From: Terriglobia bacterium | Lineage (GTDB): Bacteria > Acidobacteriota > Terriglobia > Bryobacterales > Bryobacteraceae | DNA: 64,000 bases | NCBI GenBank assembly: GCA_963849535.1 | Contig: CAWKHJ010000004.1 | Span: forward strand, 195,977-259,976 | Reading direction: 5' to 3' | Program-made: the position numbers and the translations under genes | The notes under the pieces: model-generated | Database searches by the model: none | What the model saw: the letters and a program-made list of their open reading frames with translations, nothing else | What the model was told of the DNA's origin: nothing | Shown here: positions 1 to 64,000 of the stretch, piece by piece | Layout: each line of letters starts with the position of its first letter | How positions within the stretch are numbered: position 1 is the stretch's first letter

Positions 1-379
1 AGTTCAGCACGTCGGAACTCAGCGTAAACCCCGCTGAGCGTAGCCGGTTTAAGTCGGTTTCGCCCGACCCATCCCAAGTGACGGTCACGCGGAAATTCTT
101 AGGCACGCTGCGAACAGGCGCCGGGTAGAATCCCTGGTTGTTCGTTGCATGCCGCTTTTTGAAGAGCAGCTTTCCCGCGCTATCGTACACCGCGACGTCG
201 GCGTTAACGAGCGGGATGTCAACGAAGGCGCTGACTGGAATCCAGGCGTTACGACCCATTGATGCTGATTCGTCATTGTCCGGCACAGGAGAGTTCTGTG
301 CGTTAGAACTCACGGCCAAACTCCCAAGCGTCAGCATGAGTACGATGCTGCGCAACTGTTTAAGCTTTAGCTTCTCCAC
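1..379 (-). CDS. hypothetical secreted protein, N-terminal part (gene continues past window start)
   Basis: The minus-strand frame is open from GTG at 379 to position 1, with AAGGAG 7 nt upstream. The N-terminus VEKLKLKQLRSIVLMLTLGSLAVSSNAQ looks like a signal peptide. It is absent from the ORF track because there is no stop inside the window. Confidence 0.45.
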   Translation of the reverse strand, partial: MEKLKLKQLRSIVLMLTLGSLAVSSNAQNSPVPDNDESASMGRNAWIPVSAFVDIPLVNADVAVYDSAGKLLFKKRHATNNQGFYPAPVRSVPKNFRVTVTWDGSGETDLNRLRSAGFTLSSDVLN

Positions 380-400
380 TACGAGTGCTCCTTGCCTTCC

Positions 401-458
401 TACGCAACATCGGGAGTCAAAAACCGTAACCAGCATTCAACTTTTTCTGGGAAGTAGG
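401..458 (-). promoter_or_regulatory. conserved ~58-nt upstream element, copy A
   Basis: Minus-strand reading is AGAAAAAGTTGAATGCTGGTTACGGTTTTTGACTCCCGATGTTGCGTA. It ends 21 nt before the GTG at 379 and aligns with the copies at 1123 and 3307. Confidence 0.4.
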
Positions 459-530
459 CGGTGCGTTTCACACACTTTTCGGCGTATCCCAAAGCCTCAG
501 GGCCACGACAGTGGGGCAGAGACGATCGTT

Positions 531-899
531 TTATGTCGTCTGCCTAGAACGCGCGCTAGACCAAGGGCACTGTTCTGGGGCCTGCACGAAGCCGGCCTTT
601 ACGGGATTGGTCTCGACGTATTCAATCAGCTGCCGCAGTTCACCGTTGGACCTGATCCAGTGATTAAACGACTCATCTTGACAGAAAGGGGCTGACGGTT
701 CGGCCAAGCAGGCGATTCGCTGTGCGAGCCGTTCGGCCTGTTCGCGCAGGAGCCATGGGCGCCACACGCGTGCGGGGAACACACCCTGGCGGTTCGTCGC
801 CGCCTTCGCATCGACTAGCAGGGGACCGTGAGGGCCCACCGTGACGCGCACATCCGCTCCCACAACTGGAGCGTCGGTGAACGCATAATGCTCAGCCAC
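531..899 (-). CDS. IS200-like/RayT-type Y1 transposase family protein, N-terminally degenerate (probably inactive relic)
   Basis: The C-terminal half carries the family signature FCQDESFNHWIRSNGELRQLIEYVETNPVKAGFVQAPEQCPWSS. Where an HUH motif (HVHxL) is expected it reads DVRVTV, and about 60 N-terminal residues are missing. Confidence 0.55.
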   Translation of the reverse strand: MAEHYAFTDAPVVGADVRVTVGPHGPLLVDAKAATNRQGVFPARVWRPWLLREQAERLAQRIACLAEPSAPFCQDESFNHWIRSNGELRQLIEYVETNPVKAGFVQAPEQCPWSSARSRQTT

Positions 900-904
900 A
901 TGGG

Positions 905-1044
905 CTGATGTCTCCTGTGTTCTAGACTCTCTACCGGCGCCTGCCCGTTCTCCTGGGCGCTAGCCCCTGCAGGCATGAACAGCCCGAGCAGGAACGCTGC
1001 ACCAAAGCCACACGCCCGGTCGAGTTGAGAAAGTTTCTCTTCAT
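905..1044 (-). pseudogene. 5' remnant of a secreted-protein gene (signal peptide only, frame-shifted)
   Basis: ATG at 1044 has AAGGAGG 10 nt upstream. After MKRNF a +1 shift gives SQLDRACGFGAAFLLGLFMPAGASAQENGQ (signal-peptide-like). The reading then runs into the transposase-like gene. Confidence 0.3.
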
Positions 1045-1122
1045 ACGATCTCTAATCCTCCTTGAAGAGTTGCGACGGCCTGCATTCACTAACTCACTAT
1101 TCGTGCAGCGCCGACCTCTCAA

Positions 1123-1180
1123 TACGCAACATCAGCGGCCAAAACCCGTAACCGGAGCTCTATTTTTTTCCGAATTGGAG
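1123..1180 (-). promoter_or_regulatory. conserved ~58-nt upstream element, copy B
   Basis: Minus-strand reading is GGAAAAAAATAGAGCTCCGGTTACGGGTTTTGGCCGCTGATGTTGCGTA, 78 nt upstream of the ATG at 1044. Confidence 0.4.
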
Positions 1181-1596
1181 GCCTTCAGACGCACCCATCT
1201 TGAAACTGAGCCGGAAGGGTAAGCGCCCTAAATTGGTGGCCTGAGAAAGGCCGGTTTCAGGACCTGCGCAAAATGGATGACGAAAGCTACTGCTTCGCAA
1301 TCGGCGGCGGATTCCAAAGGCCGTTCAGCACTGCCTGGTCGGGCCAATACACGCGTAGGCGGGAGCTCTTGGAAGCAAACACCGGCCAAATTAGTGGAGG
1401 TACATCGTCGAGGCCTGGCGACAAAGGCGGAGGCGATTACAAAGAGGCGGCAAGCGATCCGGCCGTGAGGATTTGCATTCCTCAAACTGTTAAATGATCG
1501 TGCCGCCATCATCAACTGTGCGCGGATTTGCGATCCCGGAAAAAAGTTCCGCGTAGCTCTCTATATGACCGCGATCCGCCGGATCCGGCGGACCGA

Positions 1597-1625
1597 TTAA
1601 AAGGAGCTTGGCGCGAGGCGCCAAG
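1597..1625 (-). terminator. putative intrinsic terminator downstream of 1741..3183
   Basis: There is a perfect 8-bp stem CTTGGCGC-GAG-GCGCCAAG (1607-1625). On the minus strand it is followed by CTCCTTTTAA. It lies about 115 nt after the stop codon. Confidence 0.35.
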
Positions 1626-1740
1626 CCATAAAATTACGACTATTTCTCGCGAACTTCAGCGAACATCCTTTCTGACGTGCGCCTTACTCCCCAGGAGAAT
1701 TCCCGCCGAATGCCGCGTTTGATTTGGGCACCGGCTGCGA

Positions 1741-3183
1741 TTAATGAACCTTCTCAATACCCGGGGGTACGTACGTGCCATCCTGAACGCTTCCCAGTGG
1801 ACCGTAATCGCGGAGCATCACATTGAAAGGCCCAGGCGGAATGGGAAGCCAGTTAGCAGCAGGAACTCCTGGAGGGAGCTGTCTCGCCATATAAATCGAG
1901 ATAGAGCCGTCTCGATTCTTCTCCGGGTTTGTATAACTGGCGACCAGGTATTTGTTTGCCGAGTTGGGTACTAGCTCAATGGCCTCTGGAGTGTACGCTG
2001 TAAGTGACCAAAAGCGCTTGGTAGCAGGAATCTCTTGAGGCGAAAAGGTCAAAACATAGCCATTGGGATCGGTTCCATTCAACCGCGAACCGTCACGATC
2101 CTTGAAGGCGTGGAAATAAGCCGCTGCTTCATGGTCGTTTGCATACTGGATAAATTCTGTTATAGAGGACCGTTGGATGGCTAAGGAGGATCCCGGGTCG
2201 GGGTTGACGCAAAAATCATTCTGGTTGGGGCACCAATGCCCAATGTTCTCGTAAGTGATCCAGTTTGTATCGTCTGTATTGCTAAGGTACTGGTTGATAA
2301 TCAGATGGTGCGCCGCCCTCGCGCCCCTCGCAAATTCGGACCTGTTCTTCGCTGTCATGCTTGCAAACAGCGCGTTGAAAGTGGTCGATAGGGTTTGCAC
2401 CGCTTGCGACATCGTTGGGGTCTTAGGAGAGTCCACCGCCCTCTGGAGCTGCCGCAAAAAGGCGATTGGGTCCAGCGCGATCAAGTTGTCAGCGATTATC
2501 TTAAACGGTAACGCGAACTCGATTTCTGGCACAATCTTGGTTGGGCCTCCGAGAGGCACTCCGGCCGGGCAGGTATGGTCCAGATAGGCGCAGAGCGGCA
2601 TCGTGGACATTCCCCGCCTGAAGGTATCGGCTTCCGTGGTCATGTCCTGTTCAACACCGTTGACGAGCTTAAACCGATCCGCTCGGAAAATAAGGGCCAT
2701 GTAGTTGAAAGGCAATGGAACCGGAGTAACTGTGATCGGAAGATTGTTCGGGTCGAATCCGGGCCCGTAGAGCGCGTATGTTCCTGGCGTGTTAGCAGGC
2801 AGCTCGGAATGGAATATGTCGCAGTAGCGATCAAGCGTGAGCACCGAGTAGTTGACAGGCGTCGGCGGGATCGTTAGGATAACCGGCTCCATCGACAGGT
2901 CAAGAAACGAACTCGCATAGACCGTATCGTTATTGATCGCAACTACATAGTGGTATATGGGAGAGATTTTGTTGGGGCCGACCATGCGATTGGGAGTGCC
3001 AAGCGAGGTCTGATAATAGGTGAACCATAGCGGATAGAACTGTTCCACGTATCTGACAGTTGTCTCAAATACATCGCCCCTTAACTGTGCTGCCTTGGTA
3101 CTAGGCGGCGCGTCGTGTCCGCCAACATTTGCCGCCAAGAGCACTACGCCTGCCAGTAGCGGGAAAAAGTAAAGACGTTTCAT
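1741..3183 (-). CDS. DUF1254/DUF1214 domain-containing secreted protein
   Basis: 480-aa ORF with a signal peptide (MKRLYFFPLLAGVVLLAANVGG). The C-terminal ANWLPIPPGPFNVMLRDYGP resembles the DUF1214 signature. GGAG lies upstream of the ATG. Confidence 0.75.
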   Translation of the reverse strand: MKRLYFFPLLAGVVLLAANVGGHDAPPSTKAAQLRGDVFETTVRYVEQFYPLWFTYYQTSLGTPNRMVGPNKISPIYHYVVAINNDTVYASSFLDLSMEPVILTIPPTPVNYSVLTLDRYCDIFHSELPANTPGTYALYGPGFDPNNLPITVTPVPLPFNYMALIFRADRFKLVNGVEQDMTTEADTFRRGMSTMPLCAYLDHTCPAGVPLGGPTKIVPEIEFALPFKIIADNLIALDPIAFLRQLQRAVDSPKTPTMSQAVQTLSTTFNALFASMTAKNRSEFARGARAAHHLIINQYLSNTDDTNWITYENIGHWCPNQNDFCVNPDPGSSLAIQRSSITEFIQYANDHEAAAYFHAFKDRDGSRLNGTDPNGYVLTFSPQEIPATKRFWSLTAYTPEAIELVPNSANKYLVASYTNPEKNRDGSISIYMARQLPPGVPAANWLPIPPGPFNVMLRDYGPLGSVQDGTYVPPGIEKVH

Positions 3184-3306
3184 TTCAACTCCTTTATTCA
3201 GCGTTTGGGACGGTTACTCGTGCTGCGCCCAGGTAGATCTTACTCATCCTTCTGCTCCGATAACCTATAGAACCTGGTAATGGCCGAGCGCATCCTGTTC
3301 AATCAA

Positions 3307-3366
3307 TACGCAACGTCGGCCGCTAAAACCCGTAACCGGCGATTAACTTTTTTTCGGTGAGTTAGG
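3307..3366 (-). promoter_or_regulatory. conserved ~58-nt upstream element, copy C
   Basis: Minus-strand reading is CGAAAAAAAGTTAATCGCCGGTTACGGGTTTTAGCGGCCGACGTTGCGTA, 123 nt upstream of the ATG at 3183. Confidence 0.4.
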
Positions 3367-3613
3367 GAGTGAATCGCGCTGCGATCAGTTGTGCAGGTTT
3401 GCGATGACGGAAGGTTCCGGATAGCCCATCTCACCGCGATTCCGAGATTTGGCGAGAGGCGACCCACATAGATCCGTCCTGACGGCGTAAGCTTTACGAA
3501 TACGCTCAGATCCTCCCATAAACGTCAGAGTCGAACTGTAAGCCAGATACGGATCGGGATGTCCCCATGGCATCTGGAATGGATATTTCCCAGCACTCAA
3601 CGGCACGATGCAT

Positions 3614-4255
3614 CTAGCTGAGACCACGCTCTACCATGGCAACCAGCCGTTCACCCATTGCCAGCACCATCTGCGACGGCATCTCGTGCAGCGGGCCCTC
3701 AAGTACCAAAAGCGCCAGCCCGTGCACGCTTGACCACGCAAGATACTCCGCTCCTTGGCGACTTTTTCCCTGAAGCAAACCGCTTTGTTGCATTCGATCC
3801 AATGCCAGCGAAAGAAGTTGAAACGGGTTCAGGCCCATAGACGCTGTATTGGCCGGGTCGGGAGAATGGACCGGCGGTGGAACAGAGAAAGCCGTGCGAA
3901 ACATCCCGGGCTCCTTAATCGCGAATCCCAGATACGCCATGCCCACCGCACGTAGACTCTTTCTCGCAAACGCCTGCGGATCGCCTCCTGGACGGCACTT
4001 CTTTATCTCCTCTTCAATCGCCGCTGCCAGCTGCGAGATGCACGCCGACCGCACGCTGTCCAACAGCGCCGACTGATTCGCAAAATGCCGGTATGCCGCA
4101 TTGGGAGATACACCTGCCTGCCGAGTCGCCTCTCGTAGGACGACTGCATTGGGTCCTCCAACTTTGGCCATTTCAAGCCCAGCTGTTATGAGCGCGTTGC
4201 GCAGATCGCCATGGCGAAAGGTCTTACGCTTCTCAAGGGAGACGTTCTTTTTCAT
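3614..4255 (-). CDS. TetR/AcrR family transcriptional regulator
   Basis: The N-terminal HTH reads RHGDLRNALITAGLEMAKVGGPNAVVLREATRQAGVSPNAAYRHF. The start is placed at MKKN (ATG 4255) rather than the longer track ORF. Confidence 0.85.
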   Translation of the reverse strand: MKKNVSLEKRKTFRHGDLRNALITAGLEMAKVGGPNAVVLREATRQAGVSPNAAYRHFANQSALLDSVRSACISQLAAAIEEEIKKCRPGGDPQAFARKSLRAVGMAYLGFAIKEPGMFRTAFSVPPPVHSPDPANTASMGLNPFQLLSLALDRMQQSGLLQGKSRQGAEYLAWSSVHGLALLVLEGPLHEMPSQMVLAMGERLVAMVERGLS

Positions 4256-4292
4256 GGTCAGTTCAAAAAGATGTGCCATGCATATGACGATT

Positions 4293-4340
4293 GTAGACAC
4301 TATCCACATCTCAGTGATAGTATATGTGGACGGTGTCTAC
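4293..4340. promoter_or_regulatory. candidate TetR operator (long imperfect palindrome) in divergent intergenic region
   Basis: GTAGACACTATCCACAT (4293-4309) and ATGTGGACGGTGTCTAC (4324-4340) are reverse complements at 15 of 17 positions. The site sits between the TetR start (4255) and the VOC gene start (4375). Confidence 0.5.
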
Positions 4341-4374
4341 TTGATCGGACATGTCGCGAAAAGGATGGTGCAAC

Positions 4375-5154
4375 ATGGCAGACGGATTTATTTGGTACGA
4401 ACTTGTCACCGATGATATTGATAAGGCGGTCAGCTTCTACAAGAAGGTAGTCGGCTGGGACGTCAAGGACGCCGGCATGCCTGGCTTCACCTACATGATC
4501 TTCGGTAAAGACGGTAAAGACGTCGGCGGGATGATGACATGGGCTGGCGCGGGCGCGCCGGATCTTCCTACTCAGTGGATGGGGCACATCCACACCGCGA
4601 AGCTCGACGAAGAGCTGAAGGCGGTAACAGCCGATGGCGGAATCATTGTGAAGCCTGCTCAGGATATCCCCGGTGTGGGTCGCTTCGCTATAGTACTGGA
4701 CCCGCAAAAGGCGAAATACCTGCTCTTCGAACCCGGCAAACAAGAGGCTCGGCCATGCCTGGATCAAATGGCAGTGGGCAACGTGGGCTGGCATGAACTG
4801 CTCACGGATGACGCAGCGAAAGCCTTCGGTTACTACTCGAAGCACTACGGCTGGCAGAAGGACTTTGCGCACGACATGGGAGCCATGGGCACCTACCAGA
4901 CCTTTCGGACAGACAAGCCCCTCTACACCGGGGGAATGATGAACCGCAAAGGCCCCGGCATGCCCGAAGGCATTCCGCCACATTGGCAGTACTACTTCAC
5001 CGTCGATGAGATTGAAGCTGCGCAGAAACGTGTGATTGATGCTGGAGGCAAAGTGCTGCTGCCTCCGATGGACGTTCCCGGGGGCTCACGTATCCTGCAG
5101 GCCGCAGACAATCAGGACGGCCACTTTGCTCTGATGCAGGGACCAAAATCGTAA
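4375..5154 (+). CDS. VOC (glyoxalase/bleomycin-resistance/dioxygenase) family protein, two tandem domains
   Basis: An internal duplication is visible: GFIWYELVTDDIDKAVSFYKKVVGW and VGWHELLTDDAAKAFGYYSKHYGW. This is typical of two-module VOC proteins. Confidence 0.8.
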   Translation: MADGFIWYELVTDDIDKAVSFYKKVVGWDVKDAGMPGFTYMIFGKDGKDVGGMMTWAGAGAPDLPTQWMGHIHTAKLDEELKAVTADGGIIVKPAQDIPGVGRFAIVLDPQKAKYLLFEPGKQEARPCLDQMAVGNVGWHELLTDDAAKAFGYYSKHYGWQKDFAHDMGAMGTYQTFRTDKPLYTGGMMNRKGPGMPEGIPPHWQYYFTVDEIEAAQKRVIDAGGKVLLPPMDVPGGSRILQAADNQDGHFALMQGPKS

Positions 5155-5255
5155 CCGCGATGTAGTTCACGGCCTGCGAAGCCCTTTTTCATTCGAAGGA
5201 GAACAGGCCGCCGAACTTGCAGCGAAGTTTGACAAGCTGAGAGGAGAGAACAAGG

Positions 5256-5747
5256 ATGTCCGAGAAGATGATCACCTGCCTGTGGTTCGACCACGGGAAA
5301 GCCCGCGAAGCAGCCGAATTCTATGCCGCCACCTTCCCCAACAGCCACGTGGGCAAGACTAGCGCGTCACCGACAGACACGCCGTCGGGTCCCGAAGGCC
5401 AAGAGCTGATTGTTGAATTTACGGTTTGCGGGCGCAATTTCATCGGCCTCAACGGGGGTCCGAAGTTCGTGCCCAATGAAACGGTCAGCTTTGTGATCCT
5501 CACCGACGACCAGACCGAAACCGATCGACTTTGGAACGCCGTCGTCAGCAATGGCGGCGAGGAAAGCATGTGTGGCTGGTGCAAAGACCGCTGGGGTTTT
5601 TCGTGGCAGATCACTCCGCGCGCGTTGTTGACAGCGACGACGGACCCGGATCGTGCAGCCGCTAAGCGCGCGATGAATGCAATGATGACGATGCGGAAGA
5701 TTGACATCGCCGCGATCGAAGCCGCACGCGCTAGCGGGCTTGGCTGA
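5256..5747 (+). CDS. VOC family protein (PhnB / 3-demethylubiquinone-9 3-methyltransferase-domain type)
   Basis: The N-terminus ITCLWFDHGKAREAAEFYAATFPNS and the CGWCKDRWGFSWQI motif are characteristic of this family. Confidence 0.75.
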   Translation: MSEKMITCLWFDHGKAREAAEFYAATFPNSHVGKTSASPTDTPSGPEGQELIVEFTVCGRNFIGLNGGPKFVPNETVSFVILTDDQTETDRLWNAVVSNGGEESMCGWCKDRWGFSWQITPRALLTATTDPDRAAAKRAMNAMMTMRKIDIAAIEAARASGLG

Positions 5748-5777
5748 TGAGTCCGCATAAGATCGAGACCAGCTAAG

Positions 5778-6239
5778 ATGAAAGACTTTTTTCACCCAAT
5801 CCTGGTGGAGGAGACGAAGCAGCGCATTCTCCGACTGCGTCCTGAGAGCGAGCGGCAGTGGGGCAGCATGGCGGTCGCTCAAACTCTCGCCCACTGCACC
5901 GCTGGCATTAAAATGGCGATGGGTGTCATCCAGGCGAAGCGTGCACCATTTCCCGCCACCCTGCTCGGCCCGCTCATCAAGCCCTTGGTCTTCCGCGACG
6001 CCAAGCCTATGCGTCGCAACTCGCCTTCGTCGCCGGAGCTGTTGTCGGCGGATCCGACACAGTGCGAGCTAGAGCGCGAACGATCCGTGCTCATCGCAGC
6101 GATCGACAGCTTTGCAAGTCAGGGAGCCGCGTGCTGCACCGGTCACCGGCACCCTTTCTTCGGCCCACTCAAACCGGAGCAATGGGCCATTCTCATGTAC
6201 AAGCACGTCGATCATCATCTGCGACAGTTCGGCGTCTAG
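5778..6239 (+). CDS. DUF1569 (DinB-like) domain-containing protein
   Basis: 153-aa ORF ending ...WAILMYKHVDHHLRQFGV. It has the helical-bundle DinB-like pattern, recognised from memory. Confidence 0.65.
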   Translation: MKDFFHPILVEETKQRILRLRPESERQWGSMAVAQTLAHCTAGIKMAMGVIQAKRAPFPATLLGPLIKPLVFRDAKPMRRNSPSSPELLSADPTQCELERERSVLIAAIDSFASQGAACCTGHRHPFFGPLKPEQWAILMYKHVDHHLRQFGV

Positions 6240-6313
6240 CGCGACGGCGTAAGCTCACCGCACGCTGAAGTATACGAAGAGTCAGCACAGCCATATTGAG
6301 GGAGAGGATTGGG

Positions 6314-6961
6314 ATGTCAAAGGTTCGGGTAGCGGGATTTGGTGTTTCGTTGGACGGTTTCGGCGCTGGGATCGAACAGAGCTTGGAAGATCCGCTGGGG
6401 AAGCGGGGACCAGAGATGTTTCAGTGGTTCTTTCATACCAAGACATTTTGCTCCATGGTCGGGAAGGAGGGGGGAACCACAGGGGATGTAGACGATATGT
6501 TTGCTCAGCGGTCGATGGAGAACTTCGGTGCCTTCATCCTCGGCCGGAACATGTTCGGTCCGGTGCGCGGCCCATGGCCAGACGACTCATGGAAGGGCTG
6601 GTGGGGTGACGATCCGCCGTACCACGCACCTACCTTCGTTCTCACGCATTACGACCGTGAACCTCTGGTCATGGAAGGTGGAACCACCTTCCACTTTGTG
6701 ACGGGCGGATTCGAGGAGGCACTGGTCCTCGCGAGGAAGGCTGCCGGCAGCAAAGACGTCAAGATCGGAGGCGGCGTGGCTACGGTGCGGCAGTATCTGG
6801 GAGCCGGCCTGATCGACTCTCTCCACATCGTGTCGGCACCCGTTCTTCTTGGTCAGGGAGAGTCGCTGTTCGATGGTCTGGACCTTCATGCGCTGGGATT
6901 TTCCTTAACCGAACGCAAGACTTCCGAATATGCGACCCATCTTGTGTTCGAGAAAGCGTAG
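6314..6961 (+). CDS. dihydrofolate reductase family protein (RibD C-terminal domain)
   Basis: MSKVRVAGFGVSLDGFGAG... plus ...ILGRNMFGPVRGPWP...VKIGGGVATVRQYLGAGLIDSLHIVSAPVLLGQGESLF are typical of RibD_C proteins. Confidence 0.8.
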   Translation: MSKVRVAGFGVSLDGFGAGIEQSLEDPLGKRGPEMFQWFFHTKTFCSMVGKEGGTTGDVDDMFAQRSMENFGAFILGRNMFGPVRGPWPDDSWKGWWGDDPPYHAPTFVLTHYDREPLVMEGGTTFHFVTGGFEEALVLARKAAGSKDVKIGGGVATVRQYLGAGLIDSLHIVSAPVLLGQGESLFDGLDLHALGFSLTERKTSEYATHLVFEKA

Positions 6962-7265
6962 AAAGAGGGCTTCCGGCAAGGGCTTCATTTCGTCGGAGCA
7001 AGGCGCGATGGGATGCGCTCCACAAACACTAGTGGCCGAGAGTCGGCGCGGCTTTCGGTTTCCGCAGCCGGAAAGTTGACGAGAAAGGACCAAACCGGAC
7101 ACTCGACGTCCATGAGTTGTTCACCGACACGATGCCCGCCTCAGTTGGTAATGAATCGCCAATGTGCTTGCTGCCAGCCGATTGGGACCGGGAAGTCCCC
7201 TTATGGTCTGGGAGAGTAATGTAGACAGAGGTCGGGGCCCGTTGCACCTTCGAAACCGTTCGACC

Positions 7266-7658
7266 TCATTCAGGCAGTTCGGTCTGGACCGCTGCGGCAA
7301 GTCGCTTGGGGACGACCAGTATGTAGCTGTGCATTATGAGCTCTTTCACTTCATCCCAGTTGACTTCGCCGACATCCAGCCGCAGCCCGACCCACCCCTT
7401 CGAGGCAACATAAGCGGGCATGTAGAATCTCGCTGGATCGGATGCGACTAGAGCCTTGTTATCACCGGGCAACACCTTGCAGGTGACTCCGACCATGCCG
7501 TCGCCGTGATGATCGTCCAGGAAGTATGAGAACGTCTTCTTACGAATATAAAATCCTGCGTGCCGTCCGATCAGCTCGCGAGTGGCCTCAGGCATCGCTA
7601 GGCAAAGGCCCGTCAGCTTCCTGAGCCGCCAGTCTTCCTTTGCAGTAGCGTTCCTCAT
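7266..7658 (-). CDS. MmcQ/YjbR family DNA-binding protein
   Basis: 130 aa with ...FYIRKKTFSYFLDDHHGDGMVGVTCK...FYMPAYVASKGWVGLRLD..VNWDEVKELI, the YjbR-like pattern. Confidence 0.7.
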   Translation of the reverse strand: MRNATAKEDWRLRKLTGLCLAMPEATRELIGRHAGFYIRKKTFSYFLDDHHGDGMVGVTCKVLPGDNKALVASDPARFYMPAYVASKGWVGLRLDVGEVNWDEVKELIMHSYILVVPKRLAAAVQTELPE

Positions 7659-7896
7659 CCGTGCATATCATTATGGACCTGTTTCACACAGCTATCCCGG
7701 AGTTGCCCAGCGTCGCGGAGTAGCCGTAAGCAGTGTCATTTAGATACGGAACGACAAGTCCGCTTCAGTCAGGCCACATTCGGTTGGTGGCGCGATATCG
7801 GCCTGAATAAATGAGCGCCCGAACTGCTCGGATCCGGCGATGCCACAGGCAGTCTTCCTCCAGGTGCTATAGTTTTATCCGTCGCTACGCGGGATC

Positions 7897-8772
7897 ATGC
7901 ACACGATGAATCGCAGAATGTTTCTCATGGGAGGGGCGGCTGCTTCGGCTCTCCTCACCGGCACGCAATATCTATCCGCCAATCCGCTTGGCCTGCCGAT
8001 CGGGTGCCAGACCTATCCTGTGCGCAAGTCGATCAGTACAGACTTCGCGGGCACCATGAAGGGATTGCGTGCAGCAGGGTTCACTCAGATTGAATTGTGC
8101 TCGCCATACGGCTACGCCGATTTTTCGAGCCTCCAGAAATACAAGCCGCAGGAGTTACGGCGCATGCTGAACGACTGGGGACTGGGCTGCATCTCCGCGC
8201 ACTGGGCGCCGACCGAGCTCTTTCAAAAGGCGGACGAGAGCATCGCGTATGCGAAGGAGTTCGGCATGACGCAGATGGCAATCGCCGCGCTTGGACCGTT
8301 CGATTCTAAGGGCACCGAGACAGTCGACGACGTGAAACGTTACGTGGATCCCTTCAACGCCTTCGCCGAAAAGGCGCACGCGGCGGGCATCGCGGCATTG
8401 CTGCACAATGAGGGCTTCGTCTCCGAGTATATCGACGGCAAACCGGTTTACGACATGATGATTGCCGAGCTCAATCCCGCCACTACCAAGCTGCAGTTTC
8501 AGGTCTCTGCCTGGCAGAAGGGCTACGACCCAGTGACCTACTTCCACAAGTATCCGGGCCGCTTCCTCTCGATGCACTGCCAGGACTGGGTGAAGGACCC
8601 CTCGACCAAGTCTGGTTTCCGCGAGGTTCCGCTGGGGAAGGGCGTGGTGGATTGGAAGGCCGTGTTTACAGCTGCAAGAACAGGCGGCGTGAAGAACTAC
8701 TTCGTCGAGCTTGAAGAGGATCCGGCGCTGATGCCGCCGAGCGTGCCTTACCTGAAGTCCCTGAACGTGTGA
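7897..8772 (+). CDS. sugar phosphate isomerase/epimerase (xylose isomerase-like TIM barrel), Tat-signal
   Basis: The N-terminus has a twin-arginine-like leader (MNRRMFLMGGAAASALL). The body has TIM-barrel AP-endonuclease-2-like features (FTQIELCSPYG..., LLHNEGF). Confidence 0.75.
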   Translation: MHTMNRRMFLMGGAAASALLTGTQYLSANPLGLPIGCQTYPVRKSISTDFAGTMKGLRAAGFTQIELCSPYGYADFSSLQKYKPQELRRMLNDWGLGCISAHWAPTELFQKADESIAYAKEFGMTQMAIAALGPFDSKGTETVDDVKRYVDPFNAFAEKAHAAGIAALLHNEGFVSEYIDGKPVYDMMIAELNPATTKLQFQVSAWQKGYDPVTYFHKYPGRFLSMHCQDWVKDPSTKSGFREVPLGKGVVDWKAVFTAARTGGVKNYFVELEEDPALMPPSVPYLKSLNV

Positions 8773-8888
8773 AGCGTACTCTGTCGAGCGGAAGCCGTCG
8801 TTTACGGTGACATAAGCGCGCGCATTTGCGGCGAAGGCCGTGCGACGCCACATTCGGGAGTCCGTACCGGGCAGAAGCTTGCTTGCGC

Positions 8889-9080
8889 TCAGGGTTCGCG
8901 TTCGAGAAGTTCTTTCAATTTCGCCAGTTCGATATCGACTTCCTTTGAGGCGGCGTCGAATGCATTATCATCTAGAACCGGCGGCTGGAAAAACGTCATG
9001 AGGAATGTAGAGCCCTCGCCGTTTGGAATAACCCGCGCCGGAACTGTCCAGGATGCCTGCGGGTCCTTCCAAACATGATC
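8889..9080 (-). pseudogene. 3' remnant (about 64 codons) of a gene cut by the IS630 insertion (possibly SRPBCC-like)
   Basis: The coding-looking frame DHVWKDPQASWTVPARVIPNGEGSTFLMTFFQPPVLDDNAFDAASKEVDIELAKLKELLEREP* starts exactly at the IS left end. The rest of track ORF 8889..9200 is IS sequence. Confidence 0.4.
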
Positions 9081-10207
9081 TAGCAGGCCTGTCGCCGAGA
9101 AACAATTAGCATTAGAGCGGTGTCTAAGGATATGCCCTTTGTTGCCGAGGCGATCGCATTGACAGTCGACGAGCGCGTCGAGTTGGAACAAATGACGCAA
9201 TCCCGGACCTTACCTGCGGGGGATGTTTTTCGGGCGCGGCTCATTGTCATGCTCGCCAACGGCTTGCCGTACCGAACGATACAGGAGCGACTCGACACCA
9301 CGGCCCCGACGATCTCGCGTTGGAAAGAGCGGTTTGTGAAAGAGCGCATAGCGGGCCTGCTTGAGATCCGGCACCCAGGCCAGAAACCTAGCGTGATCAC
9401 GCCGGCGTTGCAGGCCAAAGTCTTAGCTGCGACACGGCGGAAGCCGAAGGATGGGGCGACTCACTGGTCCTGCCGCAAGCTAGCCGAGCAACTCGGAATC
9501 AGCAAGGACACCGTACAGCGCATCTGGCATCGGACCGGTTTGAAGCCGCATCGATTGGAGCGTTACATGGCCAGCGATGATCCGGAGTTTGAACGCAAGG
9601 CGGCTGACATCATTGGTCTATATTTGCATCCACCGCAACATGCAGCCGTGTTCTGTCTGGATGAAAGGTCGGCCATTCAGGCGCTCGACCGGCTCGACCC
9701 GGTTCTGCCGCTGTCGCCAGGGCGAGCCGAGCGCCACGGCTTTGAGTACTATCGCCACGGGACGTTGTCGCTGTATGCCGCGCTGGACGTGCGCAGCGGC
9801 AAGATACACGGCAAAACAGCAGCACGTCACACCAGCGATCAGTTCGTCGATTTCCTCGGCGAGGTCGTTGGGCTGTGCAAGCCCAAGCAGGAAATCCACG
9901 TGATCCTCGATAACCTCTCGGCCCATAAAACGCATAAAGTCGCGAGTTTCCTCGAAGACCACCCGAACCTGAAACTCCACTTCACACCAACCTATTCGTC
10001 TTGGCTCAACCAGGTCGAGATCTGGTTCTCGCGCATCGAACGCGATGTGATCGCACGTGGTGTCTTCACTTCCGTTCGTGACCTCTCCCGCAAGCTCATC
10101 CGCTACGTTCGCGCCTACTCAAAAATAGCCCGACCATTTCGGTGGAAGTATTCTGATCCCCACCATCGAGTCAAACCATGCTAATGACTTCACTGAGACA
10201 ACACTAG
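9080..10207 (+). mobile_element. IS630-family insertion sequence, complete
   Basis: It has a single DDE transposase ORF. The imperfect terminal inverted repeats are TAGCAGGCCTGTCGCCGAGAAACAATTAGC (left) and GCTAATGACTTCACTGAGACAACACTA (right), with TA at both junctions. Confidence 0.8.
9120..10184 (+). CDS. IS630 family transposase
   Basis: 354 aa with an N-terminal HTH (LPYRTIQERLDTTAPTISRWKERF) and a C-terminal DDE region (ILDNLSAHKT...TPTYSSWLNQVEIWFSRIE). Confidence 0.9.
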   Translation: MSKDMPFVAEAIALTVDERVELEQMTQSRTLPAGDVFRARLIVMLANGLPYRTIQERLDTTAPTISRWKERFVKERIAGLLEIRHPGQKPSVITPALQAKVLAATRRKPKDGATHWSCRKLAEQLGISKDTVQRIWHRTGLKPHRLERYMASDDPEFERKAADIIGLYLHPPQHAAVFCLDERSAIQALDRLDPVLPLSPGRAERHGFEYYRHGTLSLYAALDVRSGKIHGKTAARHTSDQFVDFLGEVVGLCKPKQEIHVILDNLSAHKTHKVASFLEDHPNLKLHFTPTYSSWLNQVEIWFSRIERDVIARGVFTSVRDLSRKLIRYVRAYSKIARPFRWKYSDPHHRVKPC

Positions 10208-10283
10208 CCGGATGACAGACGCCGTTCCAAGGCCACGCTGGAACTTCGGAGCCGCTGACCTTCCGCTAGGCTTCCTTTGTCCC

Positions 10284-10934
10284 TTATATATGTGCACTGG
10301 TACTATGCCAATGGAAGAGCTTATGGGTAATCTTCCATTCGCCGCTCACTCTGAGTAAGGTGAACACGTCGGAGGCGCGGACGTTGCCGCCCGCGAGTTT
10401 GCCTGACCAGCGCTGCACGTCCAGGTGCACGATCGCAATCGTCTCGATAATCTCGATCCGTGCGAAGCGCGGTTCGAGATTCGGTGCCGGACCATTCCTC
10501 GTGATCCACTCGAACACGTGTTCAATCGAACCACTGTATTCGACCCCTTGGCAATATCCTGAGATGGTAGCCTCCGGGTGGAAGGCAGGACGCATGAGTT
10601 CACCGTCACCCGCGCGAGCGCCCGCAATGTAAAGATGCATCGTCCGAGTGATCGCGTCATGATCGACCAGATAGGCGTTGGCGGATGACTCCGGCTGGAA
10701 CTGCCGGACTTCATCCTCAGGTATTCGGCCTGGATACTTCGTGCGTAACTGATGCCACGCTTCGATCTCGTGCCTGAAGGCGAAAACGGTGTCCTGCTTC
10801 TGGTGCCCACGGCGGTGGACCGGCATACCGTCCCTCGCCTCCCAGCGGCGCACAGTGCGCTCGCTGCGTTCGAGGTAGGCCGCTATCTGCTTCCACGACT
10901 CAAGCGTCTTCTGCGGTGTGTTTCGCTCAGACAT
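10284..10934 (-). CDS. HTH domain fused to NTF2-like (putative lumazine-binding/SnoaL-like) domain
   Basis: The N-terminal HTH reads SWKQIAAYLERSERTVRRWEARDGMPVHR. The C-terminal ~125 aa are paralogous to 11056..11442 (shared LMRPAFHP, NGPAPN, FHWH). The start is placed at ATG 10934. Confidence 0.6.
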   Translation of the reverse strand: MSERNTPQKTLESWKQIAAYLERSERTVRRWEARDGMPVHRRGHQKQDTVFAFRHEIEAWHQLRTKYPGRIPEDEVRQFQPESSANAYLVDHDAITRTMHLYIAGARAGDGELMRPAFHPEATISGYCQGVEYSGSIEHVFEWITRNGPAPNLEPRFARIEIIETIAIVHLDVQRWSGKLAGGNVRASDVFTLLRVSGEWKITHKLFHWHSTSAHI

Positions 10935-11055
10935 ACACAAGCCTCGCTGAAGAAATATATCACGAATTTGCGCAATGCTGTCCGAATTTGCGTGGCCGAC
11001 TTTTACCAGCTTTGTCCGTTGACGCCGTCGTCTGCCAGACCCTACTGTTGTATCC

Positions 11056-11442
11056 ATGGGAACCAGTAAATACCCGACTGAGTACGACGAAATCGTGAAC
11101 ACCATGCAAATGTACATCGATGGAAGTAAGCAGGGAAAAAGCGACCTTATGCGTCCCGCGTTTCATCCGCATGCCTCTTTCTTCGGCTACGCCGACGAAC
11201 AACTTGCCATTGGAACACCATTTCTCTTCGACTGGATCGACAAGAACGGTCCCGCTCCGAATATTCAAGCTCGCCTGGTGAGCGTCGACATACTGGAATC
11301 CATCGCGGTCGTTCGACTGGAGGTCGCTGATTGGTCGGGCACCTTGGCTGGTTCTGACGTACGCATGTCCGATCTCTTCACGCTCCTCAAAACGCCCAGT
11401 GGGTGGAAAATTATCCAGAAGGCGTTTCACTGGCACGCCTGA
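11056..11442 (+). CDS. NTF2-like (putative lumazine-binding) family protein
   Basis: 128 aa with MQMYIDGSKQGKSDLMRPAFHPHASFFGY...WIDKNGPAPNIQARLVSVDI...GWKIIQKAFHWHA, the SnoaL_3-like pattern. Confidence 0.65.
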   Translation: MGTSKYPTEYDEIVNTMQMYIDGSKQGKSDLMRPAFHPHASFFGYADEQLAIGTPFLFDWIDKNGPAPNIQARLVSVDILESIAVVRLEVADWSGTLAGSDVRMSDLFTLLKTPSGWKIIQKAFHWHA

Positions 11443-11755
11443 GAGCCAACATTCGTTAAGAAAGCTGTAGTTGGCGACTTGCAAGTACGACGGCAAAGCG
11501 CACAACGCTGGATTCGGGGCCTTCAGTACCCCCAGGATCATCACAGATCGAATTGAAAGGGCTTACCACAGGAATCCCAGCCGTCCAACATCGGCGGAAG
11601 ATATAGAGCGTAAGTCACCTTTTGGCTTACCCTCAGCTAACGTGCAGCTAATCTCGGCTGCATTGATTCAGCGCACTGCCTGGCGAGATCTGTCTGGCTG
11701 TTTGCTGCTGAGTCTAAAAACAACAAATATTTGTAATTGAAAGGAGAGATAGAAC

Positions 11756-12253
11756 ATGCGTAAGGTTTTGATTCTGTTTTTAACGGTCACTCCGTGGCTC
11801 TTCCCCCAGGACAGCGCTTCAGGGCATCGCTGTAGAGCCGTAGGTGGGTCGATCCTGACTAATTTCATTGACGCGACCGACACCCTTGGCACCGCGACGG
11901 GTGACTTCAAGGGCGGCCTTGGTGTACACGTCAACAGCGTGACAGCAGGGCCAAACGGCGCCACCGTCTTGCACAACCATCATCATTGGGTGACCGAGGC
12001 AGGCGATACGATTCTGTTTGACGATGCTGATGCGACACTATTTCCGACACCTGTTCCGGGCCTGTTTGCAGGGAGTTACATCAACGGAATAAAGATCATC
12101 GGCGGAACGGGCCGCTTTGAAAATGCTGCGGGGAATCTGACATCAACCTACGGGGCCGTGGATCTCAACAAGGGCCAAGTCATCCTTCGCTATGCGGGTC
12201 ATGTCTGCTTGGCTCCATCGGAAGCACTGCGATCCGATTCTCAGAGTCAGTGA
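11756..12253 (+). CDS. hypothetical secreted protein
   Basis: 165-aa ORF with an N-terminal hydrophobic leader (MRKVLILFLTVTPWLF) and a GGTGRFENAAG motif. GGAGAG lies upstream. I recognise no family. Confidence 0.45.
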   Translation: MRKVLILFLTVTPWLFPQDSASGHRCRAVGGSILTNFIDATDTLGTATGDFKGGLGVHVNSVTAGPNGATVLHNHHHWVTEAGDTILFDDADATLFPTPVPGLFAGSYINGIKIIGGTGRFENAAGNLTSTYGAVDLNKGQVILRYAGHVCLAPSEALRSDSQSQ

Positions 12254-12334
12254 GGTCAGGCTCCAGAGGAACCAGCTATCGCTCGTAGCAGCAAAATCTT
12301 GAACGTGAACACCCCCTTCACCGACAAGACGAGG

Positions 12335-12568
12335 ATGCGAATAGGATTCGCTCTCTTGGTCATGGCTCAACAAGGTCGAGATCTGGTTCTCGCGCATCGA
12401 ACGCGATGTGATCGCACGTGGTGTCTTCACTTCCGTCCGCGACCTCTCCCGCAAGCTCATTCGCTACGTTCGCGCCTACTCAAAAACAGCCCGACCATTT
12501 CGGTGGAAGTATTCTGATCCCCACCATCGAGTCAAACCATGCTAATGACTTCACTGAGACAATCCACT
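12335..12568 (+). mobile_element. 5'-truncated second copy of the IS630 element (3' end only)
   Basis: 12365-12560 matches 10010-10205 with about 5 substitutions and a 2-nt insertion. The match includes the transposase 3' end and the right terminal repeat. Confidence 0.8.
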
Positions 12569-12834
12569 AGCAGGCCGAGCGGCTTGTTTGAAAGCATCTT
12601 CATTGCCCTTTCCCCTGCCGGGTCTCGGTGTCATACCATCCATCGGTCGCGGCCTTGGCAGATTTCATGTTGACGATGGCCCACTTGGGCCAGTTCTCCG
12701 GGTCGTTATAACGCGCATCGGTGGCATTTTCGCAGCGCTGCTTCGCGAGCGCTTCCGCGCTGGGAAAGGCATCCGGTCCGGCTGATTCATACCTTCGGGT
12801 CTCACATGCTCGTGAAAGGCATCTGAGACGATCC

Positions 12835-13236
12835 TTATCTCAGGTTCTGCAAAGGTCCAGCAGCCTTGTAGGTGTTGATGACGATGCCGGAAGGCAAGGC
12901 TTGCGTGCTACCTAGCGCAAATGCGCGTGGCGGGGTTCCCTCCGCAAAAAGGCGCTTCCCTTTGCCCAGCAGGACAGGATTGACCAGCAGAACCATCTCG
13001 TCTGCCAGCCCATGCTCGAGCAGCGCCGAAGTCAGCGTTGAACTGCCCGAGAGGATCAGGTCCGCACCGTCCTTCGCCTTGAGGCCACGAATGCTAAGCA
13101 CGAGGTCGGGTCCAATGCCCTCGAACGGACCCCATTCCAGGCTCTCCGGCCTGTGCGTTGCGACATACTTCGTCGCTGTATTCAGGCGGTCCGCCATCGG
13201 ACTCTTCGGCGCCTTCGGCCAGAAACCCGACGGCAT
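12835..13236 (-). pseudogene. dihydrofolate reductase family (RibD_C) gene, N-terminally truncated or frameshifted
   Basis: The 133-aa ORF covers only the C-terminal two thirds (FWPKAP..MADRLNTATKYVAT...ILSGSSTLTSALLEHGLADEMVLLVNPVLLGKGKRLF). A possible upstream continuation (..GRSTERYLGY..) lies in another frame, joined near GGGTTT at about 13220. Confidence 0.55.
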
Positions 13237-13729
13237 GCCTCAACCGCTGTTTGTAGCCGAGATACCGTTCGGTCGATCTTCCGTTGGGGCTTATTGACGG
13301 ATACATTTCCTTCGAAGAGCCTGCAGTCACGTTCCATGTTGCTGAGGCATCAGGTTTACAGATTGAAAGCTGGTCATCGACGCAGTTTACACCAGTATGG
13401 GAAGCGTGTTCGCCGAAACGATTTGTGACTCGCAAATTAAGTACTCATCCCAAGCTCGGTTGAAAAGCGGAATGCGAGGTCGTCACTCCACATGAACGCC
13501 TAGTCGGGATGTCGGAAACGTCATGCGACAGTTAGTGCCGGCAAGCCGGCATGGCATCTGGAATCGGGTTGACAGAAGCCAGCTGCGTTTATCAGGACTT
13601 TTCTGCTCAGTTTCCGGTTGGCCCGTGATCCGGGATTATCGTAAGCGTACGGTGACGAACGCATTGACAGGAAGGCTGTTGTCCTTATTGCTTTGAGGCA
13701 TCGTAAATAAATGCGCTCATTTGGGTGCC

Positions 13730-14767
13730 CTAATTTGCAGAGGAAAGCTCCTCCAGGAAGGCTTCACACGCCGAAGGAGGTGTGAACATTTGGACCAAAT
13801 AGAGGTACGGCACCGAATAGTTAGTACCGCTAATCGCGTATATGCGGCCGTGAACGTCTCTGGCGGCGCCTAGAACACTCCTTGGCATCGACATCGGAGA
13901 AGCCGTCGACCAGCTGTTTGTCGCTGGGTTGTAAGCTTCTACGACTCTGAGGGCTTTCGAATTGGACTCGCCCCCAATTGCGTAGATGATACCATTGAGA
14001 GCTACACCTGCGGTCAGATTGGTGCGGGCGGTCGGCATTGAAGCGCGTCTCGACCATAGGTTTGTGATCGGATTGTATGCCTCGACCACAGACAGAAGAT
14101 TACCCGAAGCAGCTCCGCCGCAAATCGTATAAATTTGACCATCGGTGGCCAACTTCGCGGCAAAACCTTGTAGCGGAGTAGGCATAGGGCGCGGCAACAT
14201 TCCAAGTTCGCGTAGGGAGATCGAATACCTCTACGACGCCTGAACCGGGCTAGCGCCGGACAGATTACCTCCAATTGCATAGATCCGGCCGCCCGCTGCA
14301 ACCGCCGCCAGATTGTTGCGCGGAGTTGGCATAGCCGGCAGTTCTGTCCATGTATCCGTTTTCGGATTGTAGACTTCTACGGCGTTTGTGTTTACGGTGT
14401 TATAACCTCCTATAGCGTAAATCAGTCCACCTGTCGTCGCGATCCCCAGGTTGTAACGTGGGGTCGGCATTGGCGCCCCGAAGGACCACGAGTTAGTGGC
14501 TGGATCGAAGATCTCGACATTCGTTATACCAAGAAAAGGAGGGGGCACACGATCTTGACCGCCTATAGCGTAAATGCGACTGTCAGGCCCCAATACGACA
14601 CCTAACTGATCCCGCGCCGTCGGCATTGACGACACATTAGACCAAGTCCCCTGCGCAAACGCATTGACAGCGTTGAGCAACGGAAAAACTGTAAGCGCAA
14701 AGAGGCAAATACTTTGTGAACCCAGAGCCAAGCTCAAGGGGCGGCGCTTATGGCAACTGATTTTCAT
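13730..14767 (-). pseudogene. six-blade Kelch-repeat secreted protein, interrupted by an out-of-frame segment with an in-frame TAG
   Basis: Track ORFs 14231..14815 and 13730..14200 are in the same frame and carry 3+3 IYAIGG Kelch blades. The ~60 nt between them read correctly only in the +1 frame (GSGVVEVFDLPTRTWNVAAP). There is a signal peptide from MKISCHKRRPLSLALG. Confidence 0.75.
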
Positions 14768-15004
14768 AACATTTCCTTTCGATTTTGCATTTGATTTTGA
14801 CGGTGCTACAAGCACCGCCGAGCAGATAACAGTTGAAGTTCCGTTACGTGCGTCTGAATATGCCGGTAGATTGGCAGTCCTTACGAGTTTTTTTCAGAAT
14901 TCCTTCCATATTTCGCAACAAGGCCGGATCGGGCTGCTCTCCTCAACGGCAGAAGTGAATTGATCGGACGCCCTGCCGACGCGTTGAATCCCGGAGTTAT
15001 ACTA

Positions 15005-18000
15005 ATGGCTCGCCGGAGGGACAACATGGTTCATCGGAAGGGCCGTTTCGATGTAAGGTCTTTGGGTTTGAGGTTTAAATACTGGCTGTCCCTGACACTT
15101 CTCTGTATGTTTGCCGGGCCGGCGCTTGCCGAAACCCAAACGCTCCTTGTCCACTCGCATCGCACTATTCGGGGTGACCTCGCCTCGGAGGCCAAAAATA
15201 GCTACGACATTCCGATCGTAATAGGACAGTACGTGCGCTTGCAACAGGTCGTAGGTTCGCCGGCCAAGCAGCAGATCGAAGGCTCAAAAACAGCTCCTGC
15301 GACGGTTGCTTGGATCGCGCCGGGGGAACTCGCGTATATATCAGCAATCGGCGAGTCCGAAGGTGTATACCGCCTCGACGTCAAGGCCTCTATCTCCGGC
15401 GCTCACGGTCAGTACTCGATCACGGTCGAAGCGATCCGTAACGCACTCACGAATGATCGGCCGTACATTACGCAAGAACCATCTCTGGCAAGGCAAAAGA
15501 CTCCTTCGGGAGCAGAAGACCGAAGCTTATAAACGAGCGATCATGATTTTTCGGCGATCACTCGCACTTTCCCAACCGGTACACGACGGCACGTTGGAAG
15601 CGGAAGGGTTGATGCGAATCGGTGAAGCTTACGCTGCTTTGAGTGACAGCAAAAAGGCCCTCGATTGCTTCAACCAGGCGCTTGCAATTTGGCAGCTCGT
15701 CGGAGATCCCCGCGGTGAATCAGAAACACTGGATAACATCGGGGGCAGCTTTTTCTACCTTGGTGACCGTGCGCAGGCAATCAAGTATTTGAATGATGCC
15801 CTTCAAGTGAGCCGCTCTGCCACATTCGCGCGCGGCGAAGCTAGCGCGCTGAACGATCTTGGAGTGGTGTATAGCGGTTTCGGGGATTATCAGAAGGCAA
15901 TCGATTACCTGCAGCAAGCTTTAGCTCTCGATGCCGATTTGGGCGACCGCCGGAGTGAAGGGCAGGCGCTCGTGAGCGTTGGCAATGTCCGCCATGGGCT
16001 TGGCATGCAAGATCAAGCAATAGACGCCTTTGATCATGCGCTTCCTTTGATCCGCTCCAGTCATGACAGATACGCTGAAGCCGTAGCGCTCAACGACATC
16101 GCTGCGGCGTACTCGGCAGTTGGGAAAAAGCAGAACGCTCTTGATTCGTATAGGCAGGCACTGCCAATGGAGCGCGAGGTTGGCGATCGCCAGGGAGAAG
16201 CCAACACGCTTTCCAATCTCGGAAGCATCTACGAAGATCTCGGCGATCTGCCCACCGCACTTGAGCACTACCGACGCGCTCTTGTCCTGGCGAAGGCAAT
16301 TGAGGACCGCCAACTTGAAATGGTCGTGCAGGTCTATGAAGCCAGCATTGATGAAGAGATGGGGGATGTGCAGAGTGCGTTAGAGCATTTGCAGCGTTCT
16401 ATGGCTCTGAGCGAGGCGATTCATGACCGGCGCTGGCAGGGAATCATCCTCAACAACACTGGTCATGCTGAAGCTCGGATGGGGGATAATCAGCAGGCGC
16501 TGAAACTTTACGCCGAAGCACTTACAGTAAGGCGTGAACTCGAAAACCCATCGGATATAGCCATCACTCTGGCCAATGCTGCGGGTATTGATGCCACACC
16601 GGGCACGTCGATAAGGCTTTAGTAGCATACGACGAGGCGCTTGCGAATTCCCGCGTTGCCGAAGACCTCGTGCCGAGGCGATCGTACTCTTCGGAATGGC
16701 GCGTGTGAAGAGCAAAAGGGGTGACTACACCGGGGCTTGTTCACTAATGCAACGGGTAATTAGAATCGTCGAATCGATTCGAGGAAGAATCGCACTCAGG
16801 AACTACGATCATTCTACGCATCTACCACTCGTCAATACTTCGACTTTTACATCGACACATTGATGCAGCTCGATCAACTTCATACGAGTCAGGGATATGC
16901 TGCTCAGGCGCTTGAGCTATGCGAGCGGAGCCGTGCACGAAATATATTCGAGATTTTGAGCGGTAGCGGCATAGACGTACGGGAGGGTGTTGATCCCGCT
17001 CTTCTGGAAAAAGAACGCTCAATAAATCAGCAGCTCGACTATTACACTGACCGCAAGCTTCGGCTAGCCGGCAGCAATGGCAAACAGCAGGAGTTCGATA
17101 CGGGCGCGAAGTCCAATCGAAGAACCCGTATGGGAAATCGCCCTGTAAAGTTGCGATGCGTCGAACGAGTCCTCACTACGCGATTCTGACGCAGCGTCAG
17201 CCGCTTACCGCAGGTGCTATACAGCATGAGATCGCGGACGAGAATACCACTGTTCTGGAATATGCGTTGGGCGAGGCACATAGCTTTCTTTGGGTGATTG
17301 ATCCAGCCGCGATCCATTCATTCGAGATCCCGAAACGTGCTGACATCGAGCAGGTCTGTCGCGATCTATATTTAAGTGCCAAGCAGCGAGATGAAAAACG
17401 CACACTTGGTACGCCCGGGCTAGCGGAAACCTGGATCCCAAGCAACAGAGCGCCGAAACCGGCTGGCGAAGCTATTGACAGACATGATTATCAGTCCCGC
17501 CGCTCCGCTGCTCGGCAAGAAGCGATTGATCATTATCGCCGACGGCGGTTTGCAATTCATCCCGTTTGCTGCGCTTCCAGATCCAGCTTCTTCAGTTTCC
17601 AATCCGATCCCCATGATGATCTGGCATGAGATCTCGTATAGCCCGTCGGCTTCGGTTCTGGGATCACTGAGAAAGGAAACTACATCGCGAAAGTCGGCCC
17701 CAAAGCTGCTCGCCTTGATAGCTGATCCGGTCTTTGATTCCGAAGACGTGCGATTGCGACAACATGCCACTCATATCTCGACTTCGAGAACGAAGGGCGA
17801 GACCGTTCTTGGAACGCTCAATTGGCGAGACATAGGCTCGGAGCTGCGGCTTCCACGACTGCCGTTCAGTCGCTTGGAGGCTGCGTGGATCTACTCACTC
17901 GTGGGAAAAGCGGAGTGCATGAGAGCTCTTGATTTCGACGCGAGCCTGGCGACAGCAACCAGCCCCGCTATTTCGCGATATCAGGTTGTACATTTTGCAA

Positions 18001-18428
18001 CTCACGCGCTGCTGGACACGGAAGACCCGGCCCTAAGCGGTTTGGTTCTCTCTTTGTTCAATAGGCAAGGAAGGCCTCAACCTGGTTTTCTGAATTTAAA
18101 CGATATCTATAATCTGAAGCTATCGGCGGACCTGGTTGTCCTAAGCGCATGTCAAACCGGGCTCGGCAAATCCATCAATGGAGAAGGTTTGATTGGTTTA
18201 ACGCGTGGATTTATCTATGCAGGTGCGCCCCGGGTCATCGCTAGTTTGTGGAGCGTCGACGATATTGCCACTGCTGAGTTGATGAAAGAGTTCTACACGT
18301 ATTTTCTCCGGGATCACATGCGGCCAGCCGCTGCTCTTCGAAAAGCACAGATATCGCTTTGGCAGCAGAAAGCCTTTCGCTCTCCGTATTACTGGGCGCC
18401 GTTCGTTCTCCAAGGCGAATGGAAGTGA
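15005..18428 (+). pseudogene. TPR-repeat + C-terminal CHAT-domain protein, multiply frameshifted
   Basis: Homology runs continuously through at least 6 frame changes. The parts are a leader plus N-domain (15005-15480), TPRs (15490-16612), linker pieces in other frames (ALVAYDEALANSRVAEDLV; AEAIVLFGMARV...IVESIRGRIA), YFDFYIDTLMQL..ERSRARN, SPHYAILTQRQPLT..TVLEYALGEAHSFLWVI, and CHAT (VVHFATHA, LVVLSACQTG) to 18428. Confidence 0.7.
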
Positions 18429-18533
18429 GACCAGTGTCGATCCTTCAGATTGAGCGGAATCCCACAAGGCTCCGATAAATACAGTCGCGCCCAGCTTTTT
18501 TGACTATATAATGCTTTAGAACGGGGGTAAGTA

Positions 18534-19002
18534 GTGGCTCAGGGGCAGCCGGCATTGAATATGGCAGCACGTGAGGCGCTTTTTGCGAAGCTCCACGAAA
18601 GAATCCTTGGGCTCGCGACATATTTTGGTTGTGGAGATCTGTCCAAAGATGTCGCGCAGGAAACCATGCTTGTGCTGGCCAGCCGGTACGCCGCTGTCCA
18701 GCGAAATATGTTCGAGGATTTTGCAAGCTTGCGCATGCTGAATCTCCTATAACGGTTTGTGCCGCGCGTGCTGGGCGACTTGCCGTCACTCTCAGGACGA
18801 AGGGCGAGACGACGGAATTCGCCACAAATGGGGGGGGTCCGATCCTGCTGTCCTCGCCATAGACGGGGAGCTGCGTGGACGGCTCGGTCGGTGCCTGAGC
18901 CAGTGCTCGCGGCGATGCCAGGCGCTTTTTAGGCTAGATCTGGACGAAGCCAATTCAGAAAGGGTTTGTCGCAAAGGAATTTTAGCTGCTCTGCCGTCTT
19001 AG
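18534..19002 (+). pseudogene. ECF-type sigma-70 family factor, frameshifted
   Basis: A region-2-like segment ALFAKLHERILGLATYF..DLSKDVAQETMLVL is in one frame, ..RAGRLAVTLRTKGE in a second, and a region-4-like segment ..AIDGELRGRLGRCLSQ...ALFRL in a third. Confidence 0.5.
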
Positions 19003-19009
19003 GTTCGAA

Positions 19010-20259
19010 GTGGCTGTGTTGCGACTCCGGACATCTGGTGGGGCCGCTGATGATGCCCGAATAACTCTTGGGAAACTTGAGCGCTATCTGTTTGATGTTC
19101 TCGCCCGGAGGAGCGCGACGGATTCTTCGCTGAGCTTTTGGAAAACCAAGATCTCTATAACGTGTTCGCGGAGCGGCAAATCCTCACTGAGCTGCTTGCT
19201 GACCCGGGCATCCGACGCGATGCTCAAGCCGCGCTGGTGGAGTCGAAGCCATTTCTTCACCGCTTTCACTCGCCGAATTGGGCGTGGGTAGGCCTCGGCA
19301 TAATCTTGGCCGGAATTGTCATAATCATCGTCGTTTCTTTACGCGTGCAAGACCACACGATGCGGCGTCCCGAGATCGCAGGAGCTCCCGGCGTGCTGCG
19401 GCAAACTCCGGCGGCTTCAAAGGCGGCTGCCGACCGCGGTGCCATTACCCAACCCCAGCCTGGTATCGGCGGCACGAAGGCGCGGCAGGCGCAAAAAGAG
19501 GTCTTTGCTTTTCTCTTACTACCTGGCGAGCGTGGCGCGAGCTCGGAAAACGTGCTTCGGTTCGGTCCGGCAGTGAAGGCCGTCCTGTTCGAAATTCCGT
19601 TTCATGAGGACCCGTCGCAACGCTATTCGGTCCGTCTCGCTACTGCAGGCGGCGAGAGCATCAGTAGGTTCAGCGGATTAACTTCGAGCCGATTGCATCG
19701 GGGCGAGACGGGATTGACGATCCGGGTCCCTTCGAATCTGCTAGCCGATGGAGACTACATCGTTATCGTTTCAGTTGGCAGCCGACAGGGCACTGCAGAT
19801 TTGGCTGACTATAGCTTTCGAGCATTCGGCGCGCATGTGCGGCGAAGGTCGTACGCGAACCGAAGTGCCGTTTTCCCGCCCTCTTCTGCGGCGGCCTCCG
19901 CCGTGTCAATTGGCGTAGGACTGCTGCACTCAGCCGTGATTTGCAATCTACTAGCGAAAACCTCGAAGAGTCAGGTTTCTGCTCAAGCAGACCATTTGCA
20001 GTGTAAACAGCTCGCAATCAAATGCCATCCCTACGCTCGGATACGTCTCCAGGACGGGCCGCGGAATTCTCGAATTTGGTGTACCGGTCGAGAAGCGCAA
20101 GTTGATTCTGCCCGTCGGTCCATTGGCCTCAGCTCGTCAGACAGGCGAAGAAGACACCGAACGGGCAAGGCGTTCGCCAGGATGGCCCGCAAGGTACAGG
20201 GCGCAAAGCTTAGTTTGAGAACACGGGCGCGGTTCGGATGCGCCTTTAGCGGGAGGTAA
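19010..20259 (+). CDS. anti-sigma-factor-like single-pass membrane protein (5' frameshift; 3' end uncertain)
   Basis: LERYLFDVLA|PEERDGFFAELLENQDLYNVFAERQ is joined across a shift at GCCCGG (~19105). There is a TM segment WAWVGLGIILAGIVIIIVVSL and an extracytoplasmic domain ending ..ADYSFRA (~19830). The Arg/Cys-rich tail to 20259 does not look coding. Confidence 0.4.
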
Positions 20260-20406
20260 TCCGGCTTTGATATGCAGAACCCAAATGACTTTGCAGCGGC
20301 GGGGCGTTTTACGTGATTGACGTATAATCCGCGGCGGCTTTATACGTATCGGCACTCGACTACTTTGACGAGAGCGGCGGGAAAACACGCGGCGCCGGTA
20401 CTCTCG

Positions 20407-21789
20407 TTATTTGATCTTTTTGAACTGAGGACGGCTCAGCCAATTGCGAACAGTTTGGCTCCGGCTCAGGTTTCCGAATTCCGTGGAAGGGGGCGCCGGC
20501 ACCGCTCCCGGTGACACTGCCTTGTTTTCCAAGCCTTGCAGCGCGCATGGCAGAGCGCGAACTGTCCCAGGACTCGACAGGCTGGGGACGCTCGCATTGG
20601 GAGATGAGAAGTTGAATTTCGCGACGGGGTTACCAATTGCAGGAGACGCATCACGCAGCGTCAGTGGTGACAGTCCCCAACGCCACTCAATCAGCTTCAG
20701 GATGGCAGTATGATCGTAAACCGTCGAATCGACTTGGTTGTTGCCGCGTGTGAATGGTGAGGCGATCACGGCCGGTATTCGAAAGCCGAGCAGCGCGGCC
20801 CCATTCACCAGATTAGTGTCGAGGCTATTCGGCGCCACTACACGGGGTGGAGCAACGTGATCGAAGAAGCCGCCCCATTCATCGAAAATGACAATCATAA
20901 CCGTGCTGGACCACTTCGGTCCACGCGTGACCGCGTGGAACACTTGCGATAGAAACGCTTCGCCGTTACGAATGTCCGAATGCGGGTGGTCGTCATTCCC
21001 GAGGCCGTCGTCGAACTCTGTAAATTTCGGATCTAGGAACGAAACTGCCGGCAAATTGCCGGAACCAACGTCAGAGAGAAAGTCGTCGAAGTCCGCCGAA
21101 ATTGTTAGATATTTCAGACCCCACAAGGAAAGATAAGGGACGTTTCCGAAATAGTAGCGATGGGAGATTCCAGCCTTTGAGAGCGAATCGAAGATGGTTG
21201 GCAGTTCACTTATCGATAGCGTGTTTGAGAGCCGATCCGTTTGTGCGGCCAACAGGAACATGCGGTTCGGGAAAGTCTCAGCCAAAATAGGGGCAAACCA
21301 GTGGTCACACGTCGTGTACGCCTGGGCGAAGGCCGAGAGAAAGGGAAGCTCCGCCGGGCTGTAGTAACCGATGCTGTAGATGTCATTCCCCGGGACTCGC
21401 AAGAACCCATCCATGCGTCCGTTGTCATACGCGGTGAGGTTCGGGTTGCCATAAGAGTTGTTCGGTATATTATGACCGCATCCGGTGAAATCGCTGTCGA
21501 GCGAATATACCGGGTGGGAGGCGCCTGATGTGTCGCCATAGCTGAGCCCAGCGGGTATTCCGTCAGCGTGGGGAAGCCAGCCGAGAAAATGATCGAAGCT
21601 CCGGTTTTCCATCACGACGACGACCACATGCTCGATGCCGGAGTTCGAGGGGCTCACGTTTGTGGGGTTTGGGAGCGGACCGGGCGGTGGCGCCGGATGT
21701 CGAGGGACACGCGCGACGCATCCAGTCGTCACGCCTACAGCTCCCAGTCCAGCGGTCAAGAGTGTTTGCGTGAAGCGCCGTCGGTTCAT
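20407..21789 (-). CDS. phosphoesterase family protein (non-haemolytic phospholipase C / acid phosphatase AcpA-like), Tat-signal
   Basis: It has IEHVVVVVMENRSFDHFLGWL and NDDHPHSDIRNGE motifs and a Tat leader MNRRRFTQTLLTAGLGAVG. The start is placed at ATG 21789. Confidence 0.85.
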   Translation of the reverse strand: MNRRRFTQTLLTAGLGAVGVTTGCVARVPRHPAPPPGPLPNPTNVSPSNSGIEHVVVVVMENRSFDHFLGWLPHADGIPAGLSYGDTSGASHPVYSLDSDFTGCGHNIPNNSYGNPNLTAYDNGRMDGFLRVPGNDIYSIGYYSPAELPFLSAFAQAYTTCDHWFAPILAETFPNRMFLLAAQTDRLSNTLSISELPTIFDSLSKAGISHRYYFGNVPYLSLWGLKYLTISADFDDFLSDVGSGNLPAVSFLDPKFTEFDDGLGNDDHPHSDIRNGEAFLSQVFHAVTRGPKWSSTVMIVIFDEWGGFFDHVAPPRVVAPNSLDTNLVNGAALLGFRIPAVIASPFTRGNNQVDSTVYDHTAILKLIEWRWGLSPLTLRDASPAIGNPVAKFNFSSPNASVPSLSSPGTVRALPCALQGLENKAVSPGAVPAPPSTEFGNLSRSQTVRNWLSRPQFKKIK

Positions 21790-21860
21790 CGGATGCTGGA
21801 CTCTCCTTTTCAGCGAATCGAGTATACACTTCCTGGCAGACAGCCATACGCTATCCGACG

Positions 21861-21992
21861 TTACAATCCAAAACTCAAGGCCTGTAGCGGCGGGCGCGAG
21901 ATCATTCCGCTCATCCATTCCGCCCGCCGATGATCTTGATCTTTCCGGTTAGCGAATGCTACAAGAAAGCCGGTATCCGCAATGGCTTTCAC
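21861..21992 (-). pseudogene. vapC: PIN-domain toxin (VapC-like), only the first ~43 codons remain
   Basis: The GTG overlaps the antitoxin stop (GTGA). VKAIADTGFLVAFANRKDQDHRRAEW is a typical PIN N-terminus with the first acidic residue. The frame closes after 43 codons and the phospholipase gene follows. Confidence 0.5.
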
Positions 21993-22199
21993 TTACGCGA
22001 GAAGCCTTTGCGGATGGAGAGGTCTGGTTGGGCCGGCTATGACGCCGGCCAAGCGAAGAAATGGGCGACTGCTAGGGGCTCTTTGCCTTTTCGAGTTCCG
22101 CGCGCACGATGCGCCCACGCGACATGCCGGTTTACGTGCGGTTTCGTCCAGCCAATGGGCGAGATCGTCCGGAAGACGGACAGTAAGCGTATTACCCAT
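21989..22199 (-). pseudogene. vapB: ribbon-helix-helix antitoxin (VapB/CopG-like) with three frame changes
   Basis: The family-like reading is MGNTLTVRLPDDLAHWLDETARK / TGMSRGRIVRAELEKAKSP / SSRPFLRLAGVIAG / QPDLSIRKGFSRK*. It requires alternating between two frames. The track ORF stays open only by chance. Confidence 0.55.
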
Positions 22200-22212
22200 T
22201 TTGCGGCGTGTG

Positions 22213-25119
22213 TTAGGGCTCGTCTTCGGCATCGAGCGCCGCGGCTGCGCCGGGTTTTTCGAGGTACGGGATGCCGTTCTTCATCCAGCCGGGTTCCGGA
22301 TCGCCTTTGAGATAGTAGCCGAAGAATTGCTGCAGGCGAAGGGCATAGTCCTTCTGATTGGCGCGGCGGCGCAGGTTGTGCGGTTCGCCGTTGTAAGTGA
22401 ACATATACACTTCCTTGTTCAAGCGGCGCAGAGCCAGATAGTACTCAATGCCCTGATACCAGGGCACGGCGTCGTCGGCATCGTTGTGAATCATGAGCAA
22501 AGGCGTGTTCACGCGGTCGGCCATAAAGATCGGCGAGTTTTCGATATAGCGCAGCGGGAATTGCCAGACGCTTCCGCCGATGCGGCTTTGCGTGCGCTCG
22601 TATTGAAACTGGCGGGGAATGCCGGGTCCCCAACGAATGCCGTCATAGGCGCTGATCATGTCGGCGACGGGAGCGCCGGCCGCCGCCGCGCGGAACCGGT
22701 TGGTACGAGTGATCATGTAAGCGATCTGGTAACCGCCCCAACTGTGGCCCTGGATTCCGATGGCGGATTCATTCACGAATCCGCGGTTCACGACGGCCTG
22801 GATGGCGGGCAAAACGCAGTTCAACGCACTCTGGCCGGGATACCCGACTTTGTAGACGATATCCGGCTCCAGAACCAGATAGCCATTGCTGACGTACAGC
22901 GGCGGGCTGATTACGTTATAGGGTCTCGGCTCGATGAAGTTGTTGACGTTCTGCGTGAGCCGCTCGTAGATGTAGACCAGTAGCGGATACTTCTTATTTG
23001 GATCGAAGTTCTCCGGCTTGTAAAGAGTGGCCTGCAGGGGTACGCCATCGGCATTATTGAAGTGAACCAGTTCGGCGCTTCCCCACAACAGACCTGCCAT
23101 TTGAGGGTCGGCATCGGTGACTTTATTGAGCTCGCGGAAGCTGCCGTCTGTAACCAGCAAGTCCGGATACTCACTGAATGTTGAAGCCGCGGTGACGTAA
23201 ACCTCGGCGTTGCGCGCCTTTATCGGCGGGGCGAAGTTTTTGGCGGCGAAGATCAGCTTTTCAGGCGCGGCCTCAGCCCCGATCCTCGTTTTGTAGAAGC
23301 CGGTATCGTGCGTCTGATCACTCTCAACGCGCAGCAAAAGCGGCTTTTCAGGATTGATCCAGCGCGATGCCGGATCGCTGTTCTCAAAGCGCACTATGCG
23401 AAATTGAAGCCGGTTTTTGCGACCGACTCCCTGTGTGAGGTTGAGGGCTGACGAACCATCCGGATTGCATTGCCAGATATCGTAGCGGTCGTAAATCAAG
23501 ACGTATCGGCCATCGCGAGTCCAGCCTGCGAGCCGGTACGAGTCCGGAAAGCCGGGAATGTCGTTTTGCTCGTTGGCGAAGGAAACACCGAGTTTTGCAG
23601 TCAGATTGATGGCCCGGGCGTCGGCGGTCGAGATGGCGATCCAGTCCTTGCCATTGAAGTAAATGGCATAGCGGGAACTAGGCGACCAGGTCAGCCGGTT
23701 GATGTGCTTCCCGGCAACCAGCTTGCGCTCTCCCGTTGCCGTGTTCACCAGATAAGAATCGGTGTAATGGCTGTCGTAATCCTCTAGCCGCCGGTAGGAC
23801 CGGTTGTCATTGCCGATGGCATACAGGCCGTCATTGCTCGGCGATAGCTCGTTCATGGTTTCGTCCGCGAGTTGTTTGAACTTCTTGCTGCCGAGGTCAT
23901 AGACGGCTTCATAGGAACGGAAGCGTTCGGCGCGCGCACGAATCTTCTGCATGGGCTGGATGAAGTCGTCTTTCCAGGACCACAGATCGACGGAAACGCG
24001 CTCGTCTTCCGGTAGGTTCGGGATAGAGGCGGCTGGGGGCCTCCGGGGAGCGGTACCCAAGAAAATGCGTGTTCCGCCTTTGGCGATCACGGGGGTGAAA
24101 TGGTCGGAGATGGTCCAGCCTGGCGGGAAGCCAGCTATCTTGCTCGATACCATTTCGGTAGCTTCGGGCGAGCGGCGATCCCAGGAGTAAAGCTTGAACT
24201 CAGGCTTTTTAGCTGCGGCATCATCTCTGTCGCTCAAAAATGCCAGGCGGTTTTGATCCTCGTCCCAGGCAAGCTTGTTGTATTTTCCTTTTCCGGCGAG
24301 CAGTGGCGTGGGTTGCTTAGTGTCCAGTCCCACATGATTGTCAAGAACGTGCGGTAAAGCATGGCCAGGGGGCCGCGCGCGGACGGCGGCGTCCGCCCCC
24401 CAGAGCGCGTAGATGCCGTTGGTCGCCGCGGCGGGATCGGCAATGGCGTAAACGAGAGCGCCCGCGTCATTGGTCAGGGTGTACTCGGAAACTCCGGCGA
24501 ATTTGCGTTCCCATCCCGTTTGCAGATTGCGAAGAACCAGGTTGCCCGTTTCAATTTTGTGTTTTTTCGGAGCGGACTCAGAGCTTGCTTTATGTTCGGG
24601 TATCTGGAGATATGCCAGATAGCCGCTCGCGTGCGTGGGAAGCTGAAAATCTTTGACGCTACTGGGGCGGAAGATCGCGCCCGATGTGAGATTCAGGATC
24701 AGCAGGTCGCCTTTCGGCATGTTCTCTTTGTTGCGTTTCTCGCGCTTTGCCTGCTCTACCGCCGCGTGCGCAGGGAAAGTGGAGGTCACGAGAAATCGAC
24801 TGTCCGGTGTGAATTTGATGGCGATTCCGGGAGGCAAGCGAGGCGTGTTTTCGCGCTCGGGATTGGCGTAATCAGGAGGCGGGGGCGGCGGCAATTCACC
24901 GACCGGCTGCCTGACCTCTTTGCCTGTTTTCAGATCACGAACGACCAGCTCGCCATCGCCCTGCTGTGGAAACAGGGCATAGGCCAGATAGCGTCCGTCG
25001 TTAGAGAGGGTTTGATTTTGAATGTGACGCCAGGAATCGTAATCGTCCTGGGTCAAAGGCCGCTTTTGGGCCAGCAGCGGGCAAAAGAAAACCAGTGCTA
25101 AGGCGAAGCGCTTCCCCAT
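22213..25119 (-). CDS. S9 family peptidase (prolyl oligopeptidase/dipeptidyl peptidase-like) with large N-terminal beta-propeller region
   Basis: 968 aa with a signal peptide. The catalytic serine context is IGIQGHSWGGYQIAYM, and the later DDAVPWYQG and GEPHNL motifs fit the Asp and His of the triad. Confidence 0.9.
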   Translation of the reverse strand: MGKRFALALVFFCPLLAQKRPLTQDDYDSWRHIQNQTLSNDGRYLAYALFPQQGDGELVVRDLKTGKEVRQPVGELPPPPPPDYANPERENTPRLPPGIAIKFTPDSRFLVTSTFPAHAAVEQAKREKRNKENMPKGDLLILNLTSGAIFRPSSVKDFQLPTHASGYLAYLQIPEHKASSESAPKKHKIETGNLVLRNLQTGWERKFAGVSEYTLTNDAGALVYAIADPAAATNGIYALWGADAAVRARPPGHALPHVLDNHVGLDTKQPTPLLAGKGKYNKLAWDEDQNRLAFLSDRDDAAAKKPEFKLYSWDRRSPEATEMVSSKIAGFPPGWTISDHFTPVIAKGGTRIFLGTAPRRPPAASIPNLPEDERVSVDLWSWKDDFIQPMQKIRARAERFRSYEAVYDLGSKKFKQLADETMNELSPSNDGLYAIGNDNRSYRRLEDYDSHYTDSYLVNTATGERKLVAGKHINRLTWSPSSRYAIYFNGKDWIAISTADARAINLTAKLGVSFANEQNDIPGFPDSYRLAGWTRDGRYVLIYDRYDIWQCNPDGSSALNLTQGVGRKNRLQFRIVRFENSDPASRWINPEKPLLLRVESDQTHDTGFYKTRIGAEAAPEKLIFAAKNFAPPIKARNAEVYVTAASTFSEYPDLLVTDGSFRELNKVTDADPQMAGLLWGSAELVHFNNADGVPLQATLYKPENFDPNKKYPLLVYIYERLTQNVNNFIEPRPYNVISPPLYVSNGYLVLEPDIVYKVGYPGQSALNCVLPAIQAVVNRGFVNESAIGIQGHSWGGYQIAYMITRTNRFRAAAAGAPVADMISAYDGIRWGPGIPRQFQYERTQSRIGGSVWQFPLRYIENSPIFMADRVNTPLLMIHNDADDAVPWYQGIEYYLALRRLNKEVYMFTYNGEPHNLRRRANQKDYALRLQQFFGYYLKGDPEPGWMKNGIPYLEKPGAAAALDAEDEP

Positions 25120-25137
25120 CGTGCAGTATTTTGTAGC

Positions 25138-25323
25138 TTAGCGGACGCGATCTTGGATGCGGGGAGCACGCTCGGATTGCTCGGAGGCAACAAGATTCTT
25201 CACGTTCTCGAGCTCTTTTTTCAAGCGAGTGTTACGCCGCGCCAGGCTAATGACATAAAGAAGCACAATGAGCCAGGCGGCGAGAAAGCCGTAAAACATG
25301 AAAGTGAAATTGCGGGCGTCCAT
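25138..25323 (-). CDS. ccmD: CcmD-like small membrane protein
   Basis: 61 aa (MDARNFTFMFYGFLAAWLIVLLYVISLARRNTRLKKELE) immediately after ccmC. Only the last 61 codons of track ORF 25138..25731 look real. Confidence 0.6.
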   Translation of the reverse strand: MDARNFTFMFYGFLAAWLIVLLYVISLARRNTRLKKELENVKNLVASEQSERAPRIQDRVR

Positions 25324-25334
25324 AAAACCTCTAT

Positions 25335-26021
25335 TTAAGCGACATTGGCGAAGCGGCGCAAGGAATCGATTTCGCGGGCAGTGGATTCCTGCCGTGTGCG
25401 GATGAGTACCAGAGCCGCGGCGACCATCAAAAGAGCGAAGAAGTTGAGATAAATCATGTGCTCCATGGCGGGATCGATGTTGCCACCGCCGGTACGTATG
25501 CTCAGGACCGGAGCAGGATGCTGCGTACGGAACCATTCGATGGATTTCCAGACAATCACTACATCGACGCAACCGAAGATGCAGAGCGCGGCCGAGAGGC
25601 GCGCCCGCTGAGTGGGCTCGTCGATAGCGCGGCGCATCATGATATAGGCGCTGAAAATGAGCACGCAGACCAGAGCGGAAGTCAGGCGGTAATCCCAAGT
25701 CCACCAGATGCCCCAGATGACTCGCGCCCAAATACTGCCGGTAACGATGTTCACTACCGAAAAAATCACCGACACTTCGACGACGGAGGCGGCGAGCGCG
25801 TCGTAACGGAACTGACCCGAAGAAAGGTAAAGTACGCTGAGGGCGAGGGCAACGAAATAGCCGATCATGCCTGTGATGGCAGCCGGTATGTGAAAAAACA
25901 TGATGCGATAGATGGGGCCTTGCAGCGCATCGTCCGGCAACACAAGGAAGATTTGGTGCAGGTCGTAAGCTAACAGCAACCCGGCAAGGACGGCCAGCGT
26001 TATCGCAATCTTTTCGCGCAT
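25335..26021 (-). CDS. ccmC: haem exporter protein CcmC
   Basis: A Trp-rich WWD motif (WARVIWGIWWTWDYRLTS) sits in a multi-pass membrane protein next to ccmB. Confidence 0.9.
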   Translation of the reverse strand: MREKIAITLAVLAGLLLAYDLHQIFLVLPDDALQGPIYRIMFFHIPAAITGMIGYFVALALSVLYLSSGQFRYDALAASVVEVSVIFSVVNIVTGSIWARVIWGIWWTWDYRLTSALVCVLIFSAYIMMRRAIDEPTQRARLSAALCIFGCVDVVIVWKSIEWFRTQHPAPVLSIRTGGGNIDPAMEHMIYLNFFALLMVAAALVLIRTRQESTAREIDSLRRFANVA

Positions 26022-26040
26022 AGTACTCCCTCTATTCTGC

Positions 26041-26721
26041 CTAATTCACCAGAATCGTGTCGGCTAGCAGCAAGGCGAGCGAGGTAAAGACAATATCGAA
26101 GACGACGAGCACGCGTGCCCAGAGCAGTTGTCCGGAGCTCAGAGGGGCGGCTTCGAAGAGCCCGTTGGTCAGTTCAATTGCCGCGATCAAGAGTGGAATA
26201 AGCAATGGATAGATCACGACCGGCAACATGAGCTCGCGCAAGCGCAGGTTGACCGTGAGTGCTCCGAACACGGCGCCGAGGGTAGCGATTCCCCACGTGG
26301 CAAAGATAAAGACCAGAGCAAGGCTGCTTAAGTGAATCCACCAGCGAATGTCATAAAAGATCCCGAATACGAAAAGCGATACGATCTCGACCGCAAGCAG
26401 GGTAACGAAATTCGCGATGGCTTTGCCGATGAGGAGGCTGGAAGCGGAGAGGGGGGAAGAGAGTAAGGCATCGAGACATTCATTCGGCAGCTCGCGGGCG
26501 AATCCGCGGTTGAAAACGAGGGCGCCAGCAAAGGCAAATACGATCCAAAGCAGGCCTCCTGCGCTGCGACGAGTCTCTTCGGCGGTGACGTCGAAGGCGA
26601 AGCTTAAAAGCAGCAGGATCGCTACGGCAAATGCCCCCGCGGCGTTGAGGGACTCTTTTGTTCTGAGCTCCAGGGCAAGATCCTTGCCGGCTACGAGCAG
26701 CGCCTGCCGGAGCGTCCTCAA
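26041..26721 (-). CDS. ccmB: haem exporter protein CcmB
   Basis: 226-aa polytopic membrane protein between ccmA and ccmC. Its start overlaps the ccmA stop by 4 nt. Confidence 0.8.
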   Translation of the reverse strand: MRTLRQALLVAGKDLALELRTKESLNAAGAFAVAILLLLSFAFDVTAEETRRSAGGLLWIVFAFAGALVFNRGFARELPNECLDALLSSPLSASSLLIGKAIANFVTLLAVEIVSLFVFGIFYDIRWWIHLSSLALVFIFATWGIATLGAVFGALTVNLRLRELMLPVVIYPLLIPLLIAAIELTNGLFEAAPLSSGQLLWARVLVVFDIVFTSLALLLADTILVN

Positions 26722-27446
26722 GATGCGCCTAGCTCTGTATGGAGCCGGTAGAGATAGCCCGGATCATCCAACATCTCGGCGGTTCGTTCGCCCGAGTAAC
26801 GCAACCGGCCATTTTCAACCAGCGCCACGTGCGAGGCGATCGCCAGAGCCTCCCGAAGTTGGTGAGTGGAAAGAATGATGGTGGCGCCCCCGGCACGTGC
26901 TTCGTTAAGCAACTCGCCGAGCATGGCGATGGCGCGATCGTCGAGAGAGGTGAAGGGTTCATCGAGCAGCAGCAGCCTGGGCGAATGGAGAAAAGTGCGC
27001 GCCAAGGCTAAACGTTGACGCATGCCGCGCGAAAACTGGCGGACAGGCATGCCGGATACGCGATCGAGGCCGACACGCTCGAGCCATCGCGCGCAAGCGT
27101 GCGAGGCGGACTGCACACCGGCGACACGCGCGAAGAATTCGAGATTTTCGCGGGCAGACAAATCCTCGTAAACGCCAATGCCATGGCCCAGAAAGCCGAT
27201 GTGACGTCGAGCATGCTCGCTGCGAGGGGCTTCGCCGAATAAGCGTATCTCACCACGCTGAAACGGCGAAAGACCAGCCAGGATGCGAAGCAGCGTTGTC
27301 TTCCCTGCCCCATTCCGGCCAAGTAATGCACAACAGGAGCCTTCGAGAATGGTCAGCGTGCAATCGCGCAGAGCCGCATAATCGCCATAGAATTTCCAGA
27401 CGTGCTCCAAATGGACTTCGCGGCAGGGGCCGGCCGGCTGAGACAT
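26718..27446 (-). CDS. ccmA: cytochrome c biogenesis ABC transporter ATP-binding protein CcmA
   Basis: It has Walker A (GRNGAGKTTLLRILAG), the ABC signature (FSRGMRQRLALA) and Walker B (LLLLDEP). Confidence 0.9.
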   Translation of the reverse strand: MSQPAGPCREVHLEHVWKFYGDYAALRDCTLTILEGSCCALLGRNGAGKTTLLRILAGLSPFQRGEIRLFGEAPRSEHARRHIGFLGHGIGVYEDLSARENLEFFARVAGVQSASHACARWLERVGLDRVSGMPVRQFSRGMRQRLALARTFLHSPRLLLLDEPFTSLDDRAIAMLGELLNEARAGGATIILSTHQLREALAIASHVALVENGRLRYSGERTAEMLDDPGYLYRLHTELGAS

Positions 27447-27486
27447 TCCGCTGATCTCAGCTTACTTTCTGGAGTTACGATAAAGC

Positions 27487-28503
27487 CTAAACATAGGGAG
27501 AACGAACAGGCGAACTGCGGAACAGCACAATGAGTCCGACGGCAAGCGTGGCGAAGGCGAGAGCCAGGAGCCAAGCCATGTGACGGTAGATCCGCGGAGG
27601 GCCCTGTGTAACGGGAGGCTGGTCAGAGTTGTCGGTTGCAGCAGCGTCGTTGCCGGCGGCGCGCAGAGACCCTGTGCCGGTGATCCCGGCGGAAAAGTTT
27701 CCTGCCGCAGCGACGTTGTAGATTGTCGCTTGGGTTTTCGGTTCGGTTCCGACTTTCTGGATATCCGTCCCAGACAACGTCACGCCAGGCGGCGCGATCA
27801 GCCGGAGCGGCCCGGCGCGCATTCCTTTCACTTCGGTGACGCGGCTGCGGAAGGTAAAGGGCGATCCGGCCGGCAGCACGTAGCTTACTTCAAACTCGGT
27901 TTGCCCCGGCTTGATGGGGAAATTCACTTTGAAAACGTTAGACTCTGCCGTTTTTTCAGCAGCACGAGGCAAGGGCATGCCCTGTGGTCCCTGAACGTTT
28001 ACGCGCGATTGGCCATTGGCGGCGGGCGGCAGGAAGAAGAGCAACCCACCGAGAGCGTCGTTGTTGTAAGTGGTGTTCGAATCGTTCTGAACGATTACGG
28101 TTTCGCTCACGGCGATTTGGCTGGATGAGGGCTCAATCAGCATCATGCGTTCAGCGATACGCGCGACAGCTGGAGACTTAGTGGCTTCGTAGATTTCAAG
28201 CTGCACGCCAGAAGTGGGGATGTTGGGCGTCAGCAGCTTGTTGTAATTGACGCCTTTATAGCTGGCCTGGAGAAGTTGCGGACCGCCACCCGGCTGATCG
28301 TGCTCAAAAAAAAAGCGGCCGCCTGGCCCGGAGGTCGTTGTGCCCAGGGTTTGCATACCGTTTTGGCCGGGCTTCAGCAACGTAACACTCACTCCCGCTT
28401 CGGGTTTACCGGTGGTGCGATTGAGCACCGTGCCATCGATTGCGGCAAATACGGGCAGCGAACAAAATAGAAACAGGGCAGTGTATTGGGGGGCGTACTT
28501 CAT
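27487..28503 (-). CDS. carboxypeptidase-regulatory-like domain protein with C-terminal membrane anchor
   Basis: It has a signal peptide, then DGTVLNRTTGKPEAGVSVTLLKPG...GRFFFE (CarboxypepD_reg-like), and a C-terminal TM segment WLLALAFATLAVGLIVLF. It lies directly upstream of ccmA. Confidence 0.55.
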   Translation of the reverse strand: MKYAPQYTALFLFCSLPVFAAIDGTVLNRTTGKPEAGVSVTLLKPGQNGMQTLGTTTSGPGGRFFFEHDQPGGGPQLLQASYKGVNYNKLLTPNIPTSGVQLEIYEATKSPAVARIAERMMLIEPSSSQIAVSETVIVQNDSNTTYNNDALGGLLFFLPPAANGQSRVNVQGPQGMPLPRAAEKTAESNVFKVNFPIKPGQTEFEVSYVLPAGSPFTFRSRVTEVKGMRAGPLRLIAPPGVTLSGTDIQKVGTEPKTQATIYNVAAAGNFSAGITGTGSLRAAGNDAAATDNSDQPPVTQGPPRIYRHMAWLLALAFATLAVGLIVLFRSSPVRSPYV

Positions 28504-28783
28504 GCGGAAGGGGGCGAGCGAGTTATCTACCCCTCAATTTTAGCTGGTTGCCCGTAGTGTGAATCCGGCTCGAGGCCGATATGGCAGGCGGGAGGCCCGC
28601 TCCACTAGACAGCGCCGACGGCGGGAGTTTGCCAGCGGAACAGAAAGAAGTGACGGTTACAGAGGGAACAGCGATACGGCAGGATAATCCAGTGCAGAGC
28701 TTTCTCGAGACGGTTCCGGGTACCTACGCTTCTAAAACCAATGGACCTGCAATGCGGACAATGTGTAGAGAACATAGCGATTC

Positions 28784-29143
28784 TTACGACTGAAGTGGCT
28801 GCGGACCTCGCCAGCCGGCTCCAGTTTGATTGGTAGTGGCCGGCCTGCGCGGAGACTTTCTCTTCATGAGCGCGGCGTTTCGTGCCTCTTTGCAGGCTTG
28901 TGAGTGCATGCGCATCTGCTCCTCAGTGAAAGTAATCGCGTGCTGCGGGTCGCCTTCAGGGCAGCGCTCCAAAAGGCCGCGGCAGAGTAGAGGGAGTTCC
29001 TGCATTTGAATGCCGTATTTTCGCGTAAGAGCCAAGTCGGCCCGCACCGAGTATTCGGACCGGGTTCGATCGGCCGAAGTGCCCTGGAATGTGAAGACAC
29101 GAAATCCAATATCCTGCTTGAAACCTGTAAGAGTGAACTCCAC
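28784..29143 (-). CDS. hypothetical protein
   Basis: 119-aa ORF (MEFTLTGFKQDIGFRVFTFQG...ELPLLCRGLLERCPEG) with a coding-like composition. I recognise no family. Confidence 0.45.
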   Translation of the reverse strand: MEFTLTGFKQDIGFRVFTFQGTSADRTRSEYSVRADLALTRKYGIQMQELPLLCRGLLERCPEGDPQHAITFTEEQMRMHSQACKEARNAALMKRKSPRRPATTNQTGAGWRGPQPLQS

Positions 29144-29397
29144 TTATATACTCCTTACTTTCTCAACATCTGTTGTAGCGGTCGGATTCTTCCCCTTGCG
29201 CGCTGATCACGGCTTCATTAGTAAGCATGAGAGATACAGTACGAAAACGCGCAGAGAAGTTACTCGCTTCGCGTTTCTAAGGAGGAGGGATCAGACGATC
29301 TGACTTAGTTCAGATAACCTGCGGGCGCGCAATAGCGCTCGCCCATCGACTACTATAACTTGAATATCTCTATTTGTCAACAATTTAGAGCGCCTAC

Positions 29398-29805
29398 TCA
29401 GGTCATAGACTTGCCGCACTCACCGCAAAACTTCAGAGCTTGCGGAAACCGGGCTCCACAATGCGGGCATTTGGCCGCTACGGCTGCATTCTTCCCCGGC
29501 GGCGACTTCGAAATGGGGCGAGCGGGAACGAGGCCGAGGCGGCGAACTGTCTCTTCTATTTCGGCGAGAACGAGGGCCAGTTCTTTTTGCAGCGCCTGCT
29601 TGTTCTGCTGATAATCGCCGTCCGACAATTTGCCCAACCGGTATTCGAACTGCAGATCCCGAAGATTTCCATAAATGGCCTGCTTACGGTCTTCAAGATG
29701 CTGAATCGGGGAGATGGGAATCGGATCCGGGATATCACTGTCGCGCACGCCGAGGGTGAAATAGAGGGCCGCCAGCACAATGACGACGGATACAGCAATG
29801 ATCAT
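29398..29805 (-). CDS. membrane-anchored coiled-coil protein with C-terminal zinc-ribbon
   Basis: It has an N-terminal TM (MIIAVSVVIVLAALYF) and a C-terminal CPHCGARFPQALKFCGECG. Its ATG overlaps the ccmH stop (ATGA), which indicates translational coupling. Confidence 0.6.
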   Translation of the reverse strand: MIIAVSVVIVLAALYFTLGVRDSDIPDPIPISPIQHLEDRKQAIYGNLRDLQFEYRLGKLSDGDYQQNKQALQKELALVLAEIEETVRRLGLVPARPISKSPPGKNAAVAAKCPHCGARFPQALKFCGECGKSMT

Positions 29806-30455
29806 TTGGGTGTGCCGGCTGATCCTGGACGGTTTGGATCAGCATCTGGCGTGTCATTCTCGATTTCACGATCAATCTGGTCCCGAAAACGCGCGATAAG
29901 CGATTCGTCAACAGCAGTAAGTGGCTCTGGCACTTTCCTGTGACGCCGAACGAAGGCGGAGTAAATGAAAAAGCCAATAATCAGCACAAGGGCCGGCATC
30001 ACCCAGGTGACGATCGGGCCGAATCCCTCGGCCGGAGGCGAAGCAAGCGCAACAATACCCTCCTCACGTACGATTGCGTTCACGACCGCGTTGTCGCTCA
30101 TGCCCTTAGCTTTCAAGTTATAAATGCGGTGGCGAAGCGGATCAGCAGAACTGCAGCGCATCATGGGGCAGTCTCCCACAGTGTTGCGGCAGCCTCCGCA
30201 GCGGCAAGCTAACTTGCTTCCCACGCGGATAACGTCAGGGCTAAGAAAGGACGCATCCTGCGCGACCAGAGCGGCAAGAACCGCAAAGAAGGCCAAAAGG
30301 AGCAGCACAGGCCGCCATGTGCGCCGCCAAGCAAACACACGGGTTCGGCGGACTTGGGCGCGACATCGCGAGTCCGCTGTGCGCCATCTTGTGTGGTGTT
30401 TAAGATTGAACCGTTGCAGGGGCACTGGCAAAACCAACCACTTCCGTTCGTGCAT
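29802..30455 (-). CDS. ccmH: cytochrome c-type biogenesis protein CcmH/NrfF family (start uncertain, possibly GTG 30338)
   Basis: It has a Cys cluster LACRCGGCRNTVGDCPMMRC followed by GMSDNAVVNAIVREEG and a TM helix (IVTWVMPALVLIIGFFIY). The track ORF overlaps the ccmF 3' end by 56 nt. Confidence 0.75.
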   Translation of the reverse strand: MHERKWLVLPVPLQRFNLKHHTRWRTADSRCRAQVRRTRVFAWRRTWRPVLLLLAFFAVLAALVAQDASFLSPDVIRVGSKLACRCGGCRNTVGDCPMMRCSSADPLRHRIYNLKAKGMSDNAVVNAIVREEGIVALASPPAEGFGPIVTWVMPALVLIIGFFIYSAFVRRHRKVPEPLTAVDESLIARFRDQIDREIENDTPDADPNRPGSAGTPK

Positions 30456-32412
30456 ACTGCAGGCGCACTTTCCCGGGAATCAGGCAAATGATGGTTCCAC
30501 CGAGCACTACGAAGTAGCCGATCCAGATCCACGAGACCAGCGGAAAGACATACATTTGAAAGATCGCTTTGGTGTTATCCGGCGATATGCCCGAGAAGTT
30601 GACGTACAGATCTTCGTTCAGCCGCCGCCGGATACCAACCAGAGAAGCTTGTTCCTGGCTCGATTTATACAGGCGGATCTCAGGGTCGAGCTGATCAATC
30701 ACCTGTCCATTCCGCGAAACGTCTATGATTGCATGGCTGAACTCGTAATTGGCATTCTCGCCGTTAGTCACGCTGAGCAGCTTCAGATCGTAGTGCCCGA
30801 AGCGCAAACTCTGATTCAGCCCCACGCTGCGCGTCTCGTGGAGGTCGAATGCCCTGCCGGTAAAACCGATGAACATGATGACAATGCCCATGTGCACCAG
30901 ATATCCGCCATAACGGCGCGTATTGCGGGAAGTGAGTTCGAAGGCGGCGCGCGGCAAAGCGACATGCTCTTTCAGTTGAATCGCTCGCGAGCCTTTCCAA
31001 AACTCACTCACGATGGTGGTAATCACGAACGCGCACAGGCCGAATGAGAGCAGAGGAGCGAGGCTGCGAATACCTGACGCGAGTAGCGTAACGATCACCG
31101 CCAGGCCTGTGATGCCCGGAATCAGAAACGCCCGCCGAAGACTGTTAAGCGAACTCTTGCGCCAGGCGATCAGCGGGCCGACACCGGTCAGCAGCAACAG
31201 AAACAGGCCGATGGGCACATTCACCCGGTTGTAGTAAGGAGCATCGATAGTTTCCTTCTCGCCGGTCAGTGCTTCCATCAGCACCGGGAACAGAGTCCCC
31301 CAAAGCACGGCGAAGCAGCTCGCCAGCAGGATCAAGTTATTAAATAAGAAACTCGATTCACGTGAAATGACGCTCTCGAGTTTCACCTCGCTTCTGAGGT
31401 ATGGCAGGTTCCGAACGATTGCTATGGCGGTCAATGCTGTCGCGGTAAGTACAAAAGTAGTGAAATATGGCTTGACCGGCGACTGCGCAAAGGCATGCAC
31501 GGACGCTACCAGCCCGGTGCGGGTCAACGTGGTGCCCAGAATACTGAGCAGGAAGGTAGCCGAAACCAGCACCATGTTCCAGACCTTCATCATGCCTTTT
31601 TTTTCCTGCATCATCACAGAATGAAGGAAAGCAGTGGCCGTAATCCAGGGCATGAGGGAAGCATTCTCGACCGGGTCCCACACCCAGTAACCGCCCCACC
31701 CGAGCACGGTGTACGCCCAATACATACCGAGTGAAACCCCAGTGCTTTGGAAGAGCCAGGTTACGATCGCCCAACGGCGCGTGGTGTGGATCCAACCTTC
31801 GCCCGGTTGCTTTGTGATCAGCGAAGCCATGGCGAAGGCAAAGGGCACGGTGAAACCGACATAGCCGAGATAGAGCATCGGCGGATGGATCGCCATGGTC
31901 CACCACTGCAGAAGCGGGCTCAAGCCATTGCCGTCGCCTACATCGATGACGCCGCGGCCGGCCATGAGTACTTGAAACGGACTCGCTACGAACGAAATCA
32001 TGCCGACGAAGAAGGCGAGCGTCGTCATCATGATGGCGATCACGATCGGCATCATGTCGCGGAATTTGCGCCGGTTCGTCCAGACCACAACTGCGGAATA
32101 AGAAGAAAGAATCCAACTCCAGAAGAGGAGCGAACCTTCCTGACCGCCCCACCACGCTGTGAACTTGTACAGCGTCGACATGGCCTTATTACTGTGTGCG
32201 GCGACATAAGCCAGCCGGTAGTCGCCTTTAAGAAGCGAGGCAACCAGGATGCCGGAGGCCAGAGTGAGCAGCAGCCAAATCGAGTAAACCGCGCGCTCGG
32301 CGCTCACCACTAGAAAAGGACGGCGGCTATACTTGCCGACTACGGACGCCACAATTGCGAAGACTGCCAGACAAAAGGCAATCAGGATAGAGAGCGCGCC
32401 GATATTTTCCAT
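30400..32412 (-). CDS. ccmF: haem lyase CcmF
   Basis: 670-aa polytopic protein with WWGGQEGSLLFWSW and the WWD-type motif GGYWVWDPVENASLMPW. Confidence 0.9.
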   Translation of the reverse strand: MENIGALSILIAFCLAVFAIVASVVGKYSRRPFLVVSAERAVYSIWLLLTLASGILVASLLKGDYRLAYVAAHSNKAMSTLYKFTAWWGGQEGSLLFWSWILSSYSAVVVWTNRRKFRDMMPIVIAIMMTTLAFFVGMISFVASPFQVLMAGRGVIDVGDGNGLSPLLQWWTMAIHPPMLYLGYVGFTVPFAFAMASLITKQPGEGWIHTTRRWAIVTWLFQSTGVSLGMYWAYTVLGWGGYWVWDPVENASLMPWITATAFLHSVMMQEKKGMMKVWNMVLVSATFLLSILGTTLTRTGLVASVHAFAQSPVKPYFTTFVLTATALTAIAIVRNLPYLRSEVKLESVISRESSFLFNNLILLASCFAVLWGTLFPVLMEALTGEKETIDAPYYNRVNVPIGLFLLLLTGVGPLIAWRKSSLNSLRRAFLIPGITGLAVIVTLLASGIRSLAPLLSFGLCAFVITTIVSEFWKGSRAIQLKEHVALPRAAFELTSRNTRRYGGYLVHMGIVIMFIGFTGRAFDLHETRSVGLNQSLRFGHYDLKLLSVTNGENANYEFSHAIIDVSRNGQVIDQLDPEIRLYKSSQEQASLVGIRRRLNEDLYVNFSGISPDNTKAIFQMYVFPLVSWIWIGYFVVLGGTIICLIPGKVRLQYARTEVVGFASAPATVQS

Positions 32413-32423
32413 TTAGGTACCGA

Positions 32424-32852
32424 TTAACCGATACGGGAAGCCTGATGCAAGACTCCGCGCTGATCCGGCTTCGCCTCATACTTCGAGGCGCACTTGGCCT
32501 GGATTTTACTGGCTTGGAAAACTCCGTCCGGTCCAAGCCGTCCGTCAGCTAAGGCCTGTGCGTTGTCCCTGAAGGTATCTGGAAGCGGATCGGTTCCCGA
32601 GTACAAGACCTTCAGAGTCTTTTGGCCCTGATGAAGCACAAAGGCTACTCCCATGGCATTCTTCACGATGGAACCAGGCTGCACATCGCCGCCGACCCGC
32701 AGACGTTCATGCTGCGCGGCACTTCCCATCTGCTCGAGTTCGGGTATTGTCTTGTAGTACGCCTTGGTATCCTTGACGCCGCCAACAGCCAGCCAGAGCA
32801 GCGAGCCGACGATTAAGGCCATCAGAATCCCAAATTTCGCGTACGTCTTCAT
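32424..32852 (-). CDS. ccmE: haem chaperone CcmE, CxxxY variant
   Basis: It has an N-terminal anchor, then RLRVGGDVQPGS, then KIQAKCASKYEAKP. The last segment aligns with the canonical LAKHDENY haem-binding motif, with Cys121 in place of His. Confidence 0.85.
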   Translation of the reverse strand: MKTYAKFGILMALIVGSLLWLAVGGVKDTKAYYKTIPELEQMGSAAQHERLRVGGDVQPGSIVKNAMGVAFVLHQGQKTLKVLYSGTDPLPDTFRDNAQALADGRLGPDGVFQASKIQAKCASKYEAKPDQRGVLHQASRIG

Positions 32853-32950
32853 AGATTTAGGGCTGAAGCTTCAGTATAGCCCCGCCCGGCGAGCCATCCC
32901 GGCGCTAGATTTGAATTAGAAGCTACTTCAACTTCCGTCCAGGTTTAAAG

Positions 32951-34982
32951 ATGTGCGCTGAAAAGAAATTGTCAAATCCGAGCAGACGGACGTTTAACGC
33001 TGCTCTTACTGGAGCGGTTAGTGTCGCTCCGATGCTCGCCCAGCAAACTGCCGCGCCTGCGCCCGTTTCGCCTACTCACCAGGCTCCGCAGAACGCCAAT
33101 TCCACGCCCCAGAACACCAGCGTGCCCAAGCGGCACGGCTTGCCCCCGGAGTTGCCGCCCTTCGGCGAAGCGATTACCTTCACCAGGAAAGAAGCGCCGC
33201 GCAAGATCTCTTCCTTTGCGATGACGGAGGTCCACCTCCTGCCGGGAATTTTTCAGGATTCGCAGCAAGCCAATTTCAATTACCTGAAGGCGCTCGATTC
33301 CGACCGGCTCCTGCGCAACTTTCGCGTGAATGCCGGCTTGCCTTCCGAGGCACAGCCGCTCGGCGGTTGGGAAGCTCCCGATTGCGAGCTCCGCGGACAT
33401 TTCGCCGGACACTATCTCTCGGCCTGCGCGCTGATGTATTCGTCAACCGGAGACGATGCAATCAAAGCTAAAGCAGATGGCATGGTGGCGGAGCTGGCCA
33501 AGTGTCAGGCGAAACTGGGCGGCGGCTATCTCAGCGCGTTTCCAATCGAATTTTTCGACCGCTTAAACGCTCGCCAGAAAGTCTGGGCACCGTTTTACAC
33601 CATCCACAAGATTATGGCCGGGATGTACGACATGCATGAGCACTGCGGAAACCAGCAAGCCCTGCAGATTCTCCAGGGCATGGCCCAATGGACCGACAAC
33701 TGGACCGCTCCGATCCCGGAGGAGCACATGCAGGACATTCTAAACACAGAGTATGGCGGCATGAATGAAGTGCTCTACAACCTGGCGGGGGTAACCGGAG
33801 ACGACCATTACGCCGTAGTCGGAGATCGCTTCACCAAGAAGAAATTCTTCAATCCGCTTGCCTTGCGGCGCGACGAACTCCGCGGGCTGCACGTGAACAC
33901 GCATATCCCACAGGTCATCGGAGCAGCCCGGCGGTATGAGCTCTCGAGCGATGAACGGTTTCATGATGTAGCGGACTTCTTTTGGTGGGAGGTTACCAGC
34001 GCTAGGGCGTATGTAACGGGTGGAACCAGTAATGGAGAAGCCTGGCTGGTTGAGCCTCGACGCTTAGGCGCCGAGCTGAAGAAAAGCTCTAACACGACCG
34101 AATGTTGTTGCGCTTACAACATGTTGAAACTAACGCGGCACCTATACCAATGGACGGGCGACCCGCGCTACTTCGACTACTACGAACGAACTCTGCTCAA
34201 CCACCGCATTGCGGCGATCAACCGCCAGACCGGAGCGACACAGTACTATCTCTCCATCGTTCCCGGAGCGTGGAAAACGTTTAACACCGAGAATGCCTCG
34301 TTTTGGTGCTGCACGGGAACGGGCGTCGAAGAATTTTCGAAATTGAACAACAGCATCTATTTTCACGACGGCGCCGGACTTTATGTCAACCTGTTTGTCC
34401 CATCGGAACTGAATTGGAAGGAGAAGAAGATCAAATTGCGGCAGGAGACTCGATTTCCTGAGTCGACGCCGTACAGCGTTTCATTTCAGCACGCCCGAGC
34501 CCGTACGGATGCCCTTGCATATCCGTGTTCCTTACTGGGCCGGAGCAGACGCTTCAGTCAAAGTCAACGGCCAGACAATCGAAGCGACGCCTAGCCCGGC
34601 AAGTTATTTCACGATCACGAGAACCTGGCGCGACGGAGATCTCGTGGAAGTGAATTTCCCGATGTATCTGCATATCGAGGCGATGCCCGATGAACCGACG
34701 ACCCAAGCCTTTCTATACGGTCCGCTAGTGCTGGCCGGGAAATTGGGAACGGCCGGCCTAACCACCGCGGACACGGTGGGCGAAATGGGGCCGGAGGTTA
34801 GCAAGCACCCAATCGATGTACCCGCTCTGAACACATCGGGCGCCGGTTTGAAGGCATGGTTGAAGCCCGCGCCGAACCAGGCGCTTGCGTTTGAAACGGC
34901 CGGACAAGAGCGCAACCTGACATTTGTTCCTTTCGACCGTCTATTCGGCGAACGCTACTCGGTCTATTGGACCGTTACTTAG
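32951..34982 (+). pseudogene. glycoside hydrolase family 127 (DUF1680, beta-L-arabinofuranosidase-like), single frameshift
   Basis: It has a Tat-like leader (SRRTFNAAL) and GHFAGHYLSACALMY, VWAPFYTIHKIMAGMYD motifs. The reading frame changes near 34483-34490 (GTTTCATTTC): ..FPESTPYSVSF | HFSTPEPVRMPLHIRVPYWAG.. This joins track ORFs 32951..34594 and 34509..34982. Confidence 0.8.
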
Positions 34983-35004
34983 TCTTAGCCGCTCGCGGCT
35001 CCGT

Positions 35005-35250
35005 ATGCTTGACGAAATCAACATATATGTCGACGGAGAATCTTTCGCCGTTCCGGCAGGTTGCACGGTAGCGGTTGCGGCGGCCATCGCCGGCCGGCCG
35101 TGCCGCCGCTCCGTTACGGGCCAGCCGCGCGGGCCGCTTTGCGGTATGGGCATCTGCTTCGAATGCCGCGTGTCTGTCAACGGTAAAGCTCATCTTCGAA
35201 GCTGTCAGATTATGGTGCGGCCAGGTATGGACGTGCGAACCGGTGGCTAA
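35005..35250 (+). CDS. (2Fe-2S)-binding protein (HcnA / opine-oxidase small-subunit-like)
   Basis: 81 aa with MLDEINIYVDGESFAVPAGCTV...PRGPLCGMGICFECRVSVNG. Confidence 0.75.
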   Translation: MLDEINIYVDGESFAVPAGCTVAVAAAIAGRPCRRSVTGQPRGPLCGMGICFECRVSVNGKAHLRSCQIMVRPGMDVRTGG

Positions 35251-36532
35251 CGAATTCCGCAAGGAGTTCGATGTGCTCGTGGTGGGCGCCGGGCCGGCTG
35301 GTCTCGCGGCGGCCGCTGCTAGTTCAGAATGTGGGGCTCGCACCGCGATCGTCGATGATAATGCCGCTCCTGGCGGGCAGATCTGGCGTGGCCAATCCCT
35401 CGAACGGTATTCGGAGCTGTCAGGCTGGGCCGCGAAATTGCGCAAAGGGCGAGTGGAGATTCTCTGCGGAGCATGCGTCACGCACGGTGAGGTAGAGAAG
35501 CGAACTTTGTTCGCCGAAACGGCAGACGGGCTCCTCATACTCGGTTACGCCAAACTGATTCTGGCTACCGGCGCGCGAGAGCGCTTTCTGCCTTTCCCCG
35601 GCTGGACGCTGCCAAATATAATGGCGGCCGGAGGCCTGCAAGCGATGGTGAAATCGGGTCTTCCTATCCGCGGGAAACGCGTTATGGTGGCTGGCACTGG
35701 ACCGCTTCTCCTTGCAGTGGCAGCGCATCTAGGCGAGTGCGGCGCAGAAATCCGCATGCTATGCGAGCAGGCGTCGTGGCCGGCGCTGGCTGGCTTCGCT
35801 CTAAGCTTGTGGTCCCAGCCTGCGAAAATGCGCGAGGCGTTCGCACTGAAGCATAAACTTTCAGGCATTCCGTTCGCCGCCGGTAGCTGGCCCCTGCGCG
35901 CGCTCGGCAACGAAGCGCTCGAAAGTGTAGTCTTATCGTGCAACGGGACGGCCCGGGAGATTGCTTGCGATTACCTGGCCTGCGGGTTTCACTTGCTGCC
36001 AAACACCGAGTTAGCGGCTCTCCTCGGCTGTGGCATGCGCAACGGCTATGTTGAGGTGGATGGGTGGCAGCAGTCATCCGTTCCAGACGTGTTCTGCGCA
36101 GGCGAACTCACTGGGATCGGCGGCCTCGAACTCTCGGTCATAGAAGGTCAAATCGCTGGCTTAGCGGCGGGCGGCCGCACTGAACGCATGCGGCCTTTGC
36201 ATCAGCGCCGCCGAAAATTGCAGAGCTTCGCGCGCAAACTCGAAAGCACTTTCGAGCTCAGGCCCGAGCTGAAATCGCTGCCGGACAACAACACGATCGT
36301 GTGCCGTTGTGAAGACGTGACCCACGCGCGTCTCGCTCAGCAACCCTCGTGGCGATCTGCCAAGCTCCACGCGCGCTGTGGAATGGGTCCGTGTCAGGGC
36401 CGTGTATGCGGCCCGGCAACTCAGTTCTTATACGGCTGGGCGCCCGACTCAGTGCGGCCGCCCATCTTTCCAACTCGGTTTCCGAGCCTGGCAGCATCGG
36501 AGTGCAACTCCTGCGAACTACAAAACAGATGA
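35243..36532 (+). CDS. FAD/NAD(P)-binding oxidoreductase with C-terminal BFD-like [2Fe-2S] domain (HcnB/OoxA-like)
   Basis: It has a dinucleotide fold (FDVLVVGAGPAGLAAAAA) and a C-terminal CRCEDVT...CGMGPCQGRVCG. The start is taken at the GTG overlapping the upstream stop. Confidence 0.8.
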   Translation: MANEFRKEFDVLVVGAGPAGLAAAAASSECGARTAIVDDNAAPGGQIWRGQSLERYSELSGWAAKLRKGRVEILCGACVTHGEVEKRTLFAETADGLLILGYAKLILATGARERFLPFPGWTLPNIMAAGGLQAMVKSGLPIRGKRVMVAGTGPLLLAVAAHLGECGAEIRMLCEQASWPALAGFALSLWSQPAKMREAFALKHKLSGIPFAAGSWPLRALGNEALESVVLSCNGTAREIACDYLACGFHLLPNTELAALLGCGMRNGYVEVDGWQQSSVPDVFCAGELTGIGGLELSVIEGQIAGLAAGGRTERMRPLHQRRRKLQSFARKLESTFELRPELKSLPDNNTIVCRCEDVTHARLAQQPSWRSAKLHARCGMGPCQGRVCGPATQFLYGWAPDSVRPPIFPTRFPSLAASECNSCELQNR

Positions 36533-37458
36533 ACACGAAAATAGAAATGAAATGGGAAGGCGTGATGCCCGCCATCACTACCTGCTTCGACGGGAACGGC
36601 AACGTAGACCACCATTTCATAAAGCGGCACTGCCAGTGGCTGCTCGACAACGGCTGTACGGGAATTGTTGCTCTTGGCTCGCTGGGCGAAGGAGCCACTT
36701 TGTCATTCGAAGAGAAGCTTCAGATTCTGGGCACGTGCCGGAGCACTACACGCGATCGCGCGCCGCTGGTCGCCGCGATCTCCGCGCTGTCCACGGAGGA
36801 AGCGGTGAAGCTCGCAGAGGCCGCCGCGGAACTTCAATGCGATGGGCTGATGGTACTTCCGCCCTACCTGTACCAGGGGGATTGGCGCGAAATCAAGGCC
36901 CATATCGCGGCCGTGTTCCGCGGGACTCCGCTCTCCTGCATGCTTTACAACAACCCCATTGCATACGGAACCGACTTTATTCCTGAGCAGGTGGCCGAGC
37001 TTGCCGCGGAACACAAGAATTTCCACTCCGTGAAGGAATCCAGCACCGACGTGCGACGCGTTTCCGGTATTCGCGCACTGCTCGGAAAGCGCCTCAAGAT
37101 TCTCGTCGGCGTAGACGACGCCATCGTAGAAGCAATCGGGGCCGGCGCCAGCGGCTGGATCGCCGGTCTCGCCAACGCTCTGCCGCGCGAATCGGTAGAA
37201 CTATTTAATCTGGCTGTGAACGGCGAATCTGACAAGGCTTTCGAACTCTACCGCTGGTTTCTGCCGCTGCTGCGAATGGACACGGTAGTCAAATTCGTTC
37301 AGCTCATTAAACTCGTTCAGACGGAAGTCGGAATGGGAAATGCCCGCGTTCGCCCGCCACGTCTTGAAATCACAGGCCAGGAACTCGAGCGGAGCCGGCA
37401 GGTGATTCAACATGCTCTCGAGAACCGGCCGCGGCAATACATGACGCAGGCTGTCTGA
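36529..37458 (+). CDS. dihydrodipicolinate synthase family protein (DapA-like aldolase/deaminase)
   Basis: It reads MPAITTCFDGNGNVDHHFIKRHCQWLLDNGCTGIVALGSLGEGATLSFEEK. The ATG overlaps the upstream stop (ATGA). Confidence 0.85.
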   Translation: MNTKIEMKWEGVMPAITTCFDGNGNVDHHFIKRHCQWLLDNGCTGIVALGSLGEGATLSFEEKLQILGTCRSTTRDRAPLVAAISALSTEEAVKLAEAAAELQCDGLMVLPPYLYQGDWREIKAHIAAVFRGTPLSCMLYNNPIAYGTDFIPEQVAELAAEHKNFHSVKESSTDVRRVSGIRALLGKRLKILVGVDDAIVEAIGAGASGWIAGLANALPRESVELFNLAVNGESDKAFELYRWFLPLLRMDTVVKFVQLIKLVQTEVGMGNARVRPPRLEITGQELERSRQVIQHALENRPRQYMTQAV

Positions 37459-37478
37459 CGCTCCTCAGATTCCGCCCT

Positions 37479-38210
37479 CTATGTAAGGCGTTCCGGGGCG
37501 GCGGTACTGGTGGCCGAGACAACGCGGGAGCTGTAGAACAGTTGCTGGACATGAGTGTCGGTTTCGATCTCGAATCCATAACGGGCGAGTAGGCCGGTCA
37601 CGTACCCGTCCCGTTGCCGCCCCCAAAACGCGGGCGCAATACTGGAAGAGATACGGTAAAGTGCGTTGAAAAATGGCTTATTCTGGGCAACCAGAATTCC
37701 GGTGAGGCGGCCTCCGGGCCTTAGCACGCGCCGCAGCTCGAGCAGACTCGCAGCTACGTCTTGCTCGGGGATTAACTCAAACAGATAACAGCAGACGATG
37801 GCGTCGAAGTGCCCGCCCGGGAATGGCAGAGAGCGCACGTCGGCCGCCTGGCACTGCACGCAAGCACCCGGAAACAAGCGGCCTGCGATCTCCTGTGAGT
37901 GGGCGGCCATCTTGGGAGAAAGGTCGACTCCGATCGTGTGCCCGTCGAGATTTGCCTTGACTAAGCGCTGCAGCATTTCCCCGGATCCTATCGCCACTTC
38001 GAGCACGCGCATGCCGTTATCCACGCAGGAAGCGGAAAGCGCTGCCGCATGTGCCTTCGAGTGAAACAGCAATGTGGGAAGGCTGTAAAAAGGAGCGATC
38101 GCATCATAGACACGTCGCGTCAGCACTGAAGGGCCGTGGCCCTGGTCGCTCGAAACTTGGGGGGTGGTGCCGGCAAACTCGATCATCTCTTCTGTTGAAA
38201 AGAGTATCAA
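37479..38210 (-). CDS. class I SAM-dependent methyltransferase
   Basis: Motif I is VLEVAIGSGEM. The later LPFPGGHFDAIVCCYLFELI and LRRVLRPGGRL are Methyltransf_11-like. Confidence 0.8.
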   Translation of the reverse strand: MILFSTEEMIEFAGTTPQVSSDQGHGPSVLTRRVYDAIAPFYSLPTLLFHSKAHAAALSASCVDNGMRVLEVAIGSGEMLQRLVKANLDGHTIGVDLSPKMAAHSQEIAGRLFPGACVQCQAADVRSLPFPGGHFDAIVCCYLFELIPEQDVAASLLELRRVLRPGGRLTGILVAQNKPFFNALYRISSSIAPAFWGRQRDGYVTGLLARYGFEIETDTHVQQLFYSSRVVSATSTAAPERLT

Positions 38211-38309
38211 GAACTCCGATTCCGTTCATTTTTTGTTCGCTCCGATTCCATGCTGCGATTTGTTTCGAGGCGGAAACGCGACTTCGATAAGATCGCTGAA
38301 ACAACTGTC

Positions 38310-41300
38310 ATGCTGAACGGATACACATCTAAGTTAATGTCGCGAGCGCTTATAGCAGAGCTGTTCTTCCTGATAGCAGGATCCCTGGACGCTAAACCGG
38401 TAAACCTGCTTTGTGAGCATCTGAAAGATCCGCTTGGAATTGACGCTGAGAAGCCAAGCTTGTCCTGGCGGAGCGATAGCCAGGAACGTAACTGGCGGCA
38501 GAGTGCATATGAATTGCTGGTCGCCTCGAGTCCCGATCTTCTAAAGAGCGGCAAAGCAGATGTGTGGGATAGCGGGAAACAGGCTTCAGCGGAGTCTTCC
38601 AGCGTTATTTACGGCGGCCGGAAGCTCGAATCGCGCAAACGATATTTTTGGAGTGTCCGCGTTTGGGATGCTAAGGGCCAGGTTTCGCAAGCGGCGGAGG
38701 GCGCCTGGTGGGAAATGGGTCTGCTCCAGCAATCGGACTGGAAAGCCAAGTGGATCCGCTGGCAAAACCCGGAAGCGGCTGAGGACCGGTCTGGAATCCG
38801 CTGGATTTGGGCCCCTGGACAGGATGCACTGCAGCTAGCGCCCGGTACCCAGGCATTCTTTCATTTGAGTTTCGATTTGCCTGAGCTTCCGCGACGGGCA
38901 GCGCTTTTTTTGATCGCGCGCGGTGATTGGAAAGTGACTGTGAACGGGCATGACGCGGGCGCTAAGCCGCACTGGAATGAATTCGACCGGCGGGAGATCG
39001 ATGGTTTTCTGGTGAAAGGCCAGAACTCGATCGATGTGACAGTAACCGTTCCGAAACCGCCACAATATGGGCCGCGTGCGGCGGCGCAAAGCGCGGGGAT
39101 GCCGGGCGCTCTGGCAGCGCTGCTCAAGATTAGGCGCGAGGACGGGACTGTGGAACGCATCCCCTCGAGCGAGCGCTGGCAAGCACGTTCTCAAGCTGAA
39201 GGGGCGTGGACCCCGGCGAAGATCGTGGGCGAGCTCAACGACCCGAAGCTTGGCGGCGACCCTGGCCTACTCCCGCAACCGGCCGCTCTGCTGCGGAAAC
39301 AATTTTCGTTACAGAAGCGCGTCGCAAGCGCCCGTGCCTACGTCACTGCTCTCGGAGCTTACGAGCTGTCGATCAATGGACAGCGCGCCGGACACGATCT
39401 CCTCACCCCCGGCTTCACCCAGTTTGATAAACGCGTGCAGTATCAAACGTACGATATCGGCAGCTTGCTCGCCGGCGGGGAGAACGTAGTGGGAGCGATC
39501 CTGGCAGATGGCTGGTTTGGCAGCGGACTCTCTTGGACTGCCGAACACTTCAAAGTGCTTCCTCCTAATCGCTTCTTCGCGCAGGTCGAGATCGATTACA
39601 CGGATGGCACGCGGGACGTTTTCGCGACGGACGATTCATGGAAAGCGGCAGAATCACCGATCCTGCGTTCCGAGATTTACGCGGGCGAAACTTACGACGC
39701 GCGCCTCGAGAAACCGGGCTGGAATAAGTCTGGTTTCGACGACCATGCGTGGCAGCGGGCCACTCTGTGCGATCCCTACACGGGCGCCATTTCAAGCCAG
39801 ATAGATTCACCGCCGCGAATCGTGAAGGTAATGAGACCCGAGCGCGTGAATGCGCTGCCGGACGGTTCTTATGTTTTCGACATGGGGCAGAACATGGTCG
39901 GATGGGTTGCCCTGAACGTGCGAGGCGAGCGTGGAAAGACGGTCCGTCTGCGCTTTGCGGAGATCCTGAACCCGGACGGGACAATCTATACGACCAACCT
40001 CCGCAATGCCGATGCAACCGATACCTATACGCTGCGCGGCGGAGCCGACGAAACATTCACGCCCCGCTTTACCTTTCACGGGTTCCGTTATGTGGAGCTC
40101 TCCGGTTATCCAGGCACGCCTAAGCTCGACGCGATTAGCGGGCAAGTAATCAGCAGCGTGCAAGGAGAGCCCACCGCAAGAGTGACAACTTCGAGCGATC
40201 TGATCAATCACATGTGGCAGATCGGCATCTGGGGACAACGCGGCAATTTTCTGAGCGTGCCGACAGACTGCCCGCAGCGGGACGAGCGTTTGGGCTGGAT
40301 GGCAGATGCAGCCGTCTTCTGGCGCACAGGCAGCTACAACTTCAATATCGCGGCTTTCACGAACAAATGGACCCGCGACGTACGCGATGCACAGCTATCG
40401 AATGGAGCCTTCACAAATGTCGCGCCGAACATCGGCGTCGGAACGGTGGAAGGCGCGCCCGGCTGGGGTGACGCAGGCGTGATCGTGCCCTGGACCACCT
40501 GGCTTCAATACGGCGACCCTACAGTAATCGAACGGAACTGGGAAGCTATGCAGCACTGGATGAGTTTCATCCAGGACGCCAATCCTGATTTTATTCGCAA
40601 GAAAAAAGTGGGGCCGGATTTCGCAGATTGGCTTGCGCCCGATCCGAGCACGCCCAAAGATCTGGTCGATACGGCATATTGGGCTCTGATCGCAAATATG
40701 ATGACCGACATGGCGCATGCTACTGGCAAGGAAGAAGACGCGAGGAACTATTCTCAGCTTTACGACAAGATTCGGACGGCATTTCAGAAGACATATGTCA
40801 AGGAAAATGGCGAGATCGCGACCGGCAGCCAGACCTCATACGTCGTCGCGCTGCAAATGAAGCTCATACCCGAGCAACTGGAATCCGCCGCGGTCGAAAA
40901 TCTTGTCAAGAATATCGACGCACACAGCGGGCATTTAACCACTGGCTTTCTCGGGACTCCCTTTCTGTTATTTTGCCTGGCCAATCATGGCCGCACCGAT
41001 GTCGCTTACAAGCTCTTGCTGAACGAAACGTATCCGTCGTGGGGTTACATGCTGAGCAAAGGCGCTACCACCTGGTGGGAGCGATGGAATGGCGATACCG
41101 GGGATCCCGCGATGAACTCATACAATCACTACGCGTTCGGCTCGGTGGTAGCGTGGATTTATCAATGTGTAGCGGGCATCGATACGGCCTCGAGCGGGCC
41201 CGGTTTTCACGAGATCGTCATTCAGCCGCGGCTGGATCCTCGCGTCACGCAGGCTCGCGGAGAATACGATTCCGTCTATGGCACAATCACCACCGATTGG

Positions 41301-41489
41301 AATGGCTCGCCCTCTGGTCCGTTTGAATTAAAAGTAAGCATCCCTCCCAACACTACCGCCAAGGTAATACTGCCCGAAATCGCGAATGCCACGTTGACGC
41401 AGGATGGGAAGCGCGTCCGCTTCGAAAAAGAAGCCGCCGGCCGCACGGTTCAGATTGGATCCGGCAGTTACGACTTTCAATTGAAGTAA
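38310..41489 (+). CDS. alpha-L-rhamnosidase (GH78)
   Basis: About 1060 aa with a leader peptide, SWRSDSQERNWRQSAYELLVASS, and a catalytic region DCPQRDERLGWMADAAVF typical of bacterial rhamnosidases. Confidence 0.85.
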   Translation: MLNGYTSKLMSRALIAELFFLIAGSLDAKPVNLLCEHLKDPLGIDAEKPSLSWRSDSQERNWRQSAYELLVASSPDLLKSGKADVWDSGKQASAESSSVIYGGRKLESRKRYFWSVRVWDAKGQVSQAAEGAWWEMGLLQQSDWKAKWIRWQNPEAAEDRSGIRWIWAPGQDALQLAPGTQAFFHLSFDLPELPRRAALFLIARGDWKVTVNGHDAGAKPHWNEFDRREIDGFLVKGQNSIDVTVTVPKPPQYGPRAAAQSAGMPGALAALLKIRREDGTVERIPSSERWQARSQAEGAWTPAKIVGELNDPKLGGDPGLLPQPAALLRKQFSLQKRVASARAYVTALGAYELSINGQRAGHDLLTPGFTQFDKRVQYQTYDIGSLLAGGENVVGAILADGWFGSGLSWTAEHFKVLPPNRFFAQVEIDYTDGTRDVFATDDSWKAAESPILRSEIYAGETYDARLEKPGWNKSGFDDHAWQRATLCDPYTGAISSQIDSPPRIVKVMRPERVNALPDGSYVFDMGQNMVGWVALNVRGERGKTVRLRFAEILNPDGTIYTTNLRNADATDTYTLRGGADETFTPRFTFHGFRYVELSGYPGTPKLDAISGQVISSVQGEPTARVTTSSDLINHMWQIGIWGQRGNFLSVPTDCPQRDERLGWMADAAVFWRTGSYNFNIAAFTNKWTRDVRDAQLSNGAFTNVAPNIGVGTVEGAPGWGDAGVIVPWTTWLQYGDPTVIERNWEAMQHWMSFIQDANPDFIRKKKVGPDFADWLAPDPSTPKDLVDTAYWALIANMMTDMAHATGKEEDARNYSQLYDKIRTAFQKTYVKENGEIATGSQTSYVVALQMKLIPEQLESAAVENLVKNIDAHSGHLTTGFLGTPFLLFCLANHGRTDVAYKLLLNETYPSWGYMLSKGATTWWERWNGDTGDPAMNSYNHYAFGSVVAWIYQCVAGIDTASSGPGFHEIVIQPRLDPRVTQARGEYDSVYGTITTDWNGSPSGPFELKVSIPPNTTAKVILPEIANATLTQDGKRVRFEKEAAGRTVQIGSGSYDFQLK

Positions 41490-41526
41490 CGGCTGCGCAA
41501 TTGTTGAGCGAGCAGCATAACAACCT

Positions 41527-41946
41527 TCAAGTATTCTTGCGAAGCAGCCACAAGCCAACCGAAGCGAGCGCCCAGAGGAGAGTAGCTGCCGCAAGAACAA
41601 GCCAGGGCATGTGGCGTGGAAGAAGGGCCCACAGCACGGCCGCGAACAGGAATAAACCAACACTTCCCATGGCGGTGCCTACTGCCTCGAGCGCAGCAGC
41701 ATCCCGGCCGCGCTGCTTCCCACTCAGTCCCTTGCGTTCCTTTTTCTCTCTTTCGTGTTTCTCGGTCAAGGTCGCACTGGCAGGGAAGATTGCCGGAAAA
41801 GCGAGGAACAGTCCGCCCACCGTTGGACCAAACTTTCTGGCGATCAACCCGGCGGCTGCCGTGATCAATCCGCCCAAGAGAAAACGCAAAGCGTATTCAT
41901 ACCAACGCGTCTGACGGAGGCTCGAAAGGTCAAACCTGACTGTCAC
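41527..41946 (-). CDS. DUF3147 family membrane protein
   Basis: WYEYALRFLLGGLITAAAGLIARKFGPTVGGLFLAFPAIFPAS pattern. It is a paralog of the adjacent gene. Confidence 0.65.
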   Translation of the reverse strand: MTVRFDLSSLRQTRWYEYALRFLLGGLITAAAGLIARKFGPTVGGLFLAFPAIFPASATLTEKHEREKKERKGLSGKQRGRDAAALEAVGTAMGSVGLFLFAAVLWALLPRHMPWLVLAAATLLWALASVGLWLLRKNT

Positions 41947-41952
41947 GCTTCC

Positions 41953-42294
41953 TCACTTTAGAAAGACAAACCATAGAGCAAAGGCCACACAGAACCATAC
42001 GGGAGTCGACGAGAGCGTTGCGCGCACTGCCGGGGCTCTGCGGCGTTTAAGCAGGAAGACGACCGCGATGCTGTAGCAACAAAGTGCGATCGCGCCGGCT
42101 AACATTGATCGAGCCTCTACGCTCGCATAAACGGGTCCGTCCGTTGAGACAGTAAGCGAAACCGTTGCCAGCGCTACGGATGGAGCCGCTCCAAACAGGC
42201 CGGCGAAAGCTTTTGGCTTGAACAGGTCGCCGAGCACAGCGAAAGCTGAGACGATAATGCCGCCTACCACAAAGCGAGTAATGACCTGATGCAA
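41953..42294 (-). CDS. DUF3147 family membrane protein
   Basis: 113 aa with ITRFVVGGIIVSAFAVLGDLFKPKAFAGLFGAAPSVALATV, in tandem with 41527..41946. Confidence 0.65.
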   Translation of the reverse strand: MHQVITRFVVGGIIVSAFAVLGDLFKPKAFAGLFGAAPSVALATVSLTVSTDGPVYASVEARSMLAGAIALCCYSIAVVFLLKRRRAPAVRATLSSTPVWFCVAFALWFVFLK

Positions 42295-42491
42295 AGTTGC
42301 ACTTCCGTTTTGAAGCGCAATTGTAACAAGTCGATTGGGCTGCAGTTCTGTTGCTGTGCCGGGACGGGCAGACCTTATCCACTAGTTCTAGCCAGGCTGA
42401 ATCGAAAATCTGAAATAGTCCCAGGGTGCACTTACCAAGCACCGGGCATCACACTTTTGGGGAAAGAAACCCAGAATTAAGGAGAAAAACA

Positions 42492-42743
42492 ATGGCAGAA
42501 AACAAAGGTGAGCAGGGAACCGGCAAGCATCCGCATAAGAGCAGCGAAGATCCGCGCCCTCACCATGAAGCCCCGACCACCAAAGGCGAGGAACATAGCA
42601 AGAGCACAAGCAGCGGATCACATAGCGGTTCGCACGAAAGCAAAGGCGGCAGCGAGTCCGAATCGTCTGATCTGAAATCACGCGAATACAAGGACGAGAA
42701 GGGAAACATCCATCACCATACCCATACTGCCGGCAAGAAGTAG
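42492..42743 (+). CDS. small hydrophilic His/Ser/Lys/Glu-rich protein (stress-protein-like)
   Basis: The ATG at 42492 is preceded by AAGGAG (42478-42483, 8-nt spacer). The 83-aa product is low-complexity (KGEQGTGKHPHKSSEDPRPHHE...HHHTHTAGKK). Confidence 0.55.
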   Translation: MAENKGEQGTGKHPHKSSEDPRPHHEAPTTKGEEHSKSTSSGSHSGSHESKGGSESESSDLKSREYKDEKGNIHHHTHTAGKK

Positions 42744-42841
42744 CAGTCGTTTATTCTCGTATCCGCACTCAGATGCCGTGGGCGGGCGCGCGAGCAAGCC
42801 TTCGCCCGCGGCGAGTTGTTAGCTTCTCAGGTGTGGGCGGT

Positions 42842-43852
42842 TTATTTCTGCGCCGAGAAAGCTAGGGGCGCCGGTGGCGCGACACCGACCGCTTTGCAAT
42901 CTGCATCGACCATTTCCTGGACCAGATCGCGGAAGCTCGTCCTAACCCGCCAGCCTAGATCGTTGATAGCCTTTGTGGCATCGCCGAGCAAAATATTGAC
43001 CTCAGCGGGACGGAATAGATCGGGGTCAGTTGTCACATACTTCTCGTAATCGAGGCCAACATAGGAAAACGCAGCTTCCACGAATTCACGCACAGAGTGC
43101 GTCTCCCCTGTTGCGACAACATAATCGTCGGGCTCAGGCTGTTGCAGCATCAGCCACATCGCGTCTACGTACTCGCGAGCGTGACCCCAGTCGCGTTTAG
43201 CATCCAGATTTCCCAGGCGAAGCTGGTCTTTCTTCCCGGCGAGAATGCGAGCCACGCCGGAGGTGATTTTGCGTGTCACGAACTCATACCCTCGGCGCGG
43301 AGATTCATGATTAAAGAGAATCCCGCTGCTGGCGTGCATGGCGTACGCTTCCCGATAGTTCCGAGTCAATTCGAAACCGCAGACTTTGCTGATTCCATAA
43401 CTCGAGCGAGGGTGGAACGGCGTTCTTTCGTTCTGCGGCACCTCCTCCGCTTTTCCAAACATCTCACTTGACCCGGCGAAGTAGAAACGGCAATGCGGGG
43501 CGACGCTCTTCACAGAAGCCAACAAAAAATGCGTGCCGTTGATATTAGCGTTTAGGGTGGAGAACTCGTCGTCGAACGAATAGCTCACAAAGCTCTGAGC
43601 AGCCAGATGGTAGCATTCGTGCGGGACCGTCTCAGCGACGACCTGGTAGATGCTGGCGTAACTTTCTAAAGAGGCAGCATGAAGCTTGATGCGGTTGCGT
43701 ACGGCGCTAAGCCTGGCGAGGCGGTGCTCGGGGTCCTCAAGGGCAACTCTCCGAATGATTCCGTGTACCTCATAGCCTTTTGAAATAAGCAATTCGGCGA
43801 GGTAGGAACCATCTTGACCGGTAATTCCCGTAATTAGTGCTCTTCGCGCCAT
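42842..43852 (-). CDS. gmd: GDP-mannose 4,6-dehydratase
   Basis: It has ALITGITGQDGSYLAELLISKGYEVHGIIRR and the SDR catalytic context SSYGISK, and it is collinear with Gmd throughout. Confidence 0.9.
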   Translation of the reverse strand: MARRALITGITGQDGSYLAELLISKGYEVHGIIRRVALEDPEHRLARLSAVRNRIKLHAASLESYASIYQVVAETVPHECYHLAAQSFVSYSFDDEFSTLNANINGTHFLLASVKSVAPHCRFYFAGSSEMFGKAEEVPQNERTPFHPRSSYGISKVCGFELTRNYREAYAMHASSGILFNHESPRRGYEFVTRKITSGVARILAGKKDQLRLGNLDAKRDWGHAREYVDAMWLMLQQPEPDDYVVATGETHSVREFVEAAFSYVGLDYEKYVTTDPDLFRPAEVNILLGDATKAINDLGWRVRTSFRDLVQEMVDADCKAVGVAPPAPLAFSAQK

Positions 43853-43973
43853 AAAGCCCACAGTTTAACACGCGAAACGACTCATCCAGAAAGAAGACGG
43901 GAAGAGCCGACGATATGAAATCATAAGCGAGTGCGCGCTGGCACAGGTGTATTCGACGGCGCACTCGATTGCG

Positions 43974-45749
43974 ATGAAAACAGAAGGACTATATTTTTAT
44001 CACATCCCCAAGACAGCAGGCATGTCAGTCTGGCACTTTCTCGAACAGGGATTTCCAACCAACCAGATCTGTCCCTGGTGGTTATGGGATCAACTCATCG
44101 AGGTTCCACGGCCCCAGTTAGCACAATGGCAGATTTTTCGCGGGCACTTTCTTTCACACCTGGAACCCTATCTCGGCAAATTACTTAGAGCGTTCACGCT
44201 GCTGCGAGATCCCGTGGAACGTACGATTTCACATTACTTTCATGTTCGTCGGGCTCCGGATCACCCGTTTCACAAATACGGTTCGCAAATGTCACTCGCG
44301 GAGTTCTGTGTTCACCCAGAAACGCGGCATATGGTTGAAAACTATCAATCTGCTTACCTGGCGAAATCGCCTTGCGACCCGGTGGTGGTAGCGCAAGGGC
44401 TTTCTCCCGATTGCCTGGCGCGTTTTGAGCTGCAGAAACGAATGGAACATCCGGACAAGATTTCCGATCCGAAGGAATTATTTGAACGTGCAGAAGCGCG
44501 GCTCGCCGGGTTCTCAGCAGTTGGAATTACAGAAAATTTCCATGACTCACTGCTCCAGATCAGCGGAGCTCTGGAATGCCCCGCGCCGTCAGCATTCGAA
44601 CCGCAGAACGTCAATCCTGAACGCGCGCCGGTAGAGAATGTGGATGAGGCTACCCTGGCGCTCATTCGTGACCTGACGCTGGTCGATCGGCGCCTCTATG
44701 ATTCCATCGTTGCGCGTTCTCAACGAACAAACCCTCGCTGGATAAATGGATATGACCGCTTGCCCGAAACTCACATGATTTCTTACGCTCAAAATTTTGA
44801 AGACGTTATTCTGCATCGCGTTTTTCGCGATCGAAAGGACGGATTCTATATCGATGTGGGCGCCATGGATCCGGTTATCGATTCGGTGACTAAGTGGTTT
44901 TATGATCAAGGCTGGTCGGGCATCAACATCGAGCCCAACGAATGGTTCTACAACAAACTTGTGGAGGACCGCCCGCGCGATATCAATCTGCAATTAGCGG
45001 TAGGCGAACGAAAAGAACAGAGACCGATATACCTTTTCGAGCAGTACGGGAACTCCACGTTTGAGGAATCTAACCGCGACCGCTTCATTGAGCAAGGGCA
45101 CGAAGCGAAGGAGAGAACCGTAGAGGTTACTACACTCGCTGCGGTTTGCCAGGACTATGTCACTCGCGAAATCGATTTCCTTAAAGTCGATTGCGAGGGT
45201 TGGGAGAAGTTGGCCTTGGAAGGCGCCGATTGGGATCGCTTTCGACCGATCCTGCTGATTGTCGAAGCAACGGAACCCGGAACAACCATTCCCTCATGGC
45301 AGCAATGGGAGCCTCTGTTGGATAACTGGCGCTATGAGATGGTTTATTTCGATGGCCTAAATCGGTTTTACCTGCGCCGGGAGTCGCTAGATCTGCGTTC
45401 CTGCTTCGAGGCGCCGCCCAATGTCTTCGACGAATTCAAGATGTACGCAACGGAGAAGGCAGAGCAGAGCAGTGAAGCTCTCAGGCGGGAGCGAGAGAGC
45501 TTGGCAGAGCGCGTCTCTGAGCTGGAAAGAGAAGCCGCGCGCAATGCAGAGTCAGATAACAGAATTGGAAGAGAAGGCGCGGACAGATGCTGCCGAGGTC
45601 GGGCGTTTAACTGCCGAAGTTCTCGCACTTCAGAACCCGCGCCGCCCAACTGGATCAAACGGTACTTAAAACACGGCTATGGGTCGGCCAGTTGTCCCAG
45701 GAGCTGGTGGCCAGTAAACTGCGAGATTCAAAAGGCTAGCTCATACTAA
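43974..45749 (+). CDS. sulfotransferase family-2 domain + FkbM-family methyltransferase domain + coiled-coil tail (tail frameshifted)
   Basis: YFYHIPKTAGMSVWHF is the 5'-PSB-like motif. FYIDVGAMDPVIDSVTKWF...FLKVDCEGWEKLAL is FkbM-like. The C-terminal heptad-like sequence continues in other frames after about 45545. Confidence 0.75.
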   Translation: MKTEGLYFYHIPKTAGMSVWHFLEQGFPTNQICPWWLWDQLIEVPRPQLAQWQIFRGHFLSHLEPYLGKLLRAFTLLRDPVERTISHYFHVRRAPDHPFHKYGSQMSLAEFCVHPETRHMVENYQSAYLAKSPCDPVVVAQGLSPDCLARFELQKRMEHPDKISDPKELFERAEARLAGFSAVGITENFHDSLLQISGALECPAPSAFEPQNVNPERAPVENVDEATLALIRDLTLVDRRLYDSIVARSQRTNPRWINGYDRLPETHMISYAQNFEDVILHRVFRDRKDGFYIDVGAMDPVIDSVTKWFYDQGWSGINIEPNEWFYNKLVEDRPRDINLQLAVGERKEQRPIYLFEQYGNSTFEESNRDRFIEQGHEAKERTVEVTTLAAVCQDYVTREIDFLKVDCEGWEKLALEGADWDRFRPILLIVEATEPGTTIPSWQQWEPLLDNWRYEMVYFDGLNRFYLRRESLDLRSCFEAPPNVFDEFKMYATEKAEQSSEALRRERESLAERVSELEREAARNAESDNRIGREGADRCCRGRAFNCRSSRTSEPAPPNWIKRYLKHGYGSASCPRSWWPVNCEIQKASSY

Positions 45750-45826
45750 GAAACCAGGCCTGAACTTGGCGCCGGGTTTGGGTATGCCGGAGCAGTCGCG
45801 GCGAGCAAGTAAGTGTAAGTTAAAGC

Positions 45827-47908
45827 TTGACAAAGCGCGACTTTTCCTTCGCCTTAGATACGCCCAGCGCTATCTCTCTAAACAGAGATGAATGTTACAT
45901 AAAAGGGTGGTTCGTTCCGCATAACGAGAAGCAGTGTGAGCTTTGGCTGATCGGCGAGGGCGTGCGCTTGCCAGCGTTTGCTGGTCTGCGGCGGCCCGAT
46001 GTAGCCAGGCATCATCAGAACGATCCTGCCTTCAAGAACTCAGGGTTTCTGGTCCGTTTCAGACGTCCGATTTCAGAAGCACCGCTGACGCTTATTGCTC
46101 GGACCCAGGACGACGAGTTTGTCCTAGCCGAGAGGATAACATTGCCGGCCTACACCGAGGGCGAAGGAGTCCTCTTCAGAACGGAACCGCTGGCTTATCG
46201 GCCACTGTTCTCCATCACGCTAGGCATTCCGGAGCCACATCTTTATCTGGTAACGCGCTGCCTAGAATCGATACAGCAGCAGGAGTATCCTCACTGGCAG
46301 CTGTGCGTCGCCTGCGAGTCACGGGAGCCCAGCGCCACTCGTGAATACCTGGAAAGGACAGCCCGGGAAGACGCCCGGCTCAAACTGCTGGAGGGCGGGA
46401 GCGGGCTGACTTCAGACCTCTTCAATCGAGCTCTCGGGGCCGCAGAAGGCGATTTCGTACTTCGCATGGATTATCGGGACGAGTTGGATCCCTATGCGCT
46501 GGCGGAAATGGCCGCTTCTTTGAACAGCACGCAGAATACAGATCTTCTTTATGCGAACGAAGAAGAAATCGATTTTTATGGGAACCCTCAAGGTTTGTTT
46601 CTGAAGCCGGACTTCGACCCCGAAGCTTTCCTGTCGTGGAATTTCATACGAAATGGCGCGGCCGTGCGACGGAGCGTTCTGCTGAAAGCGGGCGGATATG
46701 GGGCCGGAACCGGCCGTGCAGACGATTGGGACGTGATGCTGCGAGTGCTTGAGATCGCCGGGTCGTCACGCGTACGGCACGTCCCCAAAGCTCTTTATCG
46801 CCACCGGAAGGACGAAGAGTTACTCGGGCCGAGAGAGGACAAGCATAGTTCCCCAAGAGCGATCCAGGACTACTTCGGGAGGGCGGGTCTGGGCGTAGAA
46901 GTCGAAGCGGGAATCTTTCCAGGTTCTTTCCGCCTCAATCGCGAACGGGCCACAGGCCGTCAAGTTGCGCTTCTGGTGAGGTCTGAAGATGGTGTGTTCC
47001 AGCATGCCGCATTGGCTGCTAACGTGAATCCGCGGACCACGCGAATTTATGAATTGCTTGGCTCTGGGGCCGATCTACTCAGGGATAGCAGATTGCCGGC
47101 GGAGGTGCAGATCGCGGGAGGCCCGGTACGAAACCTCACCGAGATGCCGGCGGATGTCTTTATCTTCATTAATCGTCCGTTGGACACGGTGAGCCACCAC
47201 TTCATCAATGAACTCGCGGCGCAGGCCGTGCGTGCCGATTGCGGTCTGGTGACCGGCATCGCTCTTGATAGGAACGGCCGAATCCTGCATTCGGGCTTTG
47301 TCCACGGACCTGAGAACCGACTCACTGATCCGTTCGCCGGAATTTCTTTTTCGCAGAGTGAACTGCCGCGGGTTCTCAGCGTGGTTCGTTCAGTCGATCA
47401 GATCTCAGATGAATTCTTTGCGGTAAAGCGCAGTCAGCTGGTTGCGCTCGGCGGCTTTGGCGTCGTCTCCAGCTGTGGCATGCCGCAGCTGGTCAACGCA
47501 CTGGCCGAACTGGCGCATTCTACCAACTCACGCGTGCTTGTTACCCCGTATGCCATTGCGACATTCGATGTTGCCGGCCGAGCTTGTCATGCTAATGGTG
47601 AGCAAGCAGTGGCAGGGGAGAACATATCAGATGAACTGGAGGCGGCGCAAGCCGAGCGCAAACTCGCGGCAGCGCGGCTCCGTGAAATCTCGAGCGAGCG
47701 AGATCATCTGGGTCGCGAACTGGAGGCCGCCGAGGAAGCACTTAGACGAATAGAGGCGAGCCAGTGCGGAGAACTGCGCCAGCAAGTCCAGGAGCTCGAA
47801 GCGGCACTCGAAGCGGAACGACGGATTACGACAGGAATTCAAAATTCGCTCTCCTGGAAAGTCACTGCGCCCTTGAGAGCCTGCATGCGGCTCGTCAGAG
47901 GGAAATGA
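45827..47908 (+). CDS. family 2 glycosyltransferase with C-terminal coiled coil (TTG start uncertain)
   Basis: The GT-A region reads FSITLGIPEPHLYLVTRCLESIQQQEYPHWQL...DYRDELDP. The last ~90 aa are heptad-rich (ELEAAQAERKLAAARLREISSERDHLGRELEAAEEALRRIE...). Confidence 0.8.
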   Translation: MTKRDFSFALDTPSAISLNRDECYIKGWFVPHNEKQCELWLIGEGVRLPAFAGLRRPDVARHHQNDPAFKNSGFLVRFRRPISEAPLTLIARTQDDEFVLAERITLPAYTEGEGVLFRTEPLAYRPLFSITLGIPEPHLYLVTRCLESIQQQEYPHWQLCVACESREPSATREYLERTAREDARLKLLEGGSGLTSDLFNRALGAAEGDFVLRMDYRDELDPYALAEMAASLNSTQNTDLLYANEEEIDFYGNPQGLFLKPDFDPEAFLSWNFIRNGAAVRRSVLLKAGGYGAGTGRADDWDVMLRVLEIAGSSRVRHVPKALYRHRKDEELLGPREDKHSSPRAIQDYFGRAGLGVEVEAGIFPGSFRLNRERATGRQVALLVRSEDGVFQHAALAANVNPRTTRIYELLGSGADLLRDSRLPAEVQIAGGPVRNLTEMPADVFIFINRPLDTVSHHFINELAAQAVRADCGLVTGIALDRNGRILHSGFVHGPENRLTDPFAGISFSQSELPRVLSVVRSVDQISDEFFAVKRSQLVALGGFGVVSSCGMPQLVNALAELAHSTNSRVLVTPYAIATFDVAGRACHANGEQAVAGENISDELEAAQAERKLAAARLREISSERDHLGRELEAAEEALRRIEASQCGELRQQVQELEAALEAERRITTGIQNSLSWKVTAPLRACMRLVRGK

Positions 47909-49821
47909 GTTCGAACACAACTGGCTTGGCAGCAGAATCGGGCATTTCCGATAGGTCTGCCCGGCATCATGCACGTCCACCCGTATCGATTCTGATTCCC
48001 GCGCATGGGGCTGCCGACTTACTTCGCGGCTGCCTGATGAGCCTTGCTAAATTCGCTCCTCGCGAATGTTTCGTTCACGTGCTTGAGGATGCAACAGCGG
48101 ACAACAGCATCGGCAAGCTTTGCGAAGAGATGGCGAGCTTGCTTCCCCAACTCCGTTATGCTCGCAGCGAAATTAATCGTGGATTCGTGGGTATCTGCAA
48201 TTGGGGCTGCACATCAGTCCGGGATCCGGAGAGCGATGTACTCCTGCTCAGGCCAGAAACAGAGGTGACGGCAGGATTTCTCCAGGAGATGCAGGCAGTC
48301 CTTTACCTGCACGAGCGTCATGGCGTGGTATCGCCGCGCAGTAACAGCGCCGGAACGTTTTCCATTCCCATTGAGGAGGGTGCGTTCGAAGCCGGCGATT
48401 CCTACTCGGTGTGGGAGCGAGCCGCTCATTTGCTTCCGCGCTATCAGGTGGTGCCGACGCCGGTGAGTTTCTGCATGTTGATAAAGGCAGAGATTCTCGA
48501 CCGGTTCGGCCTGTTTGAGGAGGCCTATGCGCCCGGATTTTACGTGGAGGACGAGTTCGTTTGCAGAATCAACCGCTGCGGTTACTCGGCGGTCATAGCA
48601 AATTGGGCCTATGTTTTTCATCATCCGCCCTCGTTTTCCGGACTGCGGGAGACTGCGCTGGGAGAATCGCGCCGTGACATGCTGGTCTTTCGCTACCCAG
48701 AATACGAGCGGAAGTTCCTCGATTATGAACGCGTTTCCAGGGATCCTGTGGAGAGGTTTACCGCTCTCTTCAAGCCGCACCGGCCGCGGATCCTGTACGA
48801 TTTGTTTCATCTCACAGCCGCGCATACAGGAACATCCGATTTCGGCTTGAACCTGCTTCGTGAAGTGTCGCGAATCGTCGACGGCGAATTTGAGTTGTAT
48901 GTCGGGATGTTTCAGCCGGAGCGCTTTTTCGCCCACGAACTAGCCGGATATCGCATATTTGAAGACCAACCGGGTTCTAACCTGGTGTTTGATCTTGCAT
49001 TCAAGCCTTGCCAGTTTCTCTCCTGGGCTGAGTTCCGCCGAATGGAACGCCTGGCCCCTCGCGTGAGCTGCACCATGCTCGACATTATCGGCGTGCGCTG
49101 CGAGTATCTCAATTCACCTCGGCGTCAGATCATTTTACAGAGGGGAGTGGAGTTATCAGACTGTGTATTCACTCTGAGCGACTTCTCGCGCACTGATTTC
49201 GCCGCGTTCTACGGAGCAGATGTATCCTTTCGCGTGATACATCCCGGAACAAATCTGGGAATTACCGCCGGCGAGTTTCGCAAAGGAGAGTATGCGCTGG
49301 TGATAGGAAACGACTTTGCACATAAAGGCGTTCGAGAGGCGATCCAGCATCTCAAAGGAGATTTGCCGGTAGTGGTGCTGGGAGGCGAGCCGGAGGGGTC
49401 AGCACCAAATGTGCGCTTTCTGGCAAGCGGACAGATCAGCCGTCAACACATGCGCGAGCTATTTTCGAATGCACGCGTGCTGGTTTATCCGAGCCACTAT
49501 GAAGGATTCGGCCTGCCTGTCATCGATGCGCTCGCGCTCGGCAAACCGGCGGTGGTTTTGGATACTGCCATCAACCGAGAGCTAGCTTCGGCGCTGGAGG
49601 ATCCTAACCTCCACCGCATCGACGCAATGGAACAACTACATTCTACGGTCGCAAGACTCTTTGAAGCGGAGCCGGCGCGACCCGCGAAAGCGCCCCGCCG
49701 ATGGTCCGAGGCGGCTGAAGAGTATGTGCAGGTCTTTCGCGAACTATTGAGCCGCGATTTCGATTTAGCCAAGATTCGCGCCCGCTGGGAGATGCTGCGA
49801 AACTTTGACGCCGGAGATTGA
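47905..49821 (+). CDS. bifunctional glycosyltransferase (GT2-like N-domain + GT4/GT1-like C-domain)
   Basis: The ATG overlaps the upstream stop (ATGA). The N-domain has VSILIPAHGAADLLRGCL and the C-domain has VYPSHYEGFGLPVIDALALGKPAVV. Confidence 0.85.
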   Translation: MSSNTTGLAAESGISDRSARHHARPPVSILIPAHGAADLLRGCLMSLAKFAPRECFVHVLEDATADNSIGKLCEEMASLLPQLRYARSEINRGFVGICNWGCTSVRDPESDVLLLRPETEVTAGFLQEMQAVLYLHERHGVVSPRSNSAGTFSIPIEEGAFEAGDSYSVWERAAHLLPRYQVVPTPVSFCMLIKAEILDRFGLFEEAYAPGFYVEDEFVCRINRCGYSAVIANWAYVFHHPPSFSGLRETALGESRRDMLVFRYPEYERKFLDYERVSRDPVERFTALFKPHRPRILYDLFHLTAAHTGTSDFGLNLLREVSRIVDGEFELYVGMFQPERFFAHELAGYRIFEDQPGSNLVFDLAFKPCQFLSWAEFRRMERLAPRVSCTMLDIIGVRCEYLNSPRRQIILQRGVELSDCVFTLSDFSRTDFAAFYGADVSFRVIHPGTNLGITAGEFRKGEYALVIGNDFAHKGVREAIQHLKGDLPVVVLGGEPEGSAPNVRFLASGQISRQHMRELFSNARVLVYPSHYEGFGLPVIDALALGKPAVVLDTAINRELASALEDPNLHRIDAMEQLHSTVARLFEAEPARPAKAPRRWSEAAEEYVQVFRELLSRDFDLAKIRARWEMLRNFDAGD

Positions 49822-49925
49822 AAACGCGTTCGGGCGCCGGTTAAGTATTGAAAGGCCCCGATCAGATCGGTATTTGATGCCAGTGAGGCTGGGCGGCGGT
49901 AGATGTGTAAGCCTAGAATTGGGTA

Positions 49926-50474
49926 ATGGGAAGAGTTCCTAATCCGGGGGAAATTGCGCCGGGATTCGAGCTGCCGGACTCGACAGGAGCGCCGCGCGGC
50001 CTTTCGGGGTTGATCTCGCAGCGCCACTTGGTGCTACTCTTCTATCGCGGTAATTGGTGACCTTTCTGCCTCCGCCAGTTGGCGGAATACCGAGAACACT
50101 ACTTAGCGATCCGGACGGCGGGCGCGAGCGTAGCGGCTCTCGCGGTGGATGCGCCCGAAAAATCGGAGGCCTTGCGCGTACATCTCTCTTTACCTTTTCC
50201 GATTTTGTGCGACACGGAACGCCGCGTTGTCAGGCAGTGGGGCCTCTACAACGCACGAGAGAAAGGCGGCATCGCCAAGCCAGCGGTTTTCGTTATCGAC
50301 CCCAATCGGGTGGTACTCTACGCTGCGGTGGACATGGTTGCGAGGCGTGTGCCAGCGGCGCAGGTTGTTTCGCTGCTGCAAAATGACGGTCAAGCACAGC
50401 CGCCCCGACGCAAAGTTCACGTTCCGCTATTATCGGACTGGATAAGGGCGATTCGGAATAGCATCCGGCGATAA
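49926..50474 (+). CDS. AhpC/TSA (Prx-like redoxin) family protein with in-frame TGA at the active-site Cys position (candidate selenoprotein, or nonsense pseudogene)
   Basis: ATG 49926 is the first start after an in-frame TAG. It reads ..LVLLFYRGNW-TGA(50058-50060)-PFCLRQLAEYREHY.., in frame with track ORF 50079..50474. The family motif is FYRGxWCPxC. Confidence 0.6.
50064..50096 (+). promoter_or_regulatory. SECIS-like stem-loop downstream of the in-frame TGA
   Basis: The upper stem is TCCGCC(50071-76)-AGTT-GGCGGA(50081-86), a perfect 6 bp starting 11 nt after TGA. A possible lower stem is TTCT(50064-67)/AGAA(50093-96). Confidence 0.45.
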
Positions 50475-50718
50475 GCGGAGTTTCATTCCGCTGGTAGGGA
50501 TCTTCGTCAAGAACTGCCCGCCCTCTCTTCATTGGGGAGAATCATCTTTCGCTAGGGCCGCTGGCCAACTGACGCTCTCTTAAAACTCTACGCCAACTCG
50601 ATATGCGAACGGGAGGTAATCTGTGCGATCTAATCGTTCCGTACCCACGAGTACTGTGCTGCCGCACATTGGGCACATGTGCCTTATCGGAAAGATTCTC
50701 GAGTAGTTCTGGGGTCCT

Positions 50719-51102
50719 ATGAGGAAGCGCCCGCTTTCTGTAATGGCGATCGGCTGCGTGTACCTAGTGGTGGGTGCGATCGGCCTGGTTTATCACGCTG
50801 CTCAGTTCGAGCCGCGGCATTCGTTTCAATACGACATGATATGGATCTTTCTAGTCGAATTCATAGCGATTGTTTCTGGAGTCTACCTACTCCGTGGCAG
50901 CAACTGGTCACGCTGGCTCGCGATTGCCTGGATGGCATTCCATGTCGTCCTGAGCGCCTTTCATTCGTGGTCCGAGTTGCTGATACACAGTGTGCTATGC
51001 GCCGCGTTTGGTTACCTGCTGTTTCGACCGCAGGCGAACCGGTATTTTCGGGCCAGTGGAACCCAGGCGCGTGAATCGCGTAGCCGGTCTTCCGGAGAAT
51101 AG
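50719..51102 (+). CDS. hypothetical membrane protein
   Basis: 127 aa with 3-4 hydrophobic helices (VMAIGCVYLVVGAIGLVY; IWIFLVEFIAIVSGVYLL; WLAIAWMAFHVVL). Confidence 0.55.
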   Translation: MRKRPLSVMAIGCVYLVVGAIGLVYHAAQFEPRHSFQYDMIWIFLVEFIAIVSGVYLLRGSNWSRWLAIAWMAFHVVLSAFHSWSELLIHSVLCAAFGYLLFRPQANRYFRASGTQARESRSRSSGE

Positions 51103-51128
51103 ATCTTTCACTTGTCAGCCAACGTAGA

Positions 51129-51248
51129 TCAATCCTTGCCTGTCAACCAGCCCTGGCCCCGCATCCACATCTCCAGGAGCACCGGCCAGAGATCCAGCCC
51201 CTCGTCGCCCGTTTCTAACCCGCTGCCGTGAGCGCCATGGCGGAACAC
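51129..51248 (-). pseudogene. 3' fragment (40 codons) of a paralog of the alpha/beta hydrolase at 54947..55933
   Basis: 51142-51247 is about 90% identical to 54996-55101. It translates to VFRHGAHGSGLETGDEGLDLWPVLLEMWMRGQGWLTGKD* and is preceded by an in-frame stop. Confidence 0.7.
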
Positions 51249-51465
51249 CTAGCGGCCGAGGCAAGCGTAAACCGGCTTGCCGCGGTTGCAATACAGCGTT
51301 TTCGGTAAATGACGATTCGACTGTTTTGGACGCCATCATGATTACCGTCAATCCAGGCCCAAGCAGCGAGCTACGCAATATCGGTCGTCGTGTTGTGCAT
51401 GCGCGATAGACTCTGTATCGGTGGATTGAATGCGAGGAATCGGATTGCTGAACGGAGAAAGATCT

Positions 51466-52869
51466 ATGCGGGCCGGGGTGGCAGTGGTGCTCGCGATCGG
51501 TATTGCGAGCCTACAGGCGCAAGGACCGGGCGGCTCGCGAACCGCTGAAGCGCTCTTTAGGGCTCTGGATACGAACGGCGACGGCACGCTGACACGCAGC
51601 GAGATTGAGTTGGGGTTCAACTCCTGGTTTATGAACTGGGACACAACGAAGAGCGGTAGGCTAACGCGAAATGAGCTTGCGGGCGGATTAAGCAAGCTGC
51701 TGCCTGCGACTCCCGCTGCCAAGCCGGGCCAAGCAAATACGTTCAATGTAGCCGGCAATTCCACACCCATCCCGGTCCGGCAGGAAGCTGTCGATGCCAT
51801 GATCGCCGCCTTGCCTACGACGCAGGGTGTGAAGCCGCTGCGTGCACGGAAGGTACTGGTCTTTGCGCACACGGGAGCGGGCGGCTTCGTGCATGCCTCG
51901 ATTCCGCTCGCTGCCAAGACGGTGGAAGAACTGGGAAAGCGGGATGGCTTGTGGACCACAACGGTCAGCTACGACCCAAAAGACATCAATACGAATAATC
52001 TCAAGCAGTACGATGCGATTTTTCTGGACAGCACGACTGGCTGCTTTCTCGATGACGCAGATCCGTCGGTTACCGCGGCGCGACGCGCAGCATTCCTGAA
52101 CTTTGTCAGAAGCGGAAAAGGTATCGCGGCGATTCATGCGGCAACGGACGCGTACCACACGGACTGCCTCGCTGAACAGAGAGCCGCAAACAGCGGCACT
52201 GGAACGCCTAATTTCATGGCGAGCATCCTCGCTGCGCAGCTACTCACTGCGGCCGACAAGGACCCGAACGGTGCCGTGACCCGGCAGGAATGGGATAGGA
52301 TCGCCAATGATTGGTTCCAGAAGTTGGATAAGAACAAGACGGGAAAAGTCAGCAAGGCCGATTTTGTTGGACACTTCAATTCTTTGCTGCCGGCCTTCAC
52401 TCCAAGCATGTACACTGAACCGAAACCCGTACTGCAGTGGCCGGAATTCAACAAGTTGATCGGCGGTTACTTCAAATTTCACTGGCCGGATCCGCAGCTT
52501 ATCTATGTCAAGATTGACGATCCGAGCAGTCCCCTGACGGCAATGTTTCATGGGAAAGAGTTCGAGATCCGAGATGAGACGTACACGTTCGCCCAGGAAT
52601 CGTTCTCACGCAGGAACGTGCATGTACTGACGAGTATCGACTACAGCAAAATGAGCGCTGAGGATAAAGCGAAGGAAGCAAATCCGCGGACGGATGGAGA
52701 TTACGCCTTGAGCTACATTCGCCGCGAAGGACAGGGGCGCGTCTTCTATGAAGGGCACGGCCATGACGACCGGGTATATGCGATGACGCCGATGCTGGAG
52801 CACATTCGGGCCGGGATTCAATACGCGTTGGGCGATCTGAAAGCGGATGACAGCCCTTCGGTGAAGTAG
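51466..52869 (+). CDS. ThuA-domain protein with EF-hand-like calcium-binding loops
   Basis: It has a signal peptide and EF-hand loops DTNGDGTLTRSE, DKDPNGAVTRQE and DKNKTGKVSKAD. The ThuA-like core reads KVLVFAHTGAGGFVHASIP...YDAIFLDSTTG...FYEGHGHD. Confidence 0.75.
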   Translation: MRAGVAVVLAIGIASLQAQGPGGSRTAEALFRALDTNGDGTLTRSEIELGFNSWFMNWDTTKSGRLTRNELAGGLSKLLPATPAAKPGQANTFNVAGNSTPIPVRQEAVDAMIAALPTTQGVKPLRARKVLVFAHTGAGGFVHASIPLAAKTVEELGKRDGLWTTTVSYDPKDINTNNLKQYDAIFLDSTTGCFLDDADPSVTAARRAAFLNFVRSGKGIAAIHAATDAYHTDCLAEQRAANSGTGTPNFMASILAAQLLTAADKDPNGAVTRQEWDRIANDWFQKLDKNKTGKVSKADFVGHFNSLLPAFTPSMYTEPKPVLQWPEFNKLIGGYFKFHWPDPQLIYVKIDDPSSPLTAMFHGKEFEIRDETYTFAQESFSRRNVHVLTSIDYSKMSAEDKAKEANPRTDGDYALSYIRREGQGRVFYEGHGHDDRVYAMTPMLEHIRAGIQYALGDLKADDSPSVK

Positions 52870-52904
52870 CGGAACCCATCTGGCAGATGAAGCGCAATAG
52901 CTGA

Positions 52905-53126
52905 CGGCTTGCGTTTCTCGTACTTAAAAAAAGCCTGCCTCAGCCTCCGCACCTCACGAAGCGTGCTTTCCCGTTCGTCCGGGCCCCAATGGTGGAACAT
53001 GAAGCAGGAGAACACTCAGTCGAAGGACTCATCGGCATACGGCAGTTTGTTCGCGAGCCTCGACCGAATCGAGCGGATCGGCATGGCATCGCTCAACCGC
53101 TGAATGCCCTTCGAATAAGAATCACG
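52905..53126 (-). pseudogene. internal fragment of a class I SAM-dependent methyltransferase with in-frame TGA
   Basis: The minus frame reads ..SDAMPIRSIRSRLANKLPYADESFD*VFSCFMFHHWGPDERESTLREVRRL.., matching the post-motif-I region of Methyltransf_11 proteins. Motif I and the C-terminus are missing. Confidence 0.3.
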
Positions 53127-53128
53127 TT

Positions 53129-53509
53129 ATGTTGCTTGAAGAGCTCAGGAACCTCGAAACAGAGCTGCACACGATTGAAGCGCGTCGCAACCGGCAGCGC
53201 ATGGAAACACTGCTACATCCAGATTTCGTAGAATTCGGACGATCCGGTCGACGGTATACTCGCGCCGATATTCTTGAGGAATTCGGGCCGACGAGCGTAC
53301 TTCCAGCTGTTCGCTCAGAAAACTTCGATTTAGCTGTTTTGGCCGAAGGCATCGCATTGCTGACATACGCATCCGCCCATGAAGATGCGGAAGGAAAACT
53401 AACCCGACATACGTTGAGGTGCTCTGTCTGGGTATGGACTGAAACGGGTTGGCAGATGAGATTCCATCAGGGAACGCCAACACCAGCTCGAACTGTTGAT
53501 GAGCGATAA
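53129..53509 (+). CDS. DUF4440/NTF2-like family protein
   Basis: 126 aa with LETELHTIEARRNRQRMETLLHPDFVEFGRSGRRYTRADIL...WVWTETGWQMRFHQGT. Confidence 0.65.
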   Translation: MLLEELRNLETELHTIEARRNRQRMETLLHPDFVEFGRSGRRYTRADILEEFGPTSVLPAVRSENFDLAVLAEGIALLTYASAHEDAEGKLTRHTLRCSVWVWTETGWQMRFHQGTPTPARTVDER

Positions 53510-53706
53510 ACCCAATTATCGGCCCGATCAAGTGCGTTCTGGATGCATTTTGGCCGACACGGTTGTTGTTTAGCTTTCAGAGGGCGATTATTGGCGAACC
53601 GTCGGGCAGATGGGTGCTGGAGCAGATCACTGTCCTGAAGTCGGCACTCGGCAGCAAGCAGTCGGAATGACCCGATCGAGATACGGGGCTTCTTGCAATA
53701 ATTGTT

Positions 53707-53767
53707 AAAAATATTTGACAGGCCTCGGCGTAACGCGCTATTTTTTGTATGTCAAATATTTTTGACA
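53707..53767 (+). promoter_or_regulatory. AT-rich promoter/operator region upstream of the membrane-protein/XRE operon
   Basis: AAAAATATTTGACA (53707-20) is repeated as CAAATATTTTTGACA. There is a palindrome TGTCAAATATTTTTGACA at 53750-67. TTGACA-N18-TATTTT is sigma70-like. Confidence 0.35.
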
Positions 53768-53782
53768 ATGGAGTGAGTTGCC

Positions 53783-54211
53783 ATGGTGACAAGCCTTTCC
53801 TACCGGGAAAAGACTCTTTACGCTTCGCTTGCGGCGGAGCTAGTTGTGTACGGGCCTTACTTCTTCCTGCACCAGCAAAACTCCGTCAACAAGGTCGCAG
53901 GCATGATTATGGCGATTATCGTACTGCAGATAATCCTGCAGTCGGTCATTACCGCACTGACGCGGAACCGTGTGACGGATGAGCGCGATCGGTTGATCGA
54001 GCTACGAGGCTATCGTGCCGGTTACCTGGCGCTCGCCTCACTGATGGTGATCGGGCTGGGCATGTTGTGGTTTCACGCGACGGTCGGCCATCTTCGATTG
54101 GACAGCCGGATGGTAGGACTTCATTTCTTAAGCGTCTTTTTCGGCATGTTGGTCGTCGCGGATATCACGAAGACCGCCACGCAGATTGTAGCTTACCGGA
54201 AGGCGCTCTGA
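53783..54211 (+). CDS. DUF2178-like membrane protein
   Basis: 142 aa with four predicted helices. Its stop overlaps the start of the XRE regulator (TGATG), the usual arrangement for this pair. Confidence 0.55.
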   Translation: MVTSLSYREKTLYASLAAELVVYGPYFFLHQQNSVNKVAGMIMAIIVLQIILQSVITALTRNRVTDERDRLIELRGYRAGYLALASLMVIGLGMLWFHATVGHLRLDSRMVGLHFLSVFFGMLVVADITKTATQIVAYRKAL

Positions 54212-54426
54212 TGCCCGCGATACGCAATCAGATTCGAGAACTGCGGGCCCTCCGGGAAATGACGCAGCAGGAACTCGCGGATCGAGTCGGCGTCACACGG
54301 CAGACGGTGATAGCCATCGAGCAGGACAAGTATTCGCCTTCCCTCGAGACTGCGTTCAAAGTGGCAATCGTGCTTGGTGTACCGCTTGAGCAGTGCTTCC
54401 AGTATGACGCTCGCGGTAAGCGCTAA
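54211..54426 (+). CDS. XRE-family helix-turn-helix transcriptional regulator
   Basis: IRELRALREMTQQELADRVGVTRQTVIAIEQDKYSPSLETAFKVAIVLGVPLEQCF is a canonical HTH_3 sequence. Confidence 0.85.
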   Translation: MPAIRNQIRELRALREMTQQELADRVGVTRQTVIAIEQDKYSPSLETAFKVAIVLGVPLEQCFQYDARGKR

Positions 54427-54946
54427 GCTGGGCTGGGCGAGCTCCGATTGAGAACGAGCGGGTCGGATCGGCAAGAAAATCTCAGGCGCCCGCTCCACAA
54501 AAGCTGCTGCTGTTCCAGCGGCGATCGCGGATCTATTAAGTGGCGCACTCCGAACTGCGTGCCAGCTGCGAGTCGCAAACACAGGGAGGAAAAAGCTCTC
54601 ATCGCCGGCGCGCGACGGAGGGTGAGGATGCCAATCGATTCTTGTCTGTCGCACTCATTGCGTCTTCAGATGGTACAGCCTCTCTGTAGAATAGGCAATT
54701 TGTGCTGTAGGCACGAGCGCTTAGGTCAATTGAAATCCGATAGCGGTAAGTTGCCGTGGTTGGCCGCGTCCTCTCGCAAAGTCAGCGAGTCCCGTCAACG
54801 GCGTTATTGAAAGTAAGCTGGCGATTACTCTTGCATCGCCGATCTGCTGAACAGCGCCAGCCTACTCCGATAAGAAGCAAGCGGCTACAGGCGGGTGACG
54901 CTAAGTCTCCGGAATCGAAATTGAGAATATGGTCCGGATCAACCTA

Positions 54947-55933
54947 TCAACGAGGTGCAGCCGGCTTCGGATCGCCCAGCGAGGCCGGATCGGGCGTCAA
55001 CCAGCCCTGGCCGCGCATCCACATTTCCAGGAGCACCGGCCAGAGACCCAGCGCTTCGTCGCCAGTTCCTAACCCGCTGCCGTGAGCGCCATGGCGGAAC
55101 AGGTGCATCTCCACTGGCACACCAGCATTTAGCAGCGCCGAGTAGAACTCAACACTCGTTTGCACCGGCACCACTGGGTCATCCGTCGTGTGATAGATAA
55201 ACGTCGATGGCGTCTTTGCCGATACGTGCAACGCAGGAGTATATTTCTCTTCCCACTCCTTACACTGATTGGAGGGCATGGCGCTCAGTACCGAACAGTA
55301 AGTGATCAGATGCTTCGAATTGACCTGCATTGCGTTCAGCCACGGATAACCCAGAATCAGAAAATCCGGCCGGTCGCTCAACCGTTCCACGGGATCGCTG
55401 GAATCCTGCTTGCCGTCATCGAAGCTTGTGGCTTCCATCGCCGCCAGATGTCCGCCGGCCGAGAACCCCATGATGCCGATCCGGTCCGGCGACAACTTAT
55501 AGGTGTTGCAGACTGATCTGACCAACCGGACCGCCCGCTGGGCGTCCAGCAGCGGCGCGGGATACGGATTGTCTTCCCCAAGCCGATACTTGAGCACAAA
55601 GGCCGTTACGCCCCGCGCCGTGAACCAGTCAGCCACCTGGCGCCCCTCGAGATTGCTCGCCAGACCCTTATAAGCTCCGCCAGGCGCGACAATCACAGCG
55701 GTGCCGTTGCCCTTTCCTGGTTGCGGCACAAACAGAGTCAAGAATGAGGTCTCACTGTTCTTGCCTCCCTCGTTCCCGCCAGGGCCGCCCCACAGAGGCA
55801 GCGTCGTGATTCCCAGATTCTTATCCACCGCCACCGAGTTCTCAGCCGGAGGAACCTGTGCGGATGCACTCAATATCCCAAGCGACAAAGCAAAAACAAA
55901 CAAGCGCGTCCCGATGACTTCTCTAATTCGCAT
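54947..55933 (-). CDS. alpha/beta hydrolase (esterase/lipase-type), secreted
   Basis: It has a signal peptide, the nucleophile elbow IGIMGFSAGGHLAA, and later DDPVVP and FRHGAHGSG motifs that fit the Asp and His. Confidence 0.85.
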   Translation of the reverse strand: MRIREVIGTRLFVFALSLGILSASAQVPPAENSVAVDKNLGITTLPLWGGPGGNEGGKNSETSFLTLFVPQPGKGNGTAVIVAPGGAYKGLASNLEGRQVADWFTARGVTAFVLKYRLGEDNPYPAPLLDAQRAVRLVRSVCNTYKLSPDRIGIMGFSAGGHLAAMEATSFDDGKQDSSDPVERLSDRPDFLILGYPWLNAMQVNSKHLITYCSVLSAMPSNQCKEWEEKYTPALHVSAKTPSTFIYHTTDDPVVPVQTSVEFYSALLNAGVPVEMHLFRHGAHGSGLGTGDEALGLWPVLLEMWMRGQGWLTPDPASLGDPKPAAPR

Positions 55934-56134
55934 ATGTGGAAGTATTTCACGACCCTACACGGTCTTCATCCAGCTCACGCGGACCGAGGTCCAGATATCG
56001 CCTAAGCGGCTCGTTTGGATGACAGCGTTTCGGGTGGGCGGAGCGAAACCGCTGAAGTAGAGTAGCTTTACGGAATACACAAGTGAGACCGGAGTGACCG
56101 ATGTAGGTCCGCATTCCCGTTTCACTCAAATGGG

Positions 56135-56746
56135 TCAGCGGACATGTCGTAACTGGTCGAAGGCACCAATCAAGAGACACAGACCTAGAACGAAACACAC
56201 GATGCGCGAGGGCAGAGTAGCCCAAAGCTTGTCAGGCAGTGGAAAACCAAATTCACGAAAGCGTCTGCCGAAAGCGCCATAGAGGGCGAAGGCAATACTC
56301 GCCAGTAGCAAAAAGAGGCCGTTTCGTACAGGATGCAGGTAGGTTTGGCTTTCTGGATCGACCAAGATCGCAAGCATATTGTCTAAGTGACCGAACACGA
56401 GCCCTTTCACTTTATCGCGAAGATCCAGTAGGTCGCGCAGTTCGGAAATCCGGTTCGAGAAAGTTGATTGTGGAGGCCCTCGCCGGTCATTCGCGAAGAA
56501 CACCGGCGCTCCAACGCTTGTCCACTCGTCTGTGTAATCGGCGATGCTGTGATCTGAGATCCGGGCCCGTGACTGGGCCTGATCCGGTTCTGGGCGATGC
56601 TGTTCAGGCCGTGCCCGGCATAAACAGCGATAGCCAAAACTGTGCTCCGGCCAACCTTTAATCCGGCCCAGGACAGCTGCTGGACCGAAGCTGGGCAGGC
56701 CCTTGGTTGTGTTAAGACGCACGCTGAAAACGCAGCCATGCCACAA
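56135..56746 (-). CDS. hypothetical membrane protein (start unclear)
   Basis: Only the C-terminal ~70 aa look convincing (two hydrophobic helices LFLLLASIAFALYGAF, IVCFVLGLCLLIGAF). I recognise no family. Confidence 0.3.
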   Translation of the reverse strand: MWHGCVFSVRLNTTKGLPSFGPAAVLGRIKGWPEHSFGYRCLCRARPEQHRPEPDQAQSRARISDHSIADYTDEWTSVGAPVFFANDRRGPPQSTFSNRISELRDLLDLRDKVKGLVFGHLDNMLAILVDPESQTYLHPVRNGLFLLLASIAFALYGAFGRRFREFGFPLPDKLWATLPSRIVCFVLGLCLLIGAFDQLRHVR

Positions 56747-56854
56747 CTGGATGGCAAATTCATGAGCGCTTTCATACGCGCCACGAAGAAGGCTGCTGCG
56801 CTCCGCGGTGCTGCGCGTGAGCGAGGCATTGCTCAGTAGTATATTGATCGGTTC

Positions 56855-57802
56855 ATGATCCTACTTCGAAGTCATAATCGCCTGGGCATGAGCGCACTAA
56901 TGGCGCTGGTCGTAATGCTGACGGGCGATCCTACTGGAGCCGCGGAGGAGTCAGTTCGAACTACCGAGGTCACGCCCCACCTGCTCGTCTTCGCCACTAG
57001 CTCGGGCAACGTCATTGCGTCCGTGGGAGCGGACGGGGCTTTTCTCGTAGGAACACCATCTGTAGCGAGCACTGCCCAGATCAGCAGAGAGCTTGCCAGC
57101 CGGACGAAGTCGGCTGCGCGCTACGTTGTGATCTTTCCGGAAGATCTGGCGCACTCGGAAGGCGATGCGGGATGGGGAAAGCGCGGCGCCTTTGTCGCGA
57201 TGCAGGAGAAGGCGCTGGAACGTCTGGGCGGCCACGTTATGGGCACCCCACCGCCTCTGCCGTCCCGCTTGATCGAGCTCGGGGTCGACCGCCCGCGCAT
57301 TGCTTTCTCAGAGGTGCTGACTTTCGATCTGAACGGAGAGGCGATACACGTCGTTCATCAGCCGCCAGCGTACAGCAAGGGTGACGCCCTGGTGCATTTT
57401 CACGTGGCGGGCCTGCTTTATTTCGGCGAGGTATTTCCGGGCGATGGCTATCCGGAGTTTGACCCGCGGCAAGGTGGCAACTTAGATGGCTTTATAAAGA
57501 TGCTGAGTCCCTGGACGGAGCCTGGGGTTCGCGTTGTGCCGGCTCGCGGGAAGGTCATGAACGGCACCGATCTCAAAGCTTTCTGCGAAATGATCGCGAC
57601 CGTTCGCGATCGTGTGCGGCATATGATCGACGCCGGCCGGACGGAGGATCAAGCTGTAGCGCGCATCCGACCGCGGAATTCGACGTACGATGGGGACACG
57701 GGCGCGTGCCTCCCGACACGTTTGTCCGCGCGATTTATGCAGCGCTCAAAGCGCCACGGAGCCGCTAATTTTGGATGCGGGGACGCGCGCTTGGTTTGCT
57801 AG
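56855..57802 (+). CDS. MBL-fold-like secreted protein (degenerate metal motif), 3' frameshift; likely true stop at 57768
   Basis: After ..GRTEDQAV (~57655) the family-like reading AHPTAEFDVRWGHGRVPPDTFVRAIYAALKAPRSR* is in the +2 frame. The track ORF tail (RIRPRNSTYDGDTGACL..) looks non-coding. Confidence 0.6.
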   Translation: MILLRSHNRLGMSALMALVVMLTGDPTGAAEESVRTTEVTPHLLVFATSSGNVIASVGADGAFLVGTPSVASTAQISRELASRTKSAARYVVIFPEDLAHSEGDAGWGKRGAFVAMQEKALERLGGHVMGTPPPLPSRLIELGVDRPRIAFSEVLTFDLNGEAIHVVHQPPAYSKGDALVHFHVAGLLYFGEVFPGDGYPEFDPRQGGNLDGFIKMLSPWTEPGVRVVPARGKVMNGTDLKAFCEMIATVRDRVRHMIDAGRTEDQAVARIRPRNSTYDGDTGACLPTRLSARFMQRSKRHGAANFGCGDARLVC

Positions 57803-57823
57803 ACTAGAGCATTCCGGAGAAGC

Positions 57824-57899
57824 GGCCAGGTAGCTCAGTCGGTAGAGCGCAGCCCTGAAAAGGCTGGCGTCGGCGGTTCGATTCCGTCCCTGGCCACCA
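57824..57899 (+). tRNA. tRNA-Phe (anticodon GAA)
   Basis: A cloverleaf was folded by hand: acceptor GGCCAGG/CCTGGCC, D-arm GCTC-AGTCGGTA-GAGC, anticodon arm CAGCC-CTGAAAA-GGCTG, T-arm GGCGG-TTCGATT-CCGTC, discriminator A, and an encoded CCA. Confidence 0.9.
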
Positions 57900-57902
57900 C
57901 AG

Positions 57903-58187
57903 AATCAATAAGTTACAGGGCAGCCAACGACATACGGGGGAGCGCTCATTGGGAAACCAGTCGCATGCCCGGACCTCCACATCGAACGCTTCGCGATCGG
58001 CCAGCTTGGCCAGGGCGTAATCGAGCTCCGGCAGGCGGCTTTCTGGCCAATTCCAACTGAACGTCTTAATGTGAAGATTATCGACCGGAGTCCACTTGAC
58101 CAAGGTTTCCGGTCGGAGCGACGCAATCAGCCGATCAAGACGTAATAGCATTTCGACAGGGAGTTCGATAGCGGTAAACAGTCGCAT
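57903..58187 (-). pseudogene. thpR: RNA 2',3'-cyclic phosphodiesterase (ThpR/LigT-like), N-terminal half only, truncated at the tRNA 3' end
   Basis: MRLFTAIELPVEMLLRLDRLI...VDNLHIKT...AFDVEVRACDWFPNERSPV follows the ThpR first-half pattern. The second HxT lobe is absent, and the open frame simply reads into the antisense of the tRNA. Confidence 0.5.
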
Positions 58188-58673
58188 AGAGCAATCTACT
58201 GGGCTAATGTTCTAGCTTATCTTCGGATTCTGCGCATAACAAATCCGATTTGAAATAACCGCTTCGAAGAGGTTAAATTGAACGACGGTTAGGTTAGGGG
58301 TCTACGAATTTAGTCGAAAACGCAAATCTGAAGCCATATTCAATATGTCCGGAAATGAAGAGTCCGGTTCTGGGAAACCACTCCGGACGAACACAGGCCC
58401 GAGGAGGTCAAATTGGCGGGTGGTCGGCTATGCTTCCTTGTGCTTAAGAGCACCGGTGCGGGAGGTGCAAGCGCTGTTTACGTTCGACAATTCACGGAAG
58501 CGAATGTAATCGCACTGGGTGTACTCTGCTTTGCAGGACGCCTGATTGCTATCACTGCTTTGCAATAGAATCTGTAATCCTAATCTGTGATTGGACAAGC
58601 ATAGAAGGTATGCCCGTAGAGGGGGTAAAGGACATTCGCTGGATGGCCAGCAGATCCATCAAGATAAGTCGAC

Positions 58674-61600
58674 ATGAAATCACACGATACCCGAATCGGA
58701 GCAGTAGGAATTGACCACGTCGAGAACTCCTCCCCGCCCGCGTTCAAACTAACGCGCCTTTTCGATACTAAATCCCTAACGCCGGTCGCCATTGCCTCCC
58801 CCTATAAAACCCGGGTCGAAGGCCGCCCCGACTCGGACTTGATGCGCGAGTTGCGCTGGTATCTGGAACACTTTCTCGATTACCCATTCCATCCCGAAAT
58901 AGGTCATGCCGAGCACGTCCTCGATGCGCTCAAAGCCTGGGGCACTCAAGCCTTCAATGCGCTCTTCGACCGTCGCGACGCCGGAGACTGGCTTGCTGGC
59001 TCCAGCATTCTGCAAATCCGCAGCGATGATCCCTGCATTCTCTCCTGGCCCTGGGAAGCCCTGCTGGATCCACAAGCCGGTAGTTACTTGGCTCATCAGC
59101 ATCGTGTGGAACGCCGGCCTAACCGACTCCCTGACCCGCTGTCTATGGCCGACCTTCCTGGTAATCGCGTTAACATCCTGCTCGTGGTTGCGCGTCCCTA
59201 TGAGGAGGATGTCCGCTACCGCTCGGTCGCTCGTCCGCTGATTGAGTTGATCCAGTCACGAGGCCTGCCCGCGCATGTCGATGTGTTGCGGCCGCCAACT
59301 TTTGACCAGCTGCGCGATCACCTGCGCGCCCATCCCGGTTACTACCACGTCCTCCACTTTGACGGTCACGGGGCTTACGGCGATGGCCACGGCCAGTATT
59401 CACCCCATCGGTTTCGGGCACTCCACGGCTGCCTGGTGTTCGAGAACGAAGCTGGGGAACCCGACCCTAAATCCGCCAGCGATCTAAGTGTCCTATTGCG
59501 CGAATACGCGGTACCCGCCGTGGTCCTGAACGCCTGTCAGTCCGCCACCCTGGATGAGAAAGCCGAGGACGCCTTCGCTACCGTCGCCACGGCACTTCTT
59601 CAAAGTGGAATGCGGAGCGTAGTGGCCATGGCCTATTCGCTGTATGTCAGCGGCGCACAGGTCTTCTTGCCCGCATTCTACCGCCGTCTGTTCGAATCCG
59701 GCAGTGTCGCGGAGGCAGTCCGCGCTGGGAGGCAGCAGATGCTGGCCAACAAAAACCGCGTCTCCGCTTGTGGCCCGTACCCGCTGGAGGATTGGCTGCT
59801 GCCGGTGCTCTACCAGCAAGATCCGCTGGACTTCCATTTCGCCACGCAAGCCAAGCTTGAGATCCGCGAGTCGCGTTTGCCTACTGAAGTACGAGGCTAT
59901 CGCGACGAGTACGGCTTTGTGGGCCGCGACGGTGTAATTCTTGAGATGGAGCGGGCGCTCCACCGGAAAGCTCCCTGCATTCTGGTGCAGGGCCTAGGAG
60001 GTGTCGGCAAGACGACCTTAGCGCGTGGCTTCCTGAGCTGGTTGGATGAAACCGGCGGGCTGGATCGCGCGCTGTGGTTTGACTTCCGCGAGATCCGCAC
60101 TGCCGAGTATGTGCTCAACCGTACGGGCGAGGTGTTCTACGGGGAGAACTTCGGCGCGGCATCGAATAAGCTTGAACTGCTCGCCCGTGCGCTGAAAAAG
60201 AATCGGGTCCTGATGGTGTGGGATAACTTCGAATCGGCGGCGGAAAACCTCATAGGCGAGGACCGCACGGAGTTAGGCCGCTTTCTGGATGTCATTCGCG
60301 ACACGCGCGGGAAGGTGATCATTACCAGCTGTTCGCGCGAGGAATGGCTCGGGCCGTCTCGGCGGTTCGAACTCGGTTTGCGTGGTTTGGATGGCGAGGA
60401 GCGCTGGGAATACTGCGACGCCATCCTTCGCGAGCTTGGATTGAAAGTGAAGCGGGACGATCCGGAGCTGAGCAAACTGATCAACCAGTTGGCCGGCCAT
60501 CCCCTCGCCATGCGCGTGGTGCTGCCCAAGCTGGAGCACATGCCTGCAGCGAAGGTGGCGGAGGCGCTGCGGACCAATCTCGCCGAGCTGGGTTTAAATG
60601 AGCAGGAGGAACAGAGCCGGCTCTTTGCGACGCTTCGTTTTGTCGAGCAGGGATTGCCGGAAGAGTTGCGGCCGCTGCTGGGACTGGTTGGGCTGCACGA
60701 GGCGTATGTGGACGCTGATTACCTGGAAGCGATGGCGAAACAGGTCAATCCTAACTGGACACGCTCACAGATTGACCAGCTCCTCGCGGCGCTCAGCGGT
60801 GCCGGACTGGTGCGGGAGATCGGAAACGCTACTTGTGAGATGCACCCCTTGCTCACCAGCTATCTGCGTTCCCAAAGTGCTCCGGAAGCCTGCCAGCACG
60901 CCTTCGTAGACATTATGGGTAGCGTTGCGTATGACCTGGTGCCGCGACCACACCACGACCAACGCATTCCATTTCTCCTGTATGGGGCGAATTTTCGCTT
61001 CGCCCGGCATCTCTCAGAAAAGTTGGATATAAATAAGCGCTTCGTCATGCTGACCCAATCAATCGGCGTGTACGCGGTGCATTCTCGAGAGTTCATTGAG
61101 GCCTCCCGGTTGTTTGCGCAATTGGCCCAGTATGCGGCGGCACGTGCTGACTCCAGCGAGGAAGCCGCCGCGTATCACCAACTGGGAATTGTTGCTGCAG
61201 AGCAGCGAGACTTCCAGGCGGCACAGGATTGGTATCTCAAATCCTTGGCCATTTCAGAGAAGTTGAAAAACTTGGAATTTAAGGCTAATACGTGCTATCA
61301 ACTGGGCAGGGTGGAGCACGAGAACCGCAATCTCGAGGCGGCACGGGACTGGTATGTTGAAGCCCTCTCCGTTTCGGAGGGGCAAGACCAGCTTCAGCGC
61401 ACCACCTCTATTTATCACGAAATTGGGAATATCGCCCAGGAGCAAGAGGATTTCGAGAGTGCCAGAGAATGGTATCTCAAATCCCTCGCCATCTCAGAGA
61501 AGCTGGGCGACCTGTATAGTGCTGCCAACACCTATCACGAGTTGGGCATCATTACATACGAACAGGAGGACTTCGAGACAGCGAGAGAATGGTACCTCAA

Positions 61601-62471
61601 ATCCCTCGCCATTTCCGAAAGGCAAGGCAGCCCGGGCAGTGCAAATGCCTATCACGGGCTGGGAAATATCGCTTGGCGACAGCGAGATTTCGAGACGGCG
61701 AGGGAATGGTTTCTGAACTCCATTACGCTTTCAGAGCGATTGGGCAACTTGCATGGTGCCGCGCTTAGTTATCAACAACTAGGAAGAATCAGCCAGGAGC
61801 AAGGGGATCTTGAGACAGCACGCGGGTGGCATCTCAAATCCCTCGCCATCTTAGAAAAGATAGGCGATCCCCAGAACGCTGCTCGTAGCTATGACCAACT
61901 GGGAAGGATCGCCGAAGAGCGGCGTGATTTCAAAGCGGCACAGGAGTATCTTCTTAAATTCGTCACCATTTCGGAGCAATTAGGCAAGCTGCGCGATGTA
62001 GCCGTCACATATCACGAATTGGGCATCATCGCCCAGGAGCAAGGGGATTTCGAGACAGCGAGAGAATGGTATCTCAAATCCCTCACCATCTCCGAAGAGC
62101 AAGGCAACCTGCATGATGGTGCCAGTGCCTATCACCAACTGGGAATTATTGCTGCGGAGCAGCGTGATTTCGATGCGGCACGCGAGTGGTTTCTCACATC
62201 CCTTTCCATTTCAGAAAACTCCGGCAAGCTCCGCAATGCTGCCCGCACGTACGGCGAACTGGGAGTTCTCGCAGCGCTACAAGGCAGATTCGAGGAGAGT
62301 GGGAGATGGCTTACTCGCTCCAGCAGTGAGTTCCAACGGATGCAAGACCAGCACGCAATGGAACGCAATTCCCGGAACTTCCTTCTGACGTATCAGCTAG
62401 CATCCCCGGGCGACAAAGAAAAACTCACCGTCATGTGGCAGGCAGCGGGTCTCGGGCGCTTTCCCGCCTAA
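58674..62471 (+). CDS. CHAT (caspase-like) protease domain + NB-ARC/STAND P-loop NTPase + TPR-repeat protein
   Basis: 1265-aa intact ORF. The CHAT dyad contexts are YHVLHFDGHG (His232) and AVVLNACQSA (Cys288). Walker A is GLGGVGKTTLA (Lys446) and Walker B is VLMVWDNFE. About 10 tandem 40-aa TPR-like repeats fill the last 400 aa. Confidence 0.9.
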   Translation: MKSHDTRIGAVGIDHVENSSPPAFKLTRLFDTKSLTPVAIASPYKTRVEGRPDSDLMRELRWYLEHFLDYPFHPEIGHAEHVLDALKAWGTQAFNALFDRRDAGDWLAGSSILQIRSDDPCILSWPWEALLDPQAGSYLAHQHRVERRPNRLPDPLSMADLPGNRVNILLVVARPYEEDVRYRSVARPLIELIQSRGLPAHVDVLRPPTFDQLRDHLRAHPGYYHVLHFDGHGAYGDGHGQYSPHRFRALHGCLVFENEAGEPDPKSASDLSVLLREYAVPAVVLNACQSATLDEKAEDAFATVATALLQSGMRSVVAMAYSLYVSGAQVFLPAFYRRLFESGSVAEAVRAGRQQMLANKNRVSACGPYPLEDWLLPVLYQQDPLDFHFATQAKLEIRESRLPTEVRGYRDEYGFVGRDGVILEMERALHRKAPCILVQGLGGVGKTTLARGFLSWLDETGGLDRALWFDFREIRTAEYVLNRTGEVFYGENFGAASNKLELLARALKKNRVLMVWDNFESAAENLIGEDRTELGRFLDVIRDTRGKVIITSCSREEWLGPSRRFELGLRGLDGEERWEYCDAILRELGLKVKRDDPELSKLINQLAGHPLAMRVVLPKLEHMPAAKVAEALRTNLAELGLNEQEEQSRLFATLRFVEQGLPEELRPLLGLVGLHEAYVDADYLEAMAKQVNPNWTRSQIDQLLAALSGAGLVREIGNATCEMHPLLTSYLRSQSAPEACQHAFVDIMGSVAYDLVPRPHHDQRIPFLLYGANFRFARHLSEKLDINKRFVMLTQSIGVYAVHSREFIEASRLFAQLAQYAAARADSSEEAAAYHQLGIVAAEQRDFQAAQDWYLKSLAISEKLKNLEFKANTCYQLGRVEHENRNLEAARDWYVEALSVSEGQDQLQRTTSIYHEIGNIAQEQEDFESAREWYLKSLAISEKLGDLYSAANTYHELGIITYEQEDFETAREWYLKSLAISERQGSPGSANAYHGLGNIAWRQRDFETAREWFLNSITLSERLGNLHGAALSYQQLGRISQEQGDLETARGWHLKSLAILEKIGDPQNAARSYDQLGRIAEERRDFKAAQEYLLKFVTISEQLGKLRDVAVTYHELGIIAQEQGDFETAREWYLKSLTISEEQGNLHDGASAYHQLGIIAAEQRDFDAAREWFLTSLSISENSGKLRNAARTYGELGVLAALQGRFEESGRWLTRSSSEFQRMQDQHAMERNSRNFLLTYQLASPGDKEKLTVMWQAAGLGRFPA
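61170..62340 (+). repeat. intragenic tandem array of ~120-nt units (one of 117 nt) encoding TPR-like repeats
   Basis: The recurrent DNA block AGAGAATGGTA(T/C)CTCAAATCCCTC(G/A)CCAT occurs at 61464, 61584 and 62061. The peptide consensus is YHxLGxIAxEQxDFExAREWYLKSLAISExxGxL. Confidence 0.7.
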
Positions 62472-62852
62472 ATTTGAACGATGATCGCCATTAACGACGA
62501 AATTTCAATCCACATTTTCAAAGGCAACCGCTCAAGCGGGCCTCTGACCGCATAATAACCCTCGTAAAGCAAGAATTGTGGAATGTAGAACGTCATCGTC
62601 GTACGCTTTGATGTCCCCCGGGAGGAACCTCATCTTTGGAAGCTTCGATCGTGCCCAGATTGGCACTACTGCGGCCTTAATTTCCGAGCGGCTGATGGCA
62701 CGGTAGCCGACGGACTCACATCATTAGCCTTTTACCGAATCTTCCGCTGTGACGTCTCGAGTCTGCCAAAACACAAGGGCCAGCCTCTGTTAAGCTGTAT
62801 CAAGTCTGCGTGTGGAATGTGCCCATTAGCGAGTGGAGAGTAGAGAACGGTC

Positions 62853-63959
62853 ATGTCGATCCAAAGATTAGCGATCGTTGTCCCGGGAATTCTAGGGAGC
62901 GCTCTGTACTCGCCGCGTCGACCCGTAAATCTTGAACTCTGGGGCGAAAATCTTTACAGTAATTACGTCGGCCTGATAGACCAACCTGGTCTTCTCGAAT
63001 TTCGCGGCACGGCAGCGCACGCGCGGATCATCAAGAAGGTTTTCATCTCAAATAAAATACTCTGGCCCAAAGCTAGTCTTTACGACGGCCTCATTGAGCG
63101 GCTGTTGCAGGACTCGGAGTTCGGACCATCTTCAGTGCTCGAATGCGCGTACGACTGGCGCGACTCGATACTTAATTCTTCTGACACAATCGTGGCATCG
63201 ATCTCCAAACAGTGGAAGCTCGACCTGCGCGCTACGCCCTCATCGACCGAACCAAAGCTAGTCTTATTCACTCACAGTTTAGGCGGCCTTGTCGTGAGGG
63301 CGGCGGTTGCGAAGGGAACCTTGAACCCCGACCGCATCGATCGATTGATCCACATCGGCACCCCACTTCGTGGGTCGCCATCCGCATTCCGTACCGCCTT
63401 CTCTAAAACGGATCTTCCTATGTTCGACGAGCTGTTTAGATTTCTCAGAGTTCTCCGTAGGGAAGATTTCAAAGCTATGCTTCTAGCTTCCTTTCGAACG
63501 TTTCCTTCGGTTTTTCAGCTGATGCCGCACGCTGATATTCGATATCTTTTCTACTCTCCGCTTCTTCGTGGGAACCCACTCGCCGAAGATATCATCTCGA
63601 AAGAAATGTTGTCTCATGCCCGTGAGGGCCACGATGCAGTTCGCGGTTCAGATCTCATCCTTTTCCAAAGACGCGTCCCAGTTTTCACTATCTATACGGA
63701 AGCATGTGCCAGGAAGAAAACAGACTATGAGTATCGAGTTAAGGCCATAGCGCGGCCGGCGAGCTACGAAATCTTAGGTGTCCATCACAGTGACTTCACC
63801 GGCGACGGAACCGTGCCGTCGTATTCCGCAATGGGAAGCGACCTGTGCAAGAGGGTACCTCTTGCAGATGTGAAACATGCTCAAATGTGTAGCTCTAGGC
63901 ATGTCATTAACTCTGCCATGAAGCTGCTCGACACGTCTGCTACGGAGATGTCAACGTGA
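62853..63959 (+). CDS. LCAT/PGAP1-like alpha/beta hydrolase (putative lipase/acyltransferase)
   Basis: Motifs in family order are VVPGILGSAL, YDWRDS, LFTHSLGGLVVRAA (nucleophile elbow), IGTPLRGSP and TGDGTVPSYSA. Confidence 0.7.
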   Translation: MSIQRLAIVVPGILGSALYSPRRPVNLELWGENLYSNYVGLIDQPGLLEFRGTAAHARIIKKVFISNKILWPKASLYDGLIERLLQDSEFGPSSVLECAYDWRDSILNSSDTIVASISKQWKLDLRATPSSTEPKLVLFTHSLGGLVVRAAVAKGTLNPDRIDRLIHIGTPLRGSPSAFRTAFSKTDLPMFDELFRFLRVLRREDFKAMLLASFRTFPSVFQLMPHADIRYLFYSPLLRGNPLAEDIISKEMLSHAREGHDAVRGSDLILFQRRVPVFTIYTEACARKKTDYEYRVKAIARPASYEILGVHHSDFTGDGTVPSYSAMGSDLCKRVPLADVKHAQMCSSRHVINSAMKLLDTSATEMST

Positions 63960-64000
63960 GTGCGATCCGATTCTTTGGTGTTGGTAAGAGCCGGTTGCAG
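63956..64000 (+). CDS. start of a further ORF translationally coupled to the lipase gene (truncated by window end)
   Basis: The GTG overlaps the lipase stop (GTGA). The frame is open (VSAIRFFGVGKSRLQ) to the end of the window. Confidence 0.3.
   Translation, partial: MSAIRFFGVGKSRLQ

Follow-up and report, generated by a model that had tools for sequence, protein, structure and literature searches.

At the end of the window, as we call the whole stretch of 64,000 nucleotides analysed here, a tRNA-Phe gene is followed by a remnant of thpR, a large ORF coding for a CHAT-NB-ARC-TPR protein, a lipase gene and the start of a third gene, gene 3 (Table 1). Both flanking features had been proposed in an earlier note on this DNA and were borne out, the tRNA by ARAGORN and Rfam and the truncated thpR by its match to LigT_PEase; the mechanically called thpR ORF (57804..58187, minus strand) continues through the tRNA. 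The 3′ 51 nt of the tRNA-Phe (57849..57899) are repeated with 98% identity at 8384..8434 of another contig, L001, which is 100% identical to the window over the shared 6,064 bp and carries an intact 243-aa thpR. Window and L001 diverge cleanly at 57936/57937, inside thpR, and the right-hand repeat was seen in L001, not in the window. The block between the tRNA-Phe and the 51-bp repeat measures ~7.2 kb, runs ~1.1 kb beyond the window end and contains no integrase. The impression that its intergenic DNA and the lipase gene are AT-richer than the surroundings proved real but modest: GC content is 56.2% for the window, 57.6% for the whole large gene (59.6% in the CHAT-NB-ARC part and 54.1% in the TPR part), 51.7% for the lipase gene and 51.6% for gene 3, while the intergenic regions have 47.9% and 50.7%. 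The block is slightly deviant in composition and placed beside a tRNA-Phe, as the earlier note had it; with the 51-bp repeat and the clean breakpoint inside thpR, it looks like an island remnant. In the intergenic region 5′ of the large gene, neither a conserved small ORF nor an Rfam match was found.

TABLE 1. Features of the tRNA-Phe-associated block and of the second TPR-CHAT locus
Feature	Coordinates	Strand	Details
tRNA-Phe (GAA)	57824..57899	+	attL-like left border of block; ARAGORN; Rfam tRNA 70 bits
thpR 5′ remnant (LigT-type 2H phosphoesterase)	57937..58187	-	cut at codon ~84; Pfam LigT_PEase
Intergenic region 5′ of large gene	58188..58673	.	486 bp, GC 47.9%; between thpR remnant and large ORF
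Large ORF, CHAT-NB-ARC-TPR protein	58674..62471	+	1265 aa
CHAT (caspase-like, clan CD) protease module	58674..59762	+	aa 1-363; His232/Cys288 dyad; Pfam, AF2, Foldseek
NB-ARC-type STAND P-loop NTPase	59976..60632	+	aa 435-653; Pfam, motifs
TPR sensor array	61137..62333	+	aa 822-1220; ~10 tandem 40-aa units; Pfam, repeat register, TRF
Spacer, CHAT-STAND gene to lipase gene	62472..62852	.	381 bp; boundary between modules
Lipase, LCAT/PGAP1/Tle4-like alpha/beta-hydrolase	62853..63959	+	368 aa; Ser142-Asp318-His342 triad; Pfam, PDB profile
Gene 3 (lipase partner)	63956..64000	+	start inside window; full 298 aa in L001 7260..8156
TPR ORF of second TPR-CHAT locus	15306..16622		438 aa
CHAT ORF of second TPR-CHAT locus	17475..18428		317 aa; CHAT E 1.4e-69

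The motifs on which the earlier note had built its reading of the large ORF all lie at the residues it gave, YHVLHFDGHG (His232) and AVVLNACQSA (Cys288) in the protease part and GLGGVGKTTLA (Lys446) and VLMVWDNFE (512-520) in the NTPase part. Pfam places CHAT at residues 116-363 (E 1.7e-22) and NB-ARC at 435-653 (E 3.3e-5), the latter match being marginal, since its 23.7 bits lie barely above the gathering score of 23.5. The NTPase region also matches AAA_16, carries a Walker A (GLGGVGKT), a Walker B (VWD(517)NFE) and a GxP/GLPL-like motif (GHPLAM), and its weak sequence matches in PDB are the STAND protein PH0952 (6mfv) and ZAR1. TPR_12 and TPR_10 match strongly over residues ~800-1260 (E 4e-55 for TPR_12), where the roughly ten TPR-like repeats counted before resolve into nine clear 40-aa units and a degenerate one; their mean pairwise identity is 47%, and the coding DNA has a 240-bp period in TRF. 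The first 160 residues, which the earlier note could not assign and for which it proposed AlphaFold and Foldseek, model within a two-lobed CHAT fold. The AF2 model of aa 1-420 (pLDDT 80, pTM 0.84) found Csx29 as its best fold match in Foldseek (E 2e-11 over ~400 columns), followed by SAVED-CHAT, DdvA, separase and caspases, and the N-terminal ~160 aa appear in this model to form the N-lobe of the CHAT module. The region does not appear to be an extra domain: it is conserved family-wide, across phyla, and models inside the CHAT module.

The suggested architecture, with TPR as the sensor, NB-ARC as the switch and CHAT as the effector, was thus borne out, and the catalytic residues are conserved among homologues: across 37 family sequences, His232 is invariant, and Cys288 and the Walker A/B and GHPLAM columns are at least 90% conserved. 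As for the second TPR-CHAT locus reported at 15-18 kb, it does exist and is split into pieces; tblastn matched its TPR part to the large protein and returned no match for its CHAT part.

The large-protein family comprises more than 1,853 homologues, mostly from Acidobacteriota, many of them 55-77% identical to the large protein across the first 830 aa, N-terminus included. TPR length varies widely among them (913-1447 aa), and some contigs carry two copies. Neighbourhoods were sampled at 51 loci with CHAT-NB-ARC-TPR relatives from Bryobacterales/Terriglobia and distant phyla. None of these loci contained a homologue of the lipase, gene 3, thpR or p167, and none showed synteny with the window or a tRNA-Phe. 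No Pfam family recurs among the 71 downstream and 79 upstream neighbours, no alpha/beta-hydrolase recurs among these 150 genes, and neither an EACC1-like or other conserved upstream gene nor a conserved small upstream ORF was found beside the relatives. Most neighbours are metabolic or housekeeping genes rather than defence genes, so that the family lacks a defence-island signature, and the weak matches returned by PADLOC v2 for the large protein include no Avs/AVAST model. Given that the lipase, gene 3 and any recurrent neighbour are missing from all 51 loci, the large gene is a single-gene unit. Its architecture, which the earlier note did not know under a name, has already been published: caspase-like-STAND-repeat proteins were described computationally (PMC7159879, PMC8195603), and caspase-fused Avs12 (KrAvs12) was tested experimentally (PMC12642450, PMC13581612), all four studies being precedents for caspase-STAND-sensor immunity. 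The large protein is a further member of this Avs/NLR-like kind, and of the two modules it is the lipase/gene-3 pair that has the greater novelty.

The lipase bears the motifs ascribed to it, PGILGS (11), YDWR (100), HSLGG (141) and GDGTVP (317), and matches the Pfam families LCAT (E 9e-8) and PGAP1 (E 2e-6). Its Ser142/Asp318/His342 triad is invariant in 9 homologues and also in 30 distant ones. A profile search identified Tle4/TplE (PDB 4r1d, E 8e-9) as the closest solved relative of the lipase, whose family is rare, with a match that spans only ~60 residues around YDWR-HSxGG. By hydropathy, the lipase has no signal peptide and no TM segment, and it has no trafficking domain, since the hydrolase fold occupies all 368 aa. 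Its stop codon overlaps the GTG start of gene 3 in the GTGA announced by the earlier note. Gene 3 encodes an N-terminal CARDB-like Ig domain (aa 14-101 are matched by CARDB-repeat proteins), a helical linker and a C-terminal alpha/beta domain, with no signal peptide or TM segment and no Pfam, PDB or PADLOC match; the gene is rare, with 18 representatives among 1.84 billion proteins.

We found the lipase/gene-3 pair again in at least 13 further contigs. A gene-3 homologue lies directly 3′ of the lipase in L002, L003, L004, L007, L059-L067 and L077, and this adjacency holds for every lipase relative of at least 36% identity with downstream DNA. In one lineage, L005/L006, the gene-3 domain (HMM E ~1e-9; hhalign 97%, E 4.5e-11) forms the N-terminal part of a fusion with a complete Type ISP/IIG R-M enzyme, encoded directly after the lipase, the PADLOC R-M model spanning residues 262-1845. 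Several pairs have Mrr, GmrSD, PycTM, WYL or integrase genes around them; the matches in the neighbourhoods comprise Mrr_cat, GmrSD_N, PycTM, NERD, DUF2779, a HIT protein resembling ThsC, two regulators of the WYL kind, integrase, TrwC, D5 primase, IS1595 and resolvase. Judged from these sequences, the rare pair may represent an undescribed defence module.

Taken together, we consider it probable (about 0.6) that the block holds a pair of conflict-type modules that lie side by side but are independent of each other, the large protein alone (module A) and the lipase/gene-3 pair (module B). The earlier note had instead proposed that the large protein possibly works together with a membrane-attacking lipase and an unknown third gene. 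In such a three-gene system, the STAND-activated CHAT protease would cleave and activate a lipase zymogen, and gene 3 would be the remaining component. The genes are indeed adjacent on the same strand, the gap of ~380 bp given before measures 381 bp with no terminator or promoter consensus found in it, and A and B could be co-transcribed. Published caspase/alpha-beta-hydrolase protease-effector modules provide a model, one metagenomic protein (L080) fuses an LCAT lipase to CHAT, and STAND-WD40 genes adjoin distant lipase relatives in Streptomyces plasmids. Against this, co-occurrence in other genomes, the lack of which the earlier note had itself counted against its proposal, is absent in both directions. 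Besides the 51 loci described above, the pair-bearing loci gave no tblastn match to the large protein, including none to CHAT, STAND or TPR, with five independent loci (L002, L004, L005/L006, L007 and L059; 3.9 kb or more of DNA upstream) probing for an upstream CHAT gene, as many pair contigs are short (2.5-7 kb). The constant partner of the lipase is gene 3, not a protease, and the GC content of the large gene differs from that of the pair by ~6 points. We thus regard a single system as very unlikely.

It is also quite unlikely that the lipase and gene 3 form an interbacterial toxin-immunity pair of the Tle4/Tli4 kind rather than an anti-phage module. The kinship to the T6SS phospholipase, the order of an effector and a tightly coupled downstream partner, which is typical of effector-immunity pairs, and the rarity and fast evolution of both families would fit such a pair. 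Tli immunity proteins are periplasmic, whereas both proteins here lack signal peptides and TM segments; the lipase lacks a trafficking domain, VgrG, PAAR, Rhs and T6SS genes are absent from all pair contexts, and the Type ISP fusion makes an immunity role for gene 3 hard to reconcile. As for the large protein, Acidobacteriota might keep it in many copies for endogenous regulation, either as a protease of cellular signalling or development akin to HetF or as a STAND regulator akin to MalT. This would agree with the housekeeping neighbours, the absence of Avs/AVAST among the weak PADLOC matches, a weak NCBIfam match (E 1e-7) to HetF, a protease of cell division, and the great abundance of the family in soil Acidobacteriota. 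We deem this unlikely, for an effector-STAND-repeat protein with an intact protease dyad is the hallmark of NLR/Avs-type conflict proteins, the loci are non-syntenic with variable TPR length and occasional double copies, and the gene sits in a tRNA island beside another conflict-type pair.

If the two modules are independent, the C-terminal TPR array of module A would bind a trigger, which by analogy may be a phage protein, whereupon the NB-ARC NTPase would oligomerise and gather the N-terminal CHAT domains, activating the His232/Cys288 dyad. The protease might then cut cellular proteins or itself, so that the infected cell would stop growing or die; among the neighbours of the family, there is no conserved gene for a dedicated substrate. 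Module B would be a translationally coupled pair of a cytoplasmic Ser-Asp-His lipase, the presumed membrane-attacking effector, and a 298-aa, probably non-enzymatic partner with an Ig-like N-domain and an alpha/beta C-domain. Gene 3 may restrain the lipase or couple it to a sensor, and a trigger would free the lipase.

Families combining AP-ATPase (NB-ARC), TPR and caspase were reportedly recognised by comparative genomics in Koonin & Aravind 2002 and Leipe et al. 2004. Such families were also delineated by comparative genomics in Kaur et al. 2020/2021 (PMC7159879, PMC8195603), and the large protein shares their domain vocabulary and predicted NTP-dependent conflict or apoptosis-like role. These papers stress multicellular bacteria, multi-gene systems and adaptor (EAD/Death-like) domains, whereas the large protein is a stand-alone gene product of Acidobacteriota with no adaptor domain detected. 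In common with caspase-fused Avs, it joins an N-terminal clan-CD protease, a central STAND NTPase and a C-terminal repeat sensor in one polypeptide with intact Cys/His and Walker motifs, and the expected logic, from sensor binding through oligomerisation to protease activation, is alike. However, KrAvs12 has a small partner encoded upstream, EACC1, on which it acts, whereas the large-protein family has no conserved partner gene, Apaf-1-like forms carry WD40 propellers instead of TPR, and neither defence-island enrichment nor an Avs/AVAST PADLOC model was seen for our family. Csx29 (TPR-CHAT of the type III-E CRISPR Craspase), SAVED-CHAT and separase, the best structural matches of aa 1-420 (E 2e-11 to 1e-8), have the same dyad in a two-lobed CHAT module at a sequence identity of 11-18%. 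The large protein lacks the Cas7-11/CRISPR or SAVED context, and its domain order is the reverse of that of Csx29, with CHAT N-terminal, TPR C-terminal and the STAND NTPase between them.

The adjoining genes for a caspase-like protease and a lipase-like hydrolase recall the VMAP systems, where caspase domains always have a neighbouring alpha/beta-hydrolase gene (Kaur et al. 2020, PMC7159879), and LcCaspase, which activates LcHydrolase through double cleavage (Evans et al. 2025); at our locus, this adjacency is conserved for neither family, and the lipase partner is gene 3. Tle4/TplE-Tli4 (PDB 4R1D) shares with the pair the lipase kinship and the order of an effector and a tightly linked partner gene, but module B does not lie in a T6SS context, its partner protein lacks periplasmic targeting, and gene 3 is unrelated to anything in PDB. 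The abortive-infection phospholipases, such as the patatin-like CapV of CBASS (PMC12480259), differ in fold from the LCAT/PGAP1-type alpha/beta-hydrolase; the pair has neither a cyclase nor a nucleotide-sensing domain, and its regulator would be the Ig-like/alpha-beta protein of gene 3. Yet the proposed roles are alike, that of a cytoplasmic lipase that would stay inactive until a trigger and then damage the membrane.

The best-supported reading of this block is that a decaying tRNA-Phe island holds two neighbouring but independent conflict-type modules: Module A, the gene of the large CHAT-NB-ARC-TPR protein, and Module B, the LCAT-like lipase gene with its partner, gene 3. The earlier note had joined all three genes into one candidate NTP-dependent conflict or abortive-infection system. 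Its description of the sequence was accurate throughout, since the ORFs, the motifs, tRNA-Phe, the fragment of thpR (a gene for a LigT-type 2H phosphoesterase) and the GTGA overlap are all present, but the single operon did not survive comparison with other genomes, as co-occurrence was found neither at 51 CHAT-STAND loci nor at the loci of the lipase/gene-3 pair. This shows that adjacency inside the island had been mistaken for an operon.

Features of the window and of outside loci carrying homologues (L numbers); positions without an L number are those of the window or, where marked aa, of the protein
Feature	Position	Strand	Size, evidence or context
TPR ORF	15306..16622		438 aa
Separate CHAT ORF	17475..18428		317 aa; canonical CHAT, E 1.4e-69; ~850 bp from the TPR ORF
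ORF directly upstream of tRNA-Phe	56855..57802		315 aa; hydrophobic signal-peptide-like N-terminus; no Pfam match
tRNA-Phe	57824..57899		adjoins the thpR fragment
Large ORF	58674..62471	+	1265 aa; ORF call
Tripartite layout of large protein	CHAT aa 1-363, NB-ARC aa 435-653, TPR aa 822-1220
CHAT	aa 116-363		Pfam E 1.7e-22
NB-ARC	aa 435-653		Pfam 23.7 bits vs gathering score 23.5, which makes the clade assignment marginal
TPR families	aa ~800-1260		very strong Pfam matches
Tandem duplication in TPR array	61793..62238		240 bp (two TPR pairs), 73% DNA identity
Lipase ORF	62853..63959		368 aa; Pfam LCAT, PGAP1; motifs PGILGS, YDWR, HSLGG, GDGTVP
Gene 3, complete	L001 7260..8156		298 aa; GTG start at window 63956 overlaps lipase stop
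Partial tRNA-Phe copy	L001 8384..8434		51 nt, anticodon loop to CCA, 98% identical; not a tRNA gene
Type ISP/IIG enzyme with gene-3-like domain	L005 5581..12179		also in L006
Lipase-CHAT fusion	L080 7980..11381		1,134 aa, metagenomic; lipase 83-231, CHAT 848-1082
Lipase/STAND-WD40 loci	L141 4760..8401; L142 2313..8419		Streptomyces linear plasmids
Paralogous CHAT-NB-ARC-TPR genes	L012 5404..5826, 8139..11450		close together
Pair neighbourhood, L002			D5 primase, ThsC-like HIT protein, Mrr_cat, GmrSD_N
Pair neighbourhood, L004			integrase, TrwC, IS1595
Pair neighbourhood, L005			Mrr_cat, PycTM, resolvase
Pair neighbourhood, L007			NERD
Pair neighbourhood, L060			two WYL regulators, DUF2779

The first 830 aa of the large protein have more than 1,853 homologues, chiefly from Acidobacteriota (Tunturiibacter, Bryobacterales, Candidatus Angelobacter), and many of them reach 55-77% identity across the full length, N-terminus included. 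Scanning reference genomes gave the 51 loci with CHAT-STAND relatives, among them distant ones in Zixibacteria, Thiohalocapsa, Nitrosomonas, Planctomycetota and Methanothrix. By tblastn over up to 10 kb on each side, these loci were searched for the lipase, gene 3, thpR and the protein of 167 aa encoded after thpR in L001, a contig overlapping the window; all four were absent (0/51). Neither did Pfam reveal a recurrent family among 71 downstream and 79 upstream neighbours, nor did any alpha/beta-hydrolase recur among these 150; the matches were confined to TPR pieces of the CHAT-STAND gene itself, housekeeping enzymes here and there and a few transposases. When upstream ORFs of at least 40 aa were clustered, neither the large gene nor its relatives proved to be preceded by a conserved small EACC1- or Pepco-like gene, and related CHAT loci displayed neither synteny with the window nor a tRNA-Phe that would point to arrival with the island. 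The large gene is thus a single-gene unit. In some genomes two CHAT-NB-ARC-TPR paralogues occur near each other (L012, and P0118/P0129 on one 61-kb contig). At several related CHAT loci the gene is in pieces; many of these are long-read MAGs, in which frameshift errors are likely.

The same separation was seen from the other side, since the pair loci, five of which are independent and have enough upstream DNA to be informative on an upstream CHAT gene, gave zero tblastn matches to the large protein, its CHAT region included. A functional link between the protease/STAND protein and the lipase, as the three-gene model supposed, would have precedent: caspase domains of VMAP systems have an obligatory alpha/beta-hydrolase neighbour (Kaur et al. 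2020), a caspase-like protease activates an alpha/beta-hydrolase zymogen, and the caspase-fused Avs12 cleaves EACC1 (Evans et al. 2025). One metagenomic protein joins an LCAT/PGAP1-type lipase to CHAT in a single chain (L080), and on Streptomyces plasmids 490-aa LCAT-like proteins of ~24% identity are encoded head-to-head with STAND(AAA_16/nSTAND1)-WD40 genes. This support comes, however, from other, distant families, and we assign the link a low probability for the genes of the window. As for these outside loci themselves, the fusion gene is followed by an overlapping 824-aa gene without a Pfam match, and the Streptomyces lipase/STAND-WD40 genes lie beside a RES/XRE pair, an arrangement similar in the two plasmids looked at (H2, H5).

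Examination of the large protein placed His232, Cys288, Lys446 and the Walker B motif at the very residues named in the earlier note. In an alignment of 37 homologous sequences, His232 is invariant and Cys288 is at least 90% conserved, so that a His-Cys dyad in conserved sequence context, the mark of clan CD caspase-like peptidases, was found in the protein. The GLGGVGKT, VWDNFE and GHPLAM (GLPL-like) columns of the same alignment are likewise at least 90% conserved; Walker A (GxxGxGKT), Walker B (hhhhD) and, after the P-loop domain, the GxP (GLPL-like) motif are all present. A confident AF2 model of residues 1-420 (pLDDT 80, pTM 0.84) retrieved Csx29 as the best Foldseek match (E 2e-11), along with SAVED-CHAT, DdvA and separase, which are CHAT modules aligned over ~400 columns; CED-3, caspase-9 and gingipain were further matches. 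By this model, the CHAT region is predicted to adopt the caspase-hemoglobinase fold. The N-terminal 160 aa, left unassigned as a separate region in the earlier note, are conserved across the whole family and were brought into the CHAT module by AF2 and Foldseek; judging from the length of the Foldseek alignment rather than from a residue-level map, they appear to be the N-lobe of a two-lobed CHAT module and not a separate domain. The TPR array consists of nine clear 40-aa units and one degenerate unit with a mean pairwise identity of 47%. The tandem duplication inside it suggests that the array has grown by gaining repeat units, in the manner of NLR sensors that diversify rapidly.

Module A has Avs/NLR-like receptor anatomy and is without a dedicated neighbour-encoded substrate. 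The TPR array would bind a trigger, upon which NB-ARC would oligomerise and the predicted CHAT protease would be activated by proximity. From the architecture alone we infer a defence role, and we leave room for a non-immune signalling role, because most genes beside 41 relatives have housekeeping functions (a tally, not a formal defence score, in which enrichment beside known defence genes was not seen) and because PADLOC v2 returned no match to an Avs/AVAST model but only weak TPR, SAVED_CHAT and mad8 matches.

The lipase of Module B belongs to a small family of ~11 close homologues, after which similarity drops to E ~1e-5 and a family of ~460-aa LCAT+DUF7379 proteins. Ser142, Asp318 and His342 are invariant among the homologues, and the sole PDB match of the family profile was 4r1d (E 8e-9), the T6SS phospholipase Tle4/TplE. 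Gene 3 matched nothing in Pfam, PDB (profile search) or PADLOC; a word-indexed search of 5.8 billion proteins returned the gene 3 protein itself only, and an exhaustive search of 1.84 billion proteins returned 18 representatives. Its single-sequence AF2 model, at a pLDDT of 35, was too poor to use; its first ~100 aa are similar to CARDB-type Ig domains, and conserved catalytic-looking residues were not found in it. Signal peptides and TM segments are absent from both proteins, and gene 3 also lacks a hydrophobic N-terminus. Homologues of gene 3 lie directly 3' of the lipase gene in L002/L003 (46-48% identity), L007 (28%), L004, L059-L067 and L077, and every lipase relative of at least 36% identity whose contig extends downstream is paired with one. 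At L069 (lipase 29% identical) the lipase is followed by a gene that lacks homology to gene 3 (hhalign probability 0.3%), so strict pairing holds only for the closer clade. Viral contigs contained only two distant lipase matches (28% and 25% identity), which indicates that the pair is not typically phage-borne. Distant multidomain LCAT-like proteins were also considered as a guide to the pair and set aside as uninformative, because they are generic extracellular lipases, mostly with secreted-type domains (NosD/beta-helix, Ig-like, PPC).

Mobile or defence genes are frequent around the pair. While the gene-3 domain stands alone at most loci, in one lineage (L005/L006, lipase 31% identical) a complete 1,846-aa Type ISP/IIG restriction-modification enzyme carries it as an N-terminal fusion, and the gene of this enzyme directly follows the lipase gene. 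The domain was recognised there with an HMM E of ~1e-9 and an hhalign probability of 97% (E 4.5e-11, 198 columns), and the PADLOC R-M model spans residues 262-1845 of the fusion. Side observations at this locus are that the extra N-terminal domain measures ~260 aa, that the enzyme is translationally coupled to the upstream lipase and a further 254-aa upstream gene, and that PycTM and Mrr genes are nearby. It could represent a restriction enzyme with a lipase as accessory effector.

In Module B the lipase may act as the effector and gene 3 as its constant partner without enzymatic function. Both the joining of the gene-3 domain to a restriction enzyme and the island contexts argue for a defence-type effector/adaptor pair and not a Tle/Tli-like secreted toxin with its immunity protein. 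Going further, we propose tentatively, and with the odds against it, that the pair is an undescribed two-gene anti-phage/abortive-infection module in which the gene-3 domain would serve as a portable adaptor linking the lipase to sensors. If true, the restriction enzyme of the L005/L006-type fusion would carry its own membrane-lytic backup.

The borders of the island emerged from L001, an 8.4-kb contig obtained by exact-protein look-up that is 100% identical to window 57937..64000 and extends 1,130 bp further. The distal copy of tRNA-Phe was seen on this extension, not inside the window. Thus the block has tRNA-Phe at one border and a partial direct repeat of it ~7.2 kb away at the other, the signature of an integrated island. 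The left arm of L001 (1..1240) differs from the window, as its thpR is complete at 243 aa, extended at the C-terminus, and followed by the 167-aa coiled-coil-like gene. The window switches at 57936/57937, where 37 bp of different sequence separate thpR codon ~84 from tRNA-Phe. No integrase ORF occurs in 57.9-64 kb, and only the truncated thpR adjoins the tRNA. The longer left arm of L001, together with the 51-nt repeat at its end, suggests that the left, integrase-proximal arm has been deleted in the window's genome relative to L001. The AT-richness remarked on earlier is real but small, with a GC content of 56.2% for the window, 51.7% for the lipase gene, 48-51% for the spacers and 59.6% for the CHAT-NB-ARC part. 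The large and lipase ORFs are separated by a 381-bp gap; promoter and terminator consensus counts in the two spacers were at or below those of shuffled controls, and Rfam identified the tRNA alone in 57.7-64 kb. Elsewhere in the window, the 15-18 kb locus has the appearance of a broken TPR-CHAT gene whose family is not that of the large protein. It was rejected as a decayed paralogue of the large gene, for its TPR part alone matches and its CHAT is a different, canonical C-terminal one.

Caspase-STAND-TPR proteins have already been described computationally and caspase-fused Avs have been tested experimentally. The large protein documents a very large, partner-less clade of such proteins in soil Acidobacteriota, and if they function as immune receptors, the caspase would have to attack host targets or itself and not a dedicated substrate encoded by a neighbour, unlike in the EACC1, Pepco and hydrolase modules known to date. 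The lipase/gene-3 pair, absent from PADLOC v2 and from the literature searched, is the more novel element. It is also the more useful lead, being rare, strictly coupled, recurrent in mobile and defence-rich DNA and equipped with a partner without family assignment, and it offers a concrete hypothesis both of a new effector module built on a lipase and of how defence systems share effector-adaptor domains.

Among known systems, the T6SS Tle4-Tli4 pair shares the GxSxG lipase feature with Module B (HSLGG, Ser142, the 4r1d match), whereas a T6SS/VgrG neighbourhood is absent from the five informative contexts and gene 3 lacks the signal peptide of a periplasmic immunity protein. Domain order separates the large protein from Csx29 of the type III-E Craspase, in which an N-terminal TPR precedes CHAT, while the order here is CHAT-STAND-TPR; nor is the large gene flanked by a Cas7-11/gRAMP ORF. 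The conserved protease-hydrolase adjacency of caspase/alpha-beta-hydrolase modules is missing at the CHAT-STAND and pair loci. Of the hallmarks of tRNA-integrated islands, an integrase beside the tRNA is absent, but the tRNA 3' end is directly repeated at the distal border (51 nt, 98%). Finally, enrichment beside known defence genes was not seen in the neighbour tally of the relatives and the large protein matched no Avs model, but it has in common with Avs the tripartite layout of effector, STAND and repeat sensor.
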